Shown piece by piece: positions 1-64,000 of a stretch of DNA of 64,000 bases. The stretch is from Escherichia coli. GTDB taxonomy: Bacteria > Pseudomonadota > Gammaproteobacteria > Enterobacterales > Enterobacteriaceae. The DNA is taken from assembly GCF_050920415.1 (NCBI RefSeq), contig NZ_CP169309.1; one strand, 5' to 3'. How positions within the stretch are numbered: the first letter of the stretch is position 1; the number at the start of each line of letters is the position of its first letter. The position numbers were made by a program, and so were the translations under genes. The notes beneath the pieces were generated by a model. It saw only the letters and a program-made list of their open reading frames with translations, did not search any database and was not told where the DNA came from.

Positions 1-594
1 TACCGTTGAGTATTTTTTAATAAATGACTCTGCCAGCGGAATAATATCGTTCAGGCGTTCACGCAGTGGCGGCATGGTAATAGGGATAACCGCCAGACGA
101 TAATAGAGATCTTCACGAAAACGTCCGGCGGCAACTTCCTGCTCCAGGTTTTTATTGGTGCAGGCAATCAGGCGAAAATTGAGTTTGATTTGTCGGTTGC
201 TGCCTAATCGCTCAACCTGTTGTTCCTGCAACACGCATAATATTTTGGCCTGTAGCGCCAGCGGCATTTCACCAATTTCATCGAGTAATAAGGTGCCGTT
301 ATTTGCCAGTTCCATTTTTCCTGGCACGCTGGCAATTGCGCCGGTAAATGCACCTTTGTCGTAGCCAAATAACGTCGATTCCAGCATATTTTCCGGGATC
401 GCCGCGCAGTTCACGCCGATATAGGGCGCATTATCATTTTCACCAAAGGCTACGGTGTGAATATATTTCGCCACGCACTCTTTCCCCGCGCCGGTTTCGC
501 CCTGAATCAGGACCGGCACGTTAAAGGCGGCGACACGCTTTGCCAGAGTAAAAGCGTTTATGCTGGAGGCGGCAGATGCAATAAGTTCAGACAT
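1..594 (-). CDS. lafK: Sigma-54-dependent transcriptional activator, partial (runs off window start); begins directly at the AAA+ domain with no receiver domain
   Basis: Minus-strand ATG at 594-592, open to position 1. My translation begins MSELIASAASSINAFTLAKRVAAFNVPVLIQGETGAGKE and contains GAFTGA, both typical of the sigma-54 activator AAA+ domain. Upstream in-frame stop at 672-670 with no other start codon. Divergent from lfiM as in lateral flagellar loci. Confidence 0.6.
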   Translation of the reverse strand, partial: MSELIASAASSINAFTLAKRVAAFNVPVLIQGETGAGKECVAKYIHTVAFGENDNAPYIGVNCAAIPENMLESTLFGYDKGAFTGAIASVPGKMELANNGTLLLDEIGEMPLALQAKILCVLQEQQVERLGSNRQIKLNFRLIACTNKNLEQEVAAGRFREDLYYRLAVIPITMPPLRERLNDIIPLAESFIKKYSTV

Positions 595-720
595 AGGGTG
601 AACAATATAAGTAGCGACAATAATCAGGATGTTCTGAAGCGTATCACCGGCGGGATTAACAAGTTTGAATTAAACGATAATAAAAATATTATTTCATTTT
701 AAACAATGAGTTAGAGTCGT

Positions 721-812
721 ATGGCGGATAAGGTTTTTACGCCGCATCCGGCAATTGTGCACCGGTGCCTGATGCGACGCTGCGCGTCTTATCAGGCCTA
801 CAGGGCGTGCAA
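721..812. repeat. REP/BIME-type extragenic palindromic repeats in the lafK-lfiM intergenic region
   Basis: gccgcatccggca and gcctgatgcgacgctgcgcgtcttatcaggcctaca resemble E. coli REP units. Confidence 0.5.
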
Positions 813-980
813 TGTTTTATGACGATGCCCGATATCTCACCCTTTAATAATTTAATTATTTTTTCACCCTATTAATAATTTGCCCCTTTCACGCCCCGTC
901 TATTTAATACCTCACCTTGTGTCACTGCCGGAATTGCGTGCACAAAAACGCCCATACCATTACAGCAGAGAAAGTAAGCC

Positions 981-1832
981 ATGCTGAAGTACAGTAAAAC
1001 GCCAGGCATCTTTAAATTAGAAGGTAATCGGCTCGGACGCCCCTACCATCGCCTGCCGACCCTGTTTACGGGGAATTTTGACGTGATTGATTCGCATCTC
1101 GGCAGCTACTTTCTCAAAAAGCATCGCAGCAATATCACTTTAAAAAAGATTGGCTGCGAAATGGATATTATTAATAAAAACGCCGAGTTGATGGTTTCCC
1201 AAGTCGGGCATCTGGCATTTGATATCGATCGCTCCTTATTGTTAATGCTGCTGGGCAATTTTTATGGTCTGGAGTCTTCTCTTGAAGAGGCAAAAGCCCA
1301 TAATGGCCTGCCGACCAAAACCGAAACACGATTAAAGAACCGACTCGCGCTGGATATCTGCACGCTGATATTTAATCTGCAAACCTCCGGTATTGCGCTG
1401 AAATTAAAGCTGGACAGCAGCACGGTAATTACCCACTGGGCGTATCAATTAACCTTTACCCTCGCGGGCGATGAAGAGAGCCGTTTTCGTATTTTGCTCG
1501 ACGATGCCCACACCGATTTTATTTTAAATCTGATCCGCCACAGTGAGCACAGTAAACCGCAGCAGGTGGCGAAATCCGTCAACAAGCCGGCACTGATTAA
1601 AGAGATCATCCGCTCTCTGCCGTTGACCCTGAACGTCAAAATCGCCGAGCTGTCGATGAATGTTGCCGATCTGGCGCAGATAAAAGCCGGAGATATTTTA
1701 CCCATCTCGCTGGGAGAAACGTTCCCGGTGGCGATTGGGCAATCTGAATTATTTAGCGCCCTGATTGTGGAAGACAAAGACAAACTGTTTTTGTCGGAGC
1801 TGGCGGGCAAAAATGAGAATAGCCATGAGTAA
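981..1832 (+). CDS. lfiM: Lateral flagellar motor switch protein, FliM-like
   Basis: 283-aa ORF, first gene of a fliMNPQR-flhBA-ordered operon; short FliM-like length. Confidence 0.6.
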   Translation: MLKYSKTPGIFKLEGNRLGRPYHRLPTLFTGNFDVIDSHLGSYFLKKHRSNITLKKIGCEMDIINKNAELMVSQVGHLAFDIDRSLLLMLLGNFYGLESSLEEAKAHNGLPTKTETRLKNRLALDICTLIFNLQTSGIALKLKLDSSTVITHWAYQLTFTLAGDEESRFRILLDDAHTDFILNLIRHSEHSKPQQVAKSVNKPALIKEIIRSLPLTLNVKIAELSMNVADLAQIKAGDILPISLGETFPVAIGQSELFSALIVEDKDKLFLSELAGKNENSHE

Positions 1833-2196
1833 GCAAGAAGATATTTTAACCGGGGATTTTGGCCTCACCGATGACGTTGCGCCTGTCACGAAACCCGCCG
1901 ACGCCGACACGCTGGTCACTCGCCTGGAAGACCGCTTTTCCGACTCGATGACGCTGCTGAAACGCATTCCGGTGACCTTAACGCTGGAAGTGTCGTCGGT
2001 GGAAATCATGTTAGCCGACCTGCTGAACATCGACGACGACACGGTGATTGAGCTGGATAAACTCGCCGGGGAGCCACTGGATATCAAAGTGAACAATATC
2101 CTGCTGGGCAAAGCGGAAGTGGTAGTGGTCAACGAGAAGTACGGCCTGCGCGTGCTGGAGTTTAACACCCGCGATATCAACGACCTGGCACCATGA
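1825..2196 (+). CDS. lfiN: Lateral flagellar motor switch protein, FliN-like
   Basis: ATG at 1825 (MSKQEDIL...), overlaps lfiM end; C-terminal ...VNNILLGKAEVVVVNEKYGLRVLEF resembles the FliN/SpoA domain. Confidence 0.7.
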   Translation: MSKQEDILTGDFGLTDDVAPVTKPADADTLVTRLEDRFSDSMTLLKRIPVTLTLEVSSVEIMLADLLNIDDDTVIELDKLAGEPLDIKVNNILLGKAEVVVVNEKYGLRVLEFNTRDINDLAP

Positions 2197-2945
2197 AACG
2201 CCGCGCTCAACTGACGCTGGGCCTGGCGCTGCTGGCGCTCGCGCCGCTGGCAATCGCCCAGGGCGGTGATATTGCGCTGCTTAACGTGGTCACTCATGGC
2301 AACACTCAGGAATACAGCGTCAAAATCCAGGTTCTGATTCTGATGACCCTCGTCGGTTTGTTGCCGACGATGGTGCTGATGATGACCTGCTTTACGCGCT
2401 TTATTATCGTGCTTTCACTACTGCGCCAGGCGCTGGGGCTGCAACAAACGCCGCCAAACCGCATTCTGATTGGCATTGCGCTCTCCCTCACCCTGCTGGT
2501 GATGCGCCCTGTCTGGCTGAATATTTACGACCACGCGGTGGTGCCGTTCGAAAACGATCAGATTACCCTGACCGATGCGCTAAGCACCGCCGCGACGCCG
2601 CTGAAACGCTTTATGCTGGCGCAGACCGACAAAAAAGCGATGGCGCAAATCATGACCATCGGTGGCGCGAAGGGCAATGCCGCCGACCAGGATCTCTCCA
2701 TCGTGGTGCCCGCCTATGTGCTGAGCGAGCTGAAAACCGCTTTCCAGATTGGCTTTATGATTTACATCCCGTTTCTGGTTATCGACCTGATTGTCGCCAG
2801 CGTATTGATGGCGATGGGGATGATGATGCTGTCGCCGCTGATCGTTTCGCTGCCGTTTAAACTGATGCTGTTTGTGCTGATCGACGGCTGGTCGCTGACC
2901 ATCGGCACGCTCACCACCAGCATTCGCGGGCTGGGGCTGGGCTGA
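2193..2945 (+). CDS. lfiP: Flagellar export apparatus protein, FliP-like
   Basis: 250 aa, signal peptide and multi-TM FliP-like sequence; start overlaps lfiN stop. Confidence 0.8.
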   Translation: MKRRAQLTLGLALLALAPLAIAQGGDIALLNVVTHGNTQEYSVKIQVLILMTLVGLLPTMVLMMTCFTRFIIVLSLLRQALGLQQTPPNRILIGIALSLTLLVMRPVWLNIYDHAVVPFENDQITLTDALSTAATPLKRFMLAQTDKKAMAQIMTIGGAKGNAADQDLSIVVPAYVLSELKTAFQIGFMIYIPFLVIDLIVASVLMAMGMMMLSPLIVSLPFKLMLFVLIDGWSLTIGTLTTSIRGLGLG

Positions 2946-2947
2946 TT

Positions 2948-3220
2948 ATGTTGACCGTAGACGTAGCCGCCGACATTGTCGCCAGCGGCATTAAAGTAGT
3001 GATTTTGCTGGTTTCGGTACTGGTGGTGCCAAGCCTGCTCGTTGGCCTGCTGGTGAGCGTGTTCCAGGCAGTGACGCAGATTAATGAGCAGACACTGAGC
3101 TTTTTACCGAGGCTGATTGTCACGCTGGTGGTGCTGGGGGTGTGCGGTAAATGGATGATTATCCAGTTGCATGATCTCTGCATTCATCTGTTTACCCAGG
3201 CCGCGTTGCTGGTGCATTAA
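2948..3220 (+). CDS. lfiQ: Flagellar export apparatus protein, FliQ-like
   Basis: 90-aa two-TM protein immediately after fliP-like gene. Confidence 0.8.
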   Translation: MLTVDVAADIVASGIKVVILLVSVLVVPSLLVGLLVSVFQAVTQINEQTLSFLPRLIVTLVVLGVCGKWMIIQLHDLCIHLFTQAALLVH

Positions 3221-3221
3221 G

Positions 3222-4004
3222 ATGCGCACAAGCGACGTTACGCAACTGATGGATCTGGCGCTGGGGCTGTGGTTTCCCTTCGTGCGCATTATGGCGTTTC
3301 TGCGCTATGTGCCGGTGCTGGATAACAGCGCCCTGACCGTGCGCGTGCGGATTATTTTGTCGCTGGCGCTGGCAATCATCATCACGCCGTTGATCCCCCA
3401 TCCCATTCCCCACGACCTGCTTTCGCTCAATAGCCTGATCCTGACGGTGGAGCAAATTTTATGGGGCATGTTATTCGGGCTGATTTTTCAGTTCCTGTTT
3501 CTGGCGCTACAGCTGGCCGGGCAAATTCTCTCGTTCAATATGGGGATGAGCATGGCGGTGATGAACGACCCGAGCAGCGGCGCATCGACCACCGTACTGG
3601 CGGAGCTAATCAACGTTTACGCGATCCTGCTGTTTTTTGCCATGGACGGGCATCTGCTGCTGGTGAGCGTGTTGTACAAGGGCTTCACCTACTGGCCGAT
3701 TGGCAACGCCCTGCATCCGCAAACCCTGCGCACCATCGCGCTGGCCTTTAGCTGGGTGCTGGCGTCGGCATCGCTGCTTGCGCTGCCGACCACTTTTATC
3801 ATGCTGATTGTGCAGGGCTGCTTTGGCCTGCTCAACCGCATTGCGCCGCCGCTGAATCTCTTTTCACTTGGCTTTCCCATCAACATGCTGGCAGGGCTGG
3901 TCTGTTTTGCCACCCTGCTCTACAACCTGCCGGATCACTATCTGCATCTGGCGAATTTTGTGTTGCAGCAGCTCGACGCGCTGAAAGGTCACTATGGCGG
4001 ATAG
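3222..4004 (+). CDS. lfiR: Flagellar export apparatus protein, FliR-like
   Basis: ATG at 3222 (MRTSDVTQL...), polytopic membrane protein of about 260 aa in FliR position. Confidence 0.75.
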   Translation: MRTSDVTQLMDLALGLWFPFVRIMAFLRYVPVLDNSALTVRVRIILSLALAIIITPLIPHPIPHDLLSLNSLILTVEQILWGMLFGLIFQFLFLALQLAGQILSFNMGMSMAVMNDPSSGASTTVLAELINVYAILLFFAMDGHLLLVSVLYKGFTYWPIGNALHPQTLRTIALAFSWVLASASLLALPTTFIMLIVQGCFGLLNRIAPPLNLFSLGFPINMLAGLVCFATLLYNLPDHYLHLANFVLQQLDALKGHYGG

Positions 4005-5133
4005 CAGCAGCGAAGAAAAAACAGAGAAACCTTCGGCGCAAAAGCTGCGTAAAGCGCGTGAAGAGGGACAACTGCCGCGCTCGAAGGATATGGGGCTGGC
4101 GGCGAGCCTGTTTGCGGCGTTTGTGGTGATCTCCAGCAGCTTCCCGTGGTATGCCGATTTTGTACGCGAGAGTTTTATCAGCGTGCATCAGTACGCGCAG
4201 GAGATTAATAACCCGGACGTTATCGGCCAGTTTCTGCGCCATCACCTGTTAATTCTCGGCAAGTTTATTCTCACCTTGCTGCCGATGCCCGCCGCCGCAC
4301 TGCTCTCCTCACTGGTGCCTGGCGGCTGGCTGTTCTTGCCGAAAAAAATCCTCCCGGATTTCAGCAAAATCAGTCCGTTAAAAGGCATTGGACGGCTGTT
4401 CTCCAGTGAACATCTTGCGGAAACAGGCAAGATGACGGCGAAGTCGGTGGTGGTGCTGGTGATGCTGTGGATTAGCCTGCGCAATAACTTTGCCGCCTTT
4501 CTCGGCCTGCAGGCGCTGCCGTTCAAACTGGCGATGAATGAGGGTTTGTCGCTCTACGCCAGCGTGATGCGCAACTTTGTCATCCTGTTTATTTTCTTCG
4601 CGCTTATCGACGTGCCGCTGGCGAAAGCCCTGTTCACCAAAGGGCTGAAGATGACTAAGCAGGAGCTGAAAGAAGAGTACAAAAATCAGGAGGGCAAGCC
4701 GGAAGTGAAAGCGCGTGTGCGGCGGCTGCAACGGCAGCTGGCGATGGGGCAAATCCGCAAAGTGGTGCCGAAAGCCAACGTGGTGATCACCAACCCGACC
4801 CACTACGCCGTGGCGTTGCAGTATGACCAGTCGCGCGCCGCCGCGCCGTTTGTAGTGGCAAAAGGTACCGATGAAATCGCCCTCTATATTCGTCAGGTCG
4901 CCACTGAAAATCAGGTGGAAGTGGTCGAGTTCCCGCGGCTGGCGCGCTCGGTTTACTACACCACCCAGGTGAACCAACAAATTCCGTTTCAGCTTTACCG
5001 GGCCATCGCCCACGTTCTGACCTACGTCCTGCAAATGAAACACTGGCGCGAGGGCGCACAGCCGCGCCCGGCCCTGAACAGACATATTTCCATTCCCAAA
5101 GAGGTGCTTAAACTGGATGGCGAAAACAACTAA
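3994..5133 (+). CDS. lfhB: Flagellar export switch protein, FlhB-like
   Basis: 379 aa, N-terminal TM region and FlhB-like C-terminal domain (...NPTHYAVAL...). Confidence 0.85.
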   Translation: MADSSSEEKTEKPSAQKLRKAREEGQLPRSKDMGLAASLFAAFVVISSSFPWYADFVRESFISVHQYAQEINNPDVIGQFLRHHLLILGKFILTLLPMPAAALLSSLVPGGWLFLPKKILPDFSKISPLKGIGRLFSSEHLAETGKMTAKSVVVLVMLWISLRNNFAAFLGLQALPFKLAMNEGLSLYASVMRNFVILFIFFALIDVPLAKALFTKGLKMTKQELKEEYKNQEGKPEVKARVRRLQRQLAMGQIRKVVPKANVVITNPTHYAVALQYDQSRAAAPFVVAKGTDEIALYIRQVATENQVEVVEFPRLARSVYYTTQVNQQIPFQLYRAIAHVLTYVLQMKHWREGAQPRPALNRHISIPKEVLKLDGENN

Positions 5134-7210
5134 ATCGTTCCTCGCGCTGCTGCGCGGCGGTAATCTCGGCGTACCGCTGGTGATCCTGTGTATTCTGGCG
5201 ATGGTTATTCTGCCGCTGCCACCTGCGCTGCTGGATATTCTGTTCACCTTCAACATTGTGCTGGCGGTGATGGTGCTGCTGGTGGCGGTGTCGGCGAAAC
5301 GACCGCTGGAATTCAGCCTGTTCCCGACCATTTTGCTGATCACCACCTTAATGCGCCTGACGCTCAACGTTGCTTCTACGCGCGTGGTGCTGCTGCACGG
5401 GCATCTCGGCGCGGGCGCGGCGGGTAAGGTGATTGAGTCGTTTGGTCAGGTGGTGATTGGCGGCAACTTTGTCGTCGGTTTCGTGGTGTTTATCATCCTG
5501 ATGATCATCAACTTTATCGTCGTCACCAAAGGGGCCGAGCGTATTTCCGAGGTTTCTGCCCGCTTTACCCTGGACGCGATGCCCGGCAAACAGATGGCGA
5601 TTGACGCCGATCTTAACGCCGGGTTGATCAACCAGGCGCAGGCGCAGACCCGCCGCAAAGATGTTGCCAGCGAGGCCGATTTCTACGGCGCAATGGACGG
5701 GGCATCGAAATTTGTGCGCGGGGATGCCATCGCCGGGATGATGATTCTGGCGATCAACCTGATTGGCGGCGTTTGTATCGGGATCTTCAAATACAACCTG
5801 AGCGCCAATGCCGCCTTCCAGCAGTATGTCCTGATGACCATTGGTGACGGGCTGGTAGCGCAGATCCCTTCCCTGCTGCTCTCTACCGCGGCAGCGATTA
5901 TCGTCACCCGCGTCAGCGACAACGGCGATATCGCCCATGATGTGCGCCACCAGCTGCTGGCAAGCCCGTCGGTGCTCTACACCGCCACCGGGATTATGTT
6001 CGTGCTGGCGGTGGTGCCGGGAATGCCGCACTTCCCGTTCCTGATGTTCAGCGCCCTGCTTGGTTTTACCGGCTGGCGAATGAGCAAACGCCCGCAGGCG
6101 GCGGAGGCGGAAGAGAAAAGCCTCGAAACGCTGACCCGCACCATCACCGAAACCAGCGAGCAACAGGTCAGTTGGGAAACCATTCCGCTGATCGAGCCCA
6201 TTAGTTTAAGCCTCGGTTACAAGCTGGTGGCGCTGGTGGACAAAGCGCAGGGTAATCCGCTCACCCAGCGGATTCGCGGCGTGCGGCAGGTGATTTCCGA
6301 CGGCAACGGCGTGCTGCTGCCGGAGATCCGCATTCGGGAAAATTTCCGCCTCAAGCCCAGCCAGTACGCCATTTTCATCAACGGCATTAAGGCTGATGAA
6401 GCGGATATTCCGGCGGATAAGCTGATGGCTCTGCCCTCCAGCGAAACCTACGGCGAGATTGACGGCGTGCTGGGGAACGACCCGGCGTATGGGATGCCGG
6501 TGACCTGGATTCAGCCCGCGCAGAAGGCGAAGGCGCTGAATATGGGGTATCAGGTGATCGACAGCGCCAGCGTAATTGCCACACATGTGAATAAGATTGT
6601 GCGCAGCTATATTCCTGATTTGTTTAACTATGACGATATTACTCAGCTGCATAACCGTTTGTCGTCGATGGCACCGCGCCTGGCGGAGGATTTGAGTGCG
6701 GCGCTGAATTACAGCCAGTTGCTGAAAGTGTACCGGGCACTGCTGACCGAAGGCGTTTCCCTGCGCGATATCGTCACCATCGCCACCGTGCTGGTCGCCA
6801 GTAGTACCGTCACCAAAGATCATATTCTGCTGGCGGCCGATGTGCGCCTGGCACTGCGGCGCAGCATTACCCATCCGTTCGTTCGCAAGCAGGAGCTGAC
6901 GGTGTATACGCTGAATAATGAGCTGGAAAACCTGCTGACCAACGTGGTGAATCAGGCGCAACAGGCTGGCAAAGTGATGCTCGATAGCGTGCCGGTGGAC
7001 CCGAATATGCTCAACCAGTTCCAGAACACGATGCCGCAGGTGAAGGAGCAGATGAAAGCCGCAGGTAAAGACCCGGTGCTGCTGGTGCCGCCGCAGCTGC
7101 GCCCATTGCTGGCGCGTTATGCGAAGTTGTTTGCGCCGGGGTTGCATGTGCTGTCGTATAACGAAGTGCCGGACGAGCTGGAGTTGAAGATTATGGGGGC
7201 GTTGAGTTGA
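5117..7210 (+). CDS. lfhA: Flagellar export gate protein, FlhA-like, full length
   Basis: 697 aa with FlhA-like TM region and cytoplasmic domain; uninterrupted ORF. Confidence 0.85.
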   Translation: MAKTTKSFLALLRGGNLGVPLVILCILAMVILPLPPALLDILFTFNIVLAVMVLLVAVSAKRPLEFSLFPTILLITTLMRLTLNVASTRVVLLHGHLGAGAAGKVIESFGQVVIGGNFVVGFVVFIILMIINFIVVTKGAERISEVSARFTLDAMPGKQMAIDADLNAGLINQAQAQTRRKDVASEADFYGAMDGASKFVRGDAIAGMMILAINLIGGVCIGIFKYNLSANAAFQQYVLMTIGDGLVAQIPSLLLSTAAAIIVTRVSDNGDIAHDVRHQLLASPSVLYTATGIMFVLAVVPGMPHFPFLMFSALLGFTGWRMSKRPQAAEAEEKSLETLTRTITETSEQQVSWETIPLIEPISLSLGYKLVALVDKAQGNPLTQRIRGVRQVISDGNGVLLPEIRIRENFRLKPSQYAIFINGIKADEADIPADKLMALPSSETYGEIDGVLGNDPAYGMPVTWIQPAQKAKALNMGYQVIDSASVIATHVNKIVRSYIPDLFNYDDITQLHNRLSSMAPRLAEDLSAALNYSQLLKVYRALLTEGVSLRDIVTIATVLVASSTVTKDHILLAADVRLALRRSITHPFVRKQELTVYTLNNELENLLTNVVNQAQQAGKVMLDSVPVDPNMLNQFQNTMPQVKEQMKAAGKDPVLLVPPQLRPLLARYAKLFAPGLHVLSYNEVPDELELKIMGALS

Positions 7211-7293
7211 TTGAGGATTCTTTTCCATACTTTGCAGCACCTGACACCATTAATTGACGTCACACTGCAAAGAGACTACGATGACACCATACA

Positions 7294-7593
7294 ATGACGT
7301 CATGGATTGATAGTATGATTAAGGTCAGCGCGCTAGGCTCTCGTCATAGAAAAACATTCGACGATGTAATGACGGAGCCGCCAAAATCTGGAATTAAATG
7401 GGATGATGTTGTTGCTCTCATTAAAGCGGTGGGTGGATCAATAAAAAATAACAACGGCTCCAGACGAAAATTTCAGATTGGAACGACCAAATTCAGCACA
7501 CATGAGCCGCATCCAAAGAATGTGATGGATAAAGGCGCAGTAGCAGGTCTTAAGGAGTGGTTTGTTAACTGTGTAGGGGTAGATTATGAATAA
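7294..7593 (+). CDS. HicA-like toxin (putative mRNA interferase) with N-terminal extension; alternative start ATG 7315
   Basis: ...GGSIKNNNGSRRKFQIGTTKFSTHEPHPKNVMDKGAVAGLKEW resembles the HicA/YcfA fold pattern; overlaps the downstream antitoxin-like gene by 8 bp. Confidence 0.5.
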   Translation: MTSWIDSMIKVSALGSRHRKTFDDVMTEPPKSGIKWDDVVALIKAVGGSIKNNNGSRRKFQIGTTKFSTHEPHPKNVMDKGAVAGLKEWFVNCVGVDYE

Positions 7594-7942
7594 AGCATCG
7601 AACATTATCACAATTAAAGGTCAACCAGCCGCAGTGACATTTGAAGCCGATATCAACGCATTTCGCGGCAAGTTCCTCAATGTAAACGGTTATTGTGACT
7701 TTGTAGCCACAAGTATTGAGGCATTATATCGTGAAGGCGAAAGCGCTCTGGATGAGTGGATGGCGGATTGTGAAGAGGACGGTATTGCCCCTTTTCGTGA
7801 AGAAGAAGAGCAAAAACGCCTGACGCTTCGTGTGCCGCATCACATCGATTCGCGGCTGACCATCGTCGCCAGACAACATTCCATTTCAAAAAACCAGCTC
7901 ATTATTGATGTCTTAGAACGTGAGTTTTCAGCCCAGATGTAA
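7586..7942 (+). CDS. HicB-like antitoxin with C-terminal ribbon-helix-helix DNA-binding domain
   Basis: 118 aa; C-terminal KRLTLRVPHHIDSRLTIVARQHSISKNQLIIDVLEREF is RHH-like; N-terminal part HicB-like; translationally coupled to the upstream toxin-like ORF. Confidence 0.55.
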   Translation: MNKASNIITIKGQPAAVTFEADINAFRGKFLNVNGYCDFVATSIEALYREGESALDEWMADCEEDGIAPFREEEEQKRLTLRVPHHIDSRLTIVARQHSISKNQLIIDVLEREFSAQM

Positions 7943-7974
7943 ACAGGTCGGATGCCGCGTGGCATCCGACCTGT
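7943..7974. terminator. Perfect hairpin between convergent hicB-like gene and yafL (bidirectional terminator or REP-like)
   Basis: acaggtcggatgcc-gcgt-ggcatccgacctgt inverted repeat. Confidence 0.5.
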
Positions 7975-7998
7975 TGCCAGTTCGTCAATATTACCCAT

Positions 7999-8757
7999 TT
8001 ACAAAATCGTCTCTTCCGTCAAAATCCGCCGCGCGCCTAAAAAATGATCCTGCCAGAAAGGTTCAGCTAACCGACTTACCCGAATGGTTTCCCCGGTGCG
8101 CGGCGACTCGATAAACTGACCGTCTCCCAGATACACGCCCATATGGTCGGCAATCTCGCGGCTGTGAATATGGAAAAACAGCAAATCTCCCCGGCGCAGG
8201 TCGTTATTTGCCACAATGGTTGCCCGACGGTAGTGATACATCTCATTGGCCGTGCGCGGGAGTTTCGCCTCGAGGATCTTGTTGTAGGCATAAAAAACCA
8301 ACCCGCTACAGTCGAAGCCTTGATCGGGTCGCGTGCCACCCCAGACGTATGGCTTGCCAAGCTGCTGCTCCAGACGGTGAATCGCCACTTCGGTGATATT
8401 ATGCAGGTGGTTACTGCTGAGGAAATGATTGTTTTCCGCCAGCGCCTGCCAGCGTCTGTCACTCGCCTTGAGCGGCGCAGGAAACCATTCTGGATGCTGT
8501 TTTATCTGTTCGCGGTTGTGTTGCCGCAGTGCCCTTCTGCTTTCGGCATTGCCTTCCACAATATAGCTGGCCTGCTTTTTCAGATGAATTTGGTACTGTT
8601 TTAATAAACGCGCACGGTTTTGCATCCGCTGGCGGGCGGCGTAGCTGAAAGAGATATGTGATGTGGTGGCGCTGGCGAGTAAAGGGAGCAAAACGCATAA
8701 CGAAAACACGCCTGGATGCAGAAATCTGCCGAGCAAGAACGAAGACATGAAGGACAT
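7999..8757 (-). CDS. yafL: NlpC/P60-family peptidoglycan endopeptidase lipoprotein
   Basis: Signal peptide, ...GFDCSGLVFYAY... catalytic Cys motif and ...HMGVYLGDGQFIESP... His motif; position matches K-12 yafL. Confidence 0.85.
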   Translation of the reverse strand: MSFMSSFLLGRFLHPGVFSLCVLLPLLASATTSHISFSYAARQRMQNRARLLKQYQIHLKKQASYIVEGNAESRRALRQHNREQIKQHPEWFPAPLKASDRRWQALAENNHFLSSNHLHNITEVAIHRLEQQLGKPYVWGGTRPDQGFDCSGLVFYAYNKILEAKLPRTANEMYHYRRATIVANNDLRRGDLLFFHIHSREIADHMGVYLGDGQFIESPRTGETIRVSRLAEPFWQDHFLGARRILTEETIL

Positions 8758-9048
8758 AAACCGGCTGAATGAAGGTGAGAATTTTAAAAGACCGGAGGAG
8801 TAAACGGGATTATTAATTGCTTATTTGCATATTACTATTGAGGTTTCATAATCTTAGGAAATAAATGATACATGCGCTTTTCGGACTAATGAAAACTGCC
8901 CTTGTGCTAAATTTGTAAACCCTGCGCCGACAGGCTTGCGTAAAACTCTTTTGGTGATAATGTGAGCCTTCCAAATCCAGACTATTCCGATTTGGGATCC
9001 ATTTTGCCGTCCTGGCGTGTGTAACCGTTTTATCAAGGAATAAGCAGT

Positions 9049-9789
9049 ATGCGTAAAATCGCATTAATTCTTGCGATGTTGTTGATCCCGTGCGTTTCGT
9101 TTGCCGGTTTGCTGGGCAGCAGTAGCTCGACCACGCCAGTGAGCAAAGAGTATAAGCAGCAGTTGATGGGATCCCCTGTCTACATCCAGATCTTCAAGGA
9201 AGAACGTACGCTCGATCTCTACGTCAAAATGGGCGAGCAATATCAGCTGCTCGACAGTTATAAAATCTGTAAATATTCCGGCGGCTTAGGGCCAAAACAG
9301 CGTCAGGGCGATTTCAAAAGCCCGGAAGGGTTTTATAGCGTCCAGCGTAATCAGTTAAAACCAGACAGCCGTTACTACAAAGCGATTAATATTGGTTTCC
9401 CCAATGCCTATGACCGTGCGCATGGTTATGAAGGGAAATACCTGATGATCCACGGCGATTGTGTTTCCATCGGCTGCTACGCAATGACCAATCAAGGTAT
9501 TGATGAGATCTTCCAGTTCGTTACTGGTGCGCTGGTGTTTGGTCAGCCGAGCGTGCAAGTGAGTATTTACCCGTTCCGCATGACCGACGCCAATATGAAG
9601 CGCCATAAATATTCCAACTTTAAGGACTTCTGGGAGCAACTGAAGCCGGGTTACGACTACTTTGAACAGACCCGTAAGCCACCGACCGTTTCTGTGGTCA
9701 ATGGCCGTTACGTGGTCAGCAAGCCGTTAAGCCACGAAGTTGTGCAGCCACAACTGGCATCAAACTACACGCTCCCCGAGGCAAAATAA
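9049..9789 (+). CDS. yafK: L,D-transpeptidase-fold periplasmic protein YafK
   Basis: 246 aa, signal peptide, ...[14 protein letters not shown]... YkuD-type motif. Confidence 0.85.
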
Positions 9790-10527
9790 GCGCCATTCGC
9801 CTGGCATAATCTTTTGCCAGGTTTCATTGCCCGTCAGCGGCTGTGTCGCAATCACCGTGACCACATCATTCGGTGTGGTCTGCGAGCTGAAGTCGATTTC
9901 CACATCCTGATCCAGCAACGTTGCCACGCCAAACGGCGCGCGGCGGGTGATCCAGTGTAAATTAGTCGAGCAATACGCCATTACATAGCGCCCGTCAGAA
10001 AGCAGCATGTTGAAAACGCCCTTCTGCCGCAGTTCATCCGCCAGTGAGGCGATATATTTAAACACTGCCGCCATGTTGCCCGGTGTGCGTGGGTAACGCT
10101 GCGTTAATTTATGCAGCAGCCAGCAAAAGGCTTTTTCGCTGTCGGTTTCACCTACCGGGCGGAAGTTGCCGGTTTCCAGTGACTTGTACCCCGTCAGTTG
10201 CCCGTTATGGGCATAAGTCCAGTTGCGTCCCCATAACTCGCGGGTAAACGGATGAGTATTTTCCAGTGCCACCTCGCCCCGATTCGCCTGGCGAATATGA
10301 GCAATTACCGAGCAGGATTTGATTGGATAGTCCTGGACCAGTTTAGCGATAGGGGAATTAAAGCTGGGTTGCGGATCTTTAAATGTGCGACAGCCTTTAC
10401 CTTCGTAAAAGGTAATGCCCCAGCCATCTTTATGTGGCCCGGTTCCACCACCACGCTGCACCAGACCGGTGAAACTAAAGCAGATATCGGTAGGGACGTT
10501 AGCGCTCATCCCGAGCAATTCGCACAT
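9760..10527 (-). CDS. yafJ: Class II glutamine amidotransferase YafJ
   Basis: Starts [12 protein letters not shown] (N-terminal Cys nucleophile); convergent overlap with yafK. Confidence 0.85.
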
Positions 10528-10589
10528 GGGTAACCTCCACAACAGCGGGAGCGCATGGCCCCCGGCGAAGATTGATTTAAGAATTTTCA

Positions 10590-10730
10590 GGTCGGATGCA
10601 GCGTGAACGCATTATTCGGCCTACGGTTCGGGTACAGATTTGTAGGCATGATAAGACGCGTCAGCGTCGCATCAGGCATCAGCGCACAAGTGCCGGATGC
10701 GGCGTAAACGCCTTATCCAGCCTACGCCAG
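10590..10730. repeat. BIME/REP cluster between yafJ and gmhA
   Basis: Multiple REP-like palindromes (gccggatgcggcgtaaacgccttatccagcctacg and inverted copies). Confidence 0.55.
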
Positions 10731-10732
10731 AC

Positions 10733-11311
10733 TTACTTAACCATCTCTTTTTCAATTAACTGGATCAGGATATGGATCACTTTAATGTGGATCTCCTGAA
10801 TGCGGTCGGCATAACCAAAGTGCGGAACGCGAATTTCGATATCCGCCGCGCCAGCCATTTTGCCGCCGTCTTTACCCGTCAGGGTGATCACTTTCATCCC
10901 CTTCTCACGCGCCGCCGAGATCGCTTTGATCACGTTTGCAGAGTTACCAGAGGTGGAGATCCCCAGCAATACATCGCCTTCGCGACCTACCGCTTCAACG
11001 TAGCGGGAGAAAATATCATTGAAACCGAAATCATTACCGACGCAGGAAATATGACTAACGTCAGAAATAGCAATCGCCGGATAGCCCGGACGGTTTTCAC
11101 GGTAGCGCCCCGTCAACTCTTCGGCAAAGTGCATGGCGTCGCAATGGGAACCGCCATTACCGCAGGAAAGCACCTTACCACCGGCTTTAAAGCTATCTGC
11201 TAACAGGACCGCCGCGCGCTGAATGGCGTGAATATTGGCGTCATCTTTTAAAAAGTTAGCCAGCGTTTCCGCCGCTTCGTTCAGTTCGTTACGAATAAGA
11301 TCCTGGTACAT
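10733..11311 (-). CDS. gmhA: D-sedoheptulose-7-phosphate isomerase
   Basis: [17 protein letters not shown]... 192 aa SIS-domain protein. Confidence 0.95.
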
Positions 11312-11550
11312 GAGGATATCCTTCAGCATAAATGTAATAGACAAAATGCAGTGTACCGGATACCGCCAAAAGCGAGAAGTACGGGCAGGTGCGATGACCA
11401 GGACTTTTTGACCTGAAGTGCGGATAAAAACAGCAACAATGTGAGCTTTGTTGTAATTATATTGTAAACACATTGCTAAATGTTTTTACATCCACTACAA
11501 CCATATCATCACAAGTGGTCAGACCTCCTACAAGTAAGGGGCTTTTCGTT

Positions 11551-13995
11551 ATGATGATTTTGAGTATTCTCGCTACGGTTGTCCTGCTCGGCGCGTTGTT
11601 CTATCACCGCGTGAGCTTATTTATCAGCAGTCTGATTTTGCTCGCCTGGACAGCCGCCCTCGGCGTCGCTGGTCTGTGGTCGGCGTGGGTACTGGTGCCT
11701 CTGGCCATTATCCTCGTACCGTTTAACTTTGCGCCTATGCGTAAGTCGATGATTTCTGCGCCGGTATTTCGTGGATTCCGTAAGGTGATGCCACCGATGT
11801 CACGCACTGAAAAAGAAGCGATTGATGCAGGCACTACCTGGTGGGAAGGCGACTTGTTCCAGGGTAAGCCGGACTGGAAAAAGCTGCATAACTATCCGCA
11901 GCCGCGCCTGACCGCAGAAGAGCAAGCGTTTCTCGACGGCCCGGTAGAAGAAGCCTGCCGGATGGCGAATGATTTCCAGATTACTCATGAGCTGGCTGAT
12001 TTGCCGCCGGAGCTGTGGGCGTACCTTAAAGAGCATCGCTTCTTCGCGATGATCATCAAAAAAGAGTACGGCGGGCTGGAGTTCTCGGCTTATGCCCAAT
12101 CTCGTGTGCTGCAAAAACTCTCCGGCGTGAGCGGGATCCTGGCGATTACCGTCGGCGTGCCGAACTCATTAGGCCCGGGCGAGCTGCTGCAACATTACGG
12201 CACTGACGAGCAGAAAAATCACTATCTGCCGCGTCTGGCGCGTGGTCAGGAGCTCCCTTGCTTTGCACTGACCAGCCCGGAAGCGGGTTCCGATGCGGGC
12301 GCGATTCCGGATACCGGGATTGTCTGCATGGGTGAATGGCAGGGCCAGCAGGTGCTGGGGATGCGACTGACCTGGAACAAACGCTACATTACGCTCGCGC
12401 CAATTGCGACCGTGCTTGGGCTGGCGTTTAAACTTTCCGACCCGGAAAAACTGCTGGGTGGCGCAGAAGATTTAGGCATTACCTGTGCACTTATCCCGAC
12501 CACCACGCCAGGCGTGGAAATTGGTCGTCGCCACTTCCCGCTGAACGTACCGTTCCAGAACGGACCGACGCGAGGTAAAGATGTCTTCGTACCGATCGAC
12601 TACATTATCGGCGGACCAAAAATGGCCGGGCAAGGCTGGCGGATGCTGGTGGAGTGTCTCTCCGTGGGCCGCGGCATCACCCTACCTTCCAACTCAACCG
12701 GCGGCGTGAAATCGGTAGCACTGGCAACGGGCGCGTATGCGCACATTCGCCGTCAGTTCAAAATCTCTATCGGTAAGATGGAAGGGATTGAAGAGCCGCT
12801 GGCGCGTATTGCCGGTAATGCCTACGTGATGGATGCTGCGGCATCGCTGATTACCTACGGCATTATGCTCGGTGAAAAACCTGCCGTGCTGTCGGCTATC
12901 GTTAAGTATCACTGTACCCACCGCGGGCAGCAGTCGATTATTGATGCGATGGATATCACCGGGGGCAAAGGCATTATGCTCGGGCAAAGCAACTTCCTGG
13001 CCCGTGCTTACCAGGGCGCACCGATTGCCATCACCGTTGAAGGGGCCAACATTCTGACCCGCAGCATGATGATCTTCGGTCAGGGAGCGATTCGTTGCCA
13101 TCCGTACGTGCTGGAAGAGATGGAAGCGGCGAAGAACAATGACGTTAACGCATTCGATAAACTGCTATTCAAACATATCGGCCACGTCTGCAGTAACAAA
13201 GTTCGCAGCTTCTGGCTGGGCCTGACGCGCGGTTTAACCAGCAGCACACCAACCGGCGATGCCACTAAACGTTATTATCAGCACCTGAACCGCCTGAGTG
13301 CCAACCTCGCCCTGCTTTCTGATGTGTCGATGGCGGTGTTGGGCGGCAGCCTGAAACGTCGCGAACGCATCTCGGCACGTCTGGGGGATATTTTAAGCCA
13401 GCTTTACCTCGCCTCTGCCGTTCTGAAGCGTTATGACGACGAAGGCCGTAATGAAGCCGATCTGCCGCTGGTGCACTGGGGCGTACAGGATGCGCTGTAT
13501 CAGGCTGAACAGGCGATGGATGATTTACTGCAAAACTTCCCGAACCGCGTGGTTGCCGGGCTGCTGAATGTGGTGATCTTCCCGACCGGACGCCATTATC
13601 TGGCACCGTCTGACAAGCTGGATCATAAGGTGGCGAAGATTTTACAAGTGCCTAACGCCACCCGTTCACGTATTGGTCGCGGTCAGTACCTGACGCCGAG
13701 CGAGCATAACCCGGTTGGTTTACTGGAAGAGGCGCTGGTGGATGTGATTGCCGCCGACCCAATTCATCAGCGGATCTGTAAAGATCTGGGTAAAAACCTG
13801 CCGTTTACCCGTCTGGATGAACTGGCGCATAACGCGCTGGCGAAGGGGCTGATTGATAAAGATGAAGCCGCTATTCTGGTGAAAGCTGAAGAGAGTCGTC
13901 TGCGCAGTATTAACGTTGATGACTTTGATCCGGAAGAGCTGGCGACGAAGCCGGTAAAGTTGCCGGAGAAAGTGCGGAAAGTTGAAGCCGCGTAA
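11551..13995 (+). CDS. fadE: Acyl-CoA dehydrogenase FadE
   Basis: ATG 11551 ([14 protein letters not shown]...); about 814 aa with N-terminal TM segment and ACAD domain. Confidence 0.95.
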
Positions 13996-14001
13996 TTGAA
14001 T

Positions 14002-14028
14002 AACGGAGCCGAAAGGCTCCGTTTCTTT
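14002..14028. terminator. Rho-independent terminator between convergent fadE and ivy
   Basis: cggagcc-gaaa-ggctccg hairpin followed by T-rich run. Confidence 0.6.
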
Positions 14029-14037
14029 ATCCGCTAA

Positions 14038-14511
14038 TTATTTAAAATTAAAGCCATCCGGATGGTTTTCCAGGCTGCCGGTCAACGCCGCGAATAGCAC
14101 CGTTTTACCATCAATCGAAAGCGCATCATTCACATTCAACCAGGTGAGTTTCTCTTGCGAGGTTTTCTCATCAATGGTCGAGAACAGCCCCGTCATCTGA
14201 TTAGATTTCTCGGACCACATCACAGCGATACGTTGCGAGCCACAGTCATGCGGTTTGCACGCGCTCATCACCTGATACGTCTCATCTCCCAATGTCACGG
14301 TTTGTGCGGGGGTATAAGTACCGCCTTTCATCACCCAGGCTGGCAGCTTATGCCCTTGCACCATCTGACTAAATGCAGCGTTGGTGGTTTCGCCCTTTGC
14401 AAGGCTGCTAATGGTTAAATCATCCTGCGCCATTGCACTGGTGGCGATGACCAGAGCGGCGACTGTTGTTATTGCCTTAAACATCATTCCTCCCGAGCTT
14501 ATCCTGCCCAT
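14038..14511 (-). CDS. ivy: Inhibitor of vertebrate C-type lysozyme (Ivy)
   Basis: 157 aa, signal peptide, ...CKPHDCG... loop motif characteristic of Ivy. Confidence 0.9.
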   Translation of the reverse strand: MGRISSGGMMFKAITTVAALVIATSAMAQDDLTISSLAKGETTNAAFSQMVQGHKLPAWVMKGGTYTPAQTVTLGDETYQVMSACKPHDCGSQRIAVMWSEKSNQMTGLFSTIDEKTSQEKLTWLNVNDALSIDGKTVLFAALTGSLENHPDGFNFK

Positions 14512-14664
14512 GTTATTAACCTCCTAAAGCCTGGCGACAACACGATAATTTGCAAATCAGATATTTCCAATATCAGCATTTGTTATCAATTTATTCTGCG
14601 CTAAGGCAACTGCCTGATAAGGTGTTAAAGTTATAAAACCCTTCGCATAAAGGAGTTGTACACC

Positions 14665-15435
14665 GTGCCTGGTTTGAAGATTACGCTTTTGCAGCAACCA
14701 CTGGTGTGGATGGATGGTCTTGCCAACCTGCGCCATTTTGATCGTCAACTGGAAGGTATTACCGGGCGCGATGTGATCGTTCTACCGGAGATGTTTACCA
14801 GCGGCTTTGCCATGGAAGCGGCAGCTTCGTCGCTAGCACAAGATGACGTAGTGAACTGGATGACAGCTAAAGCGCAGCAGTGCAATGCGCTGATTGCAGG
14901 CAGTGTTGCATTACAAACGGAGTCTGGTTCGGTTAACCGCTTTTTGCTGGTTGAGCCGGGCGGCACGGTACATTTTTATGATAAGCGTCATCTGTTCCGA
15001 ATGGCAGATGAGCATCTGCATTATAAAGCGGGCAATGCGCGAGTGATTGTGGAATGGCGCGGCTGGCGTATTTTGCCGCTGGTGTGCTACGACCTGCGTT
15101 TTCCGGTGTGGTCGCGCAATCTCAACGATTATGACCTCGCCATCTACGTCGCCAACTGGCCTGCCCCACGCTCTCTGCACTGGCAGGCATTGCTGACAGC
15201 CCGCGCGATTGAGAATCAGGCGTATGTGGCGGGATGCAATCGCGTCGGCAGCGATGGCAACGGCTGCCATTATCGCGGTGACAGCCGGGTGATTAATCCA
15301 CAGGGCGAGATTATCGCTACTGCCGACGCGCATCAGGCAACGCGCATTGATGCGGAGCTGTCGATGGCGGTGTTAAGGGAATATCGCGAAAAGTTTCCGG
15401 CATGGCGGGATGCGGATGAGTTTAGGTTGTGGTGA
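14665..15435 (+). CDS. yafV: Nitrilase-superfamily omega-amidase YafV
   Basis: GTG start at 14665 preceded by [16 protein letters not shown]...; 771 bp as in K-12. Confidence 0.9.
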
Positions 15436-15484
15436 GTGGGGGTTGTGTTTAGGGCCGGGGAGAGTTGGGGTATGACTACGAAAG

Positions 15485-15690
15485 CCCGCTCTCCTGCGAC
15501 CACTTTTATCATAGGAGTGTGGAAGTGCTTTTCCATCAATCGCGATGACGTCTTTGTCATCTGAAGAATGACATTCACGCATCCGGTTAATAAAGCATTC
15601 GTGAAATTATACTGAACGGATACAAGACATAACTCTAATTATGGTGCCGTGAACAGGATTACCATTTTCAAAATTACGATATTATTTGCA
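15485..15690 (-). mobile_element. Internal fragment of an H-repeat (ISAs1-family) transposase gene (yafF-like remnant)
   Basis: About 85% identical over about 185 bp to 17423-17610; encodes ...[17 protein letters not shown]... on minus strand. Confidence 0.7.
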
Positions 15691-15706
15691 GTAATTATGT
15701 TATTAA

Positions 15707-16219
15707 TCATTGTGATATTTCCATCTCTGTGATTAATACCGGATACGCATTTAATTGCAGAGTTTGCACGAAATTATCGCAGATAACTGGCAATAACAAT
15801 AACCCATCAGCCCGCTGCTGTAATACCTCCATTCGTTCTACTGATTCAACATTAACAACCAAACCAAGGGCATTTAGCGATTTAAGGATCTCCAGATGTT
15901 CACTCATCCAGCGCAGAGAAAAAGGATCATCACCAATTATAAAAACAGGCCCCCAGCCGGTTAATAACTGGCGTTTCATTACGGAACCAGGATGAAGTCG
16001 AGTACATATTACAGGAAATACCCCCTGTTGCGATGGTTCCGATGATGTGGATAATTCAGAAATATTTTCCATTGTTAGTGAAGAATTAACATCCATTAAT
16101 AATGGTGAAACAACCTCACTTTCCTTGCTAGTAATGGCTGCACTAATCTGAGAGGAAAATAACAATATTATTACGTATAAACTCATTTTTAACATAACAA
16201 ATTCAATCCGTTTATTCAT
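15707..16219 (-). CDS. Hypothetical secreted or membrane protein (N-terminal hydrophobic signal); may correspond to the K-12 yafU/ykfM region
   Basis: 170-aa ORF in low-GC DNA, MSLYVIILLFSSQISAA signal-like segment; no recognisable domain. Confidence 0.45.
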   Translation of the reverse strand: MNKRIEFVMLKMSLYVIILLFSSQISAAITSKESEVVSPLLMDVNSSLTMENISELSTSSEPSQQGVFPVICTRLHPGSVMKRQLLTGWGPVFIIGDDPFSLRWMSEHLEILKSLNALGLVVNVESVERMEVLQQRADGLLLLPVICDNFVQTLQLNAYPVLITEMEISQ

Positions 16220-16285
16220 GTTATAGAATAATGATGCTATAAATCATCATTAATGTTCAATTATTTAATCACACAGTTTAAAAAA

Positions 16286-16789
16286 TCATTGACCAATGTG
16301 AATTGGCAATGTACCACTCAAGTTAAAATCACTGAATATTTTATCAATTTCTCTTGCAGTTTCTATATATTTAACCTCTTTCGTACTTGCATTATAAATA
16401 GCCCAAGCCTCGGGATGGGATGTTCCACCAAACCTTACAAAAAAACTTGATTTCATATTATTATATAAATTAACATCAGGAAAAGGATCTTCTCCAAAAT
16501 TAGTAGTATTGAATAATGAAAGTTCGTATCGCTTAGAAAATTCTATTGGTAGGATAGCTTCACTGCCATCAATAGCATTCATCCAGAGTTTGTTACCATT
16601 ATATTCCAACAATAATCTCTGTTTTGCATGTGTTTTATCTCGTTCTTTAACGACAGCGAATACCTTTTTAACAACCTGCTGTGCGGATGGTCCTATTGTA
16701 TTACCAAAAGATGGCAACCCGATTTTGCCATAAACACTCTCCTGAATGAAATAAATATCCGTTTTATCGGCCTCGACAATATCTACCAT
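16286..16789 (-). CDS. Hypothetical cytoplasmic protein
   Basis: 167-aa ORF, AT-rich, no signal peptide, no recognisable motif. Confidence 0.4.
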   Translation of the reverse strand: MVDIVEADKTDIYFIQESVYGKIGLPSFGNTIGPSAQQVVKKVFAVVKERDKTHAKQRLLLEYNGNKLWMNAIDGSEAILPIEFSKRYELSLFNTTNFGEDPFPDVNLYNNMKSSFFVRFGGTSHPEAWAIYNASTKEVKYIETAREIDKIFSDFNLSGTLPIHIGQ

Positions 16790-17101
16790 TTATCCCTCCA
16801 AACAAGACCTGACTCCAGGACAAGAGCATAGTGTGTAGTAAACACATCATGCTCTTGCCCTGACCATTGAAATAACAACTTTCGTTTGTTTACTGTACGC
16901 TGTCTAAATAGCTGCGTGGAATAAAGTTGCACTTTTTATCATCCCTTGTAGAGCAAGATTACGAAAGCCCGCCCCCGCAAGGGCTGACGCGAGGTAGTCT
17001 CTGTCCGCAGCTGCTTTTCACATCTTACATCTTGCCCCTGCCTTGAGTATCTTATCTTTCGTTAAAATATTAATAGCGATCTTCCGTATCCCTGAAAATA
17101 A

Positions 17102-17781
17102 TTATGCTGCATTTCCTCTTCTTATTTTGAAGTCGTCTTTATTCATTACCACTTCCAGATGCCAGTGCAATTTATTCTCCACTTGCCAGTGATTTCGGTT
17201 CGCTGTGGCGAACTTCTCTGCGGTTAAATCAGCAGAAATGCTATAATATCTGACCGTCATTTCGGGATTTTTCTTTTGTTCTGCTATTATTGAGCGAAAT
17301 GAGACTGCCATGCATAATTTCTTCAGCCCTTTCCATTCAAACGTAAAATCAATAAATTCATCAGAGACATGCAAACAATATGAAGACGGATTTTAATGAC
17401 ATAAGTTGCTCCCTTGTGACGAGTTTTATCATAAGAGTGCCGGAGCGTTTTTCCATCAATTGCAATGACGTCTTTATCATCTGAAGAATGACATTCACGC
17501 ATCCGGTTAATAAAGCATTCGTGAAATTTTGCAGGACTGATACATGATACAACTCTGGCAATAGTATCGTGAACAGGAATACCATTTTCAAAATCACCAT
17601 ATTGCTTCAAAAAATCGAGATGAGTTTCCCCGAAATCCTCTATATCTTCCCAGCCTTCTGCACCCGAAATAACGGCGCAAATAGTCAACAGTAGAATATC
17701 CGATAATTTATGCTCCACTTTCCAGGCTTGTCTGTAATCGGGGATAATAGAAATATGTTCCATCAATTTTTTAAGTTCCAT
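17102..17781 (-). pseudogene. H-repeat (ISAs1-family) transposase pseudogene with internal deletion, frameshift and 3' truncation
   Basis: ORF 17323-17781 starts [28 protein letters not shown]...; ORF 17102-17374 carries ...[24 protein letters not shown]...; middle of protein missing. Confidence 0.8.
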
Positions 17782-17987
17782 TTTGTTCTCCTTAATTATG
17801 TAAGGAGTATTTGATCATGTATAAGCAATAAAAAACAGCTTCAGGTAATGAGGAATATCTCAATTTTTAAACATAAAATGCGAATTATTTAGTACAAAAA
17901 AGCAGCGTTAAGTGAGTAGGCCACCGGAACCTCCCCGACAGCCTCTCGCAGAACCGTACGTGAAACTCTCGCTTCATACGGCTCCCG

Positions 17988-18605
17988 TCAGGCAAACGCG
18001 CTTCCTGGTCCTGCTTTCCAGTGGGCAAACAACTCCGGCTTCTCTTTTGACAGCCTTTCCATTAGCTGACACGCCTTCGTCTTTCTATACCGCAGGGTTT
18101 TATATTTCTTTCTCGCCCACGCAATCAGCGTCAGATTAATATATCTGCATACTTTCTTCATCGCTGATTTGTGGTATCTCGCGTAATAATTCAGCCACCC
18201 CGATATTATCGGATTCAGCCACTTCGCAATATCTTCGAGACTCATCTCCACCCTGCGTCTGATCCACAGTTTCCTGAGTTTTCCAATCATGCCTTTCTGC
18301 GCACGGTTACTCGCCGCCGGGCTGAAACTCGTAAAGAGGTTTCCCCGCCGGTGGTTACGTGCTCTTCGCGCTCTGAACGTATACCCCAGAAAATCAAACT
18401 GCACTGTTTCATGGTTCGCCTGTCGTTCGCTGTCTTTGCAGTAAACTACTTTCGTTTTCTCCGGATGTAATTCCAGTCCACATTCCTGAAAACGTTTTGC
18501 CAGCTTATTCAGTAATTCCTCTGCCTGTTGTTTACTGCCACAATGAATTAATCCATCATCTGCATAACGGCACAGGGAATTTCCGGATAATGTAACGTCA
18601 GCCAT
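17988..18605 (-). pseudogene. Group II intron reverse transcriptase/maturase, C-terminal fragment in a different frame
   Basis: Contains RYADDGLIHC active-site motif and maturase/X-domain-like tail; overlaps upstream fragment. Confidence 0.8.
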
Positions 18606-19504
18606 TTATCAAACACATAGTGCAGAAATAAATTCGCCAGTACCGGGCTGATGACTCCACCCTGTGGCGTACCTTTATTTCTTTCCTTCAGTGTTCCATC
18701 CGGCATCTGCACCGGCGCTGTCAGCCACCGGCGAATAGACAGTCTTACCCATTTATCCGCACAATGTTTATCTACTGCCCTGAGTAATAAATCGTGGGAG
18801 ATATTATCGAATAACCCTTTAATATCAAACTCAAGACACCAGTCGTATTGCCAGCAACGTTTTCTGGTGACTGCTATTGCATCCAGCGCTGATTTTCCAT
18901 GCCGGTATCCGTATGAATCATTCAGGAAATAACGCTCCACTAATGGTTCAAACGTTACCAGCACCGTCATCTGCGCTATTCGATCGCTTACTGTCGGTAT
19001 TCCTAAAAGTCTTTTGCTGCCATCCTTCTTCGGAATTTCCACCGCACGCACTGGCGGCGGCATCCAGCTTCCCGACGATAACCTGTTCCAGATTTTGTAC
19101 AGATTTCCTTTCAGATCCCGCTCAAAATCTTTCAGCGTCTGGTTATCCACTCCGGCAGCTCCGGCATTCGCCTTTATCCGCCGGTACGCTTCCACCACAT
19201 GCAATTTACTGACCTGAAACGGTTTTGTCTGTTCACACACAGCCTCCTCCTGCCTACAGTTGGGCTGTGATGCAGACTGCCCGACGCTGTCCCTTCGCTC
19301 CACGTTCATTACAAACGCTTCCTCACTACTACGAACAGCTCTGCCCCGGTTTCGCACATCGATACTCTCATACTCATAATTTCGGTTATTTGTATTTCTC
19401 TCTTGAAATTGCGACGACCGGTTCCCGTAGTTCCTGCAAAGAGCCTGATACAGCGTCATGCCTGCTATACACCGGACACCATTCACGCAGCATTCGGAAT
19501 TCAC
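18548..19504 (-). pseudogene. Group II intron reverse transcriptase/maturase, N-terminal fragment
   Basis: RT domain motifs (...GIPTVSDRIAQ..., ...GTPQGGVISPVLANLFL...); frame breaks before the YADD motif. Confidence 0.8.
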
Positions 19505-19843
19505 CCGTAAATTAATCCCGGCGGTATCACGAAACCTCCGGTTTTGATGTCACTTAGGACTAACGACGTTTCAACACAGGTTCGGGTTTACTCATCTCAC
19601 TGTATCTCACATAGGATCAGATCTCGTCTGATCGTTCCCCCTGCGCTCACTACCATGGCTCTTTACCACAGCAGCCGGGGTTGTTTGGGACCGACTTCCG
19701 ACAGCAGATCCCGGTGGGCCTGCCACCATCTCTTCACAAGCTTATGCTTATTACATGCAAAACGTCCCGTTTTGCATCTTTGTGCCTACGGCACACGATG
19801 ATCTTTCCCTGATTACTTGACCTTTCCCTGGGAGTACAGAGTG

Positions 19844-19890
19844 AAGTTTCCGGCATGGCGGGATGCGGATGGGTTTGAACTGGGGTGATT
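19844..19890 (+). repeat. Imperfect second copy of the yafV 3' end (41 of 47 nt identical to 15389-15435)
   Basis: gtgaagtttccggcatggcgggatgcggatgggtttgaactggggtga would encode [19 protein letters not shown], against [18 protein letters not shown] at the end of yafV. Confidence 0.7.
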
Positions 19891-19942
19891 AGGCACTACA
19901 TGTCTACATTTTCCCGGTCTCCAACCCCTCAATCTTATAAAC

Positions 19943-31073: not shown

Positions 31074-32558
31074 ATGTCAGTAAAGGAAGAAATTGCTCCC
31101 GTCAGCGCGTCTCAAACCGCCGCGCCCCCATCTCTGCTTGATGAAATCATGGCGCAAACCCGCGTCCAGCCTAAATCAGAAAGCTACGATATCACCCGCC
31201 AGGGCGTGAGCGCCTTTATTGCCGCCATGTTACAGGGCGACAGTAGCGCTGAACCTATCAATATCCTGGCCGTTGACGCCATGATTGCTGATATTGATGC
31301 CCGAACCAGCAGGCAGATGGATGCCATTATTCATGCCCCGGAGTTTCAGGAACTGGAATCCCTGCTGCGCTCGCTGAAGCTGCTGGTTGAACGCGCGGAT
31401 ACACGGGAAAACATCAAAGTCCATTTCCTGAATGTCACTCAGGAAGAACTGCTGGATGATTTCGAATTTGCACCTGAAATCACGCAGTCTGCGTATTACA
31501 AGCATGTATATTCAAGCGGTTACGGACAATTTGGCGGTGAGCCAGTGGCGGCGGTAATCGGCAACTTTGCCTTTAAGAACACCACGCCGAATATGAAGTT
31601 GCTGAAATATATCAGCCAGGTCAGTGCGATGGCGCACAGCCCGTTCCTCTCATCAGTATCATCCGAATTTTTCGGTCTGGACTCATGGACAGAGCTACCA
31701 GGGATCAAAGAACCAGGAGCCATCTTTGAAGGCCCGGCCTATTCCCGCTGGCGTGCCTTGCGTGAATCTGAAGATTCACGCTACCTGGGGCTGACTGCCC
31801 CCCGGTTCCTGCTGCGTCACCCTTACTCGCCAGATGAGAACCCAGCCAGGACCTTCCGTTACCATGAAGACGTCAGCCAGAGTCACGAGTCTTATTTGTG
31901 GGGGAACACCTCGTTTTTACTAGCTGCGAACCTGGCTGAAAGTTTTGCTAAATATCGCTGGTGTCCCAATATCATTGGCCCTTCCAGCGGCGGCGCAGTC
32001 AAAGACCTCCCGGTGCATCTGTATGAATCCATGGGGCAAATGCAGGCAAAAATTCCGACTGAAGTGTTGATCACTGACCGGAGAGAGTATGAGCTGGCGG
32101 AAGAAGGCTTTATCACACTGACCATGCGTAAAGGGTCTGATAATGCGTGCTTTTTCTCGGCCAACTCGGTGCAGAAACCCAAAAAATTCCCCAAAACCCC
32201 CGAAGGCAAGGCTGCGGAGACCAACTATAAACTCGGCACCCAGCTGCCATACTTGTTTGTTATCAGTAGGTTAGCGCATTACATCAAGGTAATTCAGCGC
32301 GAACAGCTTGGCTCATGGAAAGAACGCAGTGACCTGGAGCGTGAGCTGAACACCTGGATTCGCCAGTATGTTGCCGACCAGGAGAATCCGCCTGCCGAAG
32401 TCCGCAGCCACCGGCCATTGCGTCAGGCAAAGATCGAGGTACTGGATGTGGATGGTGAGCCAGGCTGGTACCAGGTCGCGATATCTGTCAGACCGCATTT
32501 TAAATACATGGGTGCCAGTTTCGACCTGAGCCTGGTCGGACGATTGGATAAGGAATAA
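31074..32558 (+). CDS. tssC: T6SS contractile sheath large subunit TssC (VipB)
   Basis: 494 aa, directly follows tssB. Confidence 0.9.
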   Translation: MSVKEEIAPVSASQTAAPPSLLDEIMAQTRVQPKSESYDITRQGVSAFIAAMLQGDSSAEPINILAVDAMIADIDARTSRQMDAIIHAPEFQELESLLRSLKLLVERADTRENIKVHFLNVTQEELLDDFEFAPEITQSAYYKHVYSSGYGQFGGEPVAAVIGNFAFKNTTPNMKLLKYISQVSAMAHSPFLSSVSSEFFGLDSWTELPGIKEPGAIFEGPAYSRWRALRESEDSRYLGLTAPRFLLRHPYSPDENPARTFRYHEDVSQSHESYLWGNTSFLLAANLAESFAKYRWCPNIIGPSSGGAVKDLPVHLYESMGQMQAKIPTEVLITDRREYELAEEGFITLTMRKGSDNACFFSANSVQKPKKFPKTPEGKAAETNYKLGTQLPYLFVISRLAHYIKVIQREQLGSWKERSDLERELNTWIRQYVADQENPPAEVRSHRPLRQAKIEVLDVDGEPGWYQVAISVRPHFKYMGASFDLSLVGRLDKE

Positions 32559-32562
32559 TCCG

Positions 32563-32988
32563 ATGCAAAGACGGGATTCAGGACCAACCGGCAGTCTTTT
32601 TGAACGTATCCGTGAGGCGGCAAACCCACCTTCATACCAGAATCCAAAAGAAGCACTGATACGTTCCATCAGATGTAACCTGCGACAGGTCCTGAATACC
32701 CGCGCCGGCAGCTGTTATGGCTCACCAGAGCTGGGGATCGGCGATCTGGATAATGTGGCCTCCATCTCCATGAATCTCAGGGATTCAACTGCGCAGAAAA
32801 TCAGGCACTGCATTCTGCGTTATGAACCCCGTATCACTGAAGTCACTGTTATCGTCGTCGCACAGGATGAAAATGCACCGTTAGAGTTGCGTTTTCGGAT
32901 TGTGGCTTGTGTTGATTTCAGCGAGGCCAGAGATGTACTTGAGTTTGACATCGTGCTGGACAGCCACCAGCAATACCGAGTGGAGTAA
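32563..32988 (+). CDS. tssE: T6SS baseplate protein TssE (gp25-like)
   Basis: 141 aa, GPW/gp25-like. Confidence 0.85.
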   Translation: MQRRDSGPTGSLFERIREAANPPSYQNPKEALIRSIRCNLRQVLNTRAGSCYGSPELGIGDLDNVASISMNLRDSTAQKIRHCILRYEPRITEVTVIVVAQDENAPLELRFRIVACVDFSEARDVLEFDIVLDSHQQYRVE

Positions 32989-32993
32989 ACGTC

Positions 32994-34835
32994 ATGCCCT
33001 TTGAGGAACGGTATTACCGCGAAGAGCTGGATTATCTGCGCCAGCTCGGCAAGCTGTTGTCCCAGGAAAAACCGCATCTGGCCCATTTTCTGGCCGAGAA
33101 AGAGGGCGATCCGGATGTGGAACGCCTGCTGGAAGCCTTTGCTTTTATGTCCGGCAGCCTGCGCCAGAAACTTGAAGATGAATTTCCAGAATTCACCCAT
33201 GGGTTGATCCGTATGCTGTGGGCCAACTATTTACGCCCAGTTCCGGCCATGACGGTTATTGCTTATGAACCCAAAGCCAGTCAGTTAAAAGTTCCTGTTC
33301 AGGTCTGTCGTAATGAGCTGATAAGTTCAGATACAACCCGTACAACCGTTTCGGGTCGAAAACCCCTGCCAGACGACAAAGATAAATCAGAGTTACTCCC
33401 AGCCTGCCATTTCACGCTAGCAAGGGATATCTGGCTGCAACCGCTGCGCATTCTCGATACCCGCAACTCCAGCAGCCTGAAAGAAGGCGTCATCGATATC
33501 AGTTTCACCGCAGATAACAAAGTCTCCCCCGCCATGCTTGACCTGAACAAAATCACATTCTGGTTGGGTAATGAAGACGATTATACCCGACACCAGCTTT
33601 ATCTGTGGTTTTGCGAATGCCTGATGGATGCGGAGCTGATTGCCGGAGAGCGCCACCTGCCGCTGCCGGATCTGTGGCTGGAAGCTGCGGGTTTTGACAA
33701 CCAGGATGCCCTGCTGCCGTGGCCGAAAAATGTCCACAGCGGCTACCGGGTACTCCAGGAGTATTTCTGCTATCCCGAAGCCTTCTTCTTTTTTCATCTG
33801 CGCGATGTTGCGCCGCTACCGGACGATTTCCCGGTGAGTGCGTTTACGCTGCGCCTGCACTTTAACCGCCCGTTACCTGCTGACATTAAACTACGCCAGG
33901 ATTCACTGCGTCTGCATTGTACGCCAGCCATTAACTTGTTTACGCATTACGCGGAACCCGTCAGGCCGGATGGTCGGATGGCGGAATACCCACTGCGCGC
34001 CAGCCATCGACACCCGGATGCTTATGACATTTTTCAGATAAGCACCGTCACCAGTAAAGCCAAAGTTTCAGGTACTGAATCCAGCCCTGGTAGCCAGGCG
34101 CGTGTCTGGCCCGAATTTGAAAGCTTCCAGCACCAGATGGAGTACAGCCGCCAGCGGGAAGTCGTCTACTGGCACCACCGGACTAAAACATCCCTGTTTC
34201 ACCGCGGGCTTGAACATTCCATCGCCTTTGTCCATGCTGACGGCAGCATACCGGACCGTTCACTGTTTAACGATGATGTGATCACCACGTCATTACTCTG
34301 TACCAACCGGATGCTTCCGGCCCGGCTGCATACTGGCGATATCTGCGTGGCCGTCAACAAAAATCCGGCAGTGGCCTCATTTCGTAATGTCACGCGCCCG
34401 ACACAGCCGCTCTGGCCAGTAACGGACGGCGACATGCACTGGTCGCTGATTTCCGCGATGAACCTGAACTACCTCTCGCTGCTGGACAGGGAGACACTGA
34501 TCCAGATCCTGCGGACCTTCGACCTGCCAGGCGCTCACCATCCGCAACGGGCCAGACTGTCACGCCAGAAACTGGATGCCATAGAAAAACTCGAAACCAA
34601 ACCTGTTGACAGGTTGTTTAAAGGCGTACCGGTTCGCGGGCTGGCGACCACGCTGTGGATACGTCCCGATCCGTTTATCTGCGAAGGTGAAATTTATCTT
34701 CTGGGTACCGTGCTCTCGCACTTTTTTGCCCTCTACGCCAGCATCAATTCGTATCACTGTCTGAAAATCATTAACACGGAAAGTCAGGAGTCCTGGGAAT
34801 GGCAGGAGAAAATGGGCCAGCACGCCCTGATATAG
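32994..34835 (+). CDS. tssF: T6SS baseplate protein TssF
   Basis: 613 aa in conserved position. Confidence 0.85.
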   Translation: MPFEERYYREELDYLRQLGKLLSQEKPHLAHFLAEKEGDPDVERLLEAFAFMSGSLRQKLEDEFPEFTHGLIRMLWANYLRPVPAMTVIAYEPKASQLKVPVQVCRNELISSDTTRTTVSGRKPLPDDKDKSELLPACHFTLARDIWLQPLRILDTRNSSSLKEGVIDISFTADNKVSPAMLDLNKITFWLGNEDDYTRHQLYLWFCECLMDAELIAGERHLPLPDLWLEAAGFDNQDALLPWPKNVHSGYRVLQEYFCYPEAFFFFHLRDVAPLPDDFPVSAFTLRLHFNRPLPADIKLRQDSLRLHCTPAINLFTHYAEPVRPDGRMAEYPLRASHRHPDAYDIFQISTVTSKAKVSGTESSPGSQARVWPEFESFQHQMEYSRQREVVYWHHRTKTSLFHRGLEHSIAFVHADGSIPDRSLFNDDVITTSLLCTNRMLPARLHTGDICVAVNKNPAVASFRNVTRPTQPLWPVTDGDMHWSLISAMNLNYLSLLDRETLIQILRTFDLPGAHHPQRARLSRQKLDAIEKLETKPVDRLFKGVPVRGLATTLWIRPDPFICEGEIYLLGTVLSHFFALYASINSYHCLKIINTESQESWEWQEKMGQHALI

Positions 34836-35848
34836 CGGCAAAACCGCCGTTACCGGCGGATGTGCGCAACTGCAATTTCTATGTGCTAATGGAGGCGCTG
34901 TACCGTCGGTATGGCACGCCGGGCCAGGACATTTCCCTGCGTACCGAGCCTGCCCGGGAGATCGTGCGTTTCAGCTCTGACGCCAGTATCGGTTTTCCGG
35001 GTACGGACCTGAGTGCGCTTTCCCGTAGCCAGAACGGACAGTATGTACTGCAAACCCGGTTCCTGGGTTTTTCCGGCAGCCAGTCGCCGCTACCAGGCTA
35101 TTATCTGGATCAGATGGCGCAGGAGTCCGCACAGAACGAAGACGGCCTGAAAGAATTTCTCGATCTATTCAGCCACCGCTGGACACAGTTTGCCTATCAT
35201 GCCTGGCGCAAATACCGCTACTACATCTGCTTTCGTAACGGCGGTACTGACACCTTTTCACAGCGCATGTACGCACTGGTCGGGCTGGGTAATCAGAGCG
35301 TGCGTGACAGGCTTGCCATTAACCACAGCAAAATGCTGGCCTACGCCGGAATTCTGGCAACACCAGGCCGCGCGCCGGAGGTTATCTGTAATCTGGTGTC
35401 GCACTGTTTTGATTTGCCGGATGTCACCATTGAACGCTGGCAACTGCGTAAAGTCGCCATTGATCCGGCACACCAGAACCGGCTGGGTGTACGTAATCCG
35501 AAAGGAAAAACGGCTGGACATATTCCGGGACGCTCCATACTCGGCGTTAATTTTACCCTCGGCGCACGGGTGCCGGATCGCAGCGGAAAATTCCTGTTGC
35601 AGATTGGCGGCCTGTCGCAGGAGCGTTATCTCTCATTTTTACCCGATGGCGAAAATCACCTGCCGCTGACCATGTTCCTTTCTTTTATTCTGCGCGACCA
35701 GTTTGCCTGGGATTTACGGCTGTGCCTGGCACCACAGCAGGCTAAAGGGATGCGCCTTGGCGATTCGGCCAGCTCCCGCCTCGGCAGAACCAGCTTTATT
35801 GGTCAGCCGAAAGTACCGCCCGCCATCACAATCCGAATCAGGGAATAA
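34799..35848 (+). CDS. tssG: T6SS baseplate protein TssG
   Basis: 349 aa, overlaps tssF end. Confidence 0.8.
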   Translation: MAGENGPARPDIAAKPPLPADVRNCNFYVLMEALYRRYGTPGQDISLRTEPAREIVRFSSDASIGFPGTDLSALSRSQNGQYVLQTRFLGFSGSQSPLPGYYLDQMAQESAQNEDGLKEFLDLFSHRWTQFAYHAWRKYRYYICFRNGGTDTFSQRMYALVGLGNQSVRDRLAINHSKMLAYAGILATPGRAPEVICNLVSHCFDLPDVTIERWQLRKVAIDPAHQNRLGVRNPKGKTAGHIPGRSILGVNFTLGARVPDRSGKFLLQIGGLSQERYLSFLPDGENHLPLTMFLSFILRDQFAWDLRLCLAPQQAKGMRLGDSASSRLGRTSFIGQPKVPPAITIRIRE

Positions 35849-35852
35849 TTCT

Positions 35853-37145
35853 ATGGAACCACATATGGCTGAGGAAAAACAGCAATCCCGCCAGGCCTCA
35901 CTGACTTTACAGGTGATGAATGGCAACGAACTGGAAAGCGGACGTGCCGCAAAATGCCTGTTCAGCGAAAACGGCGGTGATATTGGCCATACGCCGGAAT
36001 GTCACTGGCAGGTACAGGACCGGGCGGGAAGCATTGCTGCGCGTGCCTGTACCGTTATCCGGCACGACGGAGCCTATTGCCTGCGGTGCCTGACGCCGGG
36101 ACTGATGATTAATCTGGCCCCGGTCTCTTCCGATGCGCTCATCCGCCTGCGCCAGGGGGATGAGATCCAGCTCGGCGCACTGGCGCTGAAAGTGTTTCTG
36201 CATGACGGTGCAGCTGTTACTTATGACGAGCGGATGGCGACCCCGGAAACGATTGTAATGAACCGCGACAGTCTGGCGGACACCCTGTTGACCACCGAGG
36301 GACAACCGGCGTATCCGGGAATGCCGTTCCAGCATCAGCTTGCCCCCACGGTGGCGCACGGTTTTTCCAGCGATCCGCTCCAGGCACTCCAGACGGAAAG
36401 CCTGATGGTGGCAGATGATCCGATCGCCCCACGCGTTTCCCGGCCCGTTGCCCCCGCCTCCGATCTGACAGGTGCAAACGGGATCAACACGCCGTTTATG
36501 GATCTGCCGCCCGGCAATGCCCGTCATGAGGACGGCGATGAATTTTCTGCCATGGCGCAGTACCACCTGGCCGTAACCCCGCTGCTGCGCGGTATGGAGT
36601 GTCCGCTGACGCTGCACAATTCTCAGGATGCGGATGAGTTTCTCGAAGAGGCCGGACGGGCGTTGCAGGCCGCCATTAAGGGATTGCTGAGTCTGCAACA
36701 ACAACAGAACAGCCTGTCGGATAAACACCTGCGTCCACTGGAAGACAACCCGTTGCGCCTTGATATGGACTATGCCACCGCGCTGAACGTCATGTTCGCC
36801 GAGGGTAAAAGCCCGGTACATCTCGCCGCACCTGCGGCCATCGCCGAAAGCCTGCGCAACATCCGGCATCATGAAGAGGCCAACCGGGCGGCGATTGTGG
36901 AAGCGTTGCGTGTCATGCTGGACGCCTTCTCGCCGGGCAACCTGATGCGCCGCTTTGCGCAATACCGCCGCAGCCATGAGCTGCGCCAGAAAATGGACAA
37001 CGCCTGGGCATGGCAGATGTACAGCAACTATTACGATGAACTGGCCTCCAGCCGACAGCAGGGATTTGAAATGCTGTTCAATGAAGTTTATGCCCAGGTC
37101 TATGACCGGGTGCTGCGCGAAAAACAGCGGGAGCCGGAAGCATGA
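35853..37145 (+). CDS. tagH: FHA-domain T6SS protein TagH (Fha-like)
   Basis: ATG 35853; N-terminal FHA-like region, proline/alanine-rich middle. Confidence 0.75.
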   Translation: MEPHMAEEKQQSRQASLTLQVMNGNELESGRAAKCLFSENGGDIGHTPECHWQVQDRAGSIAARACTVIRHDGAYCLRCLTPGLMINLAPVSSDALIRLRQGDEIQLGALALKVFLHDGAAVTYDERMATPETIVMNRDSLADTLLTTEGQPAYPGMPFQHQLAPTVAHGFSSDPLQALQTESLMVADDPIAPRVSRPVAPASDLTGANGINTPFMDLPPGNARHEDGDEFSAMAQYHLAVTPLLRGMECPLTLHNSQDADEFLEEAGRALQAAIKGLLSLQQQQNSLSDKHLRPLEDNPLRLDMDYATALNVMFAEGKSPVHLAAPAAIAESLRNIRHHEEANRAAIVEALRVMLDAFSPGNLMRRFAQYRRSHELRQKMDNAWAWQMYSNYYDELASSRQQGFEMLFNEVYAQVYDRVLREKQREPEA

Positions 37146-37666
37146 ACGGCAAAGCGTTTCTGGCCTGCGTTCTGATGAGCGTTGTGTTAACTGGCTGTGA
37201 AACAGCGAAAAAAATCAGCCAGGTGATCCGCAATCCGGATATTCAGGTCGGAAAGCTGATGGATCAGTCAACCGAGCTGACCGTCACGCTGCTGACCGAG
37301 CCGGACAGCAACCTGACGGCAGACGGTGAAGCCGCGCCGGTGGATGTGCAACTGGTTTATCTGAGTGATGACTCTAAATTCCAGGCCGCCGACTACGACC
37401 AGGTTGCCACCACCGCACTGCCCGACGTGCTGGGAAAAAACTATATCGATCATCAGGACTTCAACCTGTTGCCGGACACCGTAAAAACACTGCCGCCGAT
37501 CAAGCTGGATGAGAAAACCGGTTATATCGGTGTCATTGCCTATTTTTCAGACGACCAGGCCACAGAATGGAAACAAATTGAGCCGGTAGAAAGTATCGGC
37601 CACCACTATCGCCTGCTCGTGCATATCCGCGCCAGTGCGATTGAGATGAAAAAAGAGGAAAACTGA
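37142..37666 (+). CDS. tssJ: T6SS outer-membrane lipoprotein TssJ
   Basis: Lipobox VLTGC, 174 aa. Confidence 0.85.
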   Translation: MNGKAFLACVLMSVVLTGCETAKKISQVIRNPDIQVGKLMDQSTELTVTLLTEPDSNLTADGEAAPVDVQLVYLSDDSKFQAADYDQVATTALPDVLGKNYIDHQDFNLLPDTVKTLPPIKLDEKTGYIGVIAYFSDDQATEWKQIEPVESIGHHYRLLVHIRASAIEMKKEEN

Positions 37667-37668
37667 CG

Positions 37669-39015
37669 ATGGCAACAATGAAAAACAAGGTGATCTGGCA
37701 GGAAGGGCTGTTTGCCCTGCCGCAGCATTTTCAGCAACAGCAGCGTCACTGCGAGTACCTGCTGACCCGTCGTCTGGATGCTCAGGGTGATTTTTTCTGG
37801 GGCTTTACGGAACTCTCCATCAATACCGAACTGCTTGCCCAGGGCAAAATCATGATTGACCGTGCGGCGGGCTGTATGCCTGACGGCACCGTATTCAGCA
37901 TTCCCGACCAGGATCTGCTGCCGGAACCTTTCCAGCCGGGAACCCTTTCATCGAAAGAGAGCCACAATATTTATCTGGCGCTGCCTGTAATCAGCGACGT
38001 GATCAATGAAATCCAGGGGTTGCACAGCGCCGGTCAGGGTACGGAGCGTTACCGCCTCACCCATACCCGCGTCCGTGATTTTCACACTGACGAAGGCGAC
38101 GAACAGCCGGTCGGTCTGGGGCAGTTGATCCCCAGGATAGTCAGCGGCGCAGATGATCTCAGCGCGATGGTGACCCTCCCCCTGTGCCGTATCCTCAATA
38201 AAAATGCTACCGGCGCACTGGTGCTGGACAACACCTTTATTCCCACCATTCAGGCCGTCCGTGTCAGCGGGTTGCTCGGGGCATTCTCCGGCGAGGTGCA
38301 GGGGCTACTTGCCACCCGCGCCGCCGACCTGGCCGGGCGCATCGGTTCGCCTGAACAGAGCGGGATCGCCGATGTGGCCGAATTTATGATGTTGCAGATG
38401 CTTAACCGCCATCAAATGCAGTTCACGCATCGTTCCCAACTGCACACGCTGCATCCGGAAGCCTTCTACCGGGATCTGGTGGGGCTGCTGGGAGAACTGA
38501 TGACCTTCACCGAAGGTAATCGCCTGCCCTGCACCGTGGAGCCGTATAATCACCGGGATCTTACCGCGACCTTCACCAGAACAGTAATTCCGGAACTGCG
38601 GCGCGCACTCAATACCGTGCTGGTACCGCGTGCGCAGAATCTGCCGCTGTTCTTTTCAGAGGGGACCTGGATCGCCACCATCAGCGATCCCACACTGTTG
38701 CAGTCCTGCAAGCTGGTACTGGCAGTGCGCGCCAGGATGCCCTACGACCAGGTGCAGCGCCAGTTCATCCAGCAGTCGAAAGTGGCCGCTACCGACAAAA
38801 TCCGCAGCGTGGTCAGCGTGCAGGTGCCGGGTATTCCGCTGCACACGCTTACCGCTGCGCCGCGTCAGTTGCCCTGGCATGAAGGTTATGTTTACTTCGA
38901 ACTGGAAAAAGGCACCCCAGCCTGGCAGGACGTGATAAAAGCGGGCGCGCTGGCGCTGCATATCTCCGGCACCTTCCCCGATCTGAACCTTCAGCTCTGG
39001 GCGATAAGGGGATAA
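37669..39015 (+). CDS. tssK: T6SS baseplate protein TssK
   Basis: 448 aa, N-terminus ...VIWQEGLFALPQHFQQQ... Confidence 0.85.
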   Translation: MATMKNKVIWQEGLFALPQHFQQQQRHCEYLLTRRLDAQGDFFWGFTELSINTELLAQGKIMIDRAAGCMPDGTVFSIPDQDLLPEPFQPGTLSSKESHNIYLALPVISDVINEIQGLHSAGQGTERYRLTHTRVRDFHTDEGDEQPVGLGQLIPRIVSGADDLSAMVTLPLCRILNKNATGALVLDNTFIPTIQAVRVSGLLGAFSGEVQGLLATRAADLAGRIGSPEQSGIADVAEFMMLQMLNRHQMQFTHRSQLHTLHPEAFYRDLVGLLGELMTFTEGNRLPCTVEPYNHRDLTATFTRTVIPELRRALNTVLVPRAQNLPLFFSEGTWIATISDPTLLQSCKLVLAVRARMPYDQVQRQFIQQSKVAATDKIRSVVSVQVPGIPLHTLTAAPRQLPWHEGYVYFELEKGTPAWQDVIKAGALALHISGTFPDLNLQLWAIRG

Positions 39016-39019
39016 GTGA

Positions 39020-39793
39020 ATGAGCGATATCAGCGATATGGGTGAACCGTCGGTTTTTCCCATGGAGCCGGAGAGCGGAACATCAGGACGTCAGTACCGT
39101 CTCGCCCTTCGCGGCAACAGCCTGAACCCAATGATTGACGCCGCCACGCCGTTGCTCGGCATGGTGATGCGTCTGTCCACCATGAACAGCCAGGCCATGC
39201 CGGAACACCTGTTTGCCCAGGTGGTAACCGATGTCCAGGCTGTGGAGCAACTACTCCAGGAGCAGGGTTACGAGCCGGGCGTCATTGTTTCGTTCCGCTA
39301 CATTCTCTGCACATTTATAGACGAAGCGGCGCTAGGCAACGGCTGGTCCAACAAAAACGAATGGATTAAACAGTCACTGCTGGTTCATTTCCATAACGAA
39401 GCCTGGGGCGGTGAGAAAGTGTTTATCCTGCTCGAACGCCTGATCCGCGAGCCGGTACGTTACCAGGATCTGCTGGAGTTTTTATACATCTGTTTTTCGC
39501 TCGGCTTTCGCGGGCGCTACAAGGTTGCCATTCAGCAACAGGATGAATTTGAGCGGATCTACCAGCGCCTGCACCATGCCCTGCACAAACTGCGCGGTGA
39601 CGCGCCATTTTCGCTGCTTCACCAGAAGAACAACATACAGGGCGGGCGTTATCAGTTAATCCGGCGGCTGACCATCAGGCATGTAATGTGCGGCGGTCTT
39701 GTTGTGCTGGCCGTATTTTATCTGTTTTATCTGCTGCGTCTGGACAGCCAGACACAGGATATTCTGCATCAGCTCAATAAATTACTCCGATAA
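39020..39793 (+). CDS. tssL: T6SS membrane protein TssL (DotU-like)
   Basis: 257 aa with C-terminal TM helix. Confidence 0.85.
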   Translation: MSDISDMGEPSVFPMEPESGTSGRQYRLALRGNSLNPMIDAATPLLGMVMRLSTMNSQAMPEHLFAQVVTDVQAVEQLLQEQGYEPGVIVSFRYILCTFIDEAALGNGWSNKNEWIKQSLLVHFHNEAWGGEKVFILLERLIREPVRYQDLLEFLYICFSLGFRGRYKVAIQQQDEFERIYQRLHHALHKLRGDAPFSLLHQKNNIQGGRYQLIRRLTIRHVMCGGLVVLAVFYLFYLLRLDSQTQDILHQLNKLLR

Positions 39794-39802
39794 GGACATC
39801 TT

Positions 39803-42535
39803 ATGATCCAGATTGATTTAGCCACGCTGGTAAAGCGGCTTAACCCCTTTGCAAAACAGGCGCTGGAAATGGCTGCCTCGGAGTGTATGAGCCAGCAGGC
39901 CAGTGAGATCACCGTTGCCCATGTGCTGTTGCAGATGCTGGCTATCCCGCGCAACGACGTAAGGGTAATTACCGAACGCACAGGCATCAGTGCGGAGGAG
40001 CTACGCCAGGCGCTGACCGTGGAGAGTTATCCCAGCGGACGTTCCGCCGAAGGCTATCCCAGCTTCTCCCCGATGCTGGTCGAATGGCTCAAGGAGTCAT
40101 GGCTGCTGGCCTCGGCCCAGATGCAGCACAGCGAACTACGCGGCGGCGTGCTGCTGCTGGCTCTGCTGCATTCACCGCTGCGCTATATTCCACCCGCTGC
40201 TGCCCGTCTGCTGACGGCCATAAACCGCGACCAGTTACAGCAGGATTTCGCGTCATGGACTAAAGAGTCCGCCGAATCCGTGAACCAGGTTGGCGGACAG
40301 GCACCCGGCACGCCTGAAACCGGCGACAGCGGGCTTGCCCGCTACGCCAAAAACATGACCGAAGATGCCCGTAACGGCAAACTTGACCCTGTACTGTGCC
40401 GTGACCATGAAATCGACCTGATGATCGACATTCTCTGCCGCCGTCGTAAAAACAATCCGGTGGTGGTGGGTGAAGCGGGTGTGGGTAAAAGTGCCTTAAT
40501 CGAAGGGCTGGCGCTGCGTATTGTCTCAGGCCAGGTGCCGGACAAGCTGAAAAACACCGATATTATGACCCTTGACCTCGGCGCATTGCAGGCCGGGGCG
40601 TCAGTGAAGGGCGAGTTTGAAAAACGCTTTAAGGGACTAATGGCGGAAGTTATCTCGTCTCCTGTGCCGGTCATTCTGTTTATCGACGAAGCGCATACCC
40701 TGATTGGCGCGGGAAATCAGGCCGGAGGACTCGATGTTTCCGGGTTGCTGAAACCGGCGCTGGCGCGGGGTGAACTGAAAACCATCGCCGCCACCACCTG
40801 GAGCGAATACAAAAAATACTTCGAGAAAGATGCCGCGCTTTCGCGCCGCTTCCAGTTAGTGAAAGTCAGTGAACCTACCGCAGCAGAGGCCACCATTATT
40901 CTGCGTGGTCTGTCGGCGGTCTATGAACAGTCTCACGGCGTGCTGATTGATGATGACGCCTTGCAGGCCGCTGCGACATTAAGTGAGCGTTATCTCTCCG
41001 GGCGTCAATTGCCGGACAAAGCGATTGATGTGCTGGATACGGCCTGCGCCCGCGTGGCAATCAACCTGTCATCGCCACCAAAGCAAATCTCAGCGCTGAC
41101 CACCCTGAGCCACCAGCAGGAGGCGGAAATTCGCCAGCTTGAGCGCGAGCTTCGCATCGGGCTGCGTACCGACACCTCGCGGATGACGGAGGTGCTGGTG
41201 CAGTATGATGTAACGCTGACGGCGCTGGATGAACTGGAAGCCGCCTGGCACCAGCAACAGGCGCTGGTACAGGAGATTATTACGCTACGCCAGCAGTTAC
41301 TGGGCGTTGCAGAGGACACAGATGCCGTAGTGGATACGCCGTCAGAGTCAGAACAGGATAATACCGGTGCCGTACTGGCTGATGAAGCTGGCAGCGTACA
41401 GCCGGAAGAGACTGTTGAAACAGTTTCCCCGGTACAGCGTCTGGCACAGCTCACTGCCGAGCTGGACGCCCTGCATAACGACCGGTTGCTGGTTTCCCCG
41501 CACGTCGATAAAACGCAGATTGCGGCGGTAATCGCAGAATGGACCGGCGTACCGCTTAACCGCCTGTCGCAGAATGAAATGTCGGTCATCACCAACCTGC
41601 CCGTATGGCTTGGAGACACTATCAAAGGCCAGGACCTGGCGATTGCCAGCCTGCATAAACATCTGCTGACTGCACGCGCCGACCTGCGCCGTCCGGGACG
41701 TCCGCTTGGCGCGTTCCTGCTGGCTGGCCCCAGCGGCGTGGGTAAAACCGAAACCGTCCTGCAACTGGCGGAACTGCTCTACGGCGGTCGCCAGTATCTG
41801 ACCACCATCAATATGTCCGAGTTTCAGGAAAAACACACCGTCTCGCGGCTGATTGGTTCCCCTCCGGGCTATGTCGGCTATGGCGAAGGTGGCGTCCTGA
41901 CCGAAGCGATTCGCCAGAAACCCTACTCGGTGGTGCTGCTCGATGAAGTGGAAAAAGCGCACCCGGATGTACTCAACCTGTTCTACCAGGCGTTTGACAA
42001 GGGCGAGATGGCAGACGGTGAAGGCCGCCTGATTGACTGTAAAAATATCGTTTTCTTCCTGACCTCCAACCTTGGCTACCAGGTGATTGTCGAACACGCC
42101 GATGACCCGGAAACCATGCAGGAAGCCCTCTATCCGGTGCTGGCGGACTTCTTTAAACCTGCCCTGCTGGCGCGCATGGAAGTGGTGCCTTACATGCCGC
42201 TGTCGAAAGAGACGCTCGCTACCATTATTGCCGGGAAACTGGCCCGCCTGGATAACGTGCTGCGCAGCCGCTTTGGCGCGGACGTGATTATTGAGCCGGA
42301 AGTGACGGACGAAATCATGAGCCGTGTCACCCGCGCTGAAAACGGCGCAAGGATGCTCGAATCGGTCATCGACGGCGACATGCTGCCGCCGCTCTCGCTG
42401 CTGCTGTTGCAGAAGATGGCAGCCAACACGGCGATTGCCCGGATTCGTCTGTCGGCGGCAGACGGTGCATTCACAGCAGACGTGGAAGATGCTCAGGACG
42501 ACGAGTCCGTCACAGAGGATGAAACGGTTTTATGA
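39803..42535 (+). CDS. tssH: T6SS AAA+ ATPase ClpV (TssH)
   Basis: 910 aa, two Walker A motifs (GEAGVGKS, GPSGVGKT), Clp N-domain. Confidence 0.9.
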   Translation: MIQIDLATLVKRLNPFAKQALEMAASECMSQQASEITVAHVLLQMLAIPRNDVRVITERTGISAEELRQALTVESYPSGRSAEGYPSFSPMLVEWLKESWLLASAQMQHSELRGGVLLLALLHSPLRYIPPAAARLLTAINRDQLQQDFASWTKESAESVNQVGGQAPGTPETGDSGLARYAKNMTEDARNGKLDPVLCRDHEIDLMIDILCRRRKNNPVVVGEAGVGKSALIEGLALRIVSGQVPDKLKNTDIMTLDLGALQAGASVKGEFEKRFKGLMAEVISSPVPVILFIDEAHTLIGAGNQAGGLDVSGLLKPALARGELKTIAATTWSEYKKYFEKDAALSRRFQLVKVSEPTAAEATIILRGLSAVYEQSHGVLIDDDALQAAATLSERYLSGRQLPDKAIDVLDTACARVAINLSSPPKQISALTTLSHQQEAEIRQLERELRIGLRTDTSRMTEVLVQYDVTLTALDELEAAWHQQQALVQEIITLRQQLLGVAEDTDAVVDTPSESEQDNTGAVLADEAGSVQPEETVETVSPVQRLAQLTAELDALHNDRLLVSPHVDKTQIAAVIAEWTGVPLNRLSQNEMSVITNLPVWLGDTIKGQDLAIASLHKHLLTARADLRRPGRPLGAFLLAGPSGVGKTETVLQLAELLYGGRQYLTTINMSEFQEKHTVSRLIGSPPGYVGYGEGGVLTEAIRQKPYSVVLLDEVEKAHPDVLNLFYQAFDKGEMADGEGRLIDCKNIVFFLTSNLGYQVIVEHADDPETMQEALYPVLADFFKPALLARMEVVPYMPLSKETLATIIAGKLARLDNVLRSRFGADVIIEPEVTDEIMSRVTRAENGARMLESVIDGDMLPPLSLLLLQKMAANTAIARIRLSAADGAFTADVEDAQDDESVTEDETVL

Positions 42536-43275
42536 GCAGGTTGCGCGTTTTCCGGCAGACAGGATTGTTTATCGCGGGCCTGATGGCGGGCTTACCCGCC
42601 AGTGCCGCACCCGCAGAAACATCGTCAATGGCCGGTGTGGCGGTAGCTGTCGCCACAGCGACACCGCCGGATGCGACAGCCACGTTACAGGCCATGCAGT
42701 CCTGTCGCCAGGAGACGGCGGCGCTGGATCGGCTTGACTGTTATGACCGCATTCTTGCGCCGGAACAGGCTGGCTTTGGTGGTGCCGCACTGGTGAAAGC
42801 TCGTTACCAGGGTGAAGCCTGGACCCGTGCGACAGAACAGGAAAAACGCCGCCAGGGCAACACCACGGAGCTGCTGGTAACGCAAGTACCGGGTGAACGC
42901 CCGACGGTGGTGATAACCACCCCGGCTATCGGCCATGTTCCGCCGCGCCCGGTGCTGATGTTCAGTTGCGTGGACAATATCACCCGGATGCAGGTGGCGC
43001 TGATGCACCCTCTGGATGTCCATGATATCGCCGTCACCCTGAATGCCGACAGCCGGGCATTGCGCAGCCACTGGTTTGTGCGCGAGAACGGCACCCTGCT
43101 GGAGTCCAGCCGGGGGTTATCCGGTATCGATGAAATTAAGCAACTGTTCGGCGCAAAAACGCTGACGGTGGATACCGGCACAGACAACGCCGCCGGAAAG
43201 CTGACCTTTAACATTGACGGGCTGGCACGGGTTATTGCGCCGCTACGCGACGCCTGCCACTGGGCGGGAGAATAA
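42532..43275 (+). CDS. T6SS-associated periplasmic protein (VasI-like; assignment tentative)
   Basis: 247 aa, signal peptide; sits in the position of vasI in Vibrio-type clusters. Confidence 0.4.
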   Translation: MSRLRVFRQTGLFIAGLMAGLPASAAPAETSSMAGVAVAVATATPPDATATLQAMQSCRQETAALDRLDCYDRILAPEQAGFGGAALVKARYQGEAWTRATEQEKRRQGNTTELLVTQVPGERPTVVITTPAIGHVPPRPVLMFSCVDNITRMQVALMHPLDVHDIAVTLNADSRALRSHWFVRENGTLLESSRGLSGIDEIKQLFGAKTLTVDTGTDNAAGKLTFNIDGLARVIAPLRDACHWAGE

Positions 43276-43279
43276 GAAT

Positions 43280-44722
43280 ATGGCAATGGACTTACGTAAT
43301 CCTGATGTATGGCTTGCACACCTGCTGGAAAACCTGCCGGAAGATAAGCGGTCCGCCGCGCTTGATGATGGCAATGCAGACTGGGAGTTTATCGACAGCG
43401 AAATCGTCAAGCTCGGCTCGCTGGCGCACAGCCAGCTCGATATCCCGGAACTTCAGCGCCGGGGCCTGATGCTTCTGGCCTCAGAAACCAAAGATTTTCG
43501 CCTGCTGGCCCACCTGCTGCGTACCCTGCAACATGCCGGTGATATTCTGCTGGCCACCAGGATGCTGGCACAATATACAGAACACTACTGGACATGCGCC
43601 GCACCGCAGAACATGGCCCACAAAAAACGCTTTGCCGCCCAGGTGATAAAACGCTTTGAGTCTGCCGTTCAGGACTTTGCCGGGAATGCTGCGACAATAC
43701 AGCGCGATGCTTTGCTGGGAGAGCTGGCAAAACTGGCACAGTGCTGGCAGGCGCACAACGCGCCTGAGCTGGCTAAGGCGACAGACGATTTATTTGCCCT
43801 GTTTCAGCGCGCGTTTCGTGATGTAGCGCCTGAAATGCCATCATCTGCACGAACCGCCGCCATTGCGCCGCAGGCCACAGCCGGATCTGTACCGGATATG
43901 TCACCGCACACGGTTGCCGCTCAGCCTCCTGTTGCAGCCACTCCAATCCCGCAGGTCACTGTTGACAGCCACGACGATAAAGCATGGCGCGACACCCTGC
44001 TGAAGGTGGCCGCCATTCTCTGTGAGCGCCAGCCGGAGTCACCGCAGGGTTACCGACTGCGCCGCCATGCTCTGTGGCAGACCATCACCAGTCCCCCGCA
44101 GGCAGAAAGCGATGGCCGGACCCCACTGGCAGCCTTCCCTGTCGATATGATGGATGATTACCTGGCGCGGCTGAACAATGCCGACATGGCGCTGTGGCAG
44201 CAGGTGGAAAAAAGCCTGCTGCTGGCCCCGTACTGGCTGGACGGCCATTACCTCTCAGCACAGACCGCGTTGCGCCTTGGTTATATACAGGTGGCGGATG
44301 CTATCCGTGATGAAGTTACCAGTTTTCTTGCTCGCCTGCCCGCACTGCTCAACATGTTGTTTAACGACCGCACTCCGTTTGTGTCCGAACAGACGAAACA
44401 GTGGCTGGCATCATCGGGCTCAGGCAACCAAACCGCAGCAGCTGTACAGACCGATGAAGAATTACAGGCGGCCAGGGCGTGCTTCGATGAGAACGGGCTG
44501 GAAACCGCGCTGCGGTATCTGGAAAACCTGCCCGAAGGTGATCCCCGTAACCAGTTTCATCGCCAATTTTTCGGCGCGCAGTTACTGGAAGAAGCCGGTA
44601 TGGTTCAGCTTGCACAACAGCAGTACCGGATGCTCTTCAGAACAGGATTACACATGATGCTGTCCGAATGGGAACCGTCCCTGCTGGAAGCTCTGGAACA
44701 AAAATTCACGGCAGAACAGTAA
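43280..44722 (+). CDS. tssA: T6SS protein TssA (VasJ-like)
   Basis: ATG 43280; about 480 aa; upstream of tssM as in Vibrio-type gene order. Confidence 0.55.
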   Translation: MAMDLRNPDVWLAHLLENLPEDKRSAALDDGNADWEFIDSEIVKLGSLAHSQLDIPELQRRGLMLLASETKDFRLLAHLLRTLQHAGDILLATRMLAQYTEHYWTCAAPQNMAHKKRFAAQVIKRFESAVQDFAGNAATIQRDALLGELAKLAQCWQAHNAPELAKATDDLFALFQRAFRDVAPEMPSSARTAAIAPQATAGSVPDMSPHTVAAQPPVAATPIPQVTVDSHDDKAWRDTLLKVAAILCERQPESPQGYRLRRHALWQTITSPPQAESDGRTPLAAFPVDMMDDYLARLNNADMALWQQVEKSLLLAPYWLDGHYLSAQTALRLGYIQVADAIRDEVTSFLARLPALLNMLFNDRTPFVSEQTKQWLASSGSGNQTAAAVQTDEELQAARACFDENGLETALRYLENLPEGDPRNQFHRQFFGAQLLEEAGMVQLAQQQYRMLFRTGLHMMLSEWEPSLLEALEQKFTAEQ

Positions 44723-44741
44723 AAGATAACAAGGAGTTACC

Positions 44742-47700
44742 GTGTTCAAATTTCCCACATCCCGACTGTTCAGCTCGTTGAGATCTGCGCTCAGGCCAGC
44801 GATGCCGCGATTCAGGGTATCCGCCGCCTGGCTGCTGGCGCTGGCATGGATTTTTCTGCTGGTGTGGATCTGGTGGCAGGGTCCAAAATGGACGCTCTAT
44901 GAGCAGCACTGGCTGGCTCCGCTGGCAAACCGCTGGCTGGCGACCGCCGTCTGGGGGCTTATCGCTCTGGTCTGGCTCACCTGGCGGGTAATGAAGCGTC
45001 TGCAAAAGCTGGAAAAACAGCAGAAACAGCAGCGGGAGGAAGAAAAAGATCCGTTGACCGTGGAACTCCACCACCAGCAGCAATATCTGGATCACTGGCT
45101 GCTGCGCCTGCGCCGCCATCTGGATAACCGCCGTTATCTGTGGCAGTTGCCGTGGTATATGGTCATTGGTCCTGCGGGTAGCGGCAAAAGCACGCTGCTG
45201 CGCGAGGGCTTTCCGTCTGACATTATTTACATGCCGGAAAGCATCCGGGGGGTGGAATATCATCCGCTGATCACACCGCGAGTGGGCAACCAGGCAGTAA
45301 TTTTCGATGTTGACGGCGTACTGACCTCCCCCGGCGGGGATGATCTGCTCCACCGCCGCCTGCGCGAACACTGGCTGGGCTGGCTGATGGAAACGCGCGC
45401 ACGCCAGCCGCTCAATGGTCTGATCCTGACGCTCGATCTTCCCGAACTGCTGACGGCGGATAAACCCCGTCGCGAAGCACTGGTACAAAATCTGCGTCAG
45501 CAACTTCAGGAAATTCGCCAGTGCCTGCACTGCCGGTTGCCCGTTTATGTGGTGCTGACCCGACTGGATCTACTGACCGGCTTTGCCGCGCTGTTCCATT
45601 CACTGGATAAAAAAGACCGCGACGCGATCCTCGGCGTCACGTTTACCCGCCGCGCTCATGAAAACGATGACTGGCGCAGCGAGCTGAGCACCTTCTGGCA
45701 GACCTGGGGACAACAGATGAACCTGGCCCTGTCAGACCTGATGCTCGTGCAGACCGGCACTGCATTGCGCAGTGCCGTGTTCAGCTTCTCCCGTCAGATG
45801 CAGGGAACGGGAGAAATCGTCACCGCACTGCTCGCCGCATTGCTGGACGGTGAGAACATGGATGTGATGCTGCGCGGCGTCTGGCTCACATCATCGCTAC
45901 AGCGTGGCCAGGTGGATGATATTTTCACGCAGTCTGCCGCCCGCCAGTACGGGCTGGGCAACAGTTCGCTGGCAACCTGGCCTCTGGTGGAGACAACGCC
46001 CTATTTCACCCGCCGCCTCTTCCCTGAAGTCCTGCTATCCGAGCCGAACCTGGCGGGTGAAAACAGCGTCTGGCTGAGCAGCTCCCGGCGCAGGCTGACC
46101 GCCTTTTCCGCCTGTGGCGCAGCGCTGGTGGCGTTGCTGGTCGGAAGCTGGCACCATTATTACAACCAGAACTGGCAGTCCGGCGTTAACGTACTGGCAC
46201 AGGCTAAAGCCTTTATGGACGTACCACCACCGCAGGGAACGGATGAATTCGGCAATCTGCAACTACCGTTGCTTAACCCGGTACGCGATGCCACCCTGGC
46301 CTATGGCGATTACCGCGATCACGGTTTTCTGGCGGATATGGGATTGTACCAGGGCGTCCGCGTAGGGCCGTATGTGGAGCAAACCTACATTCAGCTTCTT
46401 GAGCAGCGTTATCTCCCCTCATTAATGAACGGCCTGATCCGGGATCTGAACAATGCCCCGCCAGAGAGCGAAGAAAAGCTCGCCGTGCTGCGCATACTGC
46501 GCATGATGGAAGACAAAAGTGGGCGCAACAACGAGGCGGTAAAACAGTACATGGCGCGGCGCTGGAGCAATGAATTTCACGGCCAGCGTGATATTCAGGC
46601 GCAACTGATGGCGCATCTGGAGTATGCGCTTGAGCACACGGACTGGCACGCGCAGCGCCAATCCGGTGATAGCGATGCTGTCAGCCGCTGGATACCCTAT
46701 GATAAACCGGTCATTAATGCACAACATGAACTGAGCAAGCTGCCCATATACCAGCGTGTCTACCAGACACTACGCACCAAAGCATTAAGCGTGTTGCCCG
46801 CCGATATGAATTTGCGCGACCAGGTTGGCCCCACCTTCGACAAAGTTTTCGTCGCTGGTAATGATGAAAAACTGGTGATCCCGCAGTTTCTCACCCGCTA
46901 TGGCCTGCAAAGCTATTTTGTCAAACAGCGTGAGGGCCTCGTTGAACTGACCGCGCTGGATTCGTGGGTACTGAACCTGACGCAAAGCGTCGCCTACAGC
47001 GAGGCCGACCGTGAAGAGATCCAGCGTCATATTACCGAACAGTACATCAGTGATTACACCGCCACCTGGCGTGCCGGAATGGATAACCTCAACGTACGTG
47101 ATTATGAGGCTATGCCGGAGCTGACCGACGCGCTGGAGCAGATTATCAGCGGCGACCAGCCGTTCCAGCGTGCACTGACAGCGCTGCGAGATAATACCCA
47201 CGCGTTAACGCTCCCCGGTAAACTGGACGATAAGGCGAGAGAAGCGGCGATAAATGAGCTGGATTACCGCCTGCTATCCCGGCTGGGACATGAGTTCGCA
47301 CCAGAAAACAGCGCACTGGAGGAGCAAAAGGACAAAGCGAGTACGCTCCAAGCCGTGTACCAGCAACTGACCGAGTTGCATCGTTACCTTCTGGCGATCC
47401 AGAACTCACCAGTGCCGGGGAAATCGGCACTAAAAGCAGTACAGCTACGGCTGGATCTAAACAGCAGCGATCCAATCTTCGCCACCCGTCAGATGGCAAA
47501 AACCCTGCCTGCGCCTCTTAACCGCTGGGTGGGCAAGCTGGCGGATCAGGCCTGGCATGTAGTGATGGTGGAAGCCGTTCATTACATGGAAGTGGACTGG
47601 CGCAACAATGTAGTGAATCCCTTCAACGAACAGCTTGCCGACAACTATCCATTTAATCCACGCGCCACACAGGATGCCTCACTGGATGCGTTTGAACGTT

Positions 47701-48269
47701 TCTTTAAACCGGATGGCATTCTGGACAATTTCTATAAGGATAACCTGCGACTGTTCCTTGAAAACGATCTGACCTTTGGCGACGACGGCAGAGTGCTGAT
47801 CCGTGAAGATATCCGACAACAACTGGATACCGCGCAAAAAATCCGCGACATCTTCTTCAGCCAGCAGAACGGGCTGGGCACACAATTTGCCGTGGAAACG
47901 GTGTCGCTTTCCGGCAATAAACGGCGCAGCGTACTTAACCTGGACGGCCAGTTAGTGGACTACAGCCAGGGACGCAACTATACCGCCCATCTGGTCTGGC
48001 CAAACAACATGCGTGAAGGCAATGAAAGCAAGCTGACGCTGGTTGGCACCAGCGGTGGAGCACCGCGCAGTATCGCTTTCAGTGGACCGTGGGCGCAGTT
48101 CCGCCTGTTCGGCGCGGGCCAGTTGACCAACGTGACCAGTGACACCTTTAACGTGCGCTTTAACGTGGACGGCGGCGCGATGGTTTATCGGGTGCATGTG
48201 GATACCGAAGATAACCCGTTCACCGGTGGTCTGTTCAGCCAATTCCGTTTACCGGATACGTTGTATTAA
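44742..48269 (+). CDS. tssM: T6SS membrane complex protein TssM (IcmF-like)
   Basis: GTG start with AAGGAG SD; 1175 aa; N-terminal TM helices, Walker A GPAGSGKST. Confidence 0.9.
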   Translation: MFKFPTSRLFSSLRSALRPAMPRFRVSAAWLLALAWIFLLVWIWWQGPKWTLYEQHWLAPLANRWLATAVWGLIALVWLTWRVMKRLQKLEKQQKQQREEEKDPLTVELHHQQQYLDHWLLRLRRHLDNRRYLWQLPWYMVIGPAGSGKSTLLREGFPSDIIYMPESIRGVEYHPLITPRVGNQAVIFDVDGVLTSPGGDDLLHRRLREHWLGWLMETRARQPLNGLILTLDLPELLTADKPRREALVQNLRQQLQEIRQCLHCRLPVYVVLTRLDLLTGFAALFHSLDKKDRDAILGVTFTRRAHENDDWRSELSTFWQTWGQQMNLALSDLMLVQTGTALRSAVFSFSRQMQGTGEIVTALLAALLDGENMDVMLRGVWLTSSLQRGQVDDIFTQSAARQYGLGNSSLATWPLVETTPYFTRRLFPEVLLSEPNLAGENSVWLSSSRRRLTAFSACGAALVALLVGSWHHYYNQNWQSGVNVLAQAKAFMDVPPPQGTDEFGNLQLPLLNPVRDATLAYGDYRDHGFLADMGLYQGVRVGPYVEQTYIQLLEQRYLPSLMNGLIRDLNNAPPESEEKLAVLRILRMMEDKSGRNNEAVKQYMARRWSNEFHGQRDIQAQLMAHLEYALEHTDWHAQRQSGDSDAVSRWIPYDKPVINAQHELSKLPIYQRVYQTLRTKALSVLPADMNLRDQVGPTFDKVFVAGNDEKLVIPQFLTRYGLQSYFVKQREGLVELTALDSWVLNLTQSVAYSEADREEIQRHITEQYISDYTATWRAGMDNLNVRDYEAMPELTDALEQIISGDQPFQRALTALRDNTHALTLPGKLDDKAREAAINELDYRLLSRLGHEFAPENSALEEQKDKASTLQAVYQQLTELHRYLLAIQNSPVPGKSALKAVQLRLDLNSSDPIFATRQMAKTLPAPLNRWVGKLADQAWHVVMVEAVHYMEVDWRNNVVNPFNEQLADNYPFNPRATQDASLDAFERFFKPDGILDNFYKDNLRLFLENDLTFGDDGRVLIREDIRQQLDTAQKIRDIFFSQQNGLGTQFAVETVSLSGNKRRSVLNLDGQLVDYSQGRNYTAHLVWPNNMREGNESKLTLVGTSGGAPRSIAFSGPWAQFRLFGAGQLTNVTSDTFNVRFNVDGGAMVYRVHVDTEDNPFTGGLFSQFRLPDTLY

Positions 48270-48277
48270 GGGGGTTA

Positions 48278-49639
48278 GTGATGAGCAACAATGTACTGAC
48301 ACAAACTATCGTTACCGGCAGCGATCCGCGTACCCTGCCGGAGTTCAGCGCCATCCGCGAAGAAATTAACAAAGCTAACCACCCGTCACAGCCGGAGCTG
48401 AACTGGAAACTAGTGGAATCGCTGGCGCTGTCAATTTTTAAGGCCAACGGGGTGGATTTGCATACCGCCACCTACTATACGCTGGCACGTACACGTAATC
48501 AGGGACTGGCAGGGTTCTGTGAAGGCGCGGAACTGCTAGCTGCGATGATCACCCACGAATGGGATAAATTCTGGCCGCAAAGTGGCCCGGCGAGGACTGA
48601 GATGCTGGACTGGTTCAACACCCGCACCGGGAATATCCTGCGCCAGCAGGTTTCCTTTTCCGAAAATGATCTTTCGTTGCTCTACCGCACGGAACGGGCT
48701 TTGCAGCTTATCTGCGACAAACTCCAGCAGGTGGAACTGAAGCGCCAACCGCGCGTGGAAAATCTGCTTTATTTTGTGCAGAACACACGCAAGCGGTTTG
48801 AGCCGCAGCCCAGAAACCGTACTGCTACGGCGGCACAGACCATGGTCAGAACGCTGGTCTATGCGCCTGAAGGCACGGCTTCCGCCACAGCGGAAACCAT
48901 GCCCCCCCTACCCGACCTGCCGGAAATGCGGGTGGAGGTGCGCGGAGTGGCAGATAACGCCGACAAAGCAAAACAGGGCGACACGGTAAAAGGTTTTGTT
49001 GCCGGTGCCGCCTGTACTGCCGTTATCGCTGCTGCACTCTGGTGGTGGCAGACGTACCCGATGCAGCGGCAGCTTACAAAGGTCAGGGATACCACACAGG
49101 GAGCAGCCACCGTCTGGCTGGCATCACCGGTACTGAAAGAATATGAACAGAACCTGCAACAGCTTCTGAATACCCCACCGCTACAGCCGCTGGAAACCGG
49201 AATGCAGATGATGCGCACCGCAGACACCCTCTGGCCGGAAAGCCTGCAACAGCAGGAAGCCAGCCGGATGTGGAGCACCACGCTGAGAAACCGGGCGCAA
49301 GCCAGTCCGCAGATGAAGGGCTGGCAACAGGCGCGGCAGAATTTGCGGGATTTTGCGGATCTGATGATGAAAAAGGAGACGGAGAAACAGGGTTTCACCC
49401 TCTCGTATATCAAAACGGTGACCTGGCAGGCCGAACGGTTACTGAATCAGGAAACTCCACTGGAGTACATGCTGACGCAGTACCAGGAGACCCGCACGCA
49501 GAATCAGGACACACAAGCGCTAGCAAAAGAGATCAACCAACGGCTGGATGGGCTGTTAAGCCGCTGGCTGTTGCTGAAAAATACCGGACAGGATATGGCA
49601 ACGGACAACAGCACCGTGCCAGTCCCTCCGACCCATTGA
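48278..49639 (+). CDS. T6SS accessory protein with ImpA-like N-terminal region and central TM segment (VasL/TagA-like)
   Basis: 453 aa; position after tssM; TM segment VAGAACTAVIAAALWWW. Confidence 0.45.
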   Translation: MMSNNVLTQTIVTGSDPRTLPEFSAIREEINKANHPSQPELNWKLVESLALSIFKANGVDLHTATYYTLARTRNQGLAGFCEGAELLAAMITHEWDKFWPQSGPARTEMLDWFNTRTGNILRQQVSFSENDLSLLYRTERALQLICDKLQQVELKRQPRVENLLYFVQNTRKRFEPQPRNRTATAAQTMVRTLVYAPEGTASATAETMPPLPDLPEMRVEVRGVADNADKAKQGDTVKGFVAGAACTAVIAAALWWWQTYPMQRQLTKVRDTTQGAATVWLASPVLKEYEQNLQQLLNTPPLQPLETGMQMMRTADTLWPESLQQQEASRMWSTTLRNRAQASPQMKGWQQARQNLRDFADLMMKKETEKQGFTLSYIKTVTWQAERLLNQETPLEYMLTQYQETRTQNQDTQALAKEINQRLDGLLSRWLLLKNTGQDMATDNSTVPVPPTH

Positions 49640-49656
49640 GTTTAAGGAGAATAACA

Positions 49657-50136
49657 ATGGCAAATCCCGTCTATCTGACACTGAACGGAGAACTTCAGGG
49701 GCTGATTTCATCCGGATGCTCGTCAATGCCGTCCATCGGTAACAAAGCCCAGATTGCACATCAGGATCAGATCATGGTGACGTCACTGTCCCATGGTCTG
49801 AGCCGGGCGCAGAATGTCAACCACCAGGAGCTGACCATCACGAAACCGGTGGACAAATCTTCCCCCCTGCTGGGCAAGGCCATTTCGGAGAATGAATGTC
49901 TGACCTGTGATTTTGTATTCTATCGCACCAACCGCTTTGGTGTTAATGAACCGTACTACAAGGTGAAACTGACTAACGCCCGGATCTCAAACATCGGCCT
50001 TACCGTTCCCCATACCATTAACGACAGCCCAGGACAGCCGGAAGAGTCTGTGTCATTTACCTATGAGAGTATCAACTGGGAGCACAGCGTCGCCGGAACC
50101 AGTGCGTACAGCCTTTGGAGTGAACGGATTTTCTAA
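49657..50136 (+). CDS. hcp: T6SS tube protein Hcp (TssD), core-operon copy
   Basis: ATG 49657 with AAGGAGA SD; 160 aa Hcp-like. Confidence 0.85.
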   Translation: MANPVYLTLNGELQGLISSGCSSMPSIGNKAQIAHQDQIMVTSLSHGLSRAQNVNHQELTITKPVDKSSPLLGKAISENECLTCDFVFYRTNRFGVNEPYYKVKLTNARISNIGLTVPHTINDSPGQPEESVSFTYESINWEHSVAGTSAYSLWSERIF

Positions 50137-50477
50137 GTTACCTAGGAGTTTTTCATCTGCATTATTGTTATATTTTAAAAAGGCAATTTAACATCATAAA
50201 ATAAAATGATAAAGTACGGTTAATCACGAATAAAAATTCTTAATTAACCGTACCTGCTGTTTTATAGATGTGTATGATGTATTTTTGACAGTTCAACCGA
50301 AAACTCGAACTACAGCTTATATGTTGAGAGAACAATAAATAACTTTAGTAAAGTTTTTTACTACTCCTAAAAAAATATATATGTAAAATTAATTAGCAGA
50401 CTTGAACCAGAGTATAAATAGAAAAGAAAATGCTCTTTCTTGCTAAGTACCATTAAAACGTCTGGTATAAAACCTTA

Positions 50478-64000: not shown

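Follow-up and report, generated by a model that had tools for sequence, protein, structure and literature searches.

E. coli Flag-2, a lateral-type flagellar system, has been described previously (De Maayer et al. 2020, PMC6993521), and decay or loss of the locus is common in E. coli and its relatives (PMC6993521; PMC11420993). In Y. enterocolitica, Flag-2 is at its highest at 20 °C (PMC11420993). Its sigma-54 activator, LafK, has been grouped with PspF and HrpR/S among the activators without a signal domain (Francke et al. 2011, PMC3162934); the absence of a sensor domain from LafK is thus already known from the literature. In Vibrio, the fliM_L operon is LafK-independent (PMC3930126). In the literature searched, we found no experimental data on the Flag-2 hierarchy of E. 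coli.

We analysed positions 1-7210 of a 64,000-nucleotide stretch of E. coli DNA (contig NZ_CP169309.1; the whole stretch is hereafter the window). This region is the lfhA-proximal end of Flag-2 cluster 1. We are fairly confident of the overall explanation developed below, in which a known system carries an ancestral, receiver-less LafK whose activity is set by dose, and is weakened in this strain by a substitution, R120C, in that regulator.

Gene content and distribution of the locus

Seven intact genes, lfiM, lfiN, lfiP, lfiQ, lfiR, lfhB and lfhA, were read as ORFs on the plus strand (Table 1), and the annotation of the nearest genome, NZ_CP169399.1, has intact CDS at identical coordinates. 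The Pfam models for FliP, FliR, FlhB and FHIPEP are covered essentially end to end by the proteins of the locus, and neither the ORFs nor the Pfam alignments revealed a frameshift in the flagellar genes. The proposal made from the sequence alone, of a Flag-2 locus with full-length lfhA and uninterrupted lfiMNPQR-lfhBA, is thus upheld.

Table 1. Features of the lfhA-proximal end of Flag-2 cluster 1 (window coordinates).
Feature	Position	Strand	Description
lafK, codons 1-198 of 328	1-594	-	sigma-54 activator; continues beyond the left end of the window
divergent lafK/lfiM control region	595-980	.	386 bp
REP/BIME-type palindromic elements	740-800	.	within the lafK/lfiM intergenic region
lfiM	981-1832	+	283 aa, C-ring switch protein; Pfam match confined to the FliMN_C part
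lfiN	1825-2196	+	123 aa, FliN-type switch protein
lfiP	2193-2945	+	250 aa, export gate FliP; Pfam FliP 1-191/191
lfiQ	2948-3220	+	90 aa, export gate FliQ
lfiR	3222-4004	+	260 aa, export gate FliR; Pfam FliR 4-226/230
lfhB	3994-5133	+	379 aa, export switch FlhB; Pfam FlhB 1-335/335
lfhA	5117-7210	+	697 aa, full-length export gate FlhA; Pfam FHIPEP 1-656/657

The locus occupies the chromosomal site flanked by yafL and dinB, which in K-12 contains the lfhA' and lafU' remnants. As the sequence-only reading had stated for lfhA, K-12 keeps nothing more: in MG1655 an lfhA pseudogene of 1713 bp abuts a lafU pseudogene. Some match to the 7.3 kb stretch was found in 5387 of 5426 complete E. coli genomes, and 1284 (~24%) cover at least 80% of it.

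The cluster 1 order lfhA-lfhB-lfiR-Q-P-N-M, divergent from lafK-lfiE and the genes that follow, is present. Gene order, orientation and the yafL-dinB site are those of the other E. coli Flag-2 loci (PMC6993521), from most of which this lineage differs in having a DNA identity of only about 95-97%. It also differs from them by the LafK substitution R120C. The same cluster 1 order occurs in Citrobacter, Atlantibacter, Budvicia and Hafnia, and the divergent arrangement of lfiM and lafK-lfiE on either side of a spacer is identical in four other genera. The nearest genome is 99.96% identical to the window over the 27.3 kb common to both, with 2 SNPs across the first 18.5 kb. The window itself starts inside lafK, and the remainder of the cluster was read from that genome. 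Its annotation shows no pseudogenes in the 42 kb that extend from lafU to lfhA, and it includes the Flag-2-specific lafK, lafW and lafZ as well as clusters 2 and 3. In this relative, an inserted restriction-modification pair also separates lfgA from lfgM.

LafK begins at its AAA+ domain

In the lafK frame, the ATG at 592-594 is the sole canonical start. The upstream limit is a TAA 24 codons away, and the open codons in between contain no in-frame ATG, GTG or TTG; no Shine-Dalgarno sequence precedes the ATG. The start at 594 is, as had been proposed, the only plausible one. LafK is 328 aa long in the nearest genome, from which the part beyond the 198 codons inside the window was inferred. Its Pfam domains are Sigma54_activat (PF00158, residues 6-172; 216.9 bits against a cut-off of 20.2), AAA_lid (178-246) and HTH_8 (284-317), with nothing N-terminal of these, which bears out the suggestion that the protein lacks a receiver or other sensory domain. 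All the bEBP membership motifs could be read directly: Walker A at residues 32-39 (window 478-501, minus strand), the GAFTGA sigma-54 contact loop at 81-86 (337-354, minus strand), Walker B at D105/E106 and RxDxxxR at 160-166.

Orthology with Vibrio LafK is indicated both by best similarity and by gene position, upstream of the fliE_L counterpart and divergent from the fliM_L counterpart, although the motY_L gene that stands in front of lafK in Vibrio is missing in E. coli. Residues 1-328 of the E. coli protein align to 123-438 of Vibrio campbellii LafK (444 aa) with 48% identity. Because the alignment starts at Vibrio residue 123, what E. coli LafK lacks is exactly the degenerate receiver-like N-terminal domain of ~122 residues found in Vibrio, a domain that is itself weak (residues 7-113 of V. 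campbellii LafK give a sub-threshold Response_reg match of 22.3 bits against a cut-off of 30.2). The full-length Vibrionaceae orthologues among those listed are mostly 441-456 aa long. Against receiver-containing models, the LafK match begins only at profile positions ~120-141.

With its AAA+ domain, lid and Fis-type HTH, LafK is identical to PspF (325 aa) in layout and matches it in size: all catalytic motifs align, identity over the AAA+ domain is 42%, the alignment starts at PspF residue 8, and the NCBIfam pspF model PRK11608 is matched over positions 7-326 of 329. With no N-terminal domain and a C-terminal HTH_8, LafK falls into the sensor-less type Ic bEBPs (PspF, HrpR/S). It is, however, not a PspF orthologue, as its scores with the NCBIfam pspF models (207-238 bits) fall far below the cut-offs (443-529), and its gene lies in a flagellar operon, without pspF's neighbour pspA beside it. 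By sequence, the closest solved structure is the AAA+ domain of V. cholerae FlrC (4qhs, 256 bits), and P. aeruginosa FleR is ~48% identical. FlrC and FleR possess a phosphorylatable receiver domain and a cognate kinase, whereas LafK has neither. An Aeromonas search matched a single record, from A. caviae (filed in PLSDB); it holds the polar flrABC, and its FlrC was rejected as an Aeromonas LafK, being polar rather than lateral. A lateral lafK was not found there.

The receiver-less form is probably ancestral in enterobacterial Flag-2

A receiver domain might still be encoded upstream of lafK, through a non-canonical start or as a remnant, and this was looked for. Comparison of the N-terminal 130 residues of the Vibrio protein with window positions 500-1100 (tblastn, six-frame reading) gave only noise (best E = 0.57), and both possibilities were rejected, there being no in-frame start codon either. 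The 104 enterobacterial homologues (324-364 aa; Citrobacter, Leminorella, Atlantibacter, Budvicia, Hafnia, Pantoea and others) are equally devoid of an N-terminal domain (0 of 104), about half having the same first Met and the others being extended by up to ~25 residues. The short LafK is therefore not a start-codon artefact. As judged from these sequences, enterobacterial LafK is built in this conserved way throughout, and the short form is not peculiar to this locus. Four longer homologues (P0049, P0067, P0120 and P0079; 462-521 aa, 60-73% identical) were rejected as a long form of LafK. They are assembly chimeras, in which an N-terminal half from NtrC, TyrR or another response regulator is fused to the C-terminal part of LafK, with joints inside conserved AAA+ sequence (at FREDL in three of the four).

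One might still regard the short lafK as the decayed relic of a cryptic locus whose receiver was recently lost, for instance through a REP insertion, given the REP/BIME elements in the spacer, the ATG without a Shine-Dalgarno sequence and the frequent degradation of Flag-2 (PMC6993521; PMC11420993). We consider this highly improbable. Many enterobacterial genera have the same domain-less LafK, 59-99% identical (95-99% within the 328-aa LafK cluster of E. coli) and with both Walker motifs, GAFTGA, RxDxxxR and HTH preserved, while the lafK/lfiM spacers of those genera are unrelated in both sequence and length. No coding trace of a receiver lies upstream, and the cluster still has conserved sigma-54 promoters (see below). 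Rather than a truncation peculiar to this strain, the receiver-less LafK is best read as ancestral to enterobacterial Flag-2 as a whole.

A private substitution at a catalytic arginine

The sole unusual feature of the locus, and its one new point, lies in lafK codon 120 (window 235-237, minus strand), which is TGC (Cys) here and CGC (Arg) in all other sequences examined. Every one of the 106 homologues has arginine at this position, as does the nearest genome, and none of the 5426 complete E. coli genomes shares the allele. Arg120, in the LLRVLQE helix, is equivalent to PspF R122, an invariant residue needed for ATP hydrolysis. Cys120 in the LafK of the window thus departs from the invariant arginine of bEBPs, which bears on activity and not on family membership. 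In PspF, R122A lowers the ATPase Vmax from 39.5 to 1.26 per min, a ~30-fold cut; R122A and R122E were studied, and Cys was absent from the substitutions tested (PMC3419264). The sequence-only reading had supposed that a LafK without a sensory domain would be constitutively active or partner-controlled, a reasonable proposal by analogy with PspF and HrpR/S. That an invariant catalytic residue is replaced speaks against constitutive activity of LafK in this strain. By the same analogy with PspF, R120C probably weakens the protein here, and it may have disabled the regulator instead of leaving it permanently active.

The substitution could also be a sequencing or assembly error, LafK being wild type in this strain. 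The allele is unique among the 5426 genomes, and half of the 10 differences to the nearest genome over 27.3 kb are indels of 1-2 bp, typical of noisy assemblies, which suggests noise in one or both of the sequences. In long-read assemblies, on the other hand, substitution errors are rarer than indels; the base in question is a clean transition in unique sequence, and the nearest genome has a reciprocal private SNP (lfiM A204V), as expected of two real close isolates. An error is unlikely on balance, though it is an alternative to be taken seriously, and we regard R120C as more probably a genuine allele.

Candidate promoters and the control of LafK

We scanned for sigma-54 promoters with the consensus TGGCACG-N4-TTGCW, scored out of 12 points. 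The -24/-12 promoter for which a search before lfiM had been suggested is absent: positions 594-981 hold no site with up to 2 mismatches before either lfiM or lafK, and a relaxed scan of the spacer reached only 7/12 at best. This agrees with the LafK-independence of the Vibrio fliM_L operon. Nor could a sigma-70 promoter be retained, as the sole match in the spacer (665-692, plus strand) is weak and no better than shuffled sequence gives. Three further Flag-2 strains of E. coli also have a spacer of 386 bp.

Elsewhere in the cluster, three sites score 11/12, on the correct strand and 30-55 bp upstream of lfgB, lafB and the VR1 gene after lfgN. Shuffles give an expectation of 0.245 such sites per 42.5 kb, and all three are conserved in a second strain that is only 95% identical. 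The cluster thus contains candidate cognate -24/-12 promoters, whose use by LafK is predicted.

From these elements an outline of the system can be proposed. The genes lfiMNPQR-lfhBA form one operon for the C-ring and the type III export gate, beside the start of the divergent lafK-lfiEFGHIJ operon. As LafK has no cis-acting sensor, its activity would most likely be set by the amount made, from a promoter within the lafK/lfiM spacer that does not depend on sigma-54. The LafK produced would assemble, hydrolyse ATP and open the promoters of lfgB (rod and hook operon), of the lafB operon (filament cap, the sigma-28 gene lafS and stator) and of the first VR1 gene. Its regulon would include neither the lfiM export-gate operon nor lafK. 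In this strain, R120C, at the equivalent of PspF R122, would cause a large drop in ATPase activity and leave Flag-2 weak or silent despite intact structural genes.

Receiver deletion activates bEBPs of the NtrC1 and DctD types and inactivates those of the NtrC type, and sequence alone cannot assign the AAA+ core of LafK to either behaviour. Isolated FlrC AAA+ domains form heptamers unaided (PMC10696123). A constitutive and a dose-controlled LafK are both proposed by analogy.

Alternatively, LafK might be restrained in trans by a dedicated anti-activator that couples Flag-2 to a signal. There are precedents in PspA for PspF, HrpV for HrpS and FleN for FleQ; the architecture of LafK is that of the partner-controlled PspF and HrpR/S (PMC3162934; PMC3791423; PMC3105312), and among the products of the cluster are several uncharacterised small proteins and a CadC/ToxR-like membrane regulator, LafZ. 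However, the annotation of the 42-kb cluster shows no homologue of FleN/FlhG, PspA or HrpV, PspF W56, which contacts PspA, aligns to an Asp in LafK, and no co-evolving partner of LafK was identified. LafZ is a DNA-binding protein, and a promoter is a more likely target for it than LafK itself. A tblastn search for a Vibrio LafZ in a plasmid collection gave winged-helix matches only. We find such an anti-activator improbable. It is a little more doubtful still that the receiver input was exchanged for LafZ-driven transcription of lafK or for an anti-activator, with mutations like R120C recurrently silencing intact Flag-2 clusters. Control of LafK by dose is the reading that we retain.

Implications

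Beyond annotation, the locus has little significance, as both Flag-2 and its patchy occurrence have been thoroughly described and LafK already figures among the sensor-less activators. The three conserved sigma-54 candidates, together with the absence of such sites before lfiM and lafK, suggest in outline a Flag-2 hierarchy for E. coli that can be tested. An "intact" Flag-2 cluster should not be assumed to be expressible, since here the sole regulator is substituted at the counterpart of an ATPase-critical residue, and Flag-2 surveys that score just frameshifts and deletions would miss alleles such as R120C.

An intact Flag-2 locus

ORF calling over window 1-7210 gave seven tightly packed ORFs on the plus strand, whose products all cover Pfam families over essentially the full model length (see table). 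The sequence-only reading had claimed a Flag-2 locus with a full-length lfhA and uninterrupted lfiMNPQR-lfhBA genes, where K-12 keeps only an lfhA remnant, and all of this was borne out: at the same site, K-12 MG1655 carries a 1713-bp lfhA pseudogene fused to the lafU pseudogene. With a 7.3-kb query, identity is 99.97% to E. coli MFDS1022581 (NZ_CP169399.1, the nearest genome) and 95-97% to other strains, and the NZ_CP169399.1 annotation has the same seven genes, plus a 328-aa "sigma-54 interaction domain-containing protein", at the same coordinates. In this genome the whole cluster, of about 42 kb from lafU to lfhA, lies between dinB and yafL and bears no pseudogene flags. Some part of the query is matched in 5387 of the 5426 complete E. 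coli genomes, and at least 80% of it is covered in 1284 (24%). The match to an annotated cluster, the K-12 remnant and this distribution thus identify the locus as an ordinary, already described Flag-2 system (PMC6993521; PMC11420993).

Some neighbouring features are also of note. In Pfam, LfiM (283 aa) is matched by the C-terminal FliMN_C model alone and not by the FliM model, and by eye no CheY-binding motif is obvious at its N-terminus. The four Flag-2-positive strains inspected all carry a hicA/hicB toxin-antitoxin pair (window 7315-7942) immediately after lfhA; in K-12 its place is taken by rayT, a REP-associated transposase, with extra yafQ-dinJ and yafNO modules nearby. Around the site, toxin-antitoxin content differs according to whether the locus is present. 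Within Flag-2, between lfgA and lfgM, the nearest genome carries a DNA cytosine methyltransferase and a type II restriction endonuclease (upstream of the window; L001 4747-7463, L001 and L002 being stretches of NZ_CP169399.1). Strain 05-3629 is without this pair, its lfgA-lfgM gap being 80 bp.

Features of the Flag-2 locus (lfi and lfh genes in window coordinates; LafK in residues; sigma-54 sites in NZ_CP169399.1, local coordinates in brackets)
Feature	Position	Strand	Evidence
lfiM	981-1832	+	ORF; FliMN_C match (Pfam)
lfiN	1825-2196	+	ORF; FliMN_C match (Pfam)
lfiP	2193-2945	+	ORF; FliP model 1-191/191 (Pfam)
lfiQ	2948-3220	+	ORF; Bac_export_3 model 3-72/74 (Pfam)
lfiR	3222-4004	+	ORF; Bac_export_1 model 4-226/230 (Pfam)
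lfhB	3994-5133	+	ORF; Bac_export_2 model 1-335/335 (Pfam)
lfhA, 697 aa	5117-7210	+	ORF; FHIPEP model 1-656/657 (Pfam)
LafK Sigma54_activat	6-172		Pfam, 216.9 bits
LafK AAA_lid_14	178-246		Pfam
LafK HTH_8	284-317		Pfam
LafK Walker A (GETGAGKE)	32-39		direct reading
LafK GAFTGA	81-86		direct reading
LafK Walker B	D105/E106		direct reading
LafK RxDxxxR motif	160-166		direct reading
sigma-54 site, lfgB	4073399-4073414 (L001 3776-3791)	-	TGGCACAGCGATTGCT; 11/12 consensus match
sigma-54 site, lafB/fliD	4060738-4060753 (L002 16739-16754)	-	TGGCACGCCTTTTGCC; 11/12 consensus match
sigma-54 site, first VR1 gene after lfgN	4078053-4078068 (L001 8430-8445)	+	CGGCACGCTTATTGCA; 11/12 consensus match

A receiver-less LafK is a family trait

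The lafK frame is open on the minus strand from an ATG at 592-594 and leaves the window at its left end; as the window holds codons 1-198 only, the full-length sequence used is that of the nearest genome. Above this ATG the frame is open for only 24 codons, back to a TAA, with no in-frame ATG, GTG or TTG, which agrees with the earlier view of 594 as the only canonical start. Also upheld was the claim that LafK begins at its AAA+ domain, as Pfam finds no domain N-terminal to Sigma54_activat in the full 328-aa protein. The alignment with E. coli PspF starts at PspF residue 8, and positions 7-326 of 329 of the NCBIfam pspF model PRK11608 are aligned, whereas in the receiver-containing models (FlbD, NtrC, PEP-CTERM regulator) the alignment begins only around profile positions 120-141. 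Among solved structures, the V. cholerae FlrC AAA+ domain (4qhs, 256 bits) is closest in sequence. No Shine-Dalgarno-like purine run precedes the ATG (…TATATTGTTCACCCT ATG; window 560-594, minus strand), and the lafK starts of other genera are also weakly served.

The lateral-flagellar LafK of V. campbellii (444 aa) is encoded downstream of motY_L and upstream of fliE_L-fliF_L-fliG_L, divergently from fliM_L, on a chromosome 2 filed as a plasmid (PLSDB lists two such chromosomes, NZ_CP050465.1 of V. campbellii, 2.06 Mb, and NZ_AP026896.1 of A. caviae, 4.94 Mb). It aligns end to end with the AtoC, ZraR, NtrX and GlrR models, and its residues 7-113 match Response_reg weakly (22.3 bits, below the 30.2 cut-off). 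Its residues 123-438 correspond to E. coli residues 1-328 at 48% identity, and full-length Vibrionaceae orthologues, among those listed, are mostly of 441-456 aa; the enterobacterial protein thus lacks exactly the receiver-like domain. An N-terminal domain encoded upstream would have contradicted this, but window 500-1100 holds no trace of the Vibrio one (best tblastn E = 0.57).

The 120 top-ranking relatives in the database all come from enterobacteria (Citrobacter, Leminorella, Enterobacter, Pseudescherichia, Scandinavium, Atlantibacter, Siccibacter, Budvicia, Pantoea, Hafnia, Pragia, Erwinia, Regiella), and nearly all of them are 324-348 aa long and carry the three Pfam domains of LafK. About half of the 104 that were aligned share the first Met, and the remainder (more distant ones and a few closer gene calls) have extensions of up to about 25 residues that contain no domain. 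The arrangement, with lfiM divergent across a spacer from lafK-lfiE-F-G-H-I, is identical in four other genera, where no genes are called in the 434-641-bp lafK/lfiM spacers. Comparison across the family thus shows that the short form is real. Four long relatives of 462-521 aa (P0049, P0067, P0120 and P0079), candidates for a LafK with a REC or ACT domain, were rejected as metagenome assembly chimeras: their N-terminal part comes from NtrC, TyrR or another response regulator and gives way to the C-terminal part of LafK inside conserved AAA+ sequence, three of them switching at FREDL. The trait has already been noted in the literature: Francke et al. 2011 (PMC3162934) place LafK beside PspF and HrpR/S among the activators that have no signal-recognition domain. 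De Maayer et al. 2020 (PMC6993521) used LafK, whose amino-acid identity over 461 strains is 67%, as a Flag-2 marker.

Promoters and control of LafK

The sequence-only reading had suggested a search for a -24/-12 promoter before lfiM, which proved absent: TGGCAC-N5-TTGCW with at most two mismatches has no match in window 594-981, and a relaxed scan of the spacer reached 7/12 at best. This is no argument against LafK function, because the V. parahaemolyticus fliM_L operon is LafK-independent (PMC3930126) and Aeromonas lafK is sigma-70-dependent (PMC4481668). Elsewhere in the nearest genome's cluster there are three candidate, near-consensus sigma-54 sites, all of which keep the GG and GC. Each precedes the first gene of an operon by 30-55 bp and is on the correct strand, for a chance expectation of 0.245 per 42.5 kb (shuffles). 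All three keep their positions in strain 05-3629, which has just 95% identity across Flag-2. Every E. coli strain checked has a lafK-lfiM spacer of 386 bp, shorter than in the other genera, and REP/BIME-type palindromes lie in the spacer at window 740-800 (e.g. GCCTGATGCGACGC / GCGTCTTATCAGGC). As lafK ends 14 bp before lfiE (NZ_CP169399.1), lfiE-J are most simply co-transcribed with it.

A LafK without a receiver had been proposed to be either constitutively active or partner-controlled, and the interpretation as a whole holds in part. Given the lack of a cis sensor and the intact catalytic core, LafK most likely behaves like PspF or HrpR/S: it would be active as soon as it is produced, and regulation would fall on its production or come in trans. 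FlrC and NtrC1, the nearest structural relatives of LafK, have AAA+ domains that self-assemble into heptamers when isolated (PMC10696123). Control via lafK expression is tentatively favoured: (i) the annotation of the nearest genome's cluster shows no homologue of FleN, PspA or HrpV, (ii) the PspA-contact residue of PspF, W56, aligns to an Asp in LafK, and (iii) LafZ, a CadC/ToxR-like winged-helix protein also encoded in the cluster, has one transmembrane segment and could plausibly act as an upstream input.

A probable strain-specific substitution in LafK

Only two positions differ between the window and the nearest genome in the first 18.5 kb. At 1591 the window has the common allele, lfiM A204V being private to the nearest genome; at 237, lafK codon 120 (window 235-237, minus strand) is changed in the window from CGC (Arg) to TGC (Cys). 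All 106 aligned homologues, that of Vibrio among them, have Arg here, as do three more E. coli strains. The window's 60-mer around the codon is absent from all 5426 complete E. coli genomes, 240 of which match it with exactly one mismatch.

Over 27.3 kb the two genomes show 10 differences, of which 5 are 1-2-bp indels; at least one of the assemblies must therefore contain errors, a caveat on the R120C base call, and the indels point to assembly noise in one or the other. The other differences (1-2-bp indels and SNPs at window 18572, 21996, 25800-25801, 26568 and 25877, 26172, 26572) fall in the group II intron ltrA, the Tle1/DUF3304 T6SS effector region and an IS21 copy. At window 22026-23673, tandem DUF3304 genes (copies 86-88% identical) adjoin a Tle1-like T6SS phospholipase effector, according to the nearest genome's annotation.

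The aligned PspF residue is R122, whose replacement lowers ATPase Vmax about 30-fold, from 39.5 per min to 1.26 (R122A) and 0.95 (R122E), R122E also abolishing sigma-54 engagement (PMC3419264). By analogy, if the base call is right, the window strain probably has a hypomorphic or null LafK, and this probable loss-of-function missense is the only strain-specific item of the feature. The structurally intact Flag-2 genes would then be poorly expressed in this strain.

Follow-up and report, generated by a model that had tools for sequence, protein, structure and literature searches.

A hicAB cassette between lfhA and yafL

We analysed a stretch of 64,000 nucleotides from Escherichia coli (contig NZ_CP169309.1), hereafter the window. 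The DNA around the cassette studied here is E. coli chromosome, with the gene order lfhB, lfhA, hicA, hicB, yafL, dpaA/yafK, yafJ. The whole hicAB cassette lies on the + strand at 7206-7999, has no homology in K-12, and fills the interval between the stop codons of lfhA and yafL. The flhA-like Flag-2 gene lfhA (5117-7210, + strand) is full-length and lies 5' of the cassette. On the 3' side, yafL (7999-8757, - strand) is convergent with hicB, and beyond it come dpaA/yafK (9049-9789, + strand) and then yafJ. When the region was compared with K-12 MG1655 using blastn, homology ended at 7205, at the end of lfhA, and restarted at 8000, at the end of yafL. K-12 carries rayT plus REP/BIME sequences between these two points, as anticipated by an earlier reading of the DNA letters (hereafter the sequence-only reading), which had placed the pair in the rayT position. 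Ton-Hoang et al. (2012, NAR) reported hicA-hicB in place of tnpAREP (rayT) and BIMEs in the yafL-fhiA interval of B1 strains such as IAI1 (PMC3333891). Theirs is the same locus as ours, and their work deals with the gene replacement only, leaving aside the operator, the start codon and the active-site substitution described below. The identity of the pair and its position in the rayT slot are already known, annotated and published.

Of 5426 complete E. coli genomes searched with megablast, 1479 have the locus, each in a single copy. RefSeq names the products 'type II toxin-antitoxin system HicA family toxin' and 'HicB family antitoxin' in every listed match, including E2348/69. The hicB segment is present in all 1479 genomes with coverage of at least 80%, and the hicA segment in 1370, where it is complete in 1369. 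There are thus 109 genomes with hicB and without hicA. At most one genome has hicA without hicB, because the 1369 whole-cassette matches cover 1369 of the 1370 hicA-positive genomes. The hicB-only genomes all belong to one allele class of 90-95% identity, so the loss of hicA may reflect a single inherited deletion event and has little weight as evidence for a toxin-antitoxin function. The 92-residue HicA differs by a single residue between E. coli alleles. Across genera, the cassette behaves as a mobile two-gene unit: Salmonella carries it on a colicin plasmid, Xenorhabdus in a prophage region, and Providencia, Brenneria and others at unrelated chromosomal sites.

One hicA-deleted allele, from E. 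coli GMF054 (L021, 1416-1847), keeps the -10 hexamer, boxes 3 and 4 of the operator described below (TGACATCA and TGACGTCA), the Shine-Dalgarno sequence and the ATG of hicA. The frame opened by this ATG runs in frame into hicB (MMKTRLLISQASN...), to which PGAP assigns a non-ATG start.

The surroundings of the cassette also differ from K-12. The toxin-antitoxin pair dinJ-yafQ, which K-12 has between yafL and dpaA/yafK, is absent at 8677-8908, where about 838 bp of K-12 sequence are swapped for 232 bp lacking K-12 homology. Hence, in this strain hicAB takes the place of rayT, and nothing takes that of dinJ-yafQ. Both Flag-2 (lateral-flagella) genes, lfhB with 379 aa and lfhA with 697 aa, are intact (3994-7210). 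The lfhA of K-12, E2348/69 and many strains with hicAB is a pseudogene truncated at the N-terminus. The identity to K-12 is low in the flanks on the side of lfhA (93.7%, 6503-7205) and of yafL (91.9%, 8000-8676) when compared with dpaA (98.7%, 8909-9300), which suggests that the cassette lies within a locally divergent stretch that has possibly recombined.

A hairpin with a perfect 14-bp stem and a 4-nt loop (ACAGGTCGGATGCC gcgt GGCATCCGACCTGT) separates the convergent genes hicB and yafL (7943-7974). Its predicted RNA fold has a free energy of -31.5 kcal/mol (z = -6.5) and is not followed by a T-run. No second copy of the hairpin exists in the window, and it is neither an obvious REP nor a repeated REP-like element. 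It is a probable bidirectional transcript end or stabiliser, and a scan for terminators called none at the locus, this hairpin included. The sequences downstream of hicB in other genera are unrelated to this one and often also hold a hairpin. The Rfam scan of 7000-8200 revealed no known RNA element, its only match being a chance snoRNA-like one (E 0.8).

Gene structure and start codon of hicA

The sequence-only reading had described two ORFs, of 99 and 118 aa, with an 8-bp overlap. Both exist on the + strand, at 7294-7593 and 7586-7942, and their overlap is ATGAATAA. The second is hicB (7586-7942, + strand, 118 aa). As for the first, the likely start is the ATG at 7315, which makes hicA (7315-7593, + strand) a gene of 92 codons, because this is the start called by PGAP and because nearly all orthologues, from Salmonella, Xenorhabdus, Providencia, Proteus, Brenneria and Photorhabdus, have 92 aa and an N-terminus MI(K). 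A weak Shine-Dalgarno sequence, GGAT (7304-7307, + strand), precedes this ATG by 7 nt. Most orthologues have (A)GGAT or GGAA at the same distance, which is not evident in Providencia L008.

We regard it as extremely improbable that the real product is the 99-residue protein initiated at the ATG at 7294, as first assumed. This frame is open, and two database entries are likewise called at 99 aa (P0001 and P0009), but such a start goes against both the PGAP call and the length and N-terminus of nearly all orthologues. Furthermore, the ATG at 7294 has no Shine-Dalgarno sequence and is about 5 nt from the predicted transcription start, whereas the ATG at 7315 has the conserved GGAT 7 nt upstream. 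In other genera, the codon at 7294 is GCG or is absent. Finally, this ATG overlaps box 4 of the operator, so that aTGACGTCA is read as Met-Thr-Ser, which explains the 99-aa call starting with MTS in P0009. The N-terminal extension previously attributed to the toxin is real, and amounts to about 28 residues, including a helix at residues 9-19, relative to HicAs of 58-66 aa; the version first given was 7 residues too long. The correction of the start codon matters to anyone cloning the toxin.

The gene hicB is immediately 3' of hicA in a one-operon layout, as expected of a module with an RHH-type HicB. Their junction (7575-7593, + strand) starts with a Shine-Dalgarno sequence, AGGGG (7575-7579), in the 3' end of hicA, and continues to ATGAATAA, where the start of hicB lies over the stop of hicA. 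The motif ATGAnTAA, which is the 8-bp overlap, is kept at 8/8 of the hicA-hicB junctions compared, and the longer AGGrG-N6-ATGAnTAA at 7/8, the locus L015 having TGGAG instead. This conservation supports translational coupling of the two genes.

A HicA fold with arginine in place of the catalytic histidine

The analysis of protein families identified Pfam PF07927 (HicA_toxin, i-E 1.7e-6) at residues 36-84 of the 99-aa ORF, the same family being precomputed for the orthologues, and matched the hicA product to phrog_8887 'toxin' (5e-20). The predicted structure, built with 17 orthologues (pLDDT 89.9), has the alpha1-beta1-beta2-beta3-alpha2 fold of HicA, with helices at 29-38 and 73-87 and strands at 42-46, 50-55 and 58-63, besides the extra helix (9-19). 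Neither HicA nor HicB had a useful match in the NCBIfam scan, or a match to PADLOC defence-system models at E<=1. Searches of PDB sequences with the single sequence or with a 17-sequence profile found no HicA match, and a 35-sequence profile reached HicA chains only marginally (E about 0.1).

Every tested HicA needs a histidine at the start of beta2, in a Gly-x-His motif: His24 in Burkholderia pseudomallei and Neisseria gonorrhoeae, His28 in Yersinia pestis HicA3, His36 in Streptococcus pneumoniae and His23 in E. coli K-12. Profile alignments to the HicAs of B. pseudomallei and Y. pestis, and to the canonical 59-aa HicA of the Xenorhabdus locus L006, put this histidine on Arg50 (GSH to GSR). 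Our protein has the Gly48 and Ser49 of the motif, and Arg50 where characterised HicAs have histidine. The sequence-only reading was right to note that the usual context of the catalytic histidine was not obvious.

The substitution is shared by many homologues. A profile search of 1.84 billion representatives retrieved 751 clusters (50% identity) at E<=0.001, mostly of 84-134 aa and matching from about residue 7. We counted residues in 142 of the best 150 subfamily matches. Position 50 is Arg in 121 and His in 3, and the neighbouring Gly48 and Ser49 are found in 139 and 140; further downstream, His63 is present in 136, and Pro65 and His66 in 138 each. The extra N-terminal helix is also conserved and basic (K/R-H/Q-x-K/R-T-L), its position 11 being His in 90 and Gln in 31 of the 142. 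Judging by these counts, this is a large and coherent HicA subfamily, whose signature is the N-terminal helix and GSR...HxPHP (G48-S49-R50 and H63-x-P65-H66-P67 in our protein). In position, His66 matches the 'PH' histidine of canonical HicAs; its gonococcal equivalent, His40, is dispensable. The other histidine, His63, is specific to the subfamily, and might form an alternative active site with Arg50. From its sequence, we file the hicA product as a HicA-fold homologue of a distinct subfamily, and not as a proven His-dependent HicA RNase. A non-exhaustive literature search found no experimental paper on this pair or on any member of the GSR subfamily; it also returned nothing on the protein pair by accession, on a TGACGTCA antitoxin operator, or on a HicA without the catalytic histidine.

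HicB and its ribbon-helix-helix tail

The second protein matches the Pfam family HicB (PF05534, E 4.1e-10, residues 60-110), a HicB-like antitoxin family of PHROGs (5e-13) and, at residues 72-115, the Arc-like repressor phrog_582 (7.5e-5). These matches agree with its initial description as a HicB-like antitoxin with an RHH tail. The model of HicB was built from 7 sequences and is of moderate confidence (pLDDT 75). It has four strands, a long helix, and two short C-terminal helices (85-97 and 102-117), with a partial RNase-H fold (beta-beta-beta-alpha) at the N-terminus. The C-terminal RHH domain is indicated by PF05534 and phrog_582, by an invariant T80-L81-R82 strand and S101-K102-N103-Q104 turn, and by the two predicted helices. 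The RHH strand is not formed in the model of the monomer, as expected for a fold that exists only in dimers. Given its gene order, with the toxin gene first, the architecture of HicB and the C-terminal RHH domain, the pair is a class 4 hicAB in the scheme of Gerdes 2024 (PMC10865869).

A predicted promoter covered by four palindromic boxes

The palindrome TGACGTCA is found exactly at 7255-7262 and 7295-7302. There are 5 copies in the 64-kb window, against 1.07 expected, and 0 of 100 shuffles reached 5. That two of them lie 40 bp from each other, immediately before a gene, is far beyond chance. Three further exact sites, at 27302-27309, 49778-49785 and 63851-63858, are each single and near chance expectation. 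The two palindromes had been noticed near the gene start by the sequence-only reading; they are real, their coordinates were one base off, and the site has four boxes, not two. A 21-bp direct repeat, TGACACCATTAATTGACGTCA (7242-7262) and TGACACCATACAATGACGTCA (7282-7302), has the perfect palindromes at its 3' ends, and a degenerate box, TGACACCA, lies 13 bp upstream of each palindrome. Since each copy of the repeat carries one degenerate and one perfect box, the site has four.

The boxes are numbered here from the most distal to the ATG at 7315. Box 1 (7242-7249, at -73 from the ATG) and box 3 (7282-7289, at -33) have the degenerate sequence TGACACCA, with only 6/8 matches to TGACGTCA. Most of the orthologous promoters examined have box 1 between -73 and -75 (-79 in Xenorhabdus and -72 in L012). 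Box 3 abuts the -10 hexamer and covers the predicted transcription start; Salmonella, Xenorhabdus, Brenneria and a metagenome locus have a perfect TGACGTCA at its position. The perfect box 2 (7255-7262, at -60) overlaps the -35 hexamer and is unchanged in all E. coli variants examined. Box 4 (7295-7302, at -20), also perfect, lies in the 5' leader, at -19 or -20 in all orthologues but Xenorhabdus (-26). The predicted promoter is of the sigma-70 type (7254-7282, + strand). It includes the -35 hexamer TTGACG (7254-7259), a spacer of 17 bp and the -10 hexamer TACGAT (7277-7282), scoring 9/12 in a consensus scan, and transcription is predicted to start near 7289. The same layout can be recognised by eye in Salmonella (TTGACG-17-TAGAAT) and Xenorhabdus (TTGACG-17-TATTAT). 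One promoter-like match in the minus strand (7611-7583) is at chance level (3 found versus 1.7 expected).

We compared this operator with those of orthologous cassettes whose surroundings are unrelated. In Salmonella the cassette is on a colicin plasmid (L003-5), in Xenorhabdus it adjoins lysis genes in a prophage region (L006-7), in Providencia it lies between hldE and ubiK-like genes (L008-9), and in Brenneria it neighbours a parDE-like pair (L010). The others come from a metagenome genome (L011), a Proteus-like contig (L012-13), and a short contig with a HicA of only 42% identity (L015). Boxes with 0-2 mismatches to TGACGTCA are found at about -73, -60, -33 and -20 from the ATG of the 92-aa protein in every orthologous promoter examined, the exceptions to this register being Xenorhabdus, where they are about 6 bp further upstream, and L012, which lacks box 3 within two mismatches. 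These promoters have their boxes in two pairs spaced by 13 bp, with the -35 hexamer TTGACG inside box 2 and a -10-like hexamer immediately ahead of box 3. At least six other genera keep this register to the start codon, with unalignable DNA on either side of the boxes and between them. Eight non-redundant orthologous promoters (8 x 100 bp) contain 28 boxes with at most one mismatch, against about 0.25 expected (shuffled promoters give about 0.03 boxes each, and the remainder of the window about 0.04 per 100 bp). Within the species, the divergent E. coli strain WAT differs in its promoter by five substitutions and one insertion, none of which touches a box or hexamer. Boxes 1 and 2 are bracketed by an 8-bp inverted repeat, CTTTGCAG/CTGCAAAG (7230-7237 and 7265-7272), which was considered as an additional operator or terminator. 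Both of its arms are altered in strain WAT, where the boxes are untouched, and it is probably non-functional.

The residues T80 and R82 of the HicB strand, which are expected to face the DNA, are invariant among the cassettes with these boxes. A distant cassette (L016/17), with a HicA 37% identical to ours, has the HicB strand KISARL where ours reads RLTLRV. Its promoter region lacks TGACGTCA and carries two GGTATCACAnAnTGATACT repeats, about 60 bp upstream of position 2001. Very probably, the cassette represses itself through the repeated palindrome. HicB is the likely binder of the boxes, because these travel with the cassette and co-vary with the RHH strand.

Discussion

In itself this is a routine locus, where a mobile toxin-antitoxin cassette has replaced rayT in part of the E. 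coli population. To what was known of it, our study adds the 92-aa start, the four-box operator with its cross-genus support, and the systematic replacement of His by Arg in the toxin subfamily. Of these three refinements, only the last could lead to something new.

We think it very likely that this is a type II hicAB toxin-antitoxin cassette, expressed as a sigma-70 bicistron with a coupled hicB, where HicB represses its own promoter by binding the four boxes with its RHH domain, and where free HicA arrests growth. The interpretation of the two ORFs as a toxin-antitoxin pair, first made from the sequence, is upheld in substance by family matches, folds and gene order. The single promoter (-35 at 7254-7259, -10 at 7277-7282) would produce a bicistronic message, from which the 92-aa HicA would be made at the ATG 7315 and HicB by coupling through the ATGAATAA overlap. 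HicB would neutralise HicA, and its RHH dimers would occupy the four 8-bp palindromic boxes, of consensus TGACGTCA. The two pairs of boxes, 13 bp apart within the pair, would lie one over the -35 and the other from the -10 to the 5' leader, and their occupation would switch the promoter off. Upon depletion of HicB, free HicA would arrest growth, and would most probably do so through an action on RNA, like characterised HicAs. The characterised RHH-type HicBs self-repress at palindromic operators (PMC11594946, PMC10865869). Those of Y. pestis and B. pseudomallei form tetramers that contain two RHH dimers, and the palindromes at which they repress their promoters overlap the -10 (PMC11594946). 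By analogy, pairs of boxes over the -35 and over the -10, the +1 and the leader would block the RNA polymerase.

It might be thought that the boxes are the site of a host regulator, MetJ-like or of the CRP family, or the remnant of an insertion, instead of the site of HicB. The MetJ box, AGACGTCT, has the central GACGTC in common with TGACGTCA, and the E. coli K-12 hicAB has a CRP-S-dependent promoter. Yet, MetJ requires directly abutting 8-bp boxes, and the spacing here is 13 bp. The boxes also move with the cassette into unrelated replicons and genera while keeping their register to the start codon, and their sequence changes when the RHH strand of HicB changes, all of which makes this explanation very unlikely. 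We find it improbable, if somewhat less so, that the module has decayed and the locus now consists of a HicB repressor and a harmless partner. Chromosomal toxin-antitoxin modules commonly decay, this toxin misses the catalytic histidine, and 109 genomes have lost hicA and kept hicB. However, the 92-aa protein is intact in 1369 genomes with a one-residue difference between E. coli alleles, and decayed genes would not keep the strongly conserved motifs seen across the 751 clusters (E<=0.001) of the subfamily. The cassette is also borne by plasmids and prophages, and at most one genome could have hicA without hicB.

The remaining alternative concerns the mechanism of the toxin and would leave the locus a toxin-antitoxin module. 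HicA may not be a His-dependent RNase: it could use another chemistry, involving Arg50 with His63 and His66, or bind RNA or the ribosome without cleavage. We see this as a real possibility, short of a probable one. All tested HicAs depend on the histidine that the alignments to solved HicAs put on Arg50, and this position is Arg in 121 of the 142 representatives and His in 3, in proteins that keep Gly48 and Ser49, have near-invariant His63, Pro65 and His66, and carry an additional conserved basic helix at the N-terminus. Yet, the HicA fold, the Gly-Ser turn and the pairing with HicB are conserved, and an activity directed at RNA remains the simplest expectation. RelE and other RNase toxins function without histidine.

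The nearest known systems are Y. pestis HicA3-HicB3 (PDB 4P78) and B. pseudomallei HicAB (PDB 6G26, 6G1N), which are RHH-type hicAB modules like ours, with identities of only 10-18%. Our HicA differs from theirs in its extra N-terminal helix and in the Arg that substitutes for the catalytic His28/His24. The two genes share 8 bp here, whereas 174 bp separate hicA3 and hicB3 in Y. pestis, and the operator has four 8-bp boxes in two pairs instead of two 15-bp inverted repeats or a single palindrome. The HicAB of E. coli K-12 (yncN-ydcQ; PDB 6HPB, 6U0I) is encoded at a different chromosomal locus. Its HicB has an HTH domain of the Xre type, not an RHH, its HicA has 58 aa with His23, and it is expressed from two promoters, of which one is CRP-Sxy-dependent. 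Finally, there is a likeness to RHH repressors of the Arc/MetJ/CopG type, in that the C-terminal 45 residues of HicB match an Arc-like PHROG and the promoter has short repeated palindromic boxes. Unlike in these repressors, the RHH is fused to a toxin-binding domain, the boxes are spaced by 13 bp and not abutting, and there is no sign of a small-molecule corepressor.

An operator of four boxes that is conserved across genera and shifts with the RHH strand is a ready system to study the specificity of RHH-DNA recognition and the stoichiometry of HicB on DNA. As for the toxin, a common E. coli HicA belongs to a widespread subfamily lacking the histidine that underlies the accepted HicA mechanism, which raises the question of a second catalytic solution on the HicA fold. 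We tentatively suggest, as a broader hypothesis that we hold rather doubtful in its entirety, that the N-terminally extended 'GSR' HicAs of 84-134 aa are a large and mechanistically distinct subfamily, with a different chemistry or specificity of RNA cleavage or with no cleavage, and that the four-box TGACGTCA operator is a portable RHH-DNA code.

Canonical and GSR-type HicAs coexist in one island, since the Xenorhabdus locus L006 (573-3125) has three toxin-antitoxin pairs side by side, adjoining phage lysis genes: a canonical 59-aa HicA (GSH) with a HicB_lk_antitox protein, a RelE-like/HTH pair, and a 92-aa GSR-type HicA with an RHH HicB. Relatives of the GSR-type HicA (about 41% identity, residues 7-83) are also found in 49 Ralstonia and 2 Burkholderia phage records, one of them annotated 'toxin'; an example is Ralstonia phage Dina (NC_055026.1, 28934-29164).

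Follow-up and report, generated by a model that had tools for sequence, protein, structure and literature searches.

The interval between yafL and yafK in the 64,000-bp stretch of E. coli DNA analysed here (the window) is very likely an ancestral site that was never occupied by the dinJ-yafQ toxin-antitoxin (TA) module. The dinJ-yafQ allele carried by K-12 would then be the derived form, generated by one replacement event, and the hicAB-like TA pair beyond yafL would be a separate matter. We put the probability of this reading at about 0.85; the direction of change and the single origin are argued by parsimony over the few outgroups sampled.

The window runs in reverse orientation to the K-12 chromosome, and its genes are ordered flhB-like, lfhA/flhA, hicA, hicB, yafL, the gap, yafK/dpaA and then yafJ, gmhA and fadE. 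The order in K-12 is dpaA-yafQ-dinJ-yafL-rayT-lfhA′, which bears out the original prediction in placing the K-12 module between yafK and yafL. The ORF listing gives yafL (minus strand) and yafK/dpaA (plus strand) as divergent neighbours only 291 bp apart with no annotated gene between them, and the claim that a short non-coding gap separates the two genes holds. In a genome 100% identical to the window over 7200-9900 (strain MFDS1022581), PGAP starts yafL at the second ATG, at window position 8748 (249 aa), and this ATG is also kept in the outgroup alignment. Position 8748 is probably the true yafL start and, because it is the start conserved in the outgroups, 300 bp is a better figure for the gap than 291 bp. 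The coordinates of the features are collected in Table 1.

Table 1. Features of the yafL-yafK region of the window, with strand and the evidence for each.
Feature	Coordinates	Strand	Evidence and remarks
hicA-family toxin gene	7294-7593	+	Longest ORF 99 aa; PGAP start 7315, "type II toxin-antitoxin system HicA family toxin"
hicB-family antitoxin gene	7586-7942	+	Pfam HicB PF05534, 40.5 bits against a gathering score of 21; PGAP
Perfect 14-bp inverted repeat, 4-nt loop	7943-7974		ACAGGTCGGATGCC-GCGT-GGCATCCGACCTGT, read from the sequence
yafL, NlpC/P60 (C40) peptidase	7999-8757	-	Pfam NLPC_P60, 114.7 bits; longest ORF 252 aa
Allele-specific empty-site segment	8677-8908		~232 bp; alignment breakpoints against K-12
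yafL-yafK intergenic gap, divergent regulatory region	8758-9048		291 bp; 300 bp from the conserved yafL start
Conserved dpaA/yafK upstream region	8909-9048	+	Common to both alleles and Citrobacter
yafK (= dpaA), YkuD-fold peptidoglycan meso-DAP protein amidase	9049-9789	+	Pfam YkuD; annotation; 246 aa

Only two ORFs of at least 40 aa occur within the gap, overlapping each other on the minus strand with 60 and 42 aa inside it. The corresponding region of Citrobacter carries 1-bp and 58-bp indels, and no convincing small ORF was found in the yafL-yafK gap. Scanning 7200-9300 against Rfam returned zero RNA families at an E value of 1 or better. In a promoter scan of 8600-9150, no more than two weak sigma-70-like sites appeared where 0.7 were expected, for which reason the naming of a promoter in this region was dropped; the three "terminator-like" hairpins returned by the scan all span the dpaA start codon.

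The whole 64 kb was searched by tblastn in six frames with K-12 DinJ and YafQ as queries. The best matches were a short fragment for DinJ (E = 0.38) and a 19-aa stretch for YafQ (E = 0.27), both outside the gap, so the predicted absence of the module stands for 8758-9048 and for the rest of the window. K-12 RayT, used in the same way against the 64 kb, likewise matched no more than a short fragment outside the gap (E = 0.049). The same searches recovered YafK and YafL where expected, the former identical to K-12 DpaA at all 246 residues (246/246) and the latter with 92.5% amino acid identity over residues 9-249. At the DNA level, the K-12 cassette shared only chance words of 12-21 nt with the window in a blastn search seeded with 7-nt words. 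In K-12, a LexA-box-like sequence, CTGTATATTTATTCAG, lies within the 209-bp dinJ-yafL spacer, 17 bp upstream of dinJ (position 6520 of the K-12 locus, L001). The pattern CTG-N10-CAG is absent from window positions 8600-9100 and CTGT-N8-ACAG from the whole window, which is thus without a YafQ toxin ORF, a DinJ antitoxin ORF and a LexA-box-like dinJ operator alike.

Alignment of the interval with K-12 located the two points at which homology is interrupted. It ends at 8676/8677, inside yafL and just upstream of the ASATTSH codons, and restarts at 8908/8909, which corresponds to 15 bp past the K-12 yafQ stop codon. The window segment enclosed by these breakpoints contains the first 24-27 yafL codons (the signal peptide) together with the yafL-proximal intergenic DNA. 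Its K-12 counterpart of ~838 bp (L001 5947-6784) contains 15 bp, yafQ, dinJ, the dinJ-yafL spacer and a different 24-codon yafL 5′ end. The K-12 allele is therefore a replacement, ~838 bp for ~232 bp including the first 24 codons of yafL. The module is missing from the interval as predicted, but the two alleles are not related by simple insertion or deletion. By local alignment, the K-12 spacer and yafL 5′ end share only short AT-rich words with the window and Citrobacter segments, and support for homology between the two yafL 5′ ends comes from the protein level only. No terminal direct or inverted repeats were found at the breakpoints of the K-12 cassette or of the window interval, which accordingly show no transposon-like signature.

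The outgroup scan took one genome per species with YafL as the query and covered 25 loci. Ten Citrobacter and Phytobacter loci are arranged as yafJ-yafK, ~340 bp and yafL, with lfhA ~45 bp further on, and none of the ten carries dinJ-yafQ, hicAB or rayT. In E. albertii, Escherichia sp. E1V33 and SCPM-O-B-8794 (a divergent species representative labelled "E. coli"), yafK is followed after ~300-390 bp by yafL-rayT, again without dinJ-yafQ. The window segment matches these three Escherichia loci at 182-190 of 230 positions (79-83%) with at most one gap, and is colinear with conserved blocks in eight Citrobacter loci, including an AT-rich block and the yafL start. The N-terminus of the window YafL agrees at 13-14 of 24 residues with the empty Escherichia loci and at 10-12 of 24 with Citrobacter. 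Colinearity with outgroups that have no dinJ-yafQ, together with the lack of any insert remnant or insert-type flanks, marks the segment as very probably an ancestral empty site and not a deletion scar. The same comparisons bear on the idea that dinJ-yafQ was deleted in place from a K-12-like ancestor, with the 291 bp as what was left over, a reading for which the window gap being shorter than that of K-12 might speak. Such a deletion should have left K-12 flanks with a hole between them, but the 232-bp segment is unrelated in DNA to the K-12 segment and homologous to the module-less outgroup intervals, and it holds zero remnant of dinJ or yafQ. The YafL N-termini differ as well, the first 24 residues of K-12 (L001 6713-6784) and the window (8677-8748) sharing only 5 of 24 identities (shuffle P = 0.53). 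In-place deletion is effectively refuted by the K-12 alignment, the outgroup homology and the N-terminus comparison.

In a survey of 5426 complete E. coli genomes, the locus was present in 5424. The dinJ-yafQ module was found in 3340 genomes (62%) and the window-type segment, queried as 8677-8906, in 2084 (38%), every match covering at least 80% of the query. The two counts sum to exactly the 5424 genomes with the locus, so the alleles are strictly alternative, and because all 2084 matches reach at least 80% coverage there is no hybrid joining dinJ-yafQ to a window-type yafL 5′ end. This absence of hybrids fits a single origin of the dinJ-yafQ allele. Sequence diversity is greater in the empty allele, as the spread of identities shows: 663 genomes lie at 90-95% identity to the window copy and 30 at 80-90% (693 below 95%), compared with three genomes below 95% for dinJ-yafQ. 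An uneven distribution of the module is already in the literature: Gonzalez-Alba et al. 2019 (PMC6896753) list yafQ-dinJ among the acquisitions of the EB1A lineage and of phylogroup F, and Singh et al. 2023 (PMC10790755) describe a high prevalence of YafQ in A, B1 and F. The phylogroup-restricted occurrence of dinJ-yafQ is thus a published, common variant. The original prediction of lineage-specific TA turnover is sound as far as lineage-specific presence and absence go, a point already made in those two papers; it fails on the direction of change, as the window very probably has the ancestral state.

Only ~10 of the 5426 genomes match the window at 99% identity or more over 7200-9900. Divergence from K-12 over 7999-14000 is also uneven, with identities of 91.7% for yafL, 98.5% for yafK and ~96% for yafJ, gmhA and fadE. 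Together these figures indicate a sparsely sampled lineage and a locus that is a mosaic of recombination, and the contrast between the yafK tract and yafJ, fadE and gmhA points to recombination or strong constraint beside the junction. Recombination of this kind could in principle have restored an empty allele by homologous exchange in a lineage whose ancestor carried dinJ-yafQ, a true loss without a scar. The fact that yafK is far closer to K-12 than its neighbours would suit such an exchange, as would the occurrence of hicAB, rayT, an intact or deleted Flag-2 cluster and both yafL-yafK alleles in all combinations, which speaks for shuffling by recombination, and the presence of dinJ-yafQ in phylogroup F against an FGB2 background (PMC6896753). 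Nothing, however, points specifically to a loss, which needs an extra step; published work confines dinJ-yafQ to EB1A and F, and the ~4% divergence of the window from K-12 fits a lineage outside EB1A. We consider this secondary loss unlikely, and retain the never-occupied site as the preferred reading.

Among the non-coli Escherichia sampled, only Escherichia sp. MOD1-EC7003 carries dinJ-yafQ, and it does so with the K-12-type yafL 5′ end, so the polymorphism is either old or has crossed lineage boundaries. When K-12 is compared with MOD1-EC7003, identity is higher for yafQ (99.3%) and dinJ (98.1%) than for yafJ and yafK on their flanks (95-96.5%), which is weakly consistent with transfer between lineages. 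The K-12-type YafL N-terminus agrees with those of Citrobacter and Kluyvera at 10-11 of 24 residues in ungapped comparison (P ~0.001 in composition-preserving shuffles), a likeness that suggests that the incoming DNA brought along a real yafL 5′ end, though a foreign one. The polymorphism may accordingly be an exchange of two old haplotypes in which yafL was rewired, the dinJ-yafQ haplotype having been imported by homologous recombination from a foreign enterobacterium with a yafK-yafQ-dinJ-yafL arrangement; this proposal is tentative, and we would give it somewhat less than an even chance. A search of plasmids for a vector of the K-12 cassette turned none up: the full-length matches were F-prime plasmids or mislabelled chromosomes, all with the chromosomal region in them, and the remaining matches were homologs with 60-80% identity in Sphingobium, Klebsiella, Enterobacter and others. 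In the dinJ-yafQ haplotype, yafL stands back-to-back with the LexA-box dinJ promoter, and window-type strains keep the ancestral yafL promoter region and signal peptide. If the exchange is real, the alleles could differ in how the YafL cell-wall peptidase, encoded beside the gene for the peptidoglycan-Lpp amidase DpaA, is regulated or exported.

The yafL-proximal part of the gap is the ancestral yafL upstream region and contains no LexA-box-like site. On the dpaA side, 8907-9048 is identical to K-12 at 140 of 142 positions, and the 140 bp upstream of dpaA are highly conserved in Citrobacter. Since these 140 bp are kept whatever the TA state, they very probably hold a promoter of dpaA's own and its 5′ UTR. 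This reading runs against Table 1 of PMC5120126, where the entry for dpaA is "no promoter, likely cotranscribed with dinJ-yafQ". A perfect CCAAATC-N11-GATTTGG hairpin is present at 8975-8999 within the dpaA upstream region. A structured RNA upstream of dpaA was considered and dropped, the predicted fold of 8907-9060 being no more stable than that of shuffled sequences (z = -0.22).

The original prediction also noted a different TA-like pair beyond yafL, and the Pfam results agree, since both domains exceed their gathering scores. For HicA_toxin (PF07927) the margin is small (29.1 bits against 27, E = 1.1e-6), and the profile match covers only residues 36-84 of the 92-99 aa ORF, which leaves an N-terminal extension outside the domain. 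The hicB start at 7586 precedes the hicA stop at 7593, giving an overlap of 8 nt. A HicA_toxin protein encoded ahead of an overlapping hicB is thus present at 7294-7942, and we assign the pair as HicA/HicB, a putative type II TA system. In its domains, toxin-first order and overlapping genes it resembles HicAB systems; its locus is unlike that of K-12 hicAB, which Table 1 of PMC5120126 places between yncJ and ydcR. The inverted repeat follows directly on the hicB stop codon, where hicB and yafL converge, and probably serves as a bidirectional terminator or REP-like hairpin.

The yafL-lfhA spacer in which the pair lies (window 7211-7998) is a second variable site. It is occupied in E. coli by hicAB (~1466 of 5426 genomes, in agreement with the 1468 that cover at least 80% of 7200-9900), by rayT (3575 genomes, accompanied by REP sequences in K-12 and ST131) or by neither (~380), and hicAB and rayT are largely alternative occupants. 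In Citrobacter the spacer is only ~45 bp. Neither Citrobacter nor any of the other Escherichia species sampled carries hicAB; their spacers are empty or contain rayT. A plasmid search for a vector of hicAB found full-length matches (96-98.5%) only in E. coli records of 0.4-4.9 Mb, that is, chromosome-sized or large secondary replicons, and further only ~67% identical homologs on Salmonella plasmids.

Because yafL is flanked by the sites of both TA pairs, at a distance of ~1 kb from each other, it could be supposed that hicAB had displaced dinJ-yafQ here, a cassette-for-cassette turnover such as the original prediction envisaged. The two modules, however, occupy different intergenic sites. Co-occurrence, counted with synthetic two-part queries, gave 1123 genomes with hicAB and dinJ-yafQ but only 343 with hicAB and the empty site, so that hicAB is found in 34% of dinJ-yafQ genomes and 16% of empty-site genomes, the opposite of mutual exclusion. 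All four combinations occur, namely rayT with dinJ-yafQ (K-12), rayT with the empty allele (ST131), hicAB with dinJ-yafQ (2020CK-00188) and hicAB with the empty site (ESDR8, which has a truncated flhA); the last, which is that of the window, is the rarest of the four at ~6% of genomes. With different sites and every combination represented, hicAB is not a replacement for dinJ-yafQ, and a functional swap is highly improbable. The two modules were gained independently at neighbouring sites, and recombination has reshuffled them.

Beyond this spacer, window positions 1-7210 hold the end of a Flag-2 (lateral flagella-like) cluster, with the flhB-like gene at 3994-5133, which is intact as far as a full-length lfhA/flhA at 5117-7210 (697 aa); K-12 keeps only lfhA and lafU pseudogene remnants of Flag-2. 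At the other end, beyond yafV, lies a large island (~15400-63100) with ISAs1 fragments, an ICE-protein gene and a group II intron reverse transcriptase gene (ltrA). It also contains several VgrG/PAAR/effector modules (Tle1-like and Tae4-like), broken by IS21 and IS2, and a complete T6SS core cluster whose end is at tRNA-Asp, beside dnaQ.

Returning to the never-occupied site, we propose the following course of events. In the ancestral gap, the yafL side would have consisted of the original upstream region and signal-peptide codons of that gene, and the other side of the conserved dpaA upstream region. One event would have exchanged ~232 bp for ~838 bp carrying dinJ-yafQ, its LexA-box promoter and another yafL 5′ end, and the resulting allele would then have spread to the A/B1/C/E lineages, phylogroup F and at least one other Escherichia lineage, while the lineage of the window kept the old allele. 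The HicAB pair would be a separate insertion between yafL and lfhA, at the site taken by rayT elsewhere, unrelated to the dinJ-yafQ state.

On this account K-12 has the derived state at yafL-yafK, and ~38% of complete E. coli genomes, ST131 and the present strain among them, are naturally without dinJ-yafQ. K-12-centred annotation calls for caution here, as a "missing" dinJ-yafQ would mean one that was never gained, and adjoining TA pairs should not be taken for swaps. As the dinJ-yafQ allele alters the yafL signal peptide and upstream region, it could also confound phenotypes credited to the TA module alone.

The window conforms to the published dinJ-yafQ polymorphism (PMC6896753, PMC10790755) as an example of the negative state outside EB1A and F, and the 62% and 38% frequencies fit that description. 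Whereas those studies score gene presence only, the empty site is here mapped to the base and found homologous to outgroup intervals, and the positive allele is seen to swap the yafL 5′ end as well. More generally, Ramisetty and Santhosh (2016, as cited in PMC5120126) described chromosomal type II TA modules as small islets in intergenic regions of the core genome, and PMC5120126 itself (Ramisetty and co-workers) presents chromosomal TA modules as inserts acquired horizontally between core genes and lists the yafL-dinJ-yafQ-yafK arrangement. dinJ-yafQ resembles such islets in lying between conserved core genes in some strains where others have a short intergenic region. Another example is presumably ccdO157 at folA-apaH, which we take to be a TA islet between core genes. 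The flanks of the dinJ-yafQ allele are free of terminal repeats and mobile-element signatures and, unlike a clean islet insertion, this allele also takes the place of 24 codons of the adjoining yafL and of the DNA upstream of that gene.

What the first reader, a model, noticed from the sequence alone, without database searches (positions are those of the whole stretch)
15485..17781. Two anonymous small genes bracketed by H-repeat (ISAs1-family) remnants
A ~200-bp H-repeat fragment (15485-15690) and a deleted, frameshifted H-repeat transposase gene (17102-17781) share about 85% identity and flank two AT-rich ORFs: 15707-16219 (170 aa, N-terminal signal-like segment) and 16286-16789 (167 aa, cytoplasmic). 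H-repeats are classically linked to Rhs elements, so this could be an orphan toxin/immunity-type cassette, or simply the equivalent of K-12 yafU/ykfM. I cannot decide from sequence alone.
Basis: inference. Interest (0 to 1): 0.45.

Follow-up and report, generated by a model that had tools for sequence, protein, structure and literature searches.

The report
Candidate T6SS toxin–immunity gene pair
Two small genes at the yafV edge of the E. coli type VI secretion island form a conserved pair: an unannotated 19-kDa protein whose distant relatives sit next to Hcp or inside T6SS clusters, followed by an exported thioredoxin-fold protein borrowed from conjugative elements. The pair is most likely an undescribed toxin–immunity cassette, and the flanking H-repeats are incidental IS debris.

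Summary
A 196-nt ISAs1/H-repeat fragment (15488-15683) and a deleted, frameshifted H-repeat (16950-17900) share 84% identity. They flank two AT-rich minus-strand genes.

The interpretation needs revising:
- The genes are not K-12 yafU/ykfM. No similarity was found.
- No Rhs element is annotated in the island.
- The H-repeats are incidental. The same pair occurs without them in a Superficieibacter-like genome.

ORF1 (15707-16195) is a Sec-exported DUF2859/TIGR03765 protein. This family is otherwise a backbone gene of MPF_G conjugative elements. Its domain models as a cysteine-less thioredoxin fold.

ORF2 (16286-16789) matches no Pfam, NCBIfam or PDB family. It has about 20 remote relatives. One lies 16 bp after an orphan hcp, and one lies inside a T6SS core cluster after tssBC. 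Where neighbours could be read, each is paired with a small multi-spanning membrane protein.

In Escherichia and in the Superficieibacter-like genome, ORF2→ORF1 is always the last co-oriented unit after variable T6SS-1 cargo. Both genes are under purifying selection (dN/dS 0.17-0.36).

Best reading, at about 0.5 confidence: a new Hcp-type T6SS effector with an immunity protein recruited from a conjugative element. Toxicity, secretion and the ORF2 fold remain untested.

The parts
15474..15489 (.). 16-nt junction sequence GACTACGAAAGCCCGC, repeated at 16957-16972. In K-12 it joins yafV directly to the H-repeat 3' end (yafF).
15488..15683 (-). Internal fragment of an ISAs1/H-repeat transposase gene (about aa 66-130). 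It is the remnant of the complete copy found at this position in L003/L008.
15707..16195 (-). ORF1, 162 aa (an alternative ATG at 16219 gives 170 aa). It has a Sec signal peptide, a disordered linker of about 40 aa, and a DUF2859/TIGR03765 domain with a cysteine-less thioredoxin fold. Proposed periplasmic immunity or partner protein.
16286..16789 (-). ORF2, 167 aa, cytoplasmic, no cysteine, preceded by the Shine-Dalgarno sequence GGAGGG. It belongs to an undescribed family with invariant E17, G99, D101, P102 and L108. Proposed T6SS cargo effector.
16816..16862 (-). Inverted repeat with 21-nt arms (about 18 of 21 positions complementary), in the leader 26-72 nt upstream of ORF2. Fold z-score is -4.4. 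Homology with the L003 allele ends at 16830, so the hairpin is not fully conserved there. Role unknown.
16950..17900 (-). H-repeat copy 2 (ISEc1-like, ISAs1 family). It is a pseudogene with a 312-bp internal deletion and a frameshift.
17901..19796 (-). Group II intron inserted about 26 bp inside the 5' end of H-repeat copy 2. It is absent from strain NC101.
19797..19812 (-). Displaced terminal nucleotides of H-repeat copy 2, beyond the intron. The end position is approximate.
19830..19876 (+). 47-nt copy (87% identical) of the last codons and stop codon of yafV. It probably marks an older island/yafV junction.
19943..22162 (-). Tle1-like T6SS phospholipase effector. It is the last recognised T6SS cargo gene upstream of the pair and is co-oriented with it.

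Best explanation
ORF2 and ORF1 are proposed to be a self-contained two-gene T6SS cargo cassette. It is carried as the last co-oriented unit of the T6SS-1 (aspV-yafV) island.

Proposed mechanism (inferred, not shown):
- ORF2 is a 19-kDa protein with no signal peptide. It would be loaded into the Hcp tube and delivered into neighbouring cells.
- It would act on the cell envelope, from the periplasmic or inner-membrane side. The family-invariant Glu17 and Asp101 are candidate catalytic or contact residues.
- ORF1 is exported by Sec and would neutralise incoming ORF2 in the periplasm of sibling cells.
- ORF1 was recruited from the DUF2859/PFL_4695 backbone gene of an enterobacterial MPF_G conjugative element. 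There it replaced the small polytopic membrane protein that partners ORF2 relatives in other lineages.

The H-repeats, the group II intron and the yafV stub are insertion and recombination scars around the cassette, not parts of it.

Shown: gene reality, pairing, T6SS linkage, family memberships, and the ORF1 fold and export signal. Inferred: toxicity, Hcp loading, immunity and the target.
For: 1. Real, co-inherited genes. dN/dS is 0.17-0.36. Three allele pairs (E. coli major, E. coli minor, Superficieibacter-like) keep the order ORF2 then ORF1 with 27-90 nt spacing.

2. Position. The pair is always the last genes, on the same strand, after differing T6SS-1 cargo:
- Tle1 plus three DUF3304 genes (window).
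- Hcp-VgrG-DUF2169-PAAR-like (L013).
- DUF4150, PAAR-like, WD40 and Trx genes (L008).
- Hcp-VgrG-DUF4123-538aa-313aa-PAAR at a different chromosomal site with neither yafV nor an H-repeat (L020).

3. Remote ORF2 relatives (29-40% identity):
- P0203 starts 16 bp after an orphan hcp.
- P0212 lies between tssBC and an array of small exported or membrane genes inside a T6SS core cluster.
- P0207, P0208 and P0210 are tight or overlapping bicistrons.

4. Partners of the relatives that could be examined (P0203, P0207, P0208, P0212 and the Salmonella STM4156-type protein) are small proteins with 3-4 hydrophobic spans. ORF1 is Sec-exported. All examined partners are therefore extracytoplasmic, as expected for immunity to an envelope-acting toxin.

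5. Size. ORF2 is 18.9 kDa, within the range of known Hcp-borne effectors (my own knowledge).

6. Polymorphism. Two alleles occur at one E. coli locus (68% and 76% aa identity). ORF2 and ORF1 are 59% and 44% identical between genera whose Hcp is 100% identical.

7. About 200 genomes keep ORF1 sequence without ORF2 (754 versus 554 genomes). In PT62, intact ORF2 is tolerated without ORF1 where the T6SS is deleted.
Against: - No toxin or immunity domain was detected in either protein by Pfam, NCBIfam, PADLOC, PHROGs or PDB sequence search.
- The ORF2 fold is unknown. AlphaFold2 with 4 sequences gave pLDDT 39.
- ORF1 keeps all 12 family-invariant residues of ICE DUF2859 proteins and is 55-62% identical to them in the domain. 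It may therefore retain a conjugation-type structural function rather than be a dedicated immunity protein.
- The cassette stays about 98% identical while neighbouring cargo is swapped. That also fits a neutral island-end hitch-hiker.
- Three of the remote relatives have no T6SS gene within 5-6 kb, and the Salmonella relative lies beside a T3SS effector gene.
- TssB (74%) and VgrG (69%) diverge between the two genera almost as much as ORF2 does, so the rate argument is weak.
- In the roughly 200 ORF1-only genomes, ORF1 looks like a frameshifted pseudogene rather than a retained orphan immunity gene.
Confidence: 0.5

Rival explanations
1. The pair is non-toxic T6SS or envelope accessory equipment. 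ORF1 would keep the structural, protein-binding role that DUF2859 has in MPF_G type IV secretion systems. That role is analogous to F-plasmid TraF, a thioredoxin-like protein without CXXC needed for pilus extension. ORF2 would be a cytoplasmic Hcp-associated adaptor or chaperone, anchored elsewhere by small membrane partners.
For: - DUF2859 is a backbone gene between an SLT transglycosylase and TraD in ICEs.
- ORF1 retains all family-invariant residues.
- ORF1 has a thioredoxin fold lacking CxxC, like TraF (PMC11315126).
- The cassette stays constant while cargo varies.
- No toxin motif was found.
Against: - The pair is present in only 10-14% of E. coli genomes. A near-identical T6SS-1 core exists with or without particular cargo.
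- ORF2 relatives occur as orphan bicistrons far from any T6SS.
- The partner is non-homologously replaced across lineages. That is typical of immunity genes and unusual for machine parts.
- Allelic polymorphism occurs at a single locus.
Confidence: 0.2
2. Both genes are orphan immunity genes, one cytoplasmic and one periplasmic. They would be kept at the island end to protect against effectors of other strains, with no cognate toxin in this genome.
For: - Terminal position after the cargo.
- No toxin motif in ORF2.
- ORF1 sequence persists without ORF2 in about 200 genomes.
Against: - ORF2 relatives sit in the effector position, directly after hcp or tssBC, and are themselves followed by membrane-protein partners.
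- ORF2 and ORF1 co-vary as a pair.
- In the ORF1-only genomes, ORF1 is frameshifted.
Confidence: 0.12
3. A decaying remnant of an integrative conjugative element. ORF1 would be left over from an ICE that once sat at aspV, and ORF2 would be an unrelated ORFan.
For: - ORF1 matches TIGR03765 at 120.6 bits against a cut-off of 59.75.
- RefSeq names it 'integrating conjugative element protein'.
- tRNA genes such as aspV are common ICE integration sites (my own knowledge).
Against: - No other ICE gene is present. The canonical neighbours PilL-like, CxxC-Trx, SLT, TraD and DtrJ are all absent.
- Both genes are under purifying selection across genera.
- The T6SS-linked ORF1 sequences form one clade of 11 among 118.
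- ORF2 is unrelated to the ICE neighbours.
Confidence: 0.05
4. Passenger genes of an ISAs1 (H-repeat) composite transposon or an Rhs-associated H-repeat cassette.
For: Direct H-repeat copies flank the pair in this strain and in about 540 other genomes.
Against: - Both copies are defective.
- The pair is at a single chromosomal site in almost every genome. There are 763 places in 758 genomes, 760 of them on chromosomes.
- Other lineages have one H-repeat or none.
- No Rhs gene is annotated in the island.
Confidence: 0.03

Closest known systems
   Same: - A cytosolic effector of about 17-22 kDa without a signal peptide, followed by a small envelope-located partner.
- Located after hcp/vgrG cargo or as an orphan bicistron.
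- Polymorphic alleles.
   Different: - No sequence match to any library family.
- Activity, secretion and neutralisation are untested.
- The partner here is a thioredoxin-fold protein of conjugative-element origin rather than a dedicated immunity family.
DUF2859 / TIGR03765 (PFL_4695 family) proteins of MPF_G integrative conjugative elements (PAPI-1/PAGI-5, pUM505, Salmonella ICEs)
   Same: - ORF1 matches both models well above their cut-offs.
- It keeps the 12 invariant residues, including G-D-D..S..W.
- It has the same length and signal peptide, and is 55-62% identical in the domain to enterobacterial ICE members.
   Different: - ORF1 is not in an ICE: no TraD, SLT, CxxC-Trx or PilL neighbours.
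- It is paired instead with ORF2 at the end of a T6SS island.
- It forms a separate clade.
- It has two cysteines that the ICE members compared here (L010, L011) lack.
F-plasmid TraF (periplasmic thioredoxin-like T4SS protein without CXXC)
   Same: - Exported, with a thioredoxin-type fold and the redox motif replaced.
- Encoded beside a CxxC-containing thioredoxin-like protein in the same transfer region, as with TrbB in F and the 227-aa CPxC protein in ICEs (PMC11315126).
   Different: - Analogy of fold and context only. No sequence similarity was shown.
H-rpt / ISEc1 (ISAs1 family) elements, including K-12 'H-rpt min.5' = yafF
   Same: - Both flanking repeats match the ISAs1 transposase model.
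- The yafV-side junction is the one seen in K-12.
   Different: - Both copies are defective.
- They are not associated with an Rhs element here and are dispensable for the gene pair.

Membership tests
ISAs1-family IS (H-repeat) | Match to the ISAs1 DDE transposase model | tested here: met
   NF033564: E 8e-36 (17323-17781), 1.3e-21 (17102-17374), 8e-4 (15373-15582). Pfam DDE_Tnp_1_assoc: 1.3e-32.
ISAs1-family IS (H-repeat) | Intact element with a complete transposase ORF | tested here: not met
   Copy 2 has a 312-bp deletion, a frameshift and an intron insertion. Copy 1 is a 196-nt internal fragment.
DUF2859 / TIGR03765 (PFL_4695 ICE protein) | Score above the curated cut-off of the family models | tested here: met
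   TIGR03765: 120.6 bits against a cut-off of 59.75. PF11072: 99.5 bits against a cut-off of 25.
DUF2859 / TIGR03765 (PFL_4695 ICE protein) | Family-invariant residues retained | tested here: met
   P69, G70, R75, F85, G88, D89, D90, S93, W96, A109, G111 and L112 are invariant in 120 sequences including ORF1.
DUF2859 / TIGR03765 (PFL_4695 ICE protein) | Located in a conjugative-element transfer region (SLT upstream; TraD and DtrJ-like downstream) | tested here: not met
   The window and 4 other contexts have no ICE gene nearby. Canonical ICE contexts were seen.
Thioredoxin superfamily | Thioredoxin-type alpha/beta fold | tested here: met
Thioredoxin superfamily | CxxC redox motif at the beta1-alpha1 junction | tested here: not met
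   By inspection of the model's secondary structure, the junction carries the invariant G88-D89-D90-x-x-S93. ORF1's two cysteines are absent from the ICE homologues compared.
T6SS effector-immunity pair | Genetic linkage to T6SS genes, co-oriented with cargo | tested here: met
   Five Escherichia or Superficieibacter-like contexts. Relatives lie after hcp and after tssBC.
T6SS effector-immunity pair | Tight bicistron of a signal-less protein and an envelope-located partner | tested here: met
   Spacing is 27-90 nt or overlapping. ORF1 has a signal peptide, and partners of the relatives have 3-4 hydrophobic spans.
T6SS effector-immunity pair | Recognisable toxin domain or delivery motif (MIX, PAAR, Rhs and similar) | tested here: not met
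   No hit for 22 family members in Pfam or NCBIfam, and none in PDB.
T6SS effector-immunity pair | T6SS-dependent secretion, toxicity, and neutralisation by the partner | not testable with these tools
   Requires experiments; see the next steps.
Rhs element | Rhs core / YD-repeat gene adjacent to the H-repeat | tested here: not met
   No Rhs gene is annotated between yafV and aspV in the 99.95%-identical strain.
K-12 yafU / ykfM orthologues | Sequence similarity to YafU or YkfM | tested here: not met
   BLASTP E 0.43 for ORF1 against YkfM, and no alignment for ORF2 against YafU. YafU and YkfM are visibly hydrophobic in translation (by inspection).
Composite transposon | Functional flanking IS copies and occurrence at several loci | tested here: not met
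   Both IS copies are defective. There are 763 places in 758 genomes, essentially one chromosomal site each.

The most novel reading that the evidence does not exclude
ORF2 founds an undescribed family of small T6SS antibacterial effectors. The family has invariant Glu17 and Asp101 and a conserved G-x-D-P-x-P...L-Y and G-G core. It is delivered through Hcp and acts on the cell envelope. Its immunity partner has been swapped during evolution from a polytopic membrane protein to an exported, cysteine-less thioredoxin-fold protein taken from the transfer machinery of a conjugative element. That would be an example of a type IV secretion component re-used as a type VI immunity protein.
Probability: 0.4. 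Interest if true: 0.6.

Novelty: new member of a known kind. Interest (0 to 1): 0.45.

Why it matters
If confirmed, this would add a new effector family to the E. coli T6SS-1 arsenal. The pair is present in about 10% of complete genomes, including ExPEC/APEC strains such as NC101 and IMT5155.

It would also assign a first function-related context to two 'hypothetical' protein families. In addition, it would show that a conserved conjugation-apparatus protein (DUF2859) can be recruited as a partner of a T6SS cargo protein.

It corrects an automatic annotation as well. 'Integrating conjugative element protein' wrongly suggests that an ICE is present at this locus.

If not confirmed, the locus is an ordinary island-end mosaic of IS debris.

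Tried and rejected
- K-12 equivalence. The window was aligned to the K-12 aspV-fadE region. Only yafV and the H-repeat 3' end (yafF) correspond. YafU and YkfM are unrelated.
- ICE remnant. ORF2 was compared by BLASTP and hhalign with every gene upstream of DUF2859 in ICEs: the PilL-like lipoprotein, the CxxC-Trx protein, the SLT protein, and the pUM505 and Pantoea neighbours. There was no similarity; the best result was probability 0.6%.
- Defence system or phage origin. PADLOC and PHROGs gave nothing. The 'phage' tblastn hits are Salmonella chromosomal contigs.
- Paralogues. hmmsearch --max with the ORF2 profile against all ORFs of the window and 22 loci found only the orthologues.
- ORF2 structure. 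AlphaFold2 with the 4-sequence alignment gave pLDDT 39 and was not used for fold search.
- The afdb50 fold library was unavailable.
- SUKH/SMI1-like immunity. I suspected this from an 'LPxEF ... GG ... W' pattern, but there is no Pfam support even at E 10, so I dropped it.
- Rate argument. The pair diverges faster than Hcp, but not clearly faster than TssB or VgrG, so this is weak evidence only.
- The genome-contig scan with the ORF2 alignment found only E. whittamii.
- Literature searches for DUF2859/PFL_4695, yafV/aspV plus T6SS, STM4155/4156 and the WP accessions found nothing about these genes beyond ICE backbone listings.
Full report
**Where the window is.** The window comes from E. coli. 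It is 99.95% identical over 29 kb to strain MFDS1022581. The finding lies just past the 3' end of yafV (stop at 15435). This is one edge of the roughly 36-kb T6SS-1 island, which runs to tRNA-Asp aspV at 51593-51669. Reading from yafV into the island, the features are:
- a 16-nt junction motif;
- an H-repeat fragment;
- ORF1;
- ORF2;
- a leader hairpin;
- a second, defective H-repeat carrying a group II intron in its end;
- a 47-nt copy of the yafV 3' end;
- the T6SS cargo: Tle1, three DUF3304 genes, DUF4123, VgrG fragments, an M23 peptidase, PAAR, Tae4 and others, followed by the tss core genes.

**Check of the observation.** It is confirmed.
- A 196-nt direct repeat (15488-15683 and 17408-17603) is 84% identical.
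- Both arms match the ISAs1 transposase model.
- The second copy lacks 312 bp relative to a near-complete copy and is frameshifted.
- Its real extent is 16950-17900 plus about 16 nt beyond a 1.9-kb group II intron (17901-19796). That intron is absent from strain NC101.
- The two ORFs are at the stated coordinates. RefSeq begins ORF1 at 16195, giving 162 aa.
- GC content falls to 29-40%.
- Both ORFs are genuine genes. Against alleles 50-76% identical, dN/dS is 0.17-0.31 for ORF2 and 0.30-0.36 for ORF1.

**What the flanks say.**
- In K-12, yafV is joined through the same 16-mer directly to the 3' end of an H-repeat. That stub is yafF, followed by yafU and ykfM.
- ORF1 and ORF2 have no similarity to YkfM or YafU. 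Those two K-12 proteins are visibly hydrophobic in translation. The 'K-12 equivalent' reading is therefore refuted.
- No Rhs gene is annotated anywhere in the island.
- H-repeat arrangements differ between lineages:
  - a complete copy between yafV and ORF1, and none on the other side (L003, L008);
  - a complete second copy (E. whittamii L009);
  - no H-repeat at all (L020-L022).
- The homology shared between the divergent alleles is exactly ORF1 plus ORF2 plus about 40 nt of leader (15707-16830).
- The pair sits at one chromosomal site in 758 of 5,426 complete E. coli genomes.
- The H-repeats are therefore IS debris around the pair. They are neither a transposon that moves it nor a sign of an Rhs system.

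**ORF1.**
- It matches PF11072 (DUF2859, E 2e-28) and TIGR03765 (PFL_4695 family ICE protein, 120.6 bits against a cut-off of 59.75).
- In its normal setting the family is a backbone gene of MPF_G conjugative elements and plasmids. The gene order there is PilL-like lipoprotein, a 227-aa CPxC thioredoxin-like protein, an SLT lytic transglycosylase, DUF2859, TraD, DtrJ-like and so on (PMC12629846).
- None of those neighbours is present here.
- ORF1 keeps all 12 residues that are invariant in a 120-sequence alignment.
- The T6SS-linked ORF1 proteins form a single clade, 11 of 118 sequences. The nearest ICE members are 55-62% identical in the domain.
- AlphaFold2 with that alignment gives a confident domain (residues 60-162, pLDDT 84-97). 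It is preceded by a signal peptide and a disordered linker that varies between alleles.
- By inspection of the model's secondary structure, the position where the redox CxxC would be carries the invariant G-D-D-x-x-S.
- DUF2859 is thus an exported, redox-inactive thioredoxin-fold protein. The closest analogy is F-plasmid TraF, a CXXC-less thioredoxin-like T4SS protein encoded alongside the CXXC protein TrbB (PMC11315126). This is an analogy of fold and context only.

**ORF2.**
- It is 167 aa and 18.9 kDa, with no cysteine and no hydrophobic segment. A good Shine-Dalgarno sequence (GGAGGG) precedes the start codon.
- It has no hit in Pfam (even at E 10), NCBIfam, PADLOC, PHROGs or PDB sequences.
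- Word-based searching found only Escherichia proteins plus one allele at 60% identity.
- The exhaustive HMMER search of 1.84 billion representatives found 29 relatives. About 20 of them are full-length proteins of roughly 190 aa, 29-40% identical.
- In the 22-sequence alignment, G99, D101, P102 and L108 are invariant. E17 is invariant in all 19 sequences that have the N-terminal region.
- None of the 22 members hits any Pfam, NCBIfam or PDB family. In these libraries the family is undescribed.

**Context of the pair.** In all five contexts examined, ORF2 then ORF1 are the last genes, on the same strand as the preceding T6SS cargo. The cargo itself differs:
- the Tle1 cluster (window and NC101);
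- Hcp-VgrG-DUF2169-PAAR-like effector in B2 ExPEC strains;
- a PAAR-like/WD40/thioredoxin cluster in strain A16 and E. whittamii;
- Hcp-VgrG-DUF4123-effector-immunity-PAAR, followed by a GntR/ABC-transporter/GGT neighbourhood, in contigs whose GntR protein is identical to one from Superficieibacter sp..

The last case has neither yafV nor an H-repeat. It shows that the linkage is to the T6SS cargo array rather than to the chromosomal site.

**Context of the remote ORF2 relatives.**
- P0203 begins 16 bp after an orphan hcp gene.
- P0212 lies inside a T6SS core cluster directly after tssB-tssC. It is followed by a run of small exported or membrane proteins.
- P0207, P0208 and P0210 are tight or overlapping two-gene units in otherwise housekeeping surroundings.
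- A shorter Salmonella relative of the STM4156 type matches ORF2 residues 61-154 at 36% identity, with a database-level E of 6e-10. It lies beside sseK1 and a convergent membrane-protein gene.
- For P0203, P0207, P0208, P0212 and the Salmonella relative, the adjacent partner is a small protein with three or four hydrophobic spans. The P0210 partner could not be examined because no DNA was available.
- None of the partners scanned matches the DUF2859 profile.

**Interpretation.** The recurring pattern has three elements:
- a protein of about 19-22 kDa without a signal peptide;
- a position in the cargo slot of T6SS loci or next to hcp;
- tight coupling to a small envelope-located partner that has been replaced non-homologously between lineages.

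This is the pattern of a T6SS effector-immunity cassette whose effector acts on the periplasmic or membrane side. On that reading ORF2 is a new Hcp-type effector. ORF1 would be its immunity protein in Escherichia and the Superficieibacter-like lineage, recruited from a conjugative element.

Supporting but weak observations:
- Two alleles exist at one E. coli locus.
- ORF2 and ORF1 are 59% and 44% identical between genera whose Hcp is identical. However, TssB is 74% and VgrG 69% identical, so the contrast is modest.
- ORF1 sequence is present in 754 genomes but ORF2 in only 554. In the CFT073 type, ORF2 has been replaced by IS630 and ORF1 is frameshifted.
- In strain PT62 the whole T6SS is deleted and ORF1 is split by IS1, yet ORF2 is intact. 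ORF2 is therefore not harmful in its producer's cytoplasm.

**What is not shown.** Toxicity, secretion, Hcp binding, ORF1-ORF2 binding and the target are all inferred. ORF1's full retention of the ICE-family invariants leaves open a conjugation-type structural role, and the pair could be accessory rather than toxic. I put the effector-immunity reading at about 0.5, an accessory role at 0.2, orphan immunities at 0.12, an ICE remnant at 0.05 and an H-repeat transposon or Rhs cassette at 0.03.

**Novelty and score.** T6SS effector-immunity cassettes are a known kind. This would be a new family within that kind, with an unusual immunity origin. The ICE-related annotation in RefSeq is misleading for this locus. 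Interest is moderate (0.45): the case is well supported by context and easy to test, but it is not categorically new and has no biochemical evidence yet.

Noticed in passing
window 17901-19796: A group II intron (Rfam RF00029 and RF01999) is inserted about 26 bp inside the 5' end of the defective H-repeat. In the window its reverse-transcriptase reading frame is split into two overlapping ORFs (17988-18605 and 18548-19504). RefSeq annotates an intact ltrA in the 99.95%-identical strain.
   Followed up: partly
window 19830-19876: A 47-nt copy (87% identical) of the last codons and stop of yafV lies between the intron and the Tle1 stop codon. This suggests that the segment carrying the H-repeats and the ORF pair was placed between an older island/yafV junction and the present yafV.
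   Followed up: partly
window 15474-15489 and 16957-16972: A 16-nt direct repeat, GAYTACGAAAGCCCGC, brackets the 1.48-kb segment made of the H-repeat fragment, ORF1 and ORF2. In K-12 a single copy joins yafV to the H-repeat 3' end. It could be a footprint of the recombination that created or removed the segment.
   Followed up: partly
window 22026-23673: Three tandem DUF3304 genes (Tli1-type immunity by annotation) are 86-88% identical to each other at the DNA level, upstream of Tle1. In NC101 one copy is frameshifted.
   Followed up: no
window about 1-7200 and 7315-7940: The window starts inside a complete lateral-flagella (Flag-2) gene cluster (fliI to flhA). K-12 retains only remnants of this cluster (my own knowledge). 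It is followed by a HicA/HicB toxin-antitoxin pair. Coordinates were transferred from locus L001 with an offset of 4601.
   Followed up: no
L025 6959-7630 (Salmonella Senftenberg), also L026 and L027: A 106-119-aa Salmonella protein of the STM4156 type shares the C-terminal domain of ORF2 (36% identity). It sits between the T3SS effector gene sseK1 and a convergent four-span membrane-protein gene (STM4155), next to rpoC. No paper in the library mentions STM4156.
   Followed up: partly
L033 5001-10062 (metagenome contig): Inside a T6SS core cluster, the ORF2 relative is followed by about eight small genes. By inspection of their sequences, several look exported or membrane-bound. One, a 126-aa protein containing GHPHGH, looks enzyme-like. 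This may be an effector/immunity array.
   Followed up: no
L020 1077-1595 versus window 29331-29846: The Hcp protein is 100% identical between the Superficieibacter-like contig and this E. coli. The adjacent TssB and VgrG are only 74% and 69% identical. This points to recent exchange of hcp alone.
   Followed up: no
L024 (E. coli PT62) 6308-10311: In this pigeon isolate the entire T6SS-1 island between the second H-repeat and aspV is missing. IS1 copies lie at the break, and a further IS1 splits ORF1. This is a natural T6SS-minus, ORF1-minus, ORF2-plus strain.
   Followed up: partly
L003/L008/L009, gene immediately upstream of ORF2 or of the second H-repeat: A 137-139-aa cytoplasmic thioredoxin-domain protein (motif CNNC) ends the PAAR-like/WD40/411-aa cargo cluster next to the pair. 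This is a second thioredoxin-fold gene in the neighbourhood. Its relation to the ORF2-ORF1 pair is unknown.
   Followed up: no
window 722-798 and 10645-10722: Two Rfam naRNA4 (REP-derived nucleoid-associated RNA) matches score above the gathering threshold.
   Followed up: no

Follow-up and report, generated by a model that had tools for sequence, protein, structure and literature searches.

A full-length E.c.I9 group II intron in the left end of an Escherichia coli H-repeat, and a probably spurious frameshift in its reverse transcriptase

Introduction

Class D group II introns that home into the Rhs-associated insertion sequences (ISEc1-5) have been catalogued as E.c.I2 and E.c.I9 (Leclercq and Cordaux, PMC3522654), the latter as a full-length copy in strain ATCC 8739 (NC_010468, 2411599-2413485) and as 193-bp fragments in many strains (PMC3522654). 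E.c.I2 of strain UMN026, which we compared by its description alone, is likewise a class D intron of about 1.89 kb with the same Rhs-associated IS target (PMC3522654), and is reported at a different position of the IS than E.c.I9. The experimentally studied members of the class are RmInt1, RmInt2, and Sr.md.I1 of Sinorhizobium, which share with E.c.I9 a IIB-type ribozyme, a reverse transcriptase (RT) plus X protein of about 420-440 aa devoid of D and En domains, a C-terminal PxLF[V/A]HW signature, and homing into insertion sequences. The full C-terminal class D motif of RmInt1-type introns is LX3AX3PXLF[V/A]HW, and complementation by the intron-encoded protein (IEP) between related class D introns has been demonstrated experimentally (PMC4615759). 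RmInt2 also uses the terminal repeats of an IS, much as E.c.I9 targets an IS end. In contrast to the Sinorhizobium introns, E.c.I9 occurs in what is stated to be another host phylum, and has another IS target; our literature search found no report of splicing or retrohoming experiments on it. Ll.LtrB of Lactococcus, the standard example of a mobile group II intron, has in common with E.c.I9 a six-domain ribozyme, an RT/maturase encoded in domain IV, and retrohoming by reverse splicing; however, it belongs to class IIA/ML, and its D and En domains, both missing from E.c.I9, cleave the target to prime cDNA synthesis.

Results

In the 64,000-nucleotide stretch of Escherichia coli DNA analyzed here (hereinafter the window), the minus-strand segment 17911-19796 is, judging from its sequence, a complete group II intron and a variant of E.c.I9, an identification that combines Rfam matches, empty homing sites, and identity to the named element. 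The intron is 1886 nt long in the window and 1887 nt in intact copies, and reads GTGTG...CCTACTCACT, with GTGTGCCGTAGG as its minus-strand start at 19796. The GTGTG at 19796-19792, which fits the group II 5′ consensus GUGYG, had been placed exactly by a preliminary description of the locus. An Rfam scan of window positions 14000-24000 returned two strong, full-length matches on the same strand, namely the domain I core (RF01999, group-II-D1D4-2; 19610-19727, minus strand; 93.1 bits against a gathering score of 36, E = 1.8e-18, full model length) and domains V/VI (RF00029; 17911-17986, minus strand; 62.8 bits against 40, full length). The RF00029 alignment in conjunction with folding places domain V, a 34-nt catalytic hairpin with the catalytic triad and a 2-nt bulge, at 17951-17984 (minus strand), and domain VI at about 17913-17948 (minus strand). 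Folding of 17911-17986 reproduces the domain V hairpin and yields domain VI as a helix in which one A is bulged; this A, the predicted branch point, is unpaired at 17917 and lies 6 nt from the intron 3′ end. The RNA hallmarks of a group II intron, i.e., domain V, domain VI, the domain I-IV core, and the 5′ GUGYG, are thus present. The preliminary description had called the element a group II intron and proposed a covariance-model search for domains V/VI; the call is upheld by these models together with the TIGR04416 protein matches given below. Its domain V-like hairpin is likewise real, lying at the coordinates given above and not at 17971-18004, and its 3′ end at 17915 is corrected to 17911 by the empty H-repeat sites. 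A promoter scan yielded weak 9/12 matches alone, none of them informative.

These borders come from a comparison of seven copies, from six genomes and the window. The sequence shared between independent loci begins with CAGGG, 15 nt upstream of GTGTG, and resumes directly after the intron 3′ end. The empty H-repeat junction CAGGGAAAGATCACG/TAACGCTGC (with a longer 3′ side, CAGGGAAAGATCACG/TAACGCTGCTTTTTTGTAC...) occurs uninterrupted in >1000 complete E. coli genomes, with 100% identity over 82 nt. The element, 1886/1887 nt in length, has thus inserted precisely, 15 nt in from the left end of the H-repeat. The orthologous site at the yafV locus is empty in strain FDAARGOS_144, where the gene order is the same (Tle1 effector, ISAs1 pseudogene, two small ORFs, ISAs1 fragment, yafV). 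An empty site that joins the window's own 5′ exon (…ATC) to its 3′ exon (TAACGCTGCT) was not found, the best match being 96.5%. The 5′ exon comprises the outermost 15 nt of the ISAs1/H-rpt left end (CAGGGAAAGATCATC; 19797-19811, minus strand), as delimited by the start of inter-locus homology at CAGGG; it holds IBS1 and ends in TC in the window as against the commoner CG. The 3′ exon (17018-17910, minus strand) is the remainder of the ISAs1/H-rpt element, with a 129-nt leader followed by a degenerate transposase ORF that starts with the ATG at 17781 and has a frameshift and an internal stop according to the RefSeq annotation of an identical orthologue. The intron is oriented like this transposase, whose ATG follows it at a distance of 129 nt; in each of the seven copies examined, the insertion is 15 nt in from the IS end and precedes an ISAs1 transposase. 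The surroundings agree with what had been read from the window earlier: an ISAs1/H-repeat transposase pseudogene lies downstream at 17018-17781, and the duplicated yafV end is a 33-nt repeat of the yafV 3′ end (19844-19876, equal to 15391-15423). The copy adjoins a T6SS Tle1 effector module near yafV. The host sequence is evidently the non-coding tip of a dead IS and contains no functional gene. As the site is non-coding and the transposase ORF is already frameshifted with an internal stop, splicing would matter little to the host, and the earlier view that splicing decides whether a host sequence is interrupted loses its object.

A complementarity scan combined with folding points to a putative EBS1, 5′-CGUGAU-3′ (19526-19531, minus strand), in the loop UUUCGUGAUA of a domain I hairpin (19517-19545, -11.6 kcal/mol). 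CGUGAU is the exact 6-bp complement of the canonical 5′ exon end, AUCACG. Among the copies, the loop occurs as CGUGAU, CAUGAU, or GAUGAU and the exon end as ...ACG or ...ATC, with perfect pairs formed by CGUGAU with ACG and by GAUGAU with ATC; this mirroring of exon alleles by loop alleles supports the EBS1 assignment. Several copies, including that of the window, reside in the non-matching exon allele, and the window pairing accordingly has a C.C at -1 and a U.G at -2. A scan of exon positions -7 to -20 for EBS2 complementarity (>=5 bp, at most one G.U) gave nothing convincing for the canonical exon.

The two ORFs given in the preliminary description, 18548-19504 and 17988-18605, are both present, and they match consecutive stretches of a single model, TIGR04416 (group II RT/maturase, NCBIfam). 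The N-terminal frame (18548-19309, minus strand; TIGR04416 positions 3-204) encodes RT domains 0-4 in 253 aa before a premature stop; the annotated IEP start is the ATG at 19309, and the upstream part of the 318-aa ORF is non-coding. The C-terminal frame (17988-18572, minus strand; TIGR04416 positions 206-353) encodes the YADD motif (18555-18566, minus strand, from the ORF translation), RT domains 5-7, the maturase X domain, and the class D motif PELFAHW (18018-18038, minus strand; consensus from PMC4615759), and ends in the IEP stop codon at 17988-17990 (minus strand). As both ORFs fall on one model, they are halves of one protein, and an origin from unrelated proteins is excluded. The intact 440-aa orthologue scores 427 bits with TIGR04416 against a cut-off of 300, and matches Pfam RVT_1 (2e-41) and GIIM (3e-13); no Pfam match to an HNH/En domain was obtained in these 440 aa, and about 30 aa alone follow GIIM. 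The protein ends in ...KPELFAHWKAGPGSAFA, which fits the core of the class D motif: PELFAHW is an exact match, while the upstream L...A positions read M/L...S (MERLSKEKPELFAHW), an approximate fit that sets the N-terminal half of the motif apart from that of the Sinorhizobium introns. Weak, sub-threshold likeness to the Drt3a, Drt2, and retron RT models could be taken to indicate a free-standing RT (retron, DRT defence RT, or group II-like RT) with no intron. This is exceedingly improbable given that those matches are far under their cut-offs (77 vs 200 bits, and similar) against the TIGR04416 score above, that the two Rfam intron matches exceed their gathering scores by a wide margin, and that the insertion is precise relative to empty sites. 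A free-standing RT amid coincidental RNA features is excluded by Rfam, the empty sites, and TIGR04416.

The window intron is 96.0% identical to E.c.I9 of ATCC 8739 over 2117 aligned nt, flanks included, and is therefore E.c.I9 under the naming criterion of >90% nucleotide identity to a named reference (PMC3522654 Table S2); the preliminary description had not recognized it as an element already named and in a known homing site. The two align end to end and share their length (1887 nt when intact), the GTGTG...CACT ends, the architecture of the 440-aa protein (with 25 aa differences), and the place of insertion, 15 nt in from the H-rpt/ISAs1 left end. Positions 1-193 of the window intron correspond to the widespread 193-nt 5′ fragment known for E.c.I9. 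The window type differs from the ATCC 8739 element at 67-70 positions in 1887 nt, i.e., by about 70 substitutions, and so represents a distinct sub-lineage. The two further differ in the EBS1 loop (CGUGAU vs GAUGAU), in the 10 nt that follow the insertion site on its 3′ side (TAACGCTGCT vs AGAAGTACAC), in locus (yafV/T6SS vs Rhs/nhoA), and in a 1-nt ORF deletion that the window copy has, unlike that of ATCC 8739. Between the two sub-lineages the ORF differs at 54 nt and 25 aa, giving a dN/dS of ~0.25 as a rough estimate from difference counts, and the last 77 nt of the ribozyme have one differing position. Such a pattern is consistent with selection for function in the E.c.I9 family. Strains MFDS1022581, N96, and 2013C-4282 have copies at 99-100% identity to the window type. 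Of 5426 complete E. coli genomes, 81-82 carry the intron, in 1-4 copies and always before an ISAs1 transposase; RefSeq labels near-identical intact copies ltrA. The plasmid collection contained partial copies (<=77% coverage) and the known 193-nt 5′ fragment, and nothing more. The intron, its class, and its homing site are already described, and its anatomy fits the expectations for class D.

Over 2011 nt of intron and flanks, one base distinguishes the window from its orthologue in MFDS1022581, which encodes an intact 440-aa protein: a G is missing at 18572-18574 (about 18573, minus strand), where other copies read CCCTGGTG and the window CCCTGTG, so that CCCTGGTGCCGT (…IPWCRYADD…) of the orthologue becomes CCCTGTGCCGT. 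The lost G is part of a CCTGG Dcm site, which reads CCAGG on the plus strand. An 81-nt probe with the deletion had 91 matches in 81 genomes, and all but one of these (90/91) have the extra G. Only one other copy has the deletion, a second E.c.I9 that lies at ybgA in the MFDS1022581 assembly and is listed there as an ltrA pseudogene with a frameshift; this assembly has three E.c.I9 copies, of which at least one is intact. Positions 390, 649, and 1348 of the intron, which flank the deletion, distinguish the ybgA copy from the window copy, and at all three the window copy has the yafV-locus haplotype, so the same deletion is found on two haplotypes. The exact 253-aa product was recovered once among ~15 billion proteins, as against 11 contigs for the intact 440-aa protein; the 205-aa C-terminal ORF had no exact match in the same collection, and a metagenome scan for either allele of the frameshift site (a pattern with N{0,1}) gave 0 matches.

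The split ahead of YADD could in principle be functional, by programmed frameshifting, transcriptional slippage, or separate translation of two halves, and the downstream ORF does start with an ATG at 18605, its one point of support. The chance of this is negligible: in 90 of 91 copies the 440-aa protein is read in one frame, CCCTGTG offers neither a slippery heptamer nor a homopolymer, and the protein is interrupted within the polymerase palm, after RT domain 4 and before domain 5. Programmed frameshifting in particular was rejected, there being no slippery site and the other copies being in frame.

A 64-kb alignment to MFDS1022581, with a mosaic VgrG segment left out, revealed 28 differences, nine of which destroy a GATC or CCWGG motif in the window that is intact in MFDS1022581, with none in the reverse direction. 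From the coverage of positions by these motifs the expected share is 2.7% (binomial p = 3e-8). The motif losses include GATC-site deletions that break istA and istB of an IS21 element, one CCTGG-to-CCTAG change, and a CCAGG-to-CAGG deletion in 23S rRNA that is of exactly the same type as that in the intron. Within a 561-nt stretch the window 23S rRNA has three indels, the CCAGG-to-CAGG change among them, and the exact stretch was found in 0 of 37,897 23S copies (5425 E. coli genomes; best match 99.6%). One of these indels also occurs in a non-orthologous rrl copy of the MFDS1022581 assembly; its recurrence mirrors that of the intron deletion and points to systematic, context-dependent consensus errors in both assemblies. 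Dcm motifs accounted for ~70% of Oxford Nanopore consensus errors in an enterobacterial genome with default models, and are the main source of such errors in Enterobacteriaceae (Wick et al., PMC6591954). The one-base deletion is thus best read as a probable base-calling error in the consensus, at a CCWGG site methylated by Dcm, in which case the true element would be intact and identical to the MFDS1022581 orthologue.

Some observations speak against an artefact. The deletion stands in the sequence as given, judged from the assembly rather than from reads or platform; a GG-to-G slip is plausible as a natural mutation; its presence in a second copy could reflect short-patch gene conversion; and most Dam-site discrepancies lie in one IS21 copy, in principle a divergent IS allele.

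Were the frameshift real, the window copy would be a non-autonomous E.c.I9 with an intact ribozyme and in need of a sibling protein in trans, and gene conversion or trans-mobilization would have carried the allele from copy to copy. We regard this as rather unlikely. The deletion is present in the window and identically annotated at the ybgA locus of MFDS1022581 (ltrA pseudogene), a genome with three copies and at least one of them intact; complementation by class D IEPs is documented (PMC4615759); and enterobacterial group II introns often have disrupted ORFs, as do E.c.I4 and E.c.I6 (PMC3522654). However, the deletion lies in a Dcm motif of a window rich in motif-linked discrepancies and rRNA indels, a shared origin of two deleted copies that differ at 390, 649, and 1348 needs a conversion tract of <700 nt, and the truncated product was seen in no independent assembly among the ~15 billion proteins. 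The specific scenario of a real deletion in two E.c.I9 copies (yafV here, ybgA in MFDS1022581), spread by short-patch conversion or trans-mobilization, appears doubtful at best. The split RT before YADD reported in the preliminary description is therefore correct for the sequence as given and probably wrong as biology, the Dcm-site deletion being a likely artefact. Its judgement that the intron is probably immobile, which rests on this deletion, is weakened by the Dcm context, the motif-linked errors, the rRNA indels, and the intact identical orthologue.

Discussion

Our overall reading, to which we give a probability of roughly 0.7, is that the window contains a full-length E.c.I9 copy that acts in the manner of RmInt1 and whose deletion is most likely a base-calling error. 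As a class D intron of the structural IIB type, it would be expected by homology to work as follows under the RmInt1 model. The ribozyme would excise from a read-through transcript with the aid of its own RT/maturase, and the excised RNA and the protein would form an RNP. This RNP would reverse-splice into the terminal 15-nt region of an ISAs1/H-repeat element, guided mainly by EBS1-IBS1 pairing. Because the protein is devoid of a DNA endonuclease domain, the cDNA would then be primed at the replication fork, preferentially on the lagging-strand template. We infer this mobility mechanism from RmInt1-type class D introns.

The finding amounts to a known element, correctly identified, and a pseudogene call that is probably spurious. 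Where a GATC or CCWGG site in the window shows a single-base frameshift (ltrA, istA, istB, and the rRNA genes), it should not be turned into a pseudogene call without read-level support, and other frameshift-based findings from the window deserve like caution.

The biological weight of the locus is small, as E.c.I9 and its H-repeat target are catalogued and the host IS is dead. A real deletion would end the protein after RT domain 4 and deprive it of YADD, RT domains 5-7, the X domain, and the class D tail, and the window copy would neither aid its own splicing nor reverse-transcribe. The ribozyme would be untouched, and sibling proteins could act on it in trans; ‘immobile on its own’ would then hold, and ‘inert’ would not. 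Should the deletion moreover have spread by short-patch conversion or trans-mobilization, it would make for a natural non-autonomous group II intron parasitizing autonomous copies in one E. coli lineage.

The insertion site of the group II intron

The E.c.I9 intron copy lies near yafV within a 4.4-kb block that is enclosed by a 33-nt direct repeat of the yafV 3′ end (window 15391-15423 and 19844-19876; copies 97% identical) and that comprises an ISAs1 fragment, an 'integrating conjugative element protein', a hypothetical ORF, an ISAs1 pseudogene and the intron itself. The E. coli strain FDAARGOS_144 has the same block minus the intron. Comparison of the window (19526-19531 and 19797-19799) with other loci bearing E.c.I9 copies (L002, L003, L008 and L009) recovered three alleles of the exon-binding hexamer EBS1 (CGUGAU, CAUGAU and GAUGAU) and two alleles of the 5′ exon (…ACG and …ATC), which show pair-by-pair complementarity. 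Despite this, several intron copies sit at a non-matching 5′ exon allele, and the window copy itself has a C.C mismatch between EBS1 and the 5′ exon at position -1. On the other side of the intron, the 10 nt directly 3′ of it (window 17901-17910 and the equivalents in the compared loci L003, L004 and L009) occur in unrelated versions, namely TAACGCTGCT versus AGAAGTACAC/AGGAGTACAC, of which the latter forms an inverted repeat, AGTACA…TGTACT. We found no empty site joining the …ATC 5′ exon of the window copy to TAACGCTGCT; the flanks of the intron in the window therefore look chimeric.

Probable consensus errors and the IS21 element

Compared with the nearest strain, MFDS1022581, the 23S and 16S rRNA genes (window 60240-63900) show several indels of 1 nt (60286, 60570, 60757, 62170, 62373, 62819 and 63895), with the motifs CCAGG at 60757 and GATC at 62373. 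Moreover, window 60240-60800 has no exact match among other E. coli 23S copies (search set of 37,897). Together, these indels and the unmatched stretch indicate consensus errors in the window assembly. The IS21 istA/istB genes (window 25800-27400) likewise differ from the relative at motif sites: three GATC sites (26172, 26568/26572 and 27375) carry window-specific 1-nt deletions and substitutions, which would frameshift both istA and istB. In turn, a TA is missing from the relative at window position 25800, where its annotation gives a frameshift. Both assemblies seem to contain indel errors.

Type VI secretion genes

A Tle1-like T6SS phospholipase is encoded on the minus strand (window 19943-22162). 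In its N-terminal region, a homopolymer (21996-22002) has length 7 in the window versus 6 in the relative, which changes where the ORF seems to begin and how long it seems to be: it starts at a TTG and spans 739 aa in the window, and the annotated ORF of the relative has 683 aa. Directly upstream are three tandem DUF3304 paralogues (window 22026-23673; about 86-88% DNA identity), presumably immunity-type lipoproteins. At the VgrG region, the nearest strain has ~9.8 kb of extra sequence, including an additional VgrG, PAAR, a Tae4 effector and IS2. The window VgrG sequence (27570-29127) is mosaic. It aligns with two separate VgrG copies in that strain, a pattern suggestive of either recombination or collapse between vgrG paralogues.

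Follow-up and report, generated by a model that had tools for sequence, protein, structure and literature searches.

An orphan yafV 3' end, probably of Pseudocitrobacter type, at the border of the tle1 effector cassette of an Escherichia coli T6SS-1 cluster

A 64,000-nucleotide stretch of Escherichia coli DNA (the window) carries two yafV 3' ends as direct repeats, i.e., that of the intact resident gene (copy 1) and a displaced second one (copy 2) next to the tle1 effector cassette of the T6SS-1 cluster. Judging from sequence comparisons, copy 2 is very probably a non-functional, IS-truncated orphan of a Pseudocitrobacter-type yafV allele, the scar of a cassette exchange that marks a former yafV-tle1 junction. 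This relic is the exact border of the E. coli T6SS-1 tle1 effector cassette. It would moreover be rare direct evidence of cassette exchange between genera, as the cassette still has a fragment of a foreign housekeeping gene at its edge and is 97-99% identical in parts.

Features of this kind are well known, i.e., orphan remnants at cassette or island borders, T6SS and Rhs loci sculpted by IS elements, and mosaic flanking genes. The relic is useful mainly as a provenance marker and is otherwise an ordinary recombination and IS scar. For annotators, its yafV-like ORF fragment is no gene.

Two yafV 3' ends at one locus

The gene order in the window is fadE-ivy-yafV, followed by a 4.4-kb insert and the tle1 end of the T6SS-1 cluster, whose far limit is aspV (51593-51669). 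T6SS insertions at the tRNA gene aspV are already known and widespread in E. coli, and the window represents this same locus (PMC2808357). Judged by title and abstract, none of the 12 papers found by a literature search on yafV, aspV and type VI secretion seemed to deal with the yafV-proximal border, the duplication or the relic. The resident yafV (14665-15435, plus strand) codes for a 2-oxoglutaramate amidase ending in DADEFRLW-stop. It is intact (NCBIfam NF007757, E = 4e-164) and is annotated as yafV in the near-identical record NZ_CP169399.1. In the window aspV lies about 11 kb nearer to yafV than in NZ_CP169399.1, and the two sequences hence stem from different strains.

Copy 1, the functional yafV 3' end homologous to copy 2, spans 15377-15435 on the plus strand. 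Both copies contain the exact 28-nt core AAGTTTCCGGCATGGCGGGATGCGGATG, located at 15391-15418 and 19844-19871, respectively. An exact core of this length is beyond chance: with up to three mismatches allowed, it had only these two matches in the window and none in 100 shuffles. The preliminary description had thus rightly noticed an imperfect second yafV 3' end, although it placed it at 19844-19890 with 41 of 47 identical positions, a shift by two nucleotides. In register, the partner of 15389-15435 is 19842-19888 (offset 4453), and 39 of 47 positions agree. Homology becomes weaker leftward and extends to 19830/19831, giving 47 identities over the 59 positions of 15377-15435 versus 19830-19888. 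Copy 2 is hence an orphan 3' end of 58 nt (19831-19888, plus strand), or of 59 nt if G19830 is included, a base that it shares with an adjoining IS end. Its stop codon is 19886-19888 and its peptide tail reads DADGFELG-stop against DADEFRLW-stop in copy 1, both as originally read.

Sequence comparison delimits a yafV-tle1 spacer of 54 nt downstream of copy 2 (19889-19942), which is also present 3' of an intact yafV in Enterobacteriaceae bacterium FGI 57 and in E. coli ChlosBP-23-1. A scan of 19750-20050, i.e., the relic and its surroundings, gave no terminator or promoter consensus, and a regulatory role for the relic was dropped on these grounds.

At 15407-15409, copy 1 has CGG (Arg) in the window and in strain THO-008, as does copy 2. 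K-12 and NC101 have CAG (Gln) at the equivalent position, the state of most Enterobacteriaceae. The perfect 28-nt core is therefore strain-specific, being interrupted by CAG versus CGG in K-12 and NC101. The CGG in copy 1 could be due to gene conversion from copy 2 or to allelic variation.

Intact counterparts of copy 2 in another genus

We scanned species-representative genomes for YafV and obtained 80 loci, among which the last five to six yafV codons differ between genera. Over its whole length and ending exactly at the stop codon, copy 2 matches the yafV ends of P. faecalis and of FGI 57 at 56 of 59 positions each, compared with 47 of 59 for copy 1 of the window and 48 of 59 for K-12 yafV. 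Two sites upstream of the core separate E. coli from Pseudocitrobacter, and copy 2 has the Pseudocitrobacter state at both. The difference between 56 and 48 of 59 is a small count when taken alone, and the assignment to a Pseudocitrobacter-type allele draws mainly on the contiguous, high identity downstream of copy 2. P. faecalis genomes with the GFELG allele are island-free (yafV-aspV-dnaQ), the GFELG tail is therefore a property of the genus and not of the cassette. In the 80 yafV loci of other species, tblastn found no Tle1, no integrating conjugative element (ICE) protein and no homolog of a 167-aa hypothetical protein (hyp167) beside yafV; a T6SS-adjacent yafV is thus not general among species representatives.

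A metagenome scan with a back-translated 17-residue query returned one contig, AGFS01075944.1. This contig is 95% identical to P. faecalis over fadE-ivy-yafV and contains an intact yafV, the same spacer (TTAGGCACTACATGTCTACATTTTCCCG...) and then tle1. The complete genome of FGI 57 (CP003938.1; PMC3587947) codes for exactly the same YafV protein. The order in FGI 57 is fadE-ivy-yafV-tle1-DUF3304-DUF3304-DUF4123-vgrG-hcp-tssB-tssC, with an intact yafV ending in GFELG-stop, the same 54-nt spacer and a convergent tle1. An intact counterpart of copy 2, contiguous with the same flanking DNA, hence exists in FGI 57 and in AGFS01075944.1. The uninterrupted yafV-54 nt-tle1 arrangement in both bears out the earlier suggestion that the end of copy 2 marks a former yafV-island junction.

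In the window, copy 2 travels with the tle1 effector cassette (19943-25447, minus strand), which comprises tle1, DUF3304 immunity-like genes, a DUF4123 adaptor and the C-terminal part of vgrG. FGI 57 and the window are 80-83% identical over the housekeeping genes yafJ-lpcA-fadE-ivy-yafV. Identity is 90.4% over 5649 nt from copy 2 to the C-terminal part of vgrG (window 19830-25447), 78.5% over the N-terminal part of vgrG with hcp, and 70.6% over tssB-tssC. The rise to 90.4% begins exactly at window position 19830. Between NC101 and FGI 57, 300-nt windows in tle1 and in the DUF4123/vgrG-C region even reach 97-99%. From the identity jump and these highly similar windows, we conclude that the tle1 cassette was exchanged horizontally as a block, with the yafV sliver as its left end in E. 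coli. Relative to FGI 57, there is also a 2.1-kb gap inside vgrG (window 25448-27569), which coincides with an IS21 of NZ_CP169399.1 (istA frameshifted, istB) and with the drop from 90% to 78%.

These comparisons leave hardly any room for a local duplication of the E. coli yafV 3' end, either in tandem or as an IS target duplication, followed by drift. Two direct repeats at one locus flanked by IS elements would fit such an origin. Copy 2, however, matches the yafV of another genus at 56/59 and the copy 1 sequences of E. coli at no more than 47-48/59, and the DNA downstream of it directly continues an intact yafV in FGI 57, which refutes the duplication. IS target duplications are typically shorter than about 15 bp. 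The repeats here cover 59 imperfect nucleotides (47/59), far in excess of this, and lie 4.4 kb apart across several elements; no target duplication flanks the IS.

The ISAs1 border, the insert and the distribution of the relic

Two nested ISAs1 right termini (19797-19830, minus strand) form the left edge of copy 2. They read GATGATCTTTCCCTG at 19797-19811 and ATTACTTGACCTTTCCCTG at 19812-19830, and were assigned by comparison with the ISEc1 ends of THO-008 and the IS end of strain 33F4. The last IS base, G19830, directly adjoins copy 2. The two termini stand back to back; an ISEc1-type end comes first, and the final 19 nt of a terminus of an older variant follow. At this junction, strain 33F4 carries only one IS end, which is complete and of the older variant. 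In every carrier, including 33F4, the ISAs1 terminus (...CTTTCCCTG) is the left edge of copy 2, and in every genome found the joint 5' of copy 2 is thus occupied by an ISAs1 terminus. No target-site duplication was found around the IS beside copy 2, whose left and right flanks are unrelated; this is compatible with either of the two joining routes considered below.

The segment between the copies begins with a spacer of about 30 nt and a first ISAs1/H-repeat remnant (15436-15690, minus strand), with the IS left end near 15467 and an annotated pseudogene at 15487-15681. The region of this remnant forms a 196-nt repeat with 17408-17603, 84% identical in the window. A gene for a PFL_4695-family 'integrating conjugative element' protein follows (15707-16219, minus strand; TIGR03765, E = 2.1e-35), and then the hyp167 gene (16286-16789, minus strand), whose 167-aa product falls outside known families, with no match in Pfam or NCBIfam. 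These two minus-strand genes (15707-16789) are stranded amid two ISAs1 remnants. The second remnant is an ISAs1-family pseudogene with an internal deletion (16951-17910, minus strand; aligned to intact ISEc1 from THO-008). A group II intron splits this element in the terminal region, 15 nt from the IS end (17911-19796, minus strand; Rfam RF00029 at 17911-17986 and RF01999 at 19610-19727). The intron begins with GTGTG at 19796-19792, and its exon junctions are ...GATCATC/GTGTG... and .../TAACGCTGC. It is missing from NC101, where the arrangement is otherwise the same, and is about 71% identical to an intron that splits another ISAs1 copy in THO-008. Its RT/maturase ORF is frameshifted at 18574, where a one-base deletion gives CACAGGG versus CACCAGGG in the otherwise identical NZ_CP169399.1. 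The ORF is open over 520 codons in that record and divided into 333 and 205 codons in the window; the deletion may be either a real frameshift or a sequencing error. The bracketed segment hence has the content that was initially described, i.e., ISAs1/H-repeat remnants, two small genes and a group II intron, with the amendment that one of the two genes called hypothetical codes for the PFL_4695-family ICE protein.

In at least 540 E. coli genomes, yafV has the ISAs1-ICE-hyp-ISAs1 block beside it, not necessarily together with tle1. In K-12, copy 1 is followed by yafF, a fusion of the two ISAs1 fragments that flank the ICE-hyp block here, and K-12 has no other homology to the insert. K-12 positions 3691-3879 (locus L004) correspond to window positions 15436-15491 and 16960-17237. 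K-12 therefore appears to have lost the ICE-hyp block by recombination between the 196-nt repeats. The comparison with K-12 yafF-yafU-ykfM proposed in the preliminary description was thus fruitful for yafF; yafU and ykfM turned out to be unrelated to the two small genes of the window.

E. albertii (locus L007) has a yafV tail of the copy-1 type (GFRLL-stop), which the same spacer joins to an ISAs1 remnant at a junction orthologous to that of the window. The shared spacer reads GTGGGGGTTATGTTTAG, with the variable form GTGGGGGTT(A/G)TGTTTAG. The copy-1 tail, the spacer and the ISAs1 remnant are therefore old in Escherichia, i.e., they are resident and were not brought in by an element. Beyond the ISAs1 remnant beside yafV, the E. 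albertii locus (10765-17212) encodes a PAAR-Rhs effector of 1424 aa and VgrG; the effector modules at the yafV-proximal T6SS-1 end thus differ across Escherichia species. H-repeat/ISAs1 elements are classic companions of Rhs loci.

About 69 of 5,426 complete E. coli genomes contain copy 2 with this tle1 flank, all of them at the yafV locus. The truncation point is identical in all 69 carriers. With the FGI 57 junction as query, no longer relic was matched in the 5,426 E. coli genomes, all carriers starting at the same base. Genomes with other effector modules, e.g., THO-008, are without copy 2. The relic is hence linked to the cassette across the population.

In a single one of the 5,426 E. 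coli genomes, ChlosBP-23-1, tle1 directly follows yafV, a state that the preliminary description had recommended looking for. The full-length yafV of this strain is a hybrid. It is of E. coli type up to ...GAGAAAAG and has, from ...GGCGGG on, the tail of E. coli copy 2, with GAA and not the GAG of Pseudocitrobacter; the spacer is of E. coli type as well. With copy-1 bases upstream and copy-2 bases downstream, the crossover lies inside the 16-nt stretch AAGTTTCCGGCATGGC. The yafV-tle1 fusion in ChlosBP-23-1 is, on this sequence pattern, most simply read as a deletion between the two copies. The only effect seen for the non-functional relic is thus that the two copies, as short direct repeats, allow a rare deletion that fuses yafV to tle1.

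With the border, the insert and the fusion strain at hand, we could also assess whether the two copies are attachment sites (attL/attR). An element with a yafV-like replacement 3' end would then have integrated at the 28-nt core, 15436-19830 would be its decayed remains, and the free attP-like joint would read GGAGTACAGAGTG-core-AGTTTAGGTTGTGGTGA. Elements of this kind exist: e14 and phage 21 integrate at icd and bring a replacement 3' end. As in these cases, the yafV locus has a functional end and, a few kb downstream in direct orientation, a displaced end that is similar but not identical. Such an integration would account for the direct orientation of the repeats and for arms that diverge to the left and right of a perfect 28-nt core; the insert also contains one gene from an ICE-associated family, and ChlosBP-23-1 could be taken as an 'empty site' genome. 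Unlike at icd, however, a recombinase is lacking, the repeats do not coincide with element boundaries, an IS-cut, contiguous foreign allele forms the displaced copy, and the functional end is old and resident. The annotation of NZ_CP169399.1, the near-identical record, has no integrase from yafV to aspV and lists, between the copies, only ltrA, ISAs1 pseudogenes and genes for the PFL_4695 protein and one hypothetical protein. Copy 2 is bordered on its left by an IS end and not by an element arm. Copy 2 is moreover of Pseudocitrobacter type on both sides of the core (56/59), hence there is no P/B chimera. E. albertii has the tail type, spacer and ISAs1 remnant that the element would have brought, the perfect core is strain-specific (CAG versus CGG in K-12 and NC101), and the empty-site genome carries bases specific for E. 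coli copy 2, as fits a deletion. An attachment-site origin is therefore highly improbable. Four mismatches among the 13 positions upstream of the core had been considered as a P-arm and were rejected, because the same bases occur in ordinary P. faecalis and FGI 57 yafV. A tRNA island would be expected to carry part of the aspV 3' end as a direct repeat, but a search of 15300-20100 that allowed up to four mismatches per 20-30 nt yielded none.

Of the two mechanisms suggested in the preliminary description, we hence retain the exchange scar. The other, integration of an element at the 3' end of yafV with replacement of that end by one of its own, is given up in view of the missing integrase, the IS edge, the contiguous foreign allele and the tail shared with E. 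albertii.

Origin of the relic and direction of transfer

As the source of copy 2, we envisage a GFELG-type yafV followed by 54 nt and a convergent tle1, located at the tle1 end of a T6SS cluster. The tle1-tli-DUF4123-vgrG-C cassette would have been swapped horizontally between a Pseudocitrobacter-like lineage and E. coli, dragging the yafV sliver along. The remainder of the foreign yafV is absent from E. coli, the break lying exactly at the ISAs1/H-repeat terminus, and an IS-mediated event may have made or trimmed the joint. ISAs1 copies could have recombined with each other, the swap then using ISAs1 and vgrG as homology arms. Alternatively, an illegitimate insertion may have been followed by an ISAs1 adjacent deletion. 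The resident Escherichia yafV was kept intact together with its EFRLW tail, spacer and ISAs1 remnant, and the original joint is now overwritten by ISAs1.

Foreign DNA is known to enter genomes with homology on one side only. In homology-facilitated illegitimate recombination, as found in Acinetobacter and pneumococcus, and in the flank-mediated transfer of E. coli genomic islands, it likewise is anchored on one side (here this would be vgrG or ISAs1) and brings a piece of a donor core gene. In contrast to homology-facilitated illegitimate recombination, the illegitimate joint is not visible here, as the ISAs1 terminus is now the boundary. The proposed scar also resembles the orphan C-terminal tips of Rhs and CdiA and the leftovers of sequentially displaced V. 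cholerae T6SS effector-immunity modules, where recombination installs an incoming cassette beside old material. In these systems, too, the displaced leftovers are 5'-truncated and non-functional and share a short conserved stretch with the functional gene. Copy 2 differs from them in being a sliver of a flanking housekeeping gene and not a toxin tip or an immunity gene. Unlike the Rhs and CdiA tips, it would record the former chromosomal neighbor of the cassette in another genus.

The yafV gene itself is a mosaic. Over nt 621-754 (window 15285-15418), Pseudocitrobacter is 87-93% identical to E. coli, as compared with 77% over nt 121-620; other genera show 72-79% in both stretches. Pseudocitrobacter nt 621-754 cluster with E. 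coli and with the island-free Escherichia sp. L006 (86-93%), and the identity between E. coli and L006 is unchanged across yafV. This pattern indicates an older recombination between genera within yafV that apparently ended at the conserved core. It probably ran from Escherichia to Pseudocitrobacter, which would make the junction a recombination site more than once.

For the cassette, we lean towards transfer from a Pseudocitrobacter-like lineage to E. coli. The GFELG tail occurs in island-free P. faecalis, which is about 5% diverged from FGI 57, whereas FGI 57 and E. coli differ by just 1-3% in parts of the cassette. The similarity in nt 621-754 speaks against this direction; an older exchange from Escherichia to Pseudocitrobacter is plausible, and GFELG could originally have been an Escherichia allele. 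Our Pseudocitrobacter sample comprises two lineages, and the donor may also have been a third party.

Taken further, the nt 621-754 similarity leads to the opposite history. Copy 2 would then be the vertically inherited end of a resident Escherichia yafV disrupted by ISAs1, a different Escherichia haplotype would have supplied, by recombination, the intact EFRLW gene with the ISAs1-ICE-hyp block, and Pseudocitrobacter would have obtained the 3' end and the cassette from Escherichia. This history needs just one IS insertion and homologous recombination, and the clustering of nt 621-754 together with the constant E. coli-L006 identity points to an Escherichia source of the segment. We nevertheless consider it unlikely. 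With GFELG in island-free P. faecalis at about 5% from FGI 57, versus 97-99% identity of cassette parts between FGI 57 and NC101, the tail would predate the recent cassette exchange within Pseudocitrobacter. Moreover, among the 5,426 E. coli genomes and two other Escherichia species, the recombinant ChlosBP-23-1 is the only one with an intact GFELG-type yafV.

Under the exchange from a Pseudocitrobacter-like donor, the conserved KFPAW(Q/R)DAD stretch near the yafV stop codon may be a recurrent crossover anchor where genera exchange T6SS effector cassettes in the yafV-aspV hotspot, and each tail type (FRLW, GFELG, EFKLH) may tag the island type adjoining it. The orphan would then be a molecular fossil that identifies the recent donor of the E. 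coli tle1-tli-DUF4123-vgrG-C cassette as a Pseudocitrobacter-like bacterium, relatives of which are known from the fungus gardens of leaf-cutter ants. We regard the arguments for and against this extended proposal as evenly balanced.

The yafV-aspV interval is a recombination hotspot with a mosaic yafV 3' end. In the island-free state, found in Escherichia sp. L006, P. faecalis and ESNIH1, aspV lies 70-110 nt 3' of yafV. We therefore conclude that yafV-aspV is the ancestral state and that islands were inserted between the two genes. In the scanned loci of an Escherichia species representative and P. faecalis, nothing lies between yafV and aspV, and the island-free intervals are at 10771-10947 in L006 and 10771-10918 in L020, with the same state also in L093.

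Follow-up and report, generated by a model that had tools for sequence, protein, structure and literature searches.

The explanation that we consider likely as a whole is that vasI (tagO) and tagA (vasL) are two non-core accessory genes of an aspV-linked, Vibrio-type T6SS operon containing a VasJ-type TssA, in which TagA would act as a membrane-bound sheath stopper and VasI as an accessory that serves the membrane complex from the envelope side. Both lie in the 64,000-nucleotide stretch of Escherichia coli DNA analysed here (the window). The two proteins are already known: they are named in RefSeq, belong to curated families and form part of a common E. coli T6SS. The initial annotation had described them as VasI-like and VasL-like accessory T6SS proteins of uncertain identity. 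The labels and the accessory reading are upheld, with curated thresholds passed and synteny kept down to approximately 30% identity. The uncertainty is lifted for the VasL-like protein, which has the TagA architecture and a role shown elsewhere, but stands for the mechanism of VasI.

The aspV-linked operon

The window is an aspV-tRNA-linked T6SS island of E. coli with 100% identity to NZ_CP169399.1. Both ORFs exist as initially proposed, being matched by Pfam families (see below) and annotated in that RefSeq record as "vasI" and "VasL domain-containing protein". The genes concerned are as follows:

39803 to 42535, + strand: tssH/clpV, upstream neighbour of vasI (Pfam AAA_2, AAA_lid_9 and ClpB_D2-small; RefSeq)
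42532 to 43275, + strand: vasI (tagO), 247 aa, ATG start (ORF list; Pfam; NCBIfam; RefSeq WP_000088848.1)
43280 to 44722, + strand: tssA, VasJ-type, with ImpA_N and T6SS_VasJ (TIGR03362, 454 bits against a cut-off of 230; Pfam PF16989)
44742 to 48269, + strand: tssM of the membrane complex, directly 5' of tagA (TIGR03348, 941 bits)
48281 to 49639, + strand: tagA, or "VasL domain-containing protein", 452 aa, ATG start (ORF list; RefSeq WP_001355442.1; Pfam)
49657 to 50136, + strand: hcp, downstream neighbour of tagA and final gene of the operon (Pfam T6SS_HCP; RefSeq)

The resulting order, clpV-vasI-tssA-tssM-vasL-hcp, matches that of Vibrio-type clusters, with the two genes occupying the vasI and vasL positions as had been claimed, but the sigma-54 activator gene vasH is missing from the E. 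coli cluster. We read the genes as an operon because the vasI start and clpV stop overlap by 4 nt and the intergenic gaps span 4-19 nt. The tssM start is a GTG with an AAGGAG Shine-Dalgarno sequence, while for tagA an alternative GTG at 48278 gives a 453 aa product, RefSeq using the adjacent ATG at 48281. A scan of positions 39000-51700 for internal promoters and terminators yielded nothing convincing, the counts being near those of shuffled sequence: 13 promoter-like sites (shuffles 8.7 ± 2.7) and 11 terminator-like sites (shuffles 13.4 ± 3.8). The effector modules of the island are located at 8537-29111 on the minus strand. Of 5426 complete E. coli genomes, 3346 contain DNA matching the segment, and 2359 of these carry at least 80% of it.

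TagA architecture, function and topology

On the basis of its domain matches, the ORF at 48281-49639 has TagA (VasL/TsmA, class B TssA-like) architecture, with these regions:

48308 to 48805, + strand: N-terminal helical domain with ImpA_N, aa 10-175, equivalent to TssA Nt1
48818 to 48979, + strand: disordered linker, aa 180-233 (AF2 pLDDT <50; poorly conserved in alignment A2)
48992 to 49051, + strand: single hydrophobic, putatively membrane-anchoring helix, aa about 238-257, GFVAGAACTAVIAAALWWWQ (Kyte-Doolittle; AF2 helix 235-269)
49103 to 49606, + strand: all-helical C-terminal VasL domain, aa 275-442

The HMM search proposed in the initial annotation assigned ImpA_N with a Pfam E-value of 1.8e-20 and the VasL domain PF12486 with 89.2 bits (threshold 27.3; E 3.4e-25), the latter over positions 1-146 of the 147 in the model. 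The one central hydrophobic segment predicted earlier was recovered at residues of about 235-257, with a Kyte-Doolittle 19-mer maximum of 1.72 and no second segment, and occurs at the same position in 56 of 57 homologues. VasL-family homologues of the Aeromonas type are approximately 30% identical to the window protein. The structural neighbours of the VasL domain are generic TPR-like folds only, and for this reason no function is drawn from its fold. The family matched here, PF12486, is named after V. cholerae vasL.

An identity as TssA itself was rejected, the protein reaching 86.4 bits against TIGR03362 (cut-off 230.1) with only positions 14-210 of 476 matched. It has the ImpA_N/Nt1 domain in common with the VasJ-type TssA encoded at 43280-44722, but lacks the VasJ C-terminal oligomerisation domain and carries the hydrophobic helix and VasL domain instead. 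That ImpA_N is the sole region shared with TssA, and that a ΔVCA0121 strain of V. cholerae has no phenotype in bulk assays (PMC3166118), would fit the 2011 suggestion for VCA0121 of a decayed, non-functional TssA duplicate. Such decay is barely credible given that homologues from Enterobacterales, Aeromonas and a match in one Pseudomonas sp. keep the same architecture and length, with 14 invariant columns, and that the C-terminal domain folds confidently in the AF2 model. It is already refuted by later imaging, in which clear sheath phenotypes are described for tagA mutants of V. cholerae and EAEC.

The assignment as TagA agrees with the nearest known systems. An ORF of EAEC 042 (L011:24071-25438), which we take to be TagA (EC042_4550) from gene count, position and architecture, shows 29% identity to the window protein (E 2e-54). 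The two are collinear (residues 12-432 of the window protein against 9-449; 452 against 455 aa) and share both the ImpA_N and VasL Pfam pair and one hydrophobic helix in the equivalent position. The EAEC ORF belongs to another E. coli T6SS (sci-1, Ec042-4524-4555), separate from the aspV locus; it is five genes from the core genes, downstream of sci-1, whereas the window tagA directly follows tssM, and the sci-1 cluster is without vasI. V. cholerae VasL (VCA0121, also TagA(VC) or TsmA) occupies the same place as the window gene, directly after tssM (vasK), within the same gene order. Likened by description, VCA0121 also has a hydrophobic region after its ImpA_N domain (Schneider 2019), and the function expected to be common to both proteins is that of a membrane-bound sheath stopper and holder acting via TssA.

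In both EAEC and V. cholerae, experiments have shown TagA to be a sheath stopper and distal anchor, which binds the TssA cap, halts polymerisation of the sheath and keeps it attached at the far membrane (PMC6745524, PMC7545191). By analogy with these proteins, TagA of the aspV system would be tied to the inner membrane by its single hydrophobic helix, with the TssA-like ImpA_N domain facing the cytoplasm, and would halt polymerisation and hold the extended sheath to the membrane until contraction, with TssA (43280-44722) as the presumed partner. Since the phenotypes of V. cholerae ΔtagA are mild, the contribution of TagA in the aspV system may be small. It is reasonable to read the VasL-like gene as tagA, whose mechanism is known. 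With respect to topology, the K/R bias across the hydrophobic segment suggests an N-in/C-out orientation, which would place the VasL domain in the periplasm. In the literature, however, TagA is described as peripherally membrane-associated, and a TagA-mNeonGreen fusion fluoresces in V. cholerae; if the tag is C-terminal, as the name suggests, this fluorescence may argue for a cytoplasmic C-terminus.

VasI family, export signal and fold

Judged by its profile matches, the ORF at 42532-43275 is a clear VasI/TagO member, with 184 bits against Pfam PF11319 (gathering score 26.5; E 2.8e-54; model positions 2-184 of 184) and 272.1 bits against the TIGR03360 equivalog (cut-off 124.2; model positions 1-187 of 187). 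The following features were located:

42532 to 42606, + strand: predicted Sec signal peptide, aa 1-25, cleavage after A-S-A (heuristic on sequence)
42607 to 42672, + strand: Ala/Val/Thr/Pro-rich linker, aa 26-47, low confidence (AF2)
42703 to 42747, + strand: motif C58-x9-R67-L68-x-C70-Y71-D72, between helices 48-58 and 64-75 (alignment A1; helices from AF2)
42874 to 43212, + strand: β-sandwich domain, aa 115-227, with an IalB/MotY-N-like fold (fold comparison of the AF2 model)

The signal peptide noted initially is borne out by an n-region MSRLRVFRQ with three Arg, a 15-residue h-region GLFIAGLMAGLPASA and an A-S-A|A site after residue 25. Of the 84 diverse family members that make up alignment A1, 81 have an N-terminal h-region; two clear lipoprotein variants were seen among these 84. 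The family motif takes the form C-x9-RL-x-C-[YF]-D, with C58, R67, C70 and D72 invariant in 84/84 sequences and all present in window VasI. C146, W181, G195, C242 and W244 are also invariant, giving four invariant cysteines (C58, C70, C146 and C242).

The gene is found directly 5' of a VasJ-type tssA in 7/7 distant loci (L002-L006, L009 and L010) at approximately 30% identity, and the clpV-vasI-tssA order is also seen in O157 (L008), so that the initially suggested check for conserved gene order supports the assignment. The family diverges fast: E. coli VasI is approximately 30% identical to the Aeromonas type, and V. fluvialis VasI is 48% identical to that of V. cholerae. Within E. coli, the identities of VasI and ClpV to those of O157 are 91% and 90%. 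V. cholerae VasI (VCA0118, TagO) falls in the same curated equivalog family and the same slot directly 5' of tssA, and both it and the E. coli protein are exported and of some 220-250 aa, E. coli VasI having an additional Ala/Val/Thr-rich linker behind its signal peptide.

The AF2 model is confident (pLDDT 86.5), with residues 1-47 at pLDDT 55-65 and without secondary structure. Comparisons with PDB structure libraries point to folds resembling that of IalB (Bartonella invasion-associated locus B, PDB 3dtd) and IalB-domain proteins such as S. meliloti RgsG, and that of the N-terminal domain of MotY in the T-ring of the Vibrio polar flagellar motor (PDB 8z5n chain A, the MotY assignment being inferred), with 9-17% identity in the structural alignments. 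The sequence relationship to IalB is undetectable. The N-terminal helical part of VasI, which bears the C-x9-RL-x-C-[YF]-D motif, is missing from IalB, and IalB has no link to T6SS. Neither VasI by itself nor the 84-sequence profile matched anything in PDB sequence searches. Homology to unrelated families, which would have spoken against the initial labels, did not emerge from a Pfam scan of the 84 members at E<=10, which returned PF11319 only and none to IalB (PF06776). Membership of the IalB family was rejected on this lack of a sequence-model match, the similarity being one of fold. Such fold similarity indicates the place in which domains of this kind work and not their function. When VasI, VasL and the downstream lipoprotein were scanned with PADLOC for anti-phage defence proteins, nothing was returned; VasI is therefore not related in sequence to the defence proteins published as having a "VasI-like fold" (SDIC4; bioRxiv 2024.01.28.577318).

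Proposed role of VasI

The analysis establishes the families to which the two proteins belong, their architecture, the export signal, the conserved synteny and the similarity of fold; the TagA mechanism in the aspV system and the entire mechanism of VasI are inferred. VasI (TagO) would be a Sec-exported periplasmic protein, probably disulfide-stabilised, in which the invariant motif lies in an N-terminal helical region and an IalB/MotY-N-like β-sandwich comes after it. The periplasmic β-sandwich model suggests that VasI most likely serves the TssJLM membrane complex as an accessory on the envelope side, making firing productive (delivery into targets) rather than possible. In V. cholerae, deletion of VCA0118 leaves secretion of Hcp and VgrG-1 intact, yet amoeba killing is lost and E. 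coli killing partly lost (PMC3166118). In the papers covered by our search on VasI, TagO, DUF3121 and VCA0118, there was no functional study later than Zheng et al. 2011. VasI is among the few T6SS-operon proteins without a mechanism, a modest question in which an envelope-side structural role can be approached through the IalB/MotY-N-like fold, the motif with its invariant cysteines and the close linkage of the gene to VasJ-type tssA.

The retained secretion and impaired killing led to VCA0118 being classed as a "putative effector" in 2011 (PMC3166118), and VasI could by the same token be a T6SS effector or surface adhesin acting on target cells. This is very improbable: the Sec signal is conserved across the family, whereas T6SS cargo loads in the cytoplasm; Pfam and PADLOC find no toxin domain in VasI or the VasL-like protein; and the fold is a small β-sandwich common to periplasmic envelope proteins. 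The vasI slot is moreover fixed between clpV/vasH and tssA, with the vgrG, PAAR, adaptor and immunity genes on the other side of the island, and VasI abundance in V. cholerae stays stable as secreted components are depleted (PMC6565705). VasI is exported, small and non-essential for secretion, like many immunity proteins, but a role in immunity against a periplasm-acting effector is harder still to credit and has next to no likelihood. The gene adjoins no effector gene, is kept with the core operon across orders at approximately 30% identity and always in the same slot, and within E. coli diverges along with ClpV, not with variable effector cargo; the ΔVCA0118 phenotype is a loss of killing, not self-intoxication. 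The effector/immunity-related alternative raised in the initial annotation can thus be dropped.

A further reading makes VasI a periplasmic sensor or regulator of the time or place of firing, and not a structural brace, with a logic analogous to that of TagR/TagQ in the threonine-phosphorylation pathway of P. aeruginosa. The cluster encodes an FHA protein (TagH) without a kinase or phosphatase (PMC2808357), so some other input may exist. The release of Hcp with poor killing in the V. cholerae mutant could also reflect mis-timed or mis-placed firing. We nevertheless hold a sensor to be unlikely, as VasI resembles TagR, TagQ and known sensor domains in neither sequence nor fold, the levels of Hcp and VgrG secretion are unchanged in ΔVCA0118, and no transmembrane signalling partner is evident in the operon.

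The preferred envelope-side role can be extended to a joint reading, which we put forward as speculative and rather doubtful. In T6SSs with a VasJ-type TssA, VasI would be a hitherto unrecognised structural element of the periplasm, an IalB/MotY-N-like β-sandwich that oligomerises around or braces TssJLM, much as MotY-N does in the flagellar T-ring, and the VasL domain of TagA would be periplasmic, in the single-pass N-in/C-out topology suggested by the K/R bias. If true, the VasI brace would explain V. cholerae vasI mutants that fire yet do not kill, and with a periplasmic VasL domain the distal sheath anchor would span the membrane as a device able to reach VasI or the cell wall as well. VasI and VasL do not form an obligate pair, since the distant cluster L002 has VasI without VasL.

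The vasI-tagA pair and its operon

Both ORFs were found as the initial annotation had described them, with coordinates and lengths confirmed. They belong to a plus-strand series of genes in the order tssB, tssC, tssE, tssF, tssG, tagH (FHA), tssJ, tssK, tssL, tssH/clpV, ORF1, tssA, tssM, ORF2 and hcp, where each neighbour of the two ORFs was named from a Pfam or NCBIfam match. The features are as follows.

42532-43275, plus strand: ORF1 (vasI), 247 aa, ATG start
48278-49639, plus strand: ORF2 (VasL-like), 453 aa from GTG
8.5-29 kb, minus strand: effector modules of the island (Tle1-like, Tae4, M23 peptidase)

An ATG one codon further into ORF2 (48281) is the RefSeq start, yielding 452 aa. The start of ORF1 and the end of clpV share 4 nt and the remaining junctions measure 4-19 nt, a tight packing with the spacing typical of an operon. 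Shine-Dalgarno-like sequences precede vasI, tssM, ORF2 and hcp, and a consensus scan of 39000-51700 revealed no convincing promoters or terminators internal to the vasI-tagA operon.

The island is bounded on one side by yafV and on the other by the tRNA-Asp gene adjoining dnaQ-rnhA, and is the aspV-linked T6SS known from EAEC 042 (Ec042-0210-0226; PMC2808357) and EHEC EDL933 (z0243-z0275, for which functionality has been demonstrated; PMC5363993). An 8.2-kb segment around vasI-tagA is 100% identical to E. coli chromosome NZ_CP169399.1; among 5426 complete E. coli genomes, 3346 carry matching DNA and 2359 have at least 80% of the segment. Both proteins belong to established, curated families and are already annotated, RefSeq naming ORF1 "vasI" (WP_000088848.1) and ORF2 "VasL domain-containing protein" (WP_001355442.1), and nothing in the pair is new in kind. 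The additions made here are small: an IalB/MotY-N-like fold for VasI, a family-wide motif and export signal in the same protein, and a measured relation of ORF2 to the TagA-type ORF of EAEC.

ORF2 as a TagA-type protein

Pfam matches of ORF2 comprise ImpA_N (residues 13-114, 73.7 bits) and VasL (PF12486, residues 289-433, 89.2 bits), a domain content that identifies it as a TagA-type protein. It was not assigned as TssA because the TssA equivalog models matched over the N-terminal part only, at 86 bits against a cut-off of 230. A single hydrophobic segment (235-257) has a positional counterpart, of differing sequence, in 56 of 57 homologues drawn from Enterobacterales, Aeromonas and one Pseudomonas sp. 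hit, and Lys/Arg residues are commoner on its N-terminal than on its C-terminal side. In the AlphaFold2 model (pLDDT 80), a helical N-domain (10-175) is joined through a disordered linker (180-233) to a long helix (235-269), after which comes an all-helical C-domain (275-442). The protein could be single-pass with an N-in/C-out topology, the VasL domain then being periplasmic, or could be held by a monotopic or peripheral anchor, matching the description in the literature.

The name TagA has been given to those TssA-like proteins that possess both a transmembrane region and a VasL domain, and V. cholerae TagA is VCA0121, i.e. VasL (PMC6745524). [quoted passage not shown] Given homology and synteny, ORF2 likely acts as TagA does in these related systems. 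The labels VasI-like and VasL-like proposed initially are retained, but 'uncharacterised' no longer holds for VasL/TagA, the mechanism being known from relatives of this system; for VasI, the family is established and its mechanism is not.

Downstream of the EAEC 042 sci-1 cluster, an intact 455-aa ORF carries the same Pfam pair as ORF2 and aligns with it end to end (29% identity, E 2e-54). From the gene count, this ORF is presumably EC042_4550, the TagA that has been characterised. It lies at 24071-25438 of the sci-1 region examined (NC_017626.1), and is split in RefSeq into three partial pseudogene fragments (ImpA_N, 'POTRA' and VasL).

Family, fold and proposed role of VasI

ORF1 matches the entire Pfam model PF11319 with 184 bits (gathering score 26.5) and the NCBIfam equivalog TIGR03360 with 272 bits (cut-off 124), matches that identify it as VasI (alias TagO). 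The family is small: of 1.84 billion cluster representatives, 301 match at E<=1e-3. When 84 diverse members (23-61% identity to the query) are aligned, nine positions never vary (C58, R67, C70, D72, C146, W181, G195, C242 and W244), and the motif C-x9-RL-x-C-[YF]-D is present in all 84. An N-terminal hydrophobic h-region occurs in 81 of them, with clear lipoboxes in two; in the E. coli protein the Sec signal is of the classical kind, with three Arg, a 15-residue h-region and A-S-A|A after residue 25. Export together with four invariant cysteines argues for a periplasmic protein stabilised by disulfides.

The AlphaFold2 model built from this alignment is confident (pLDDT 86.5, pTM 0.72). Residues 1-47, comprising the signal peptide and an Ala/Val/Thr-rich linker, are unstructured, followed by helices 48-58, 64-80 and 95-105, a β-sandwich (115-227, pLDDT >94) and, at the C-terminus, a short helix. 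The top Foldseek match is Bartonella IalB (PDB 3dtd, probability 0.98-1.00); neither a PDB profile search nor a Pfam scan of the 84 members found a sequence-level relation to IalB. Proteins with an IalB domain belong to the envelope, and what they do at the molecular level is unknown.

Zheng et al. 2011 (PMC3166118), the only functional study of VasI found in the literature searched, reported that ΔVCA0118, lacking the V. cholerae VasI, secretes Hcp and VgrG-1 normally and yet has lost its virulence towards amoebae and kills E. coli more weakly, and classed the protein as a "putative effector". The initial annotation likewise considered an effector- or immunity-related role. This reading is not supported: the Sec signal is conserved, the vasI slot is fixed inside the core operon, the gene is far from the effector modules (minus strand, 8.5-29 kb), and VasI divergence within E. 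coli follows ClpV as opposed to cargo. On these same grounds we favour the hypothesis that VasI assists the membrane complex from the envelope side and so makes firing productive. The analogy with the N-terminal domain of MotY, from the Vibrio flagellar T-ring, suggests that such an accessory might act as a brace or collar. The boldest reading, in which VasI has a structural role in the periplasm, possibly exerted together with a periplasmic VasL domain, appears improbable to us. In V. cholerae, the VasI level holds steady by targeted proteomics while secreted components deplete (PMC6565705), and a 2024 preprint still terms VasI function poorly understood.

In seven distant loci (including Aeromonas-type, Proteus, Yersinia and metagenomic examples), whose VasI shares only ~30% identity, the gene immediately downstream of vasI is a VasJ-type tssA, and the one upstream is usually vasH. 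At that distance VasI (29-30%) and VasL (30%) show the lowest conservation in the cluster, the others being 34-64% identical; the same pattern is seen in a V. fluvialis/V. cholerae comparison.

Other features of the cluster and island

The gene for the sigma-54 activator VasH is absent between clpV and vasI in E. coli (junction at 42532), and present in that slot in Aeromonas-type and other distant clusters. In Proteus and Yersinia (L009, 3512-4309, and L010, 3495-4295) the slot encodes a ~265-aa protein with only a weak C-terminal HTH_8 match, possibly a decayed VasH. The tssM ORF opens at GTG 44742 with AAGGAG upstream at the right spacing, whereas the RefSeq CDS begins at 44832, a CTG codon without a Shine-Dalgarno sequence; with that start, the protein would lose its 30 N-terminal residues and be truncated within its first hydrophobic helix. 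The tagH ORF (35703-37145) opens at TTG 35703 (480 aa) versus a RefSeq start at 35865 (426 aa). The cluster encodes this FHA protein with the cognate kinase/phosphatase absent, as also noted for EAEC 042.

The effector side (1-30000, mostly minus strand) contains a Tle1-like phospholipase together with three DUF3304 genes and a DUF4123 adaptor, a vgrG broken by IS21, an M23 peptidase accompanied by PAAR and a Tae4 amidase module, in addition to IS2, ISAs1 remnants and a group II intron maturase (6581-7903). Between hcp and the tRNA-Asp gene, in a stretch of 39% GC, a 261-aa 'hypothetical protein' (50478-51263, minus strand) has a lipoprotein-type signal (LLAGC) and found no match in Pfam and PADLOC searches; in O157 the same slot holds a related-looking gene.
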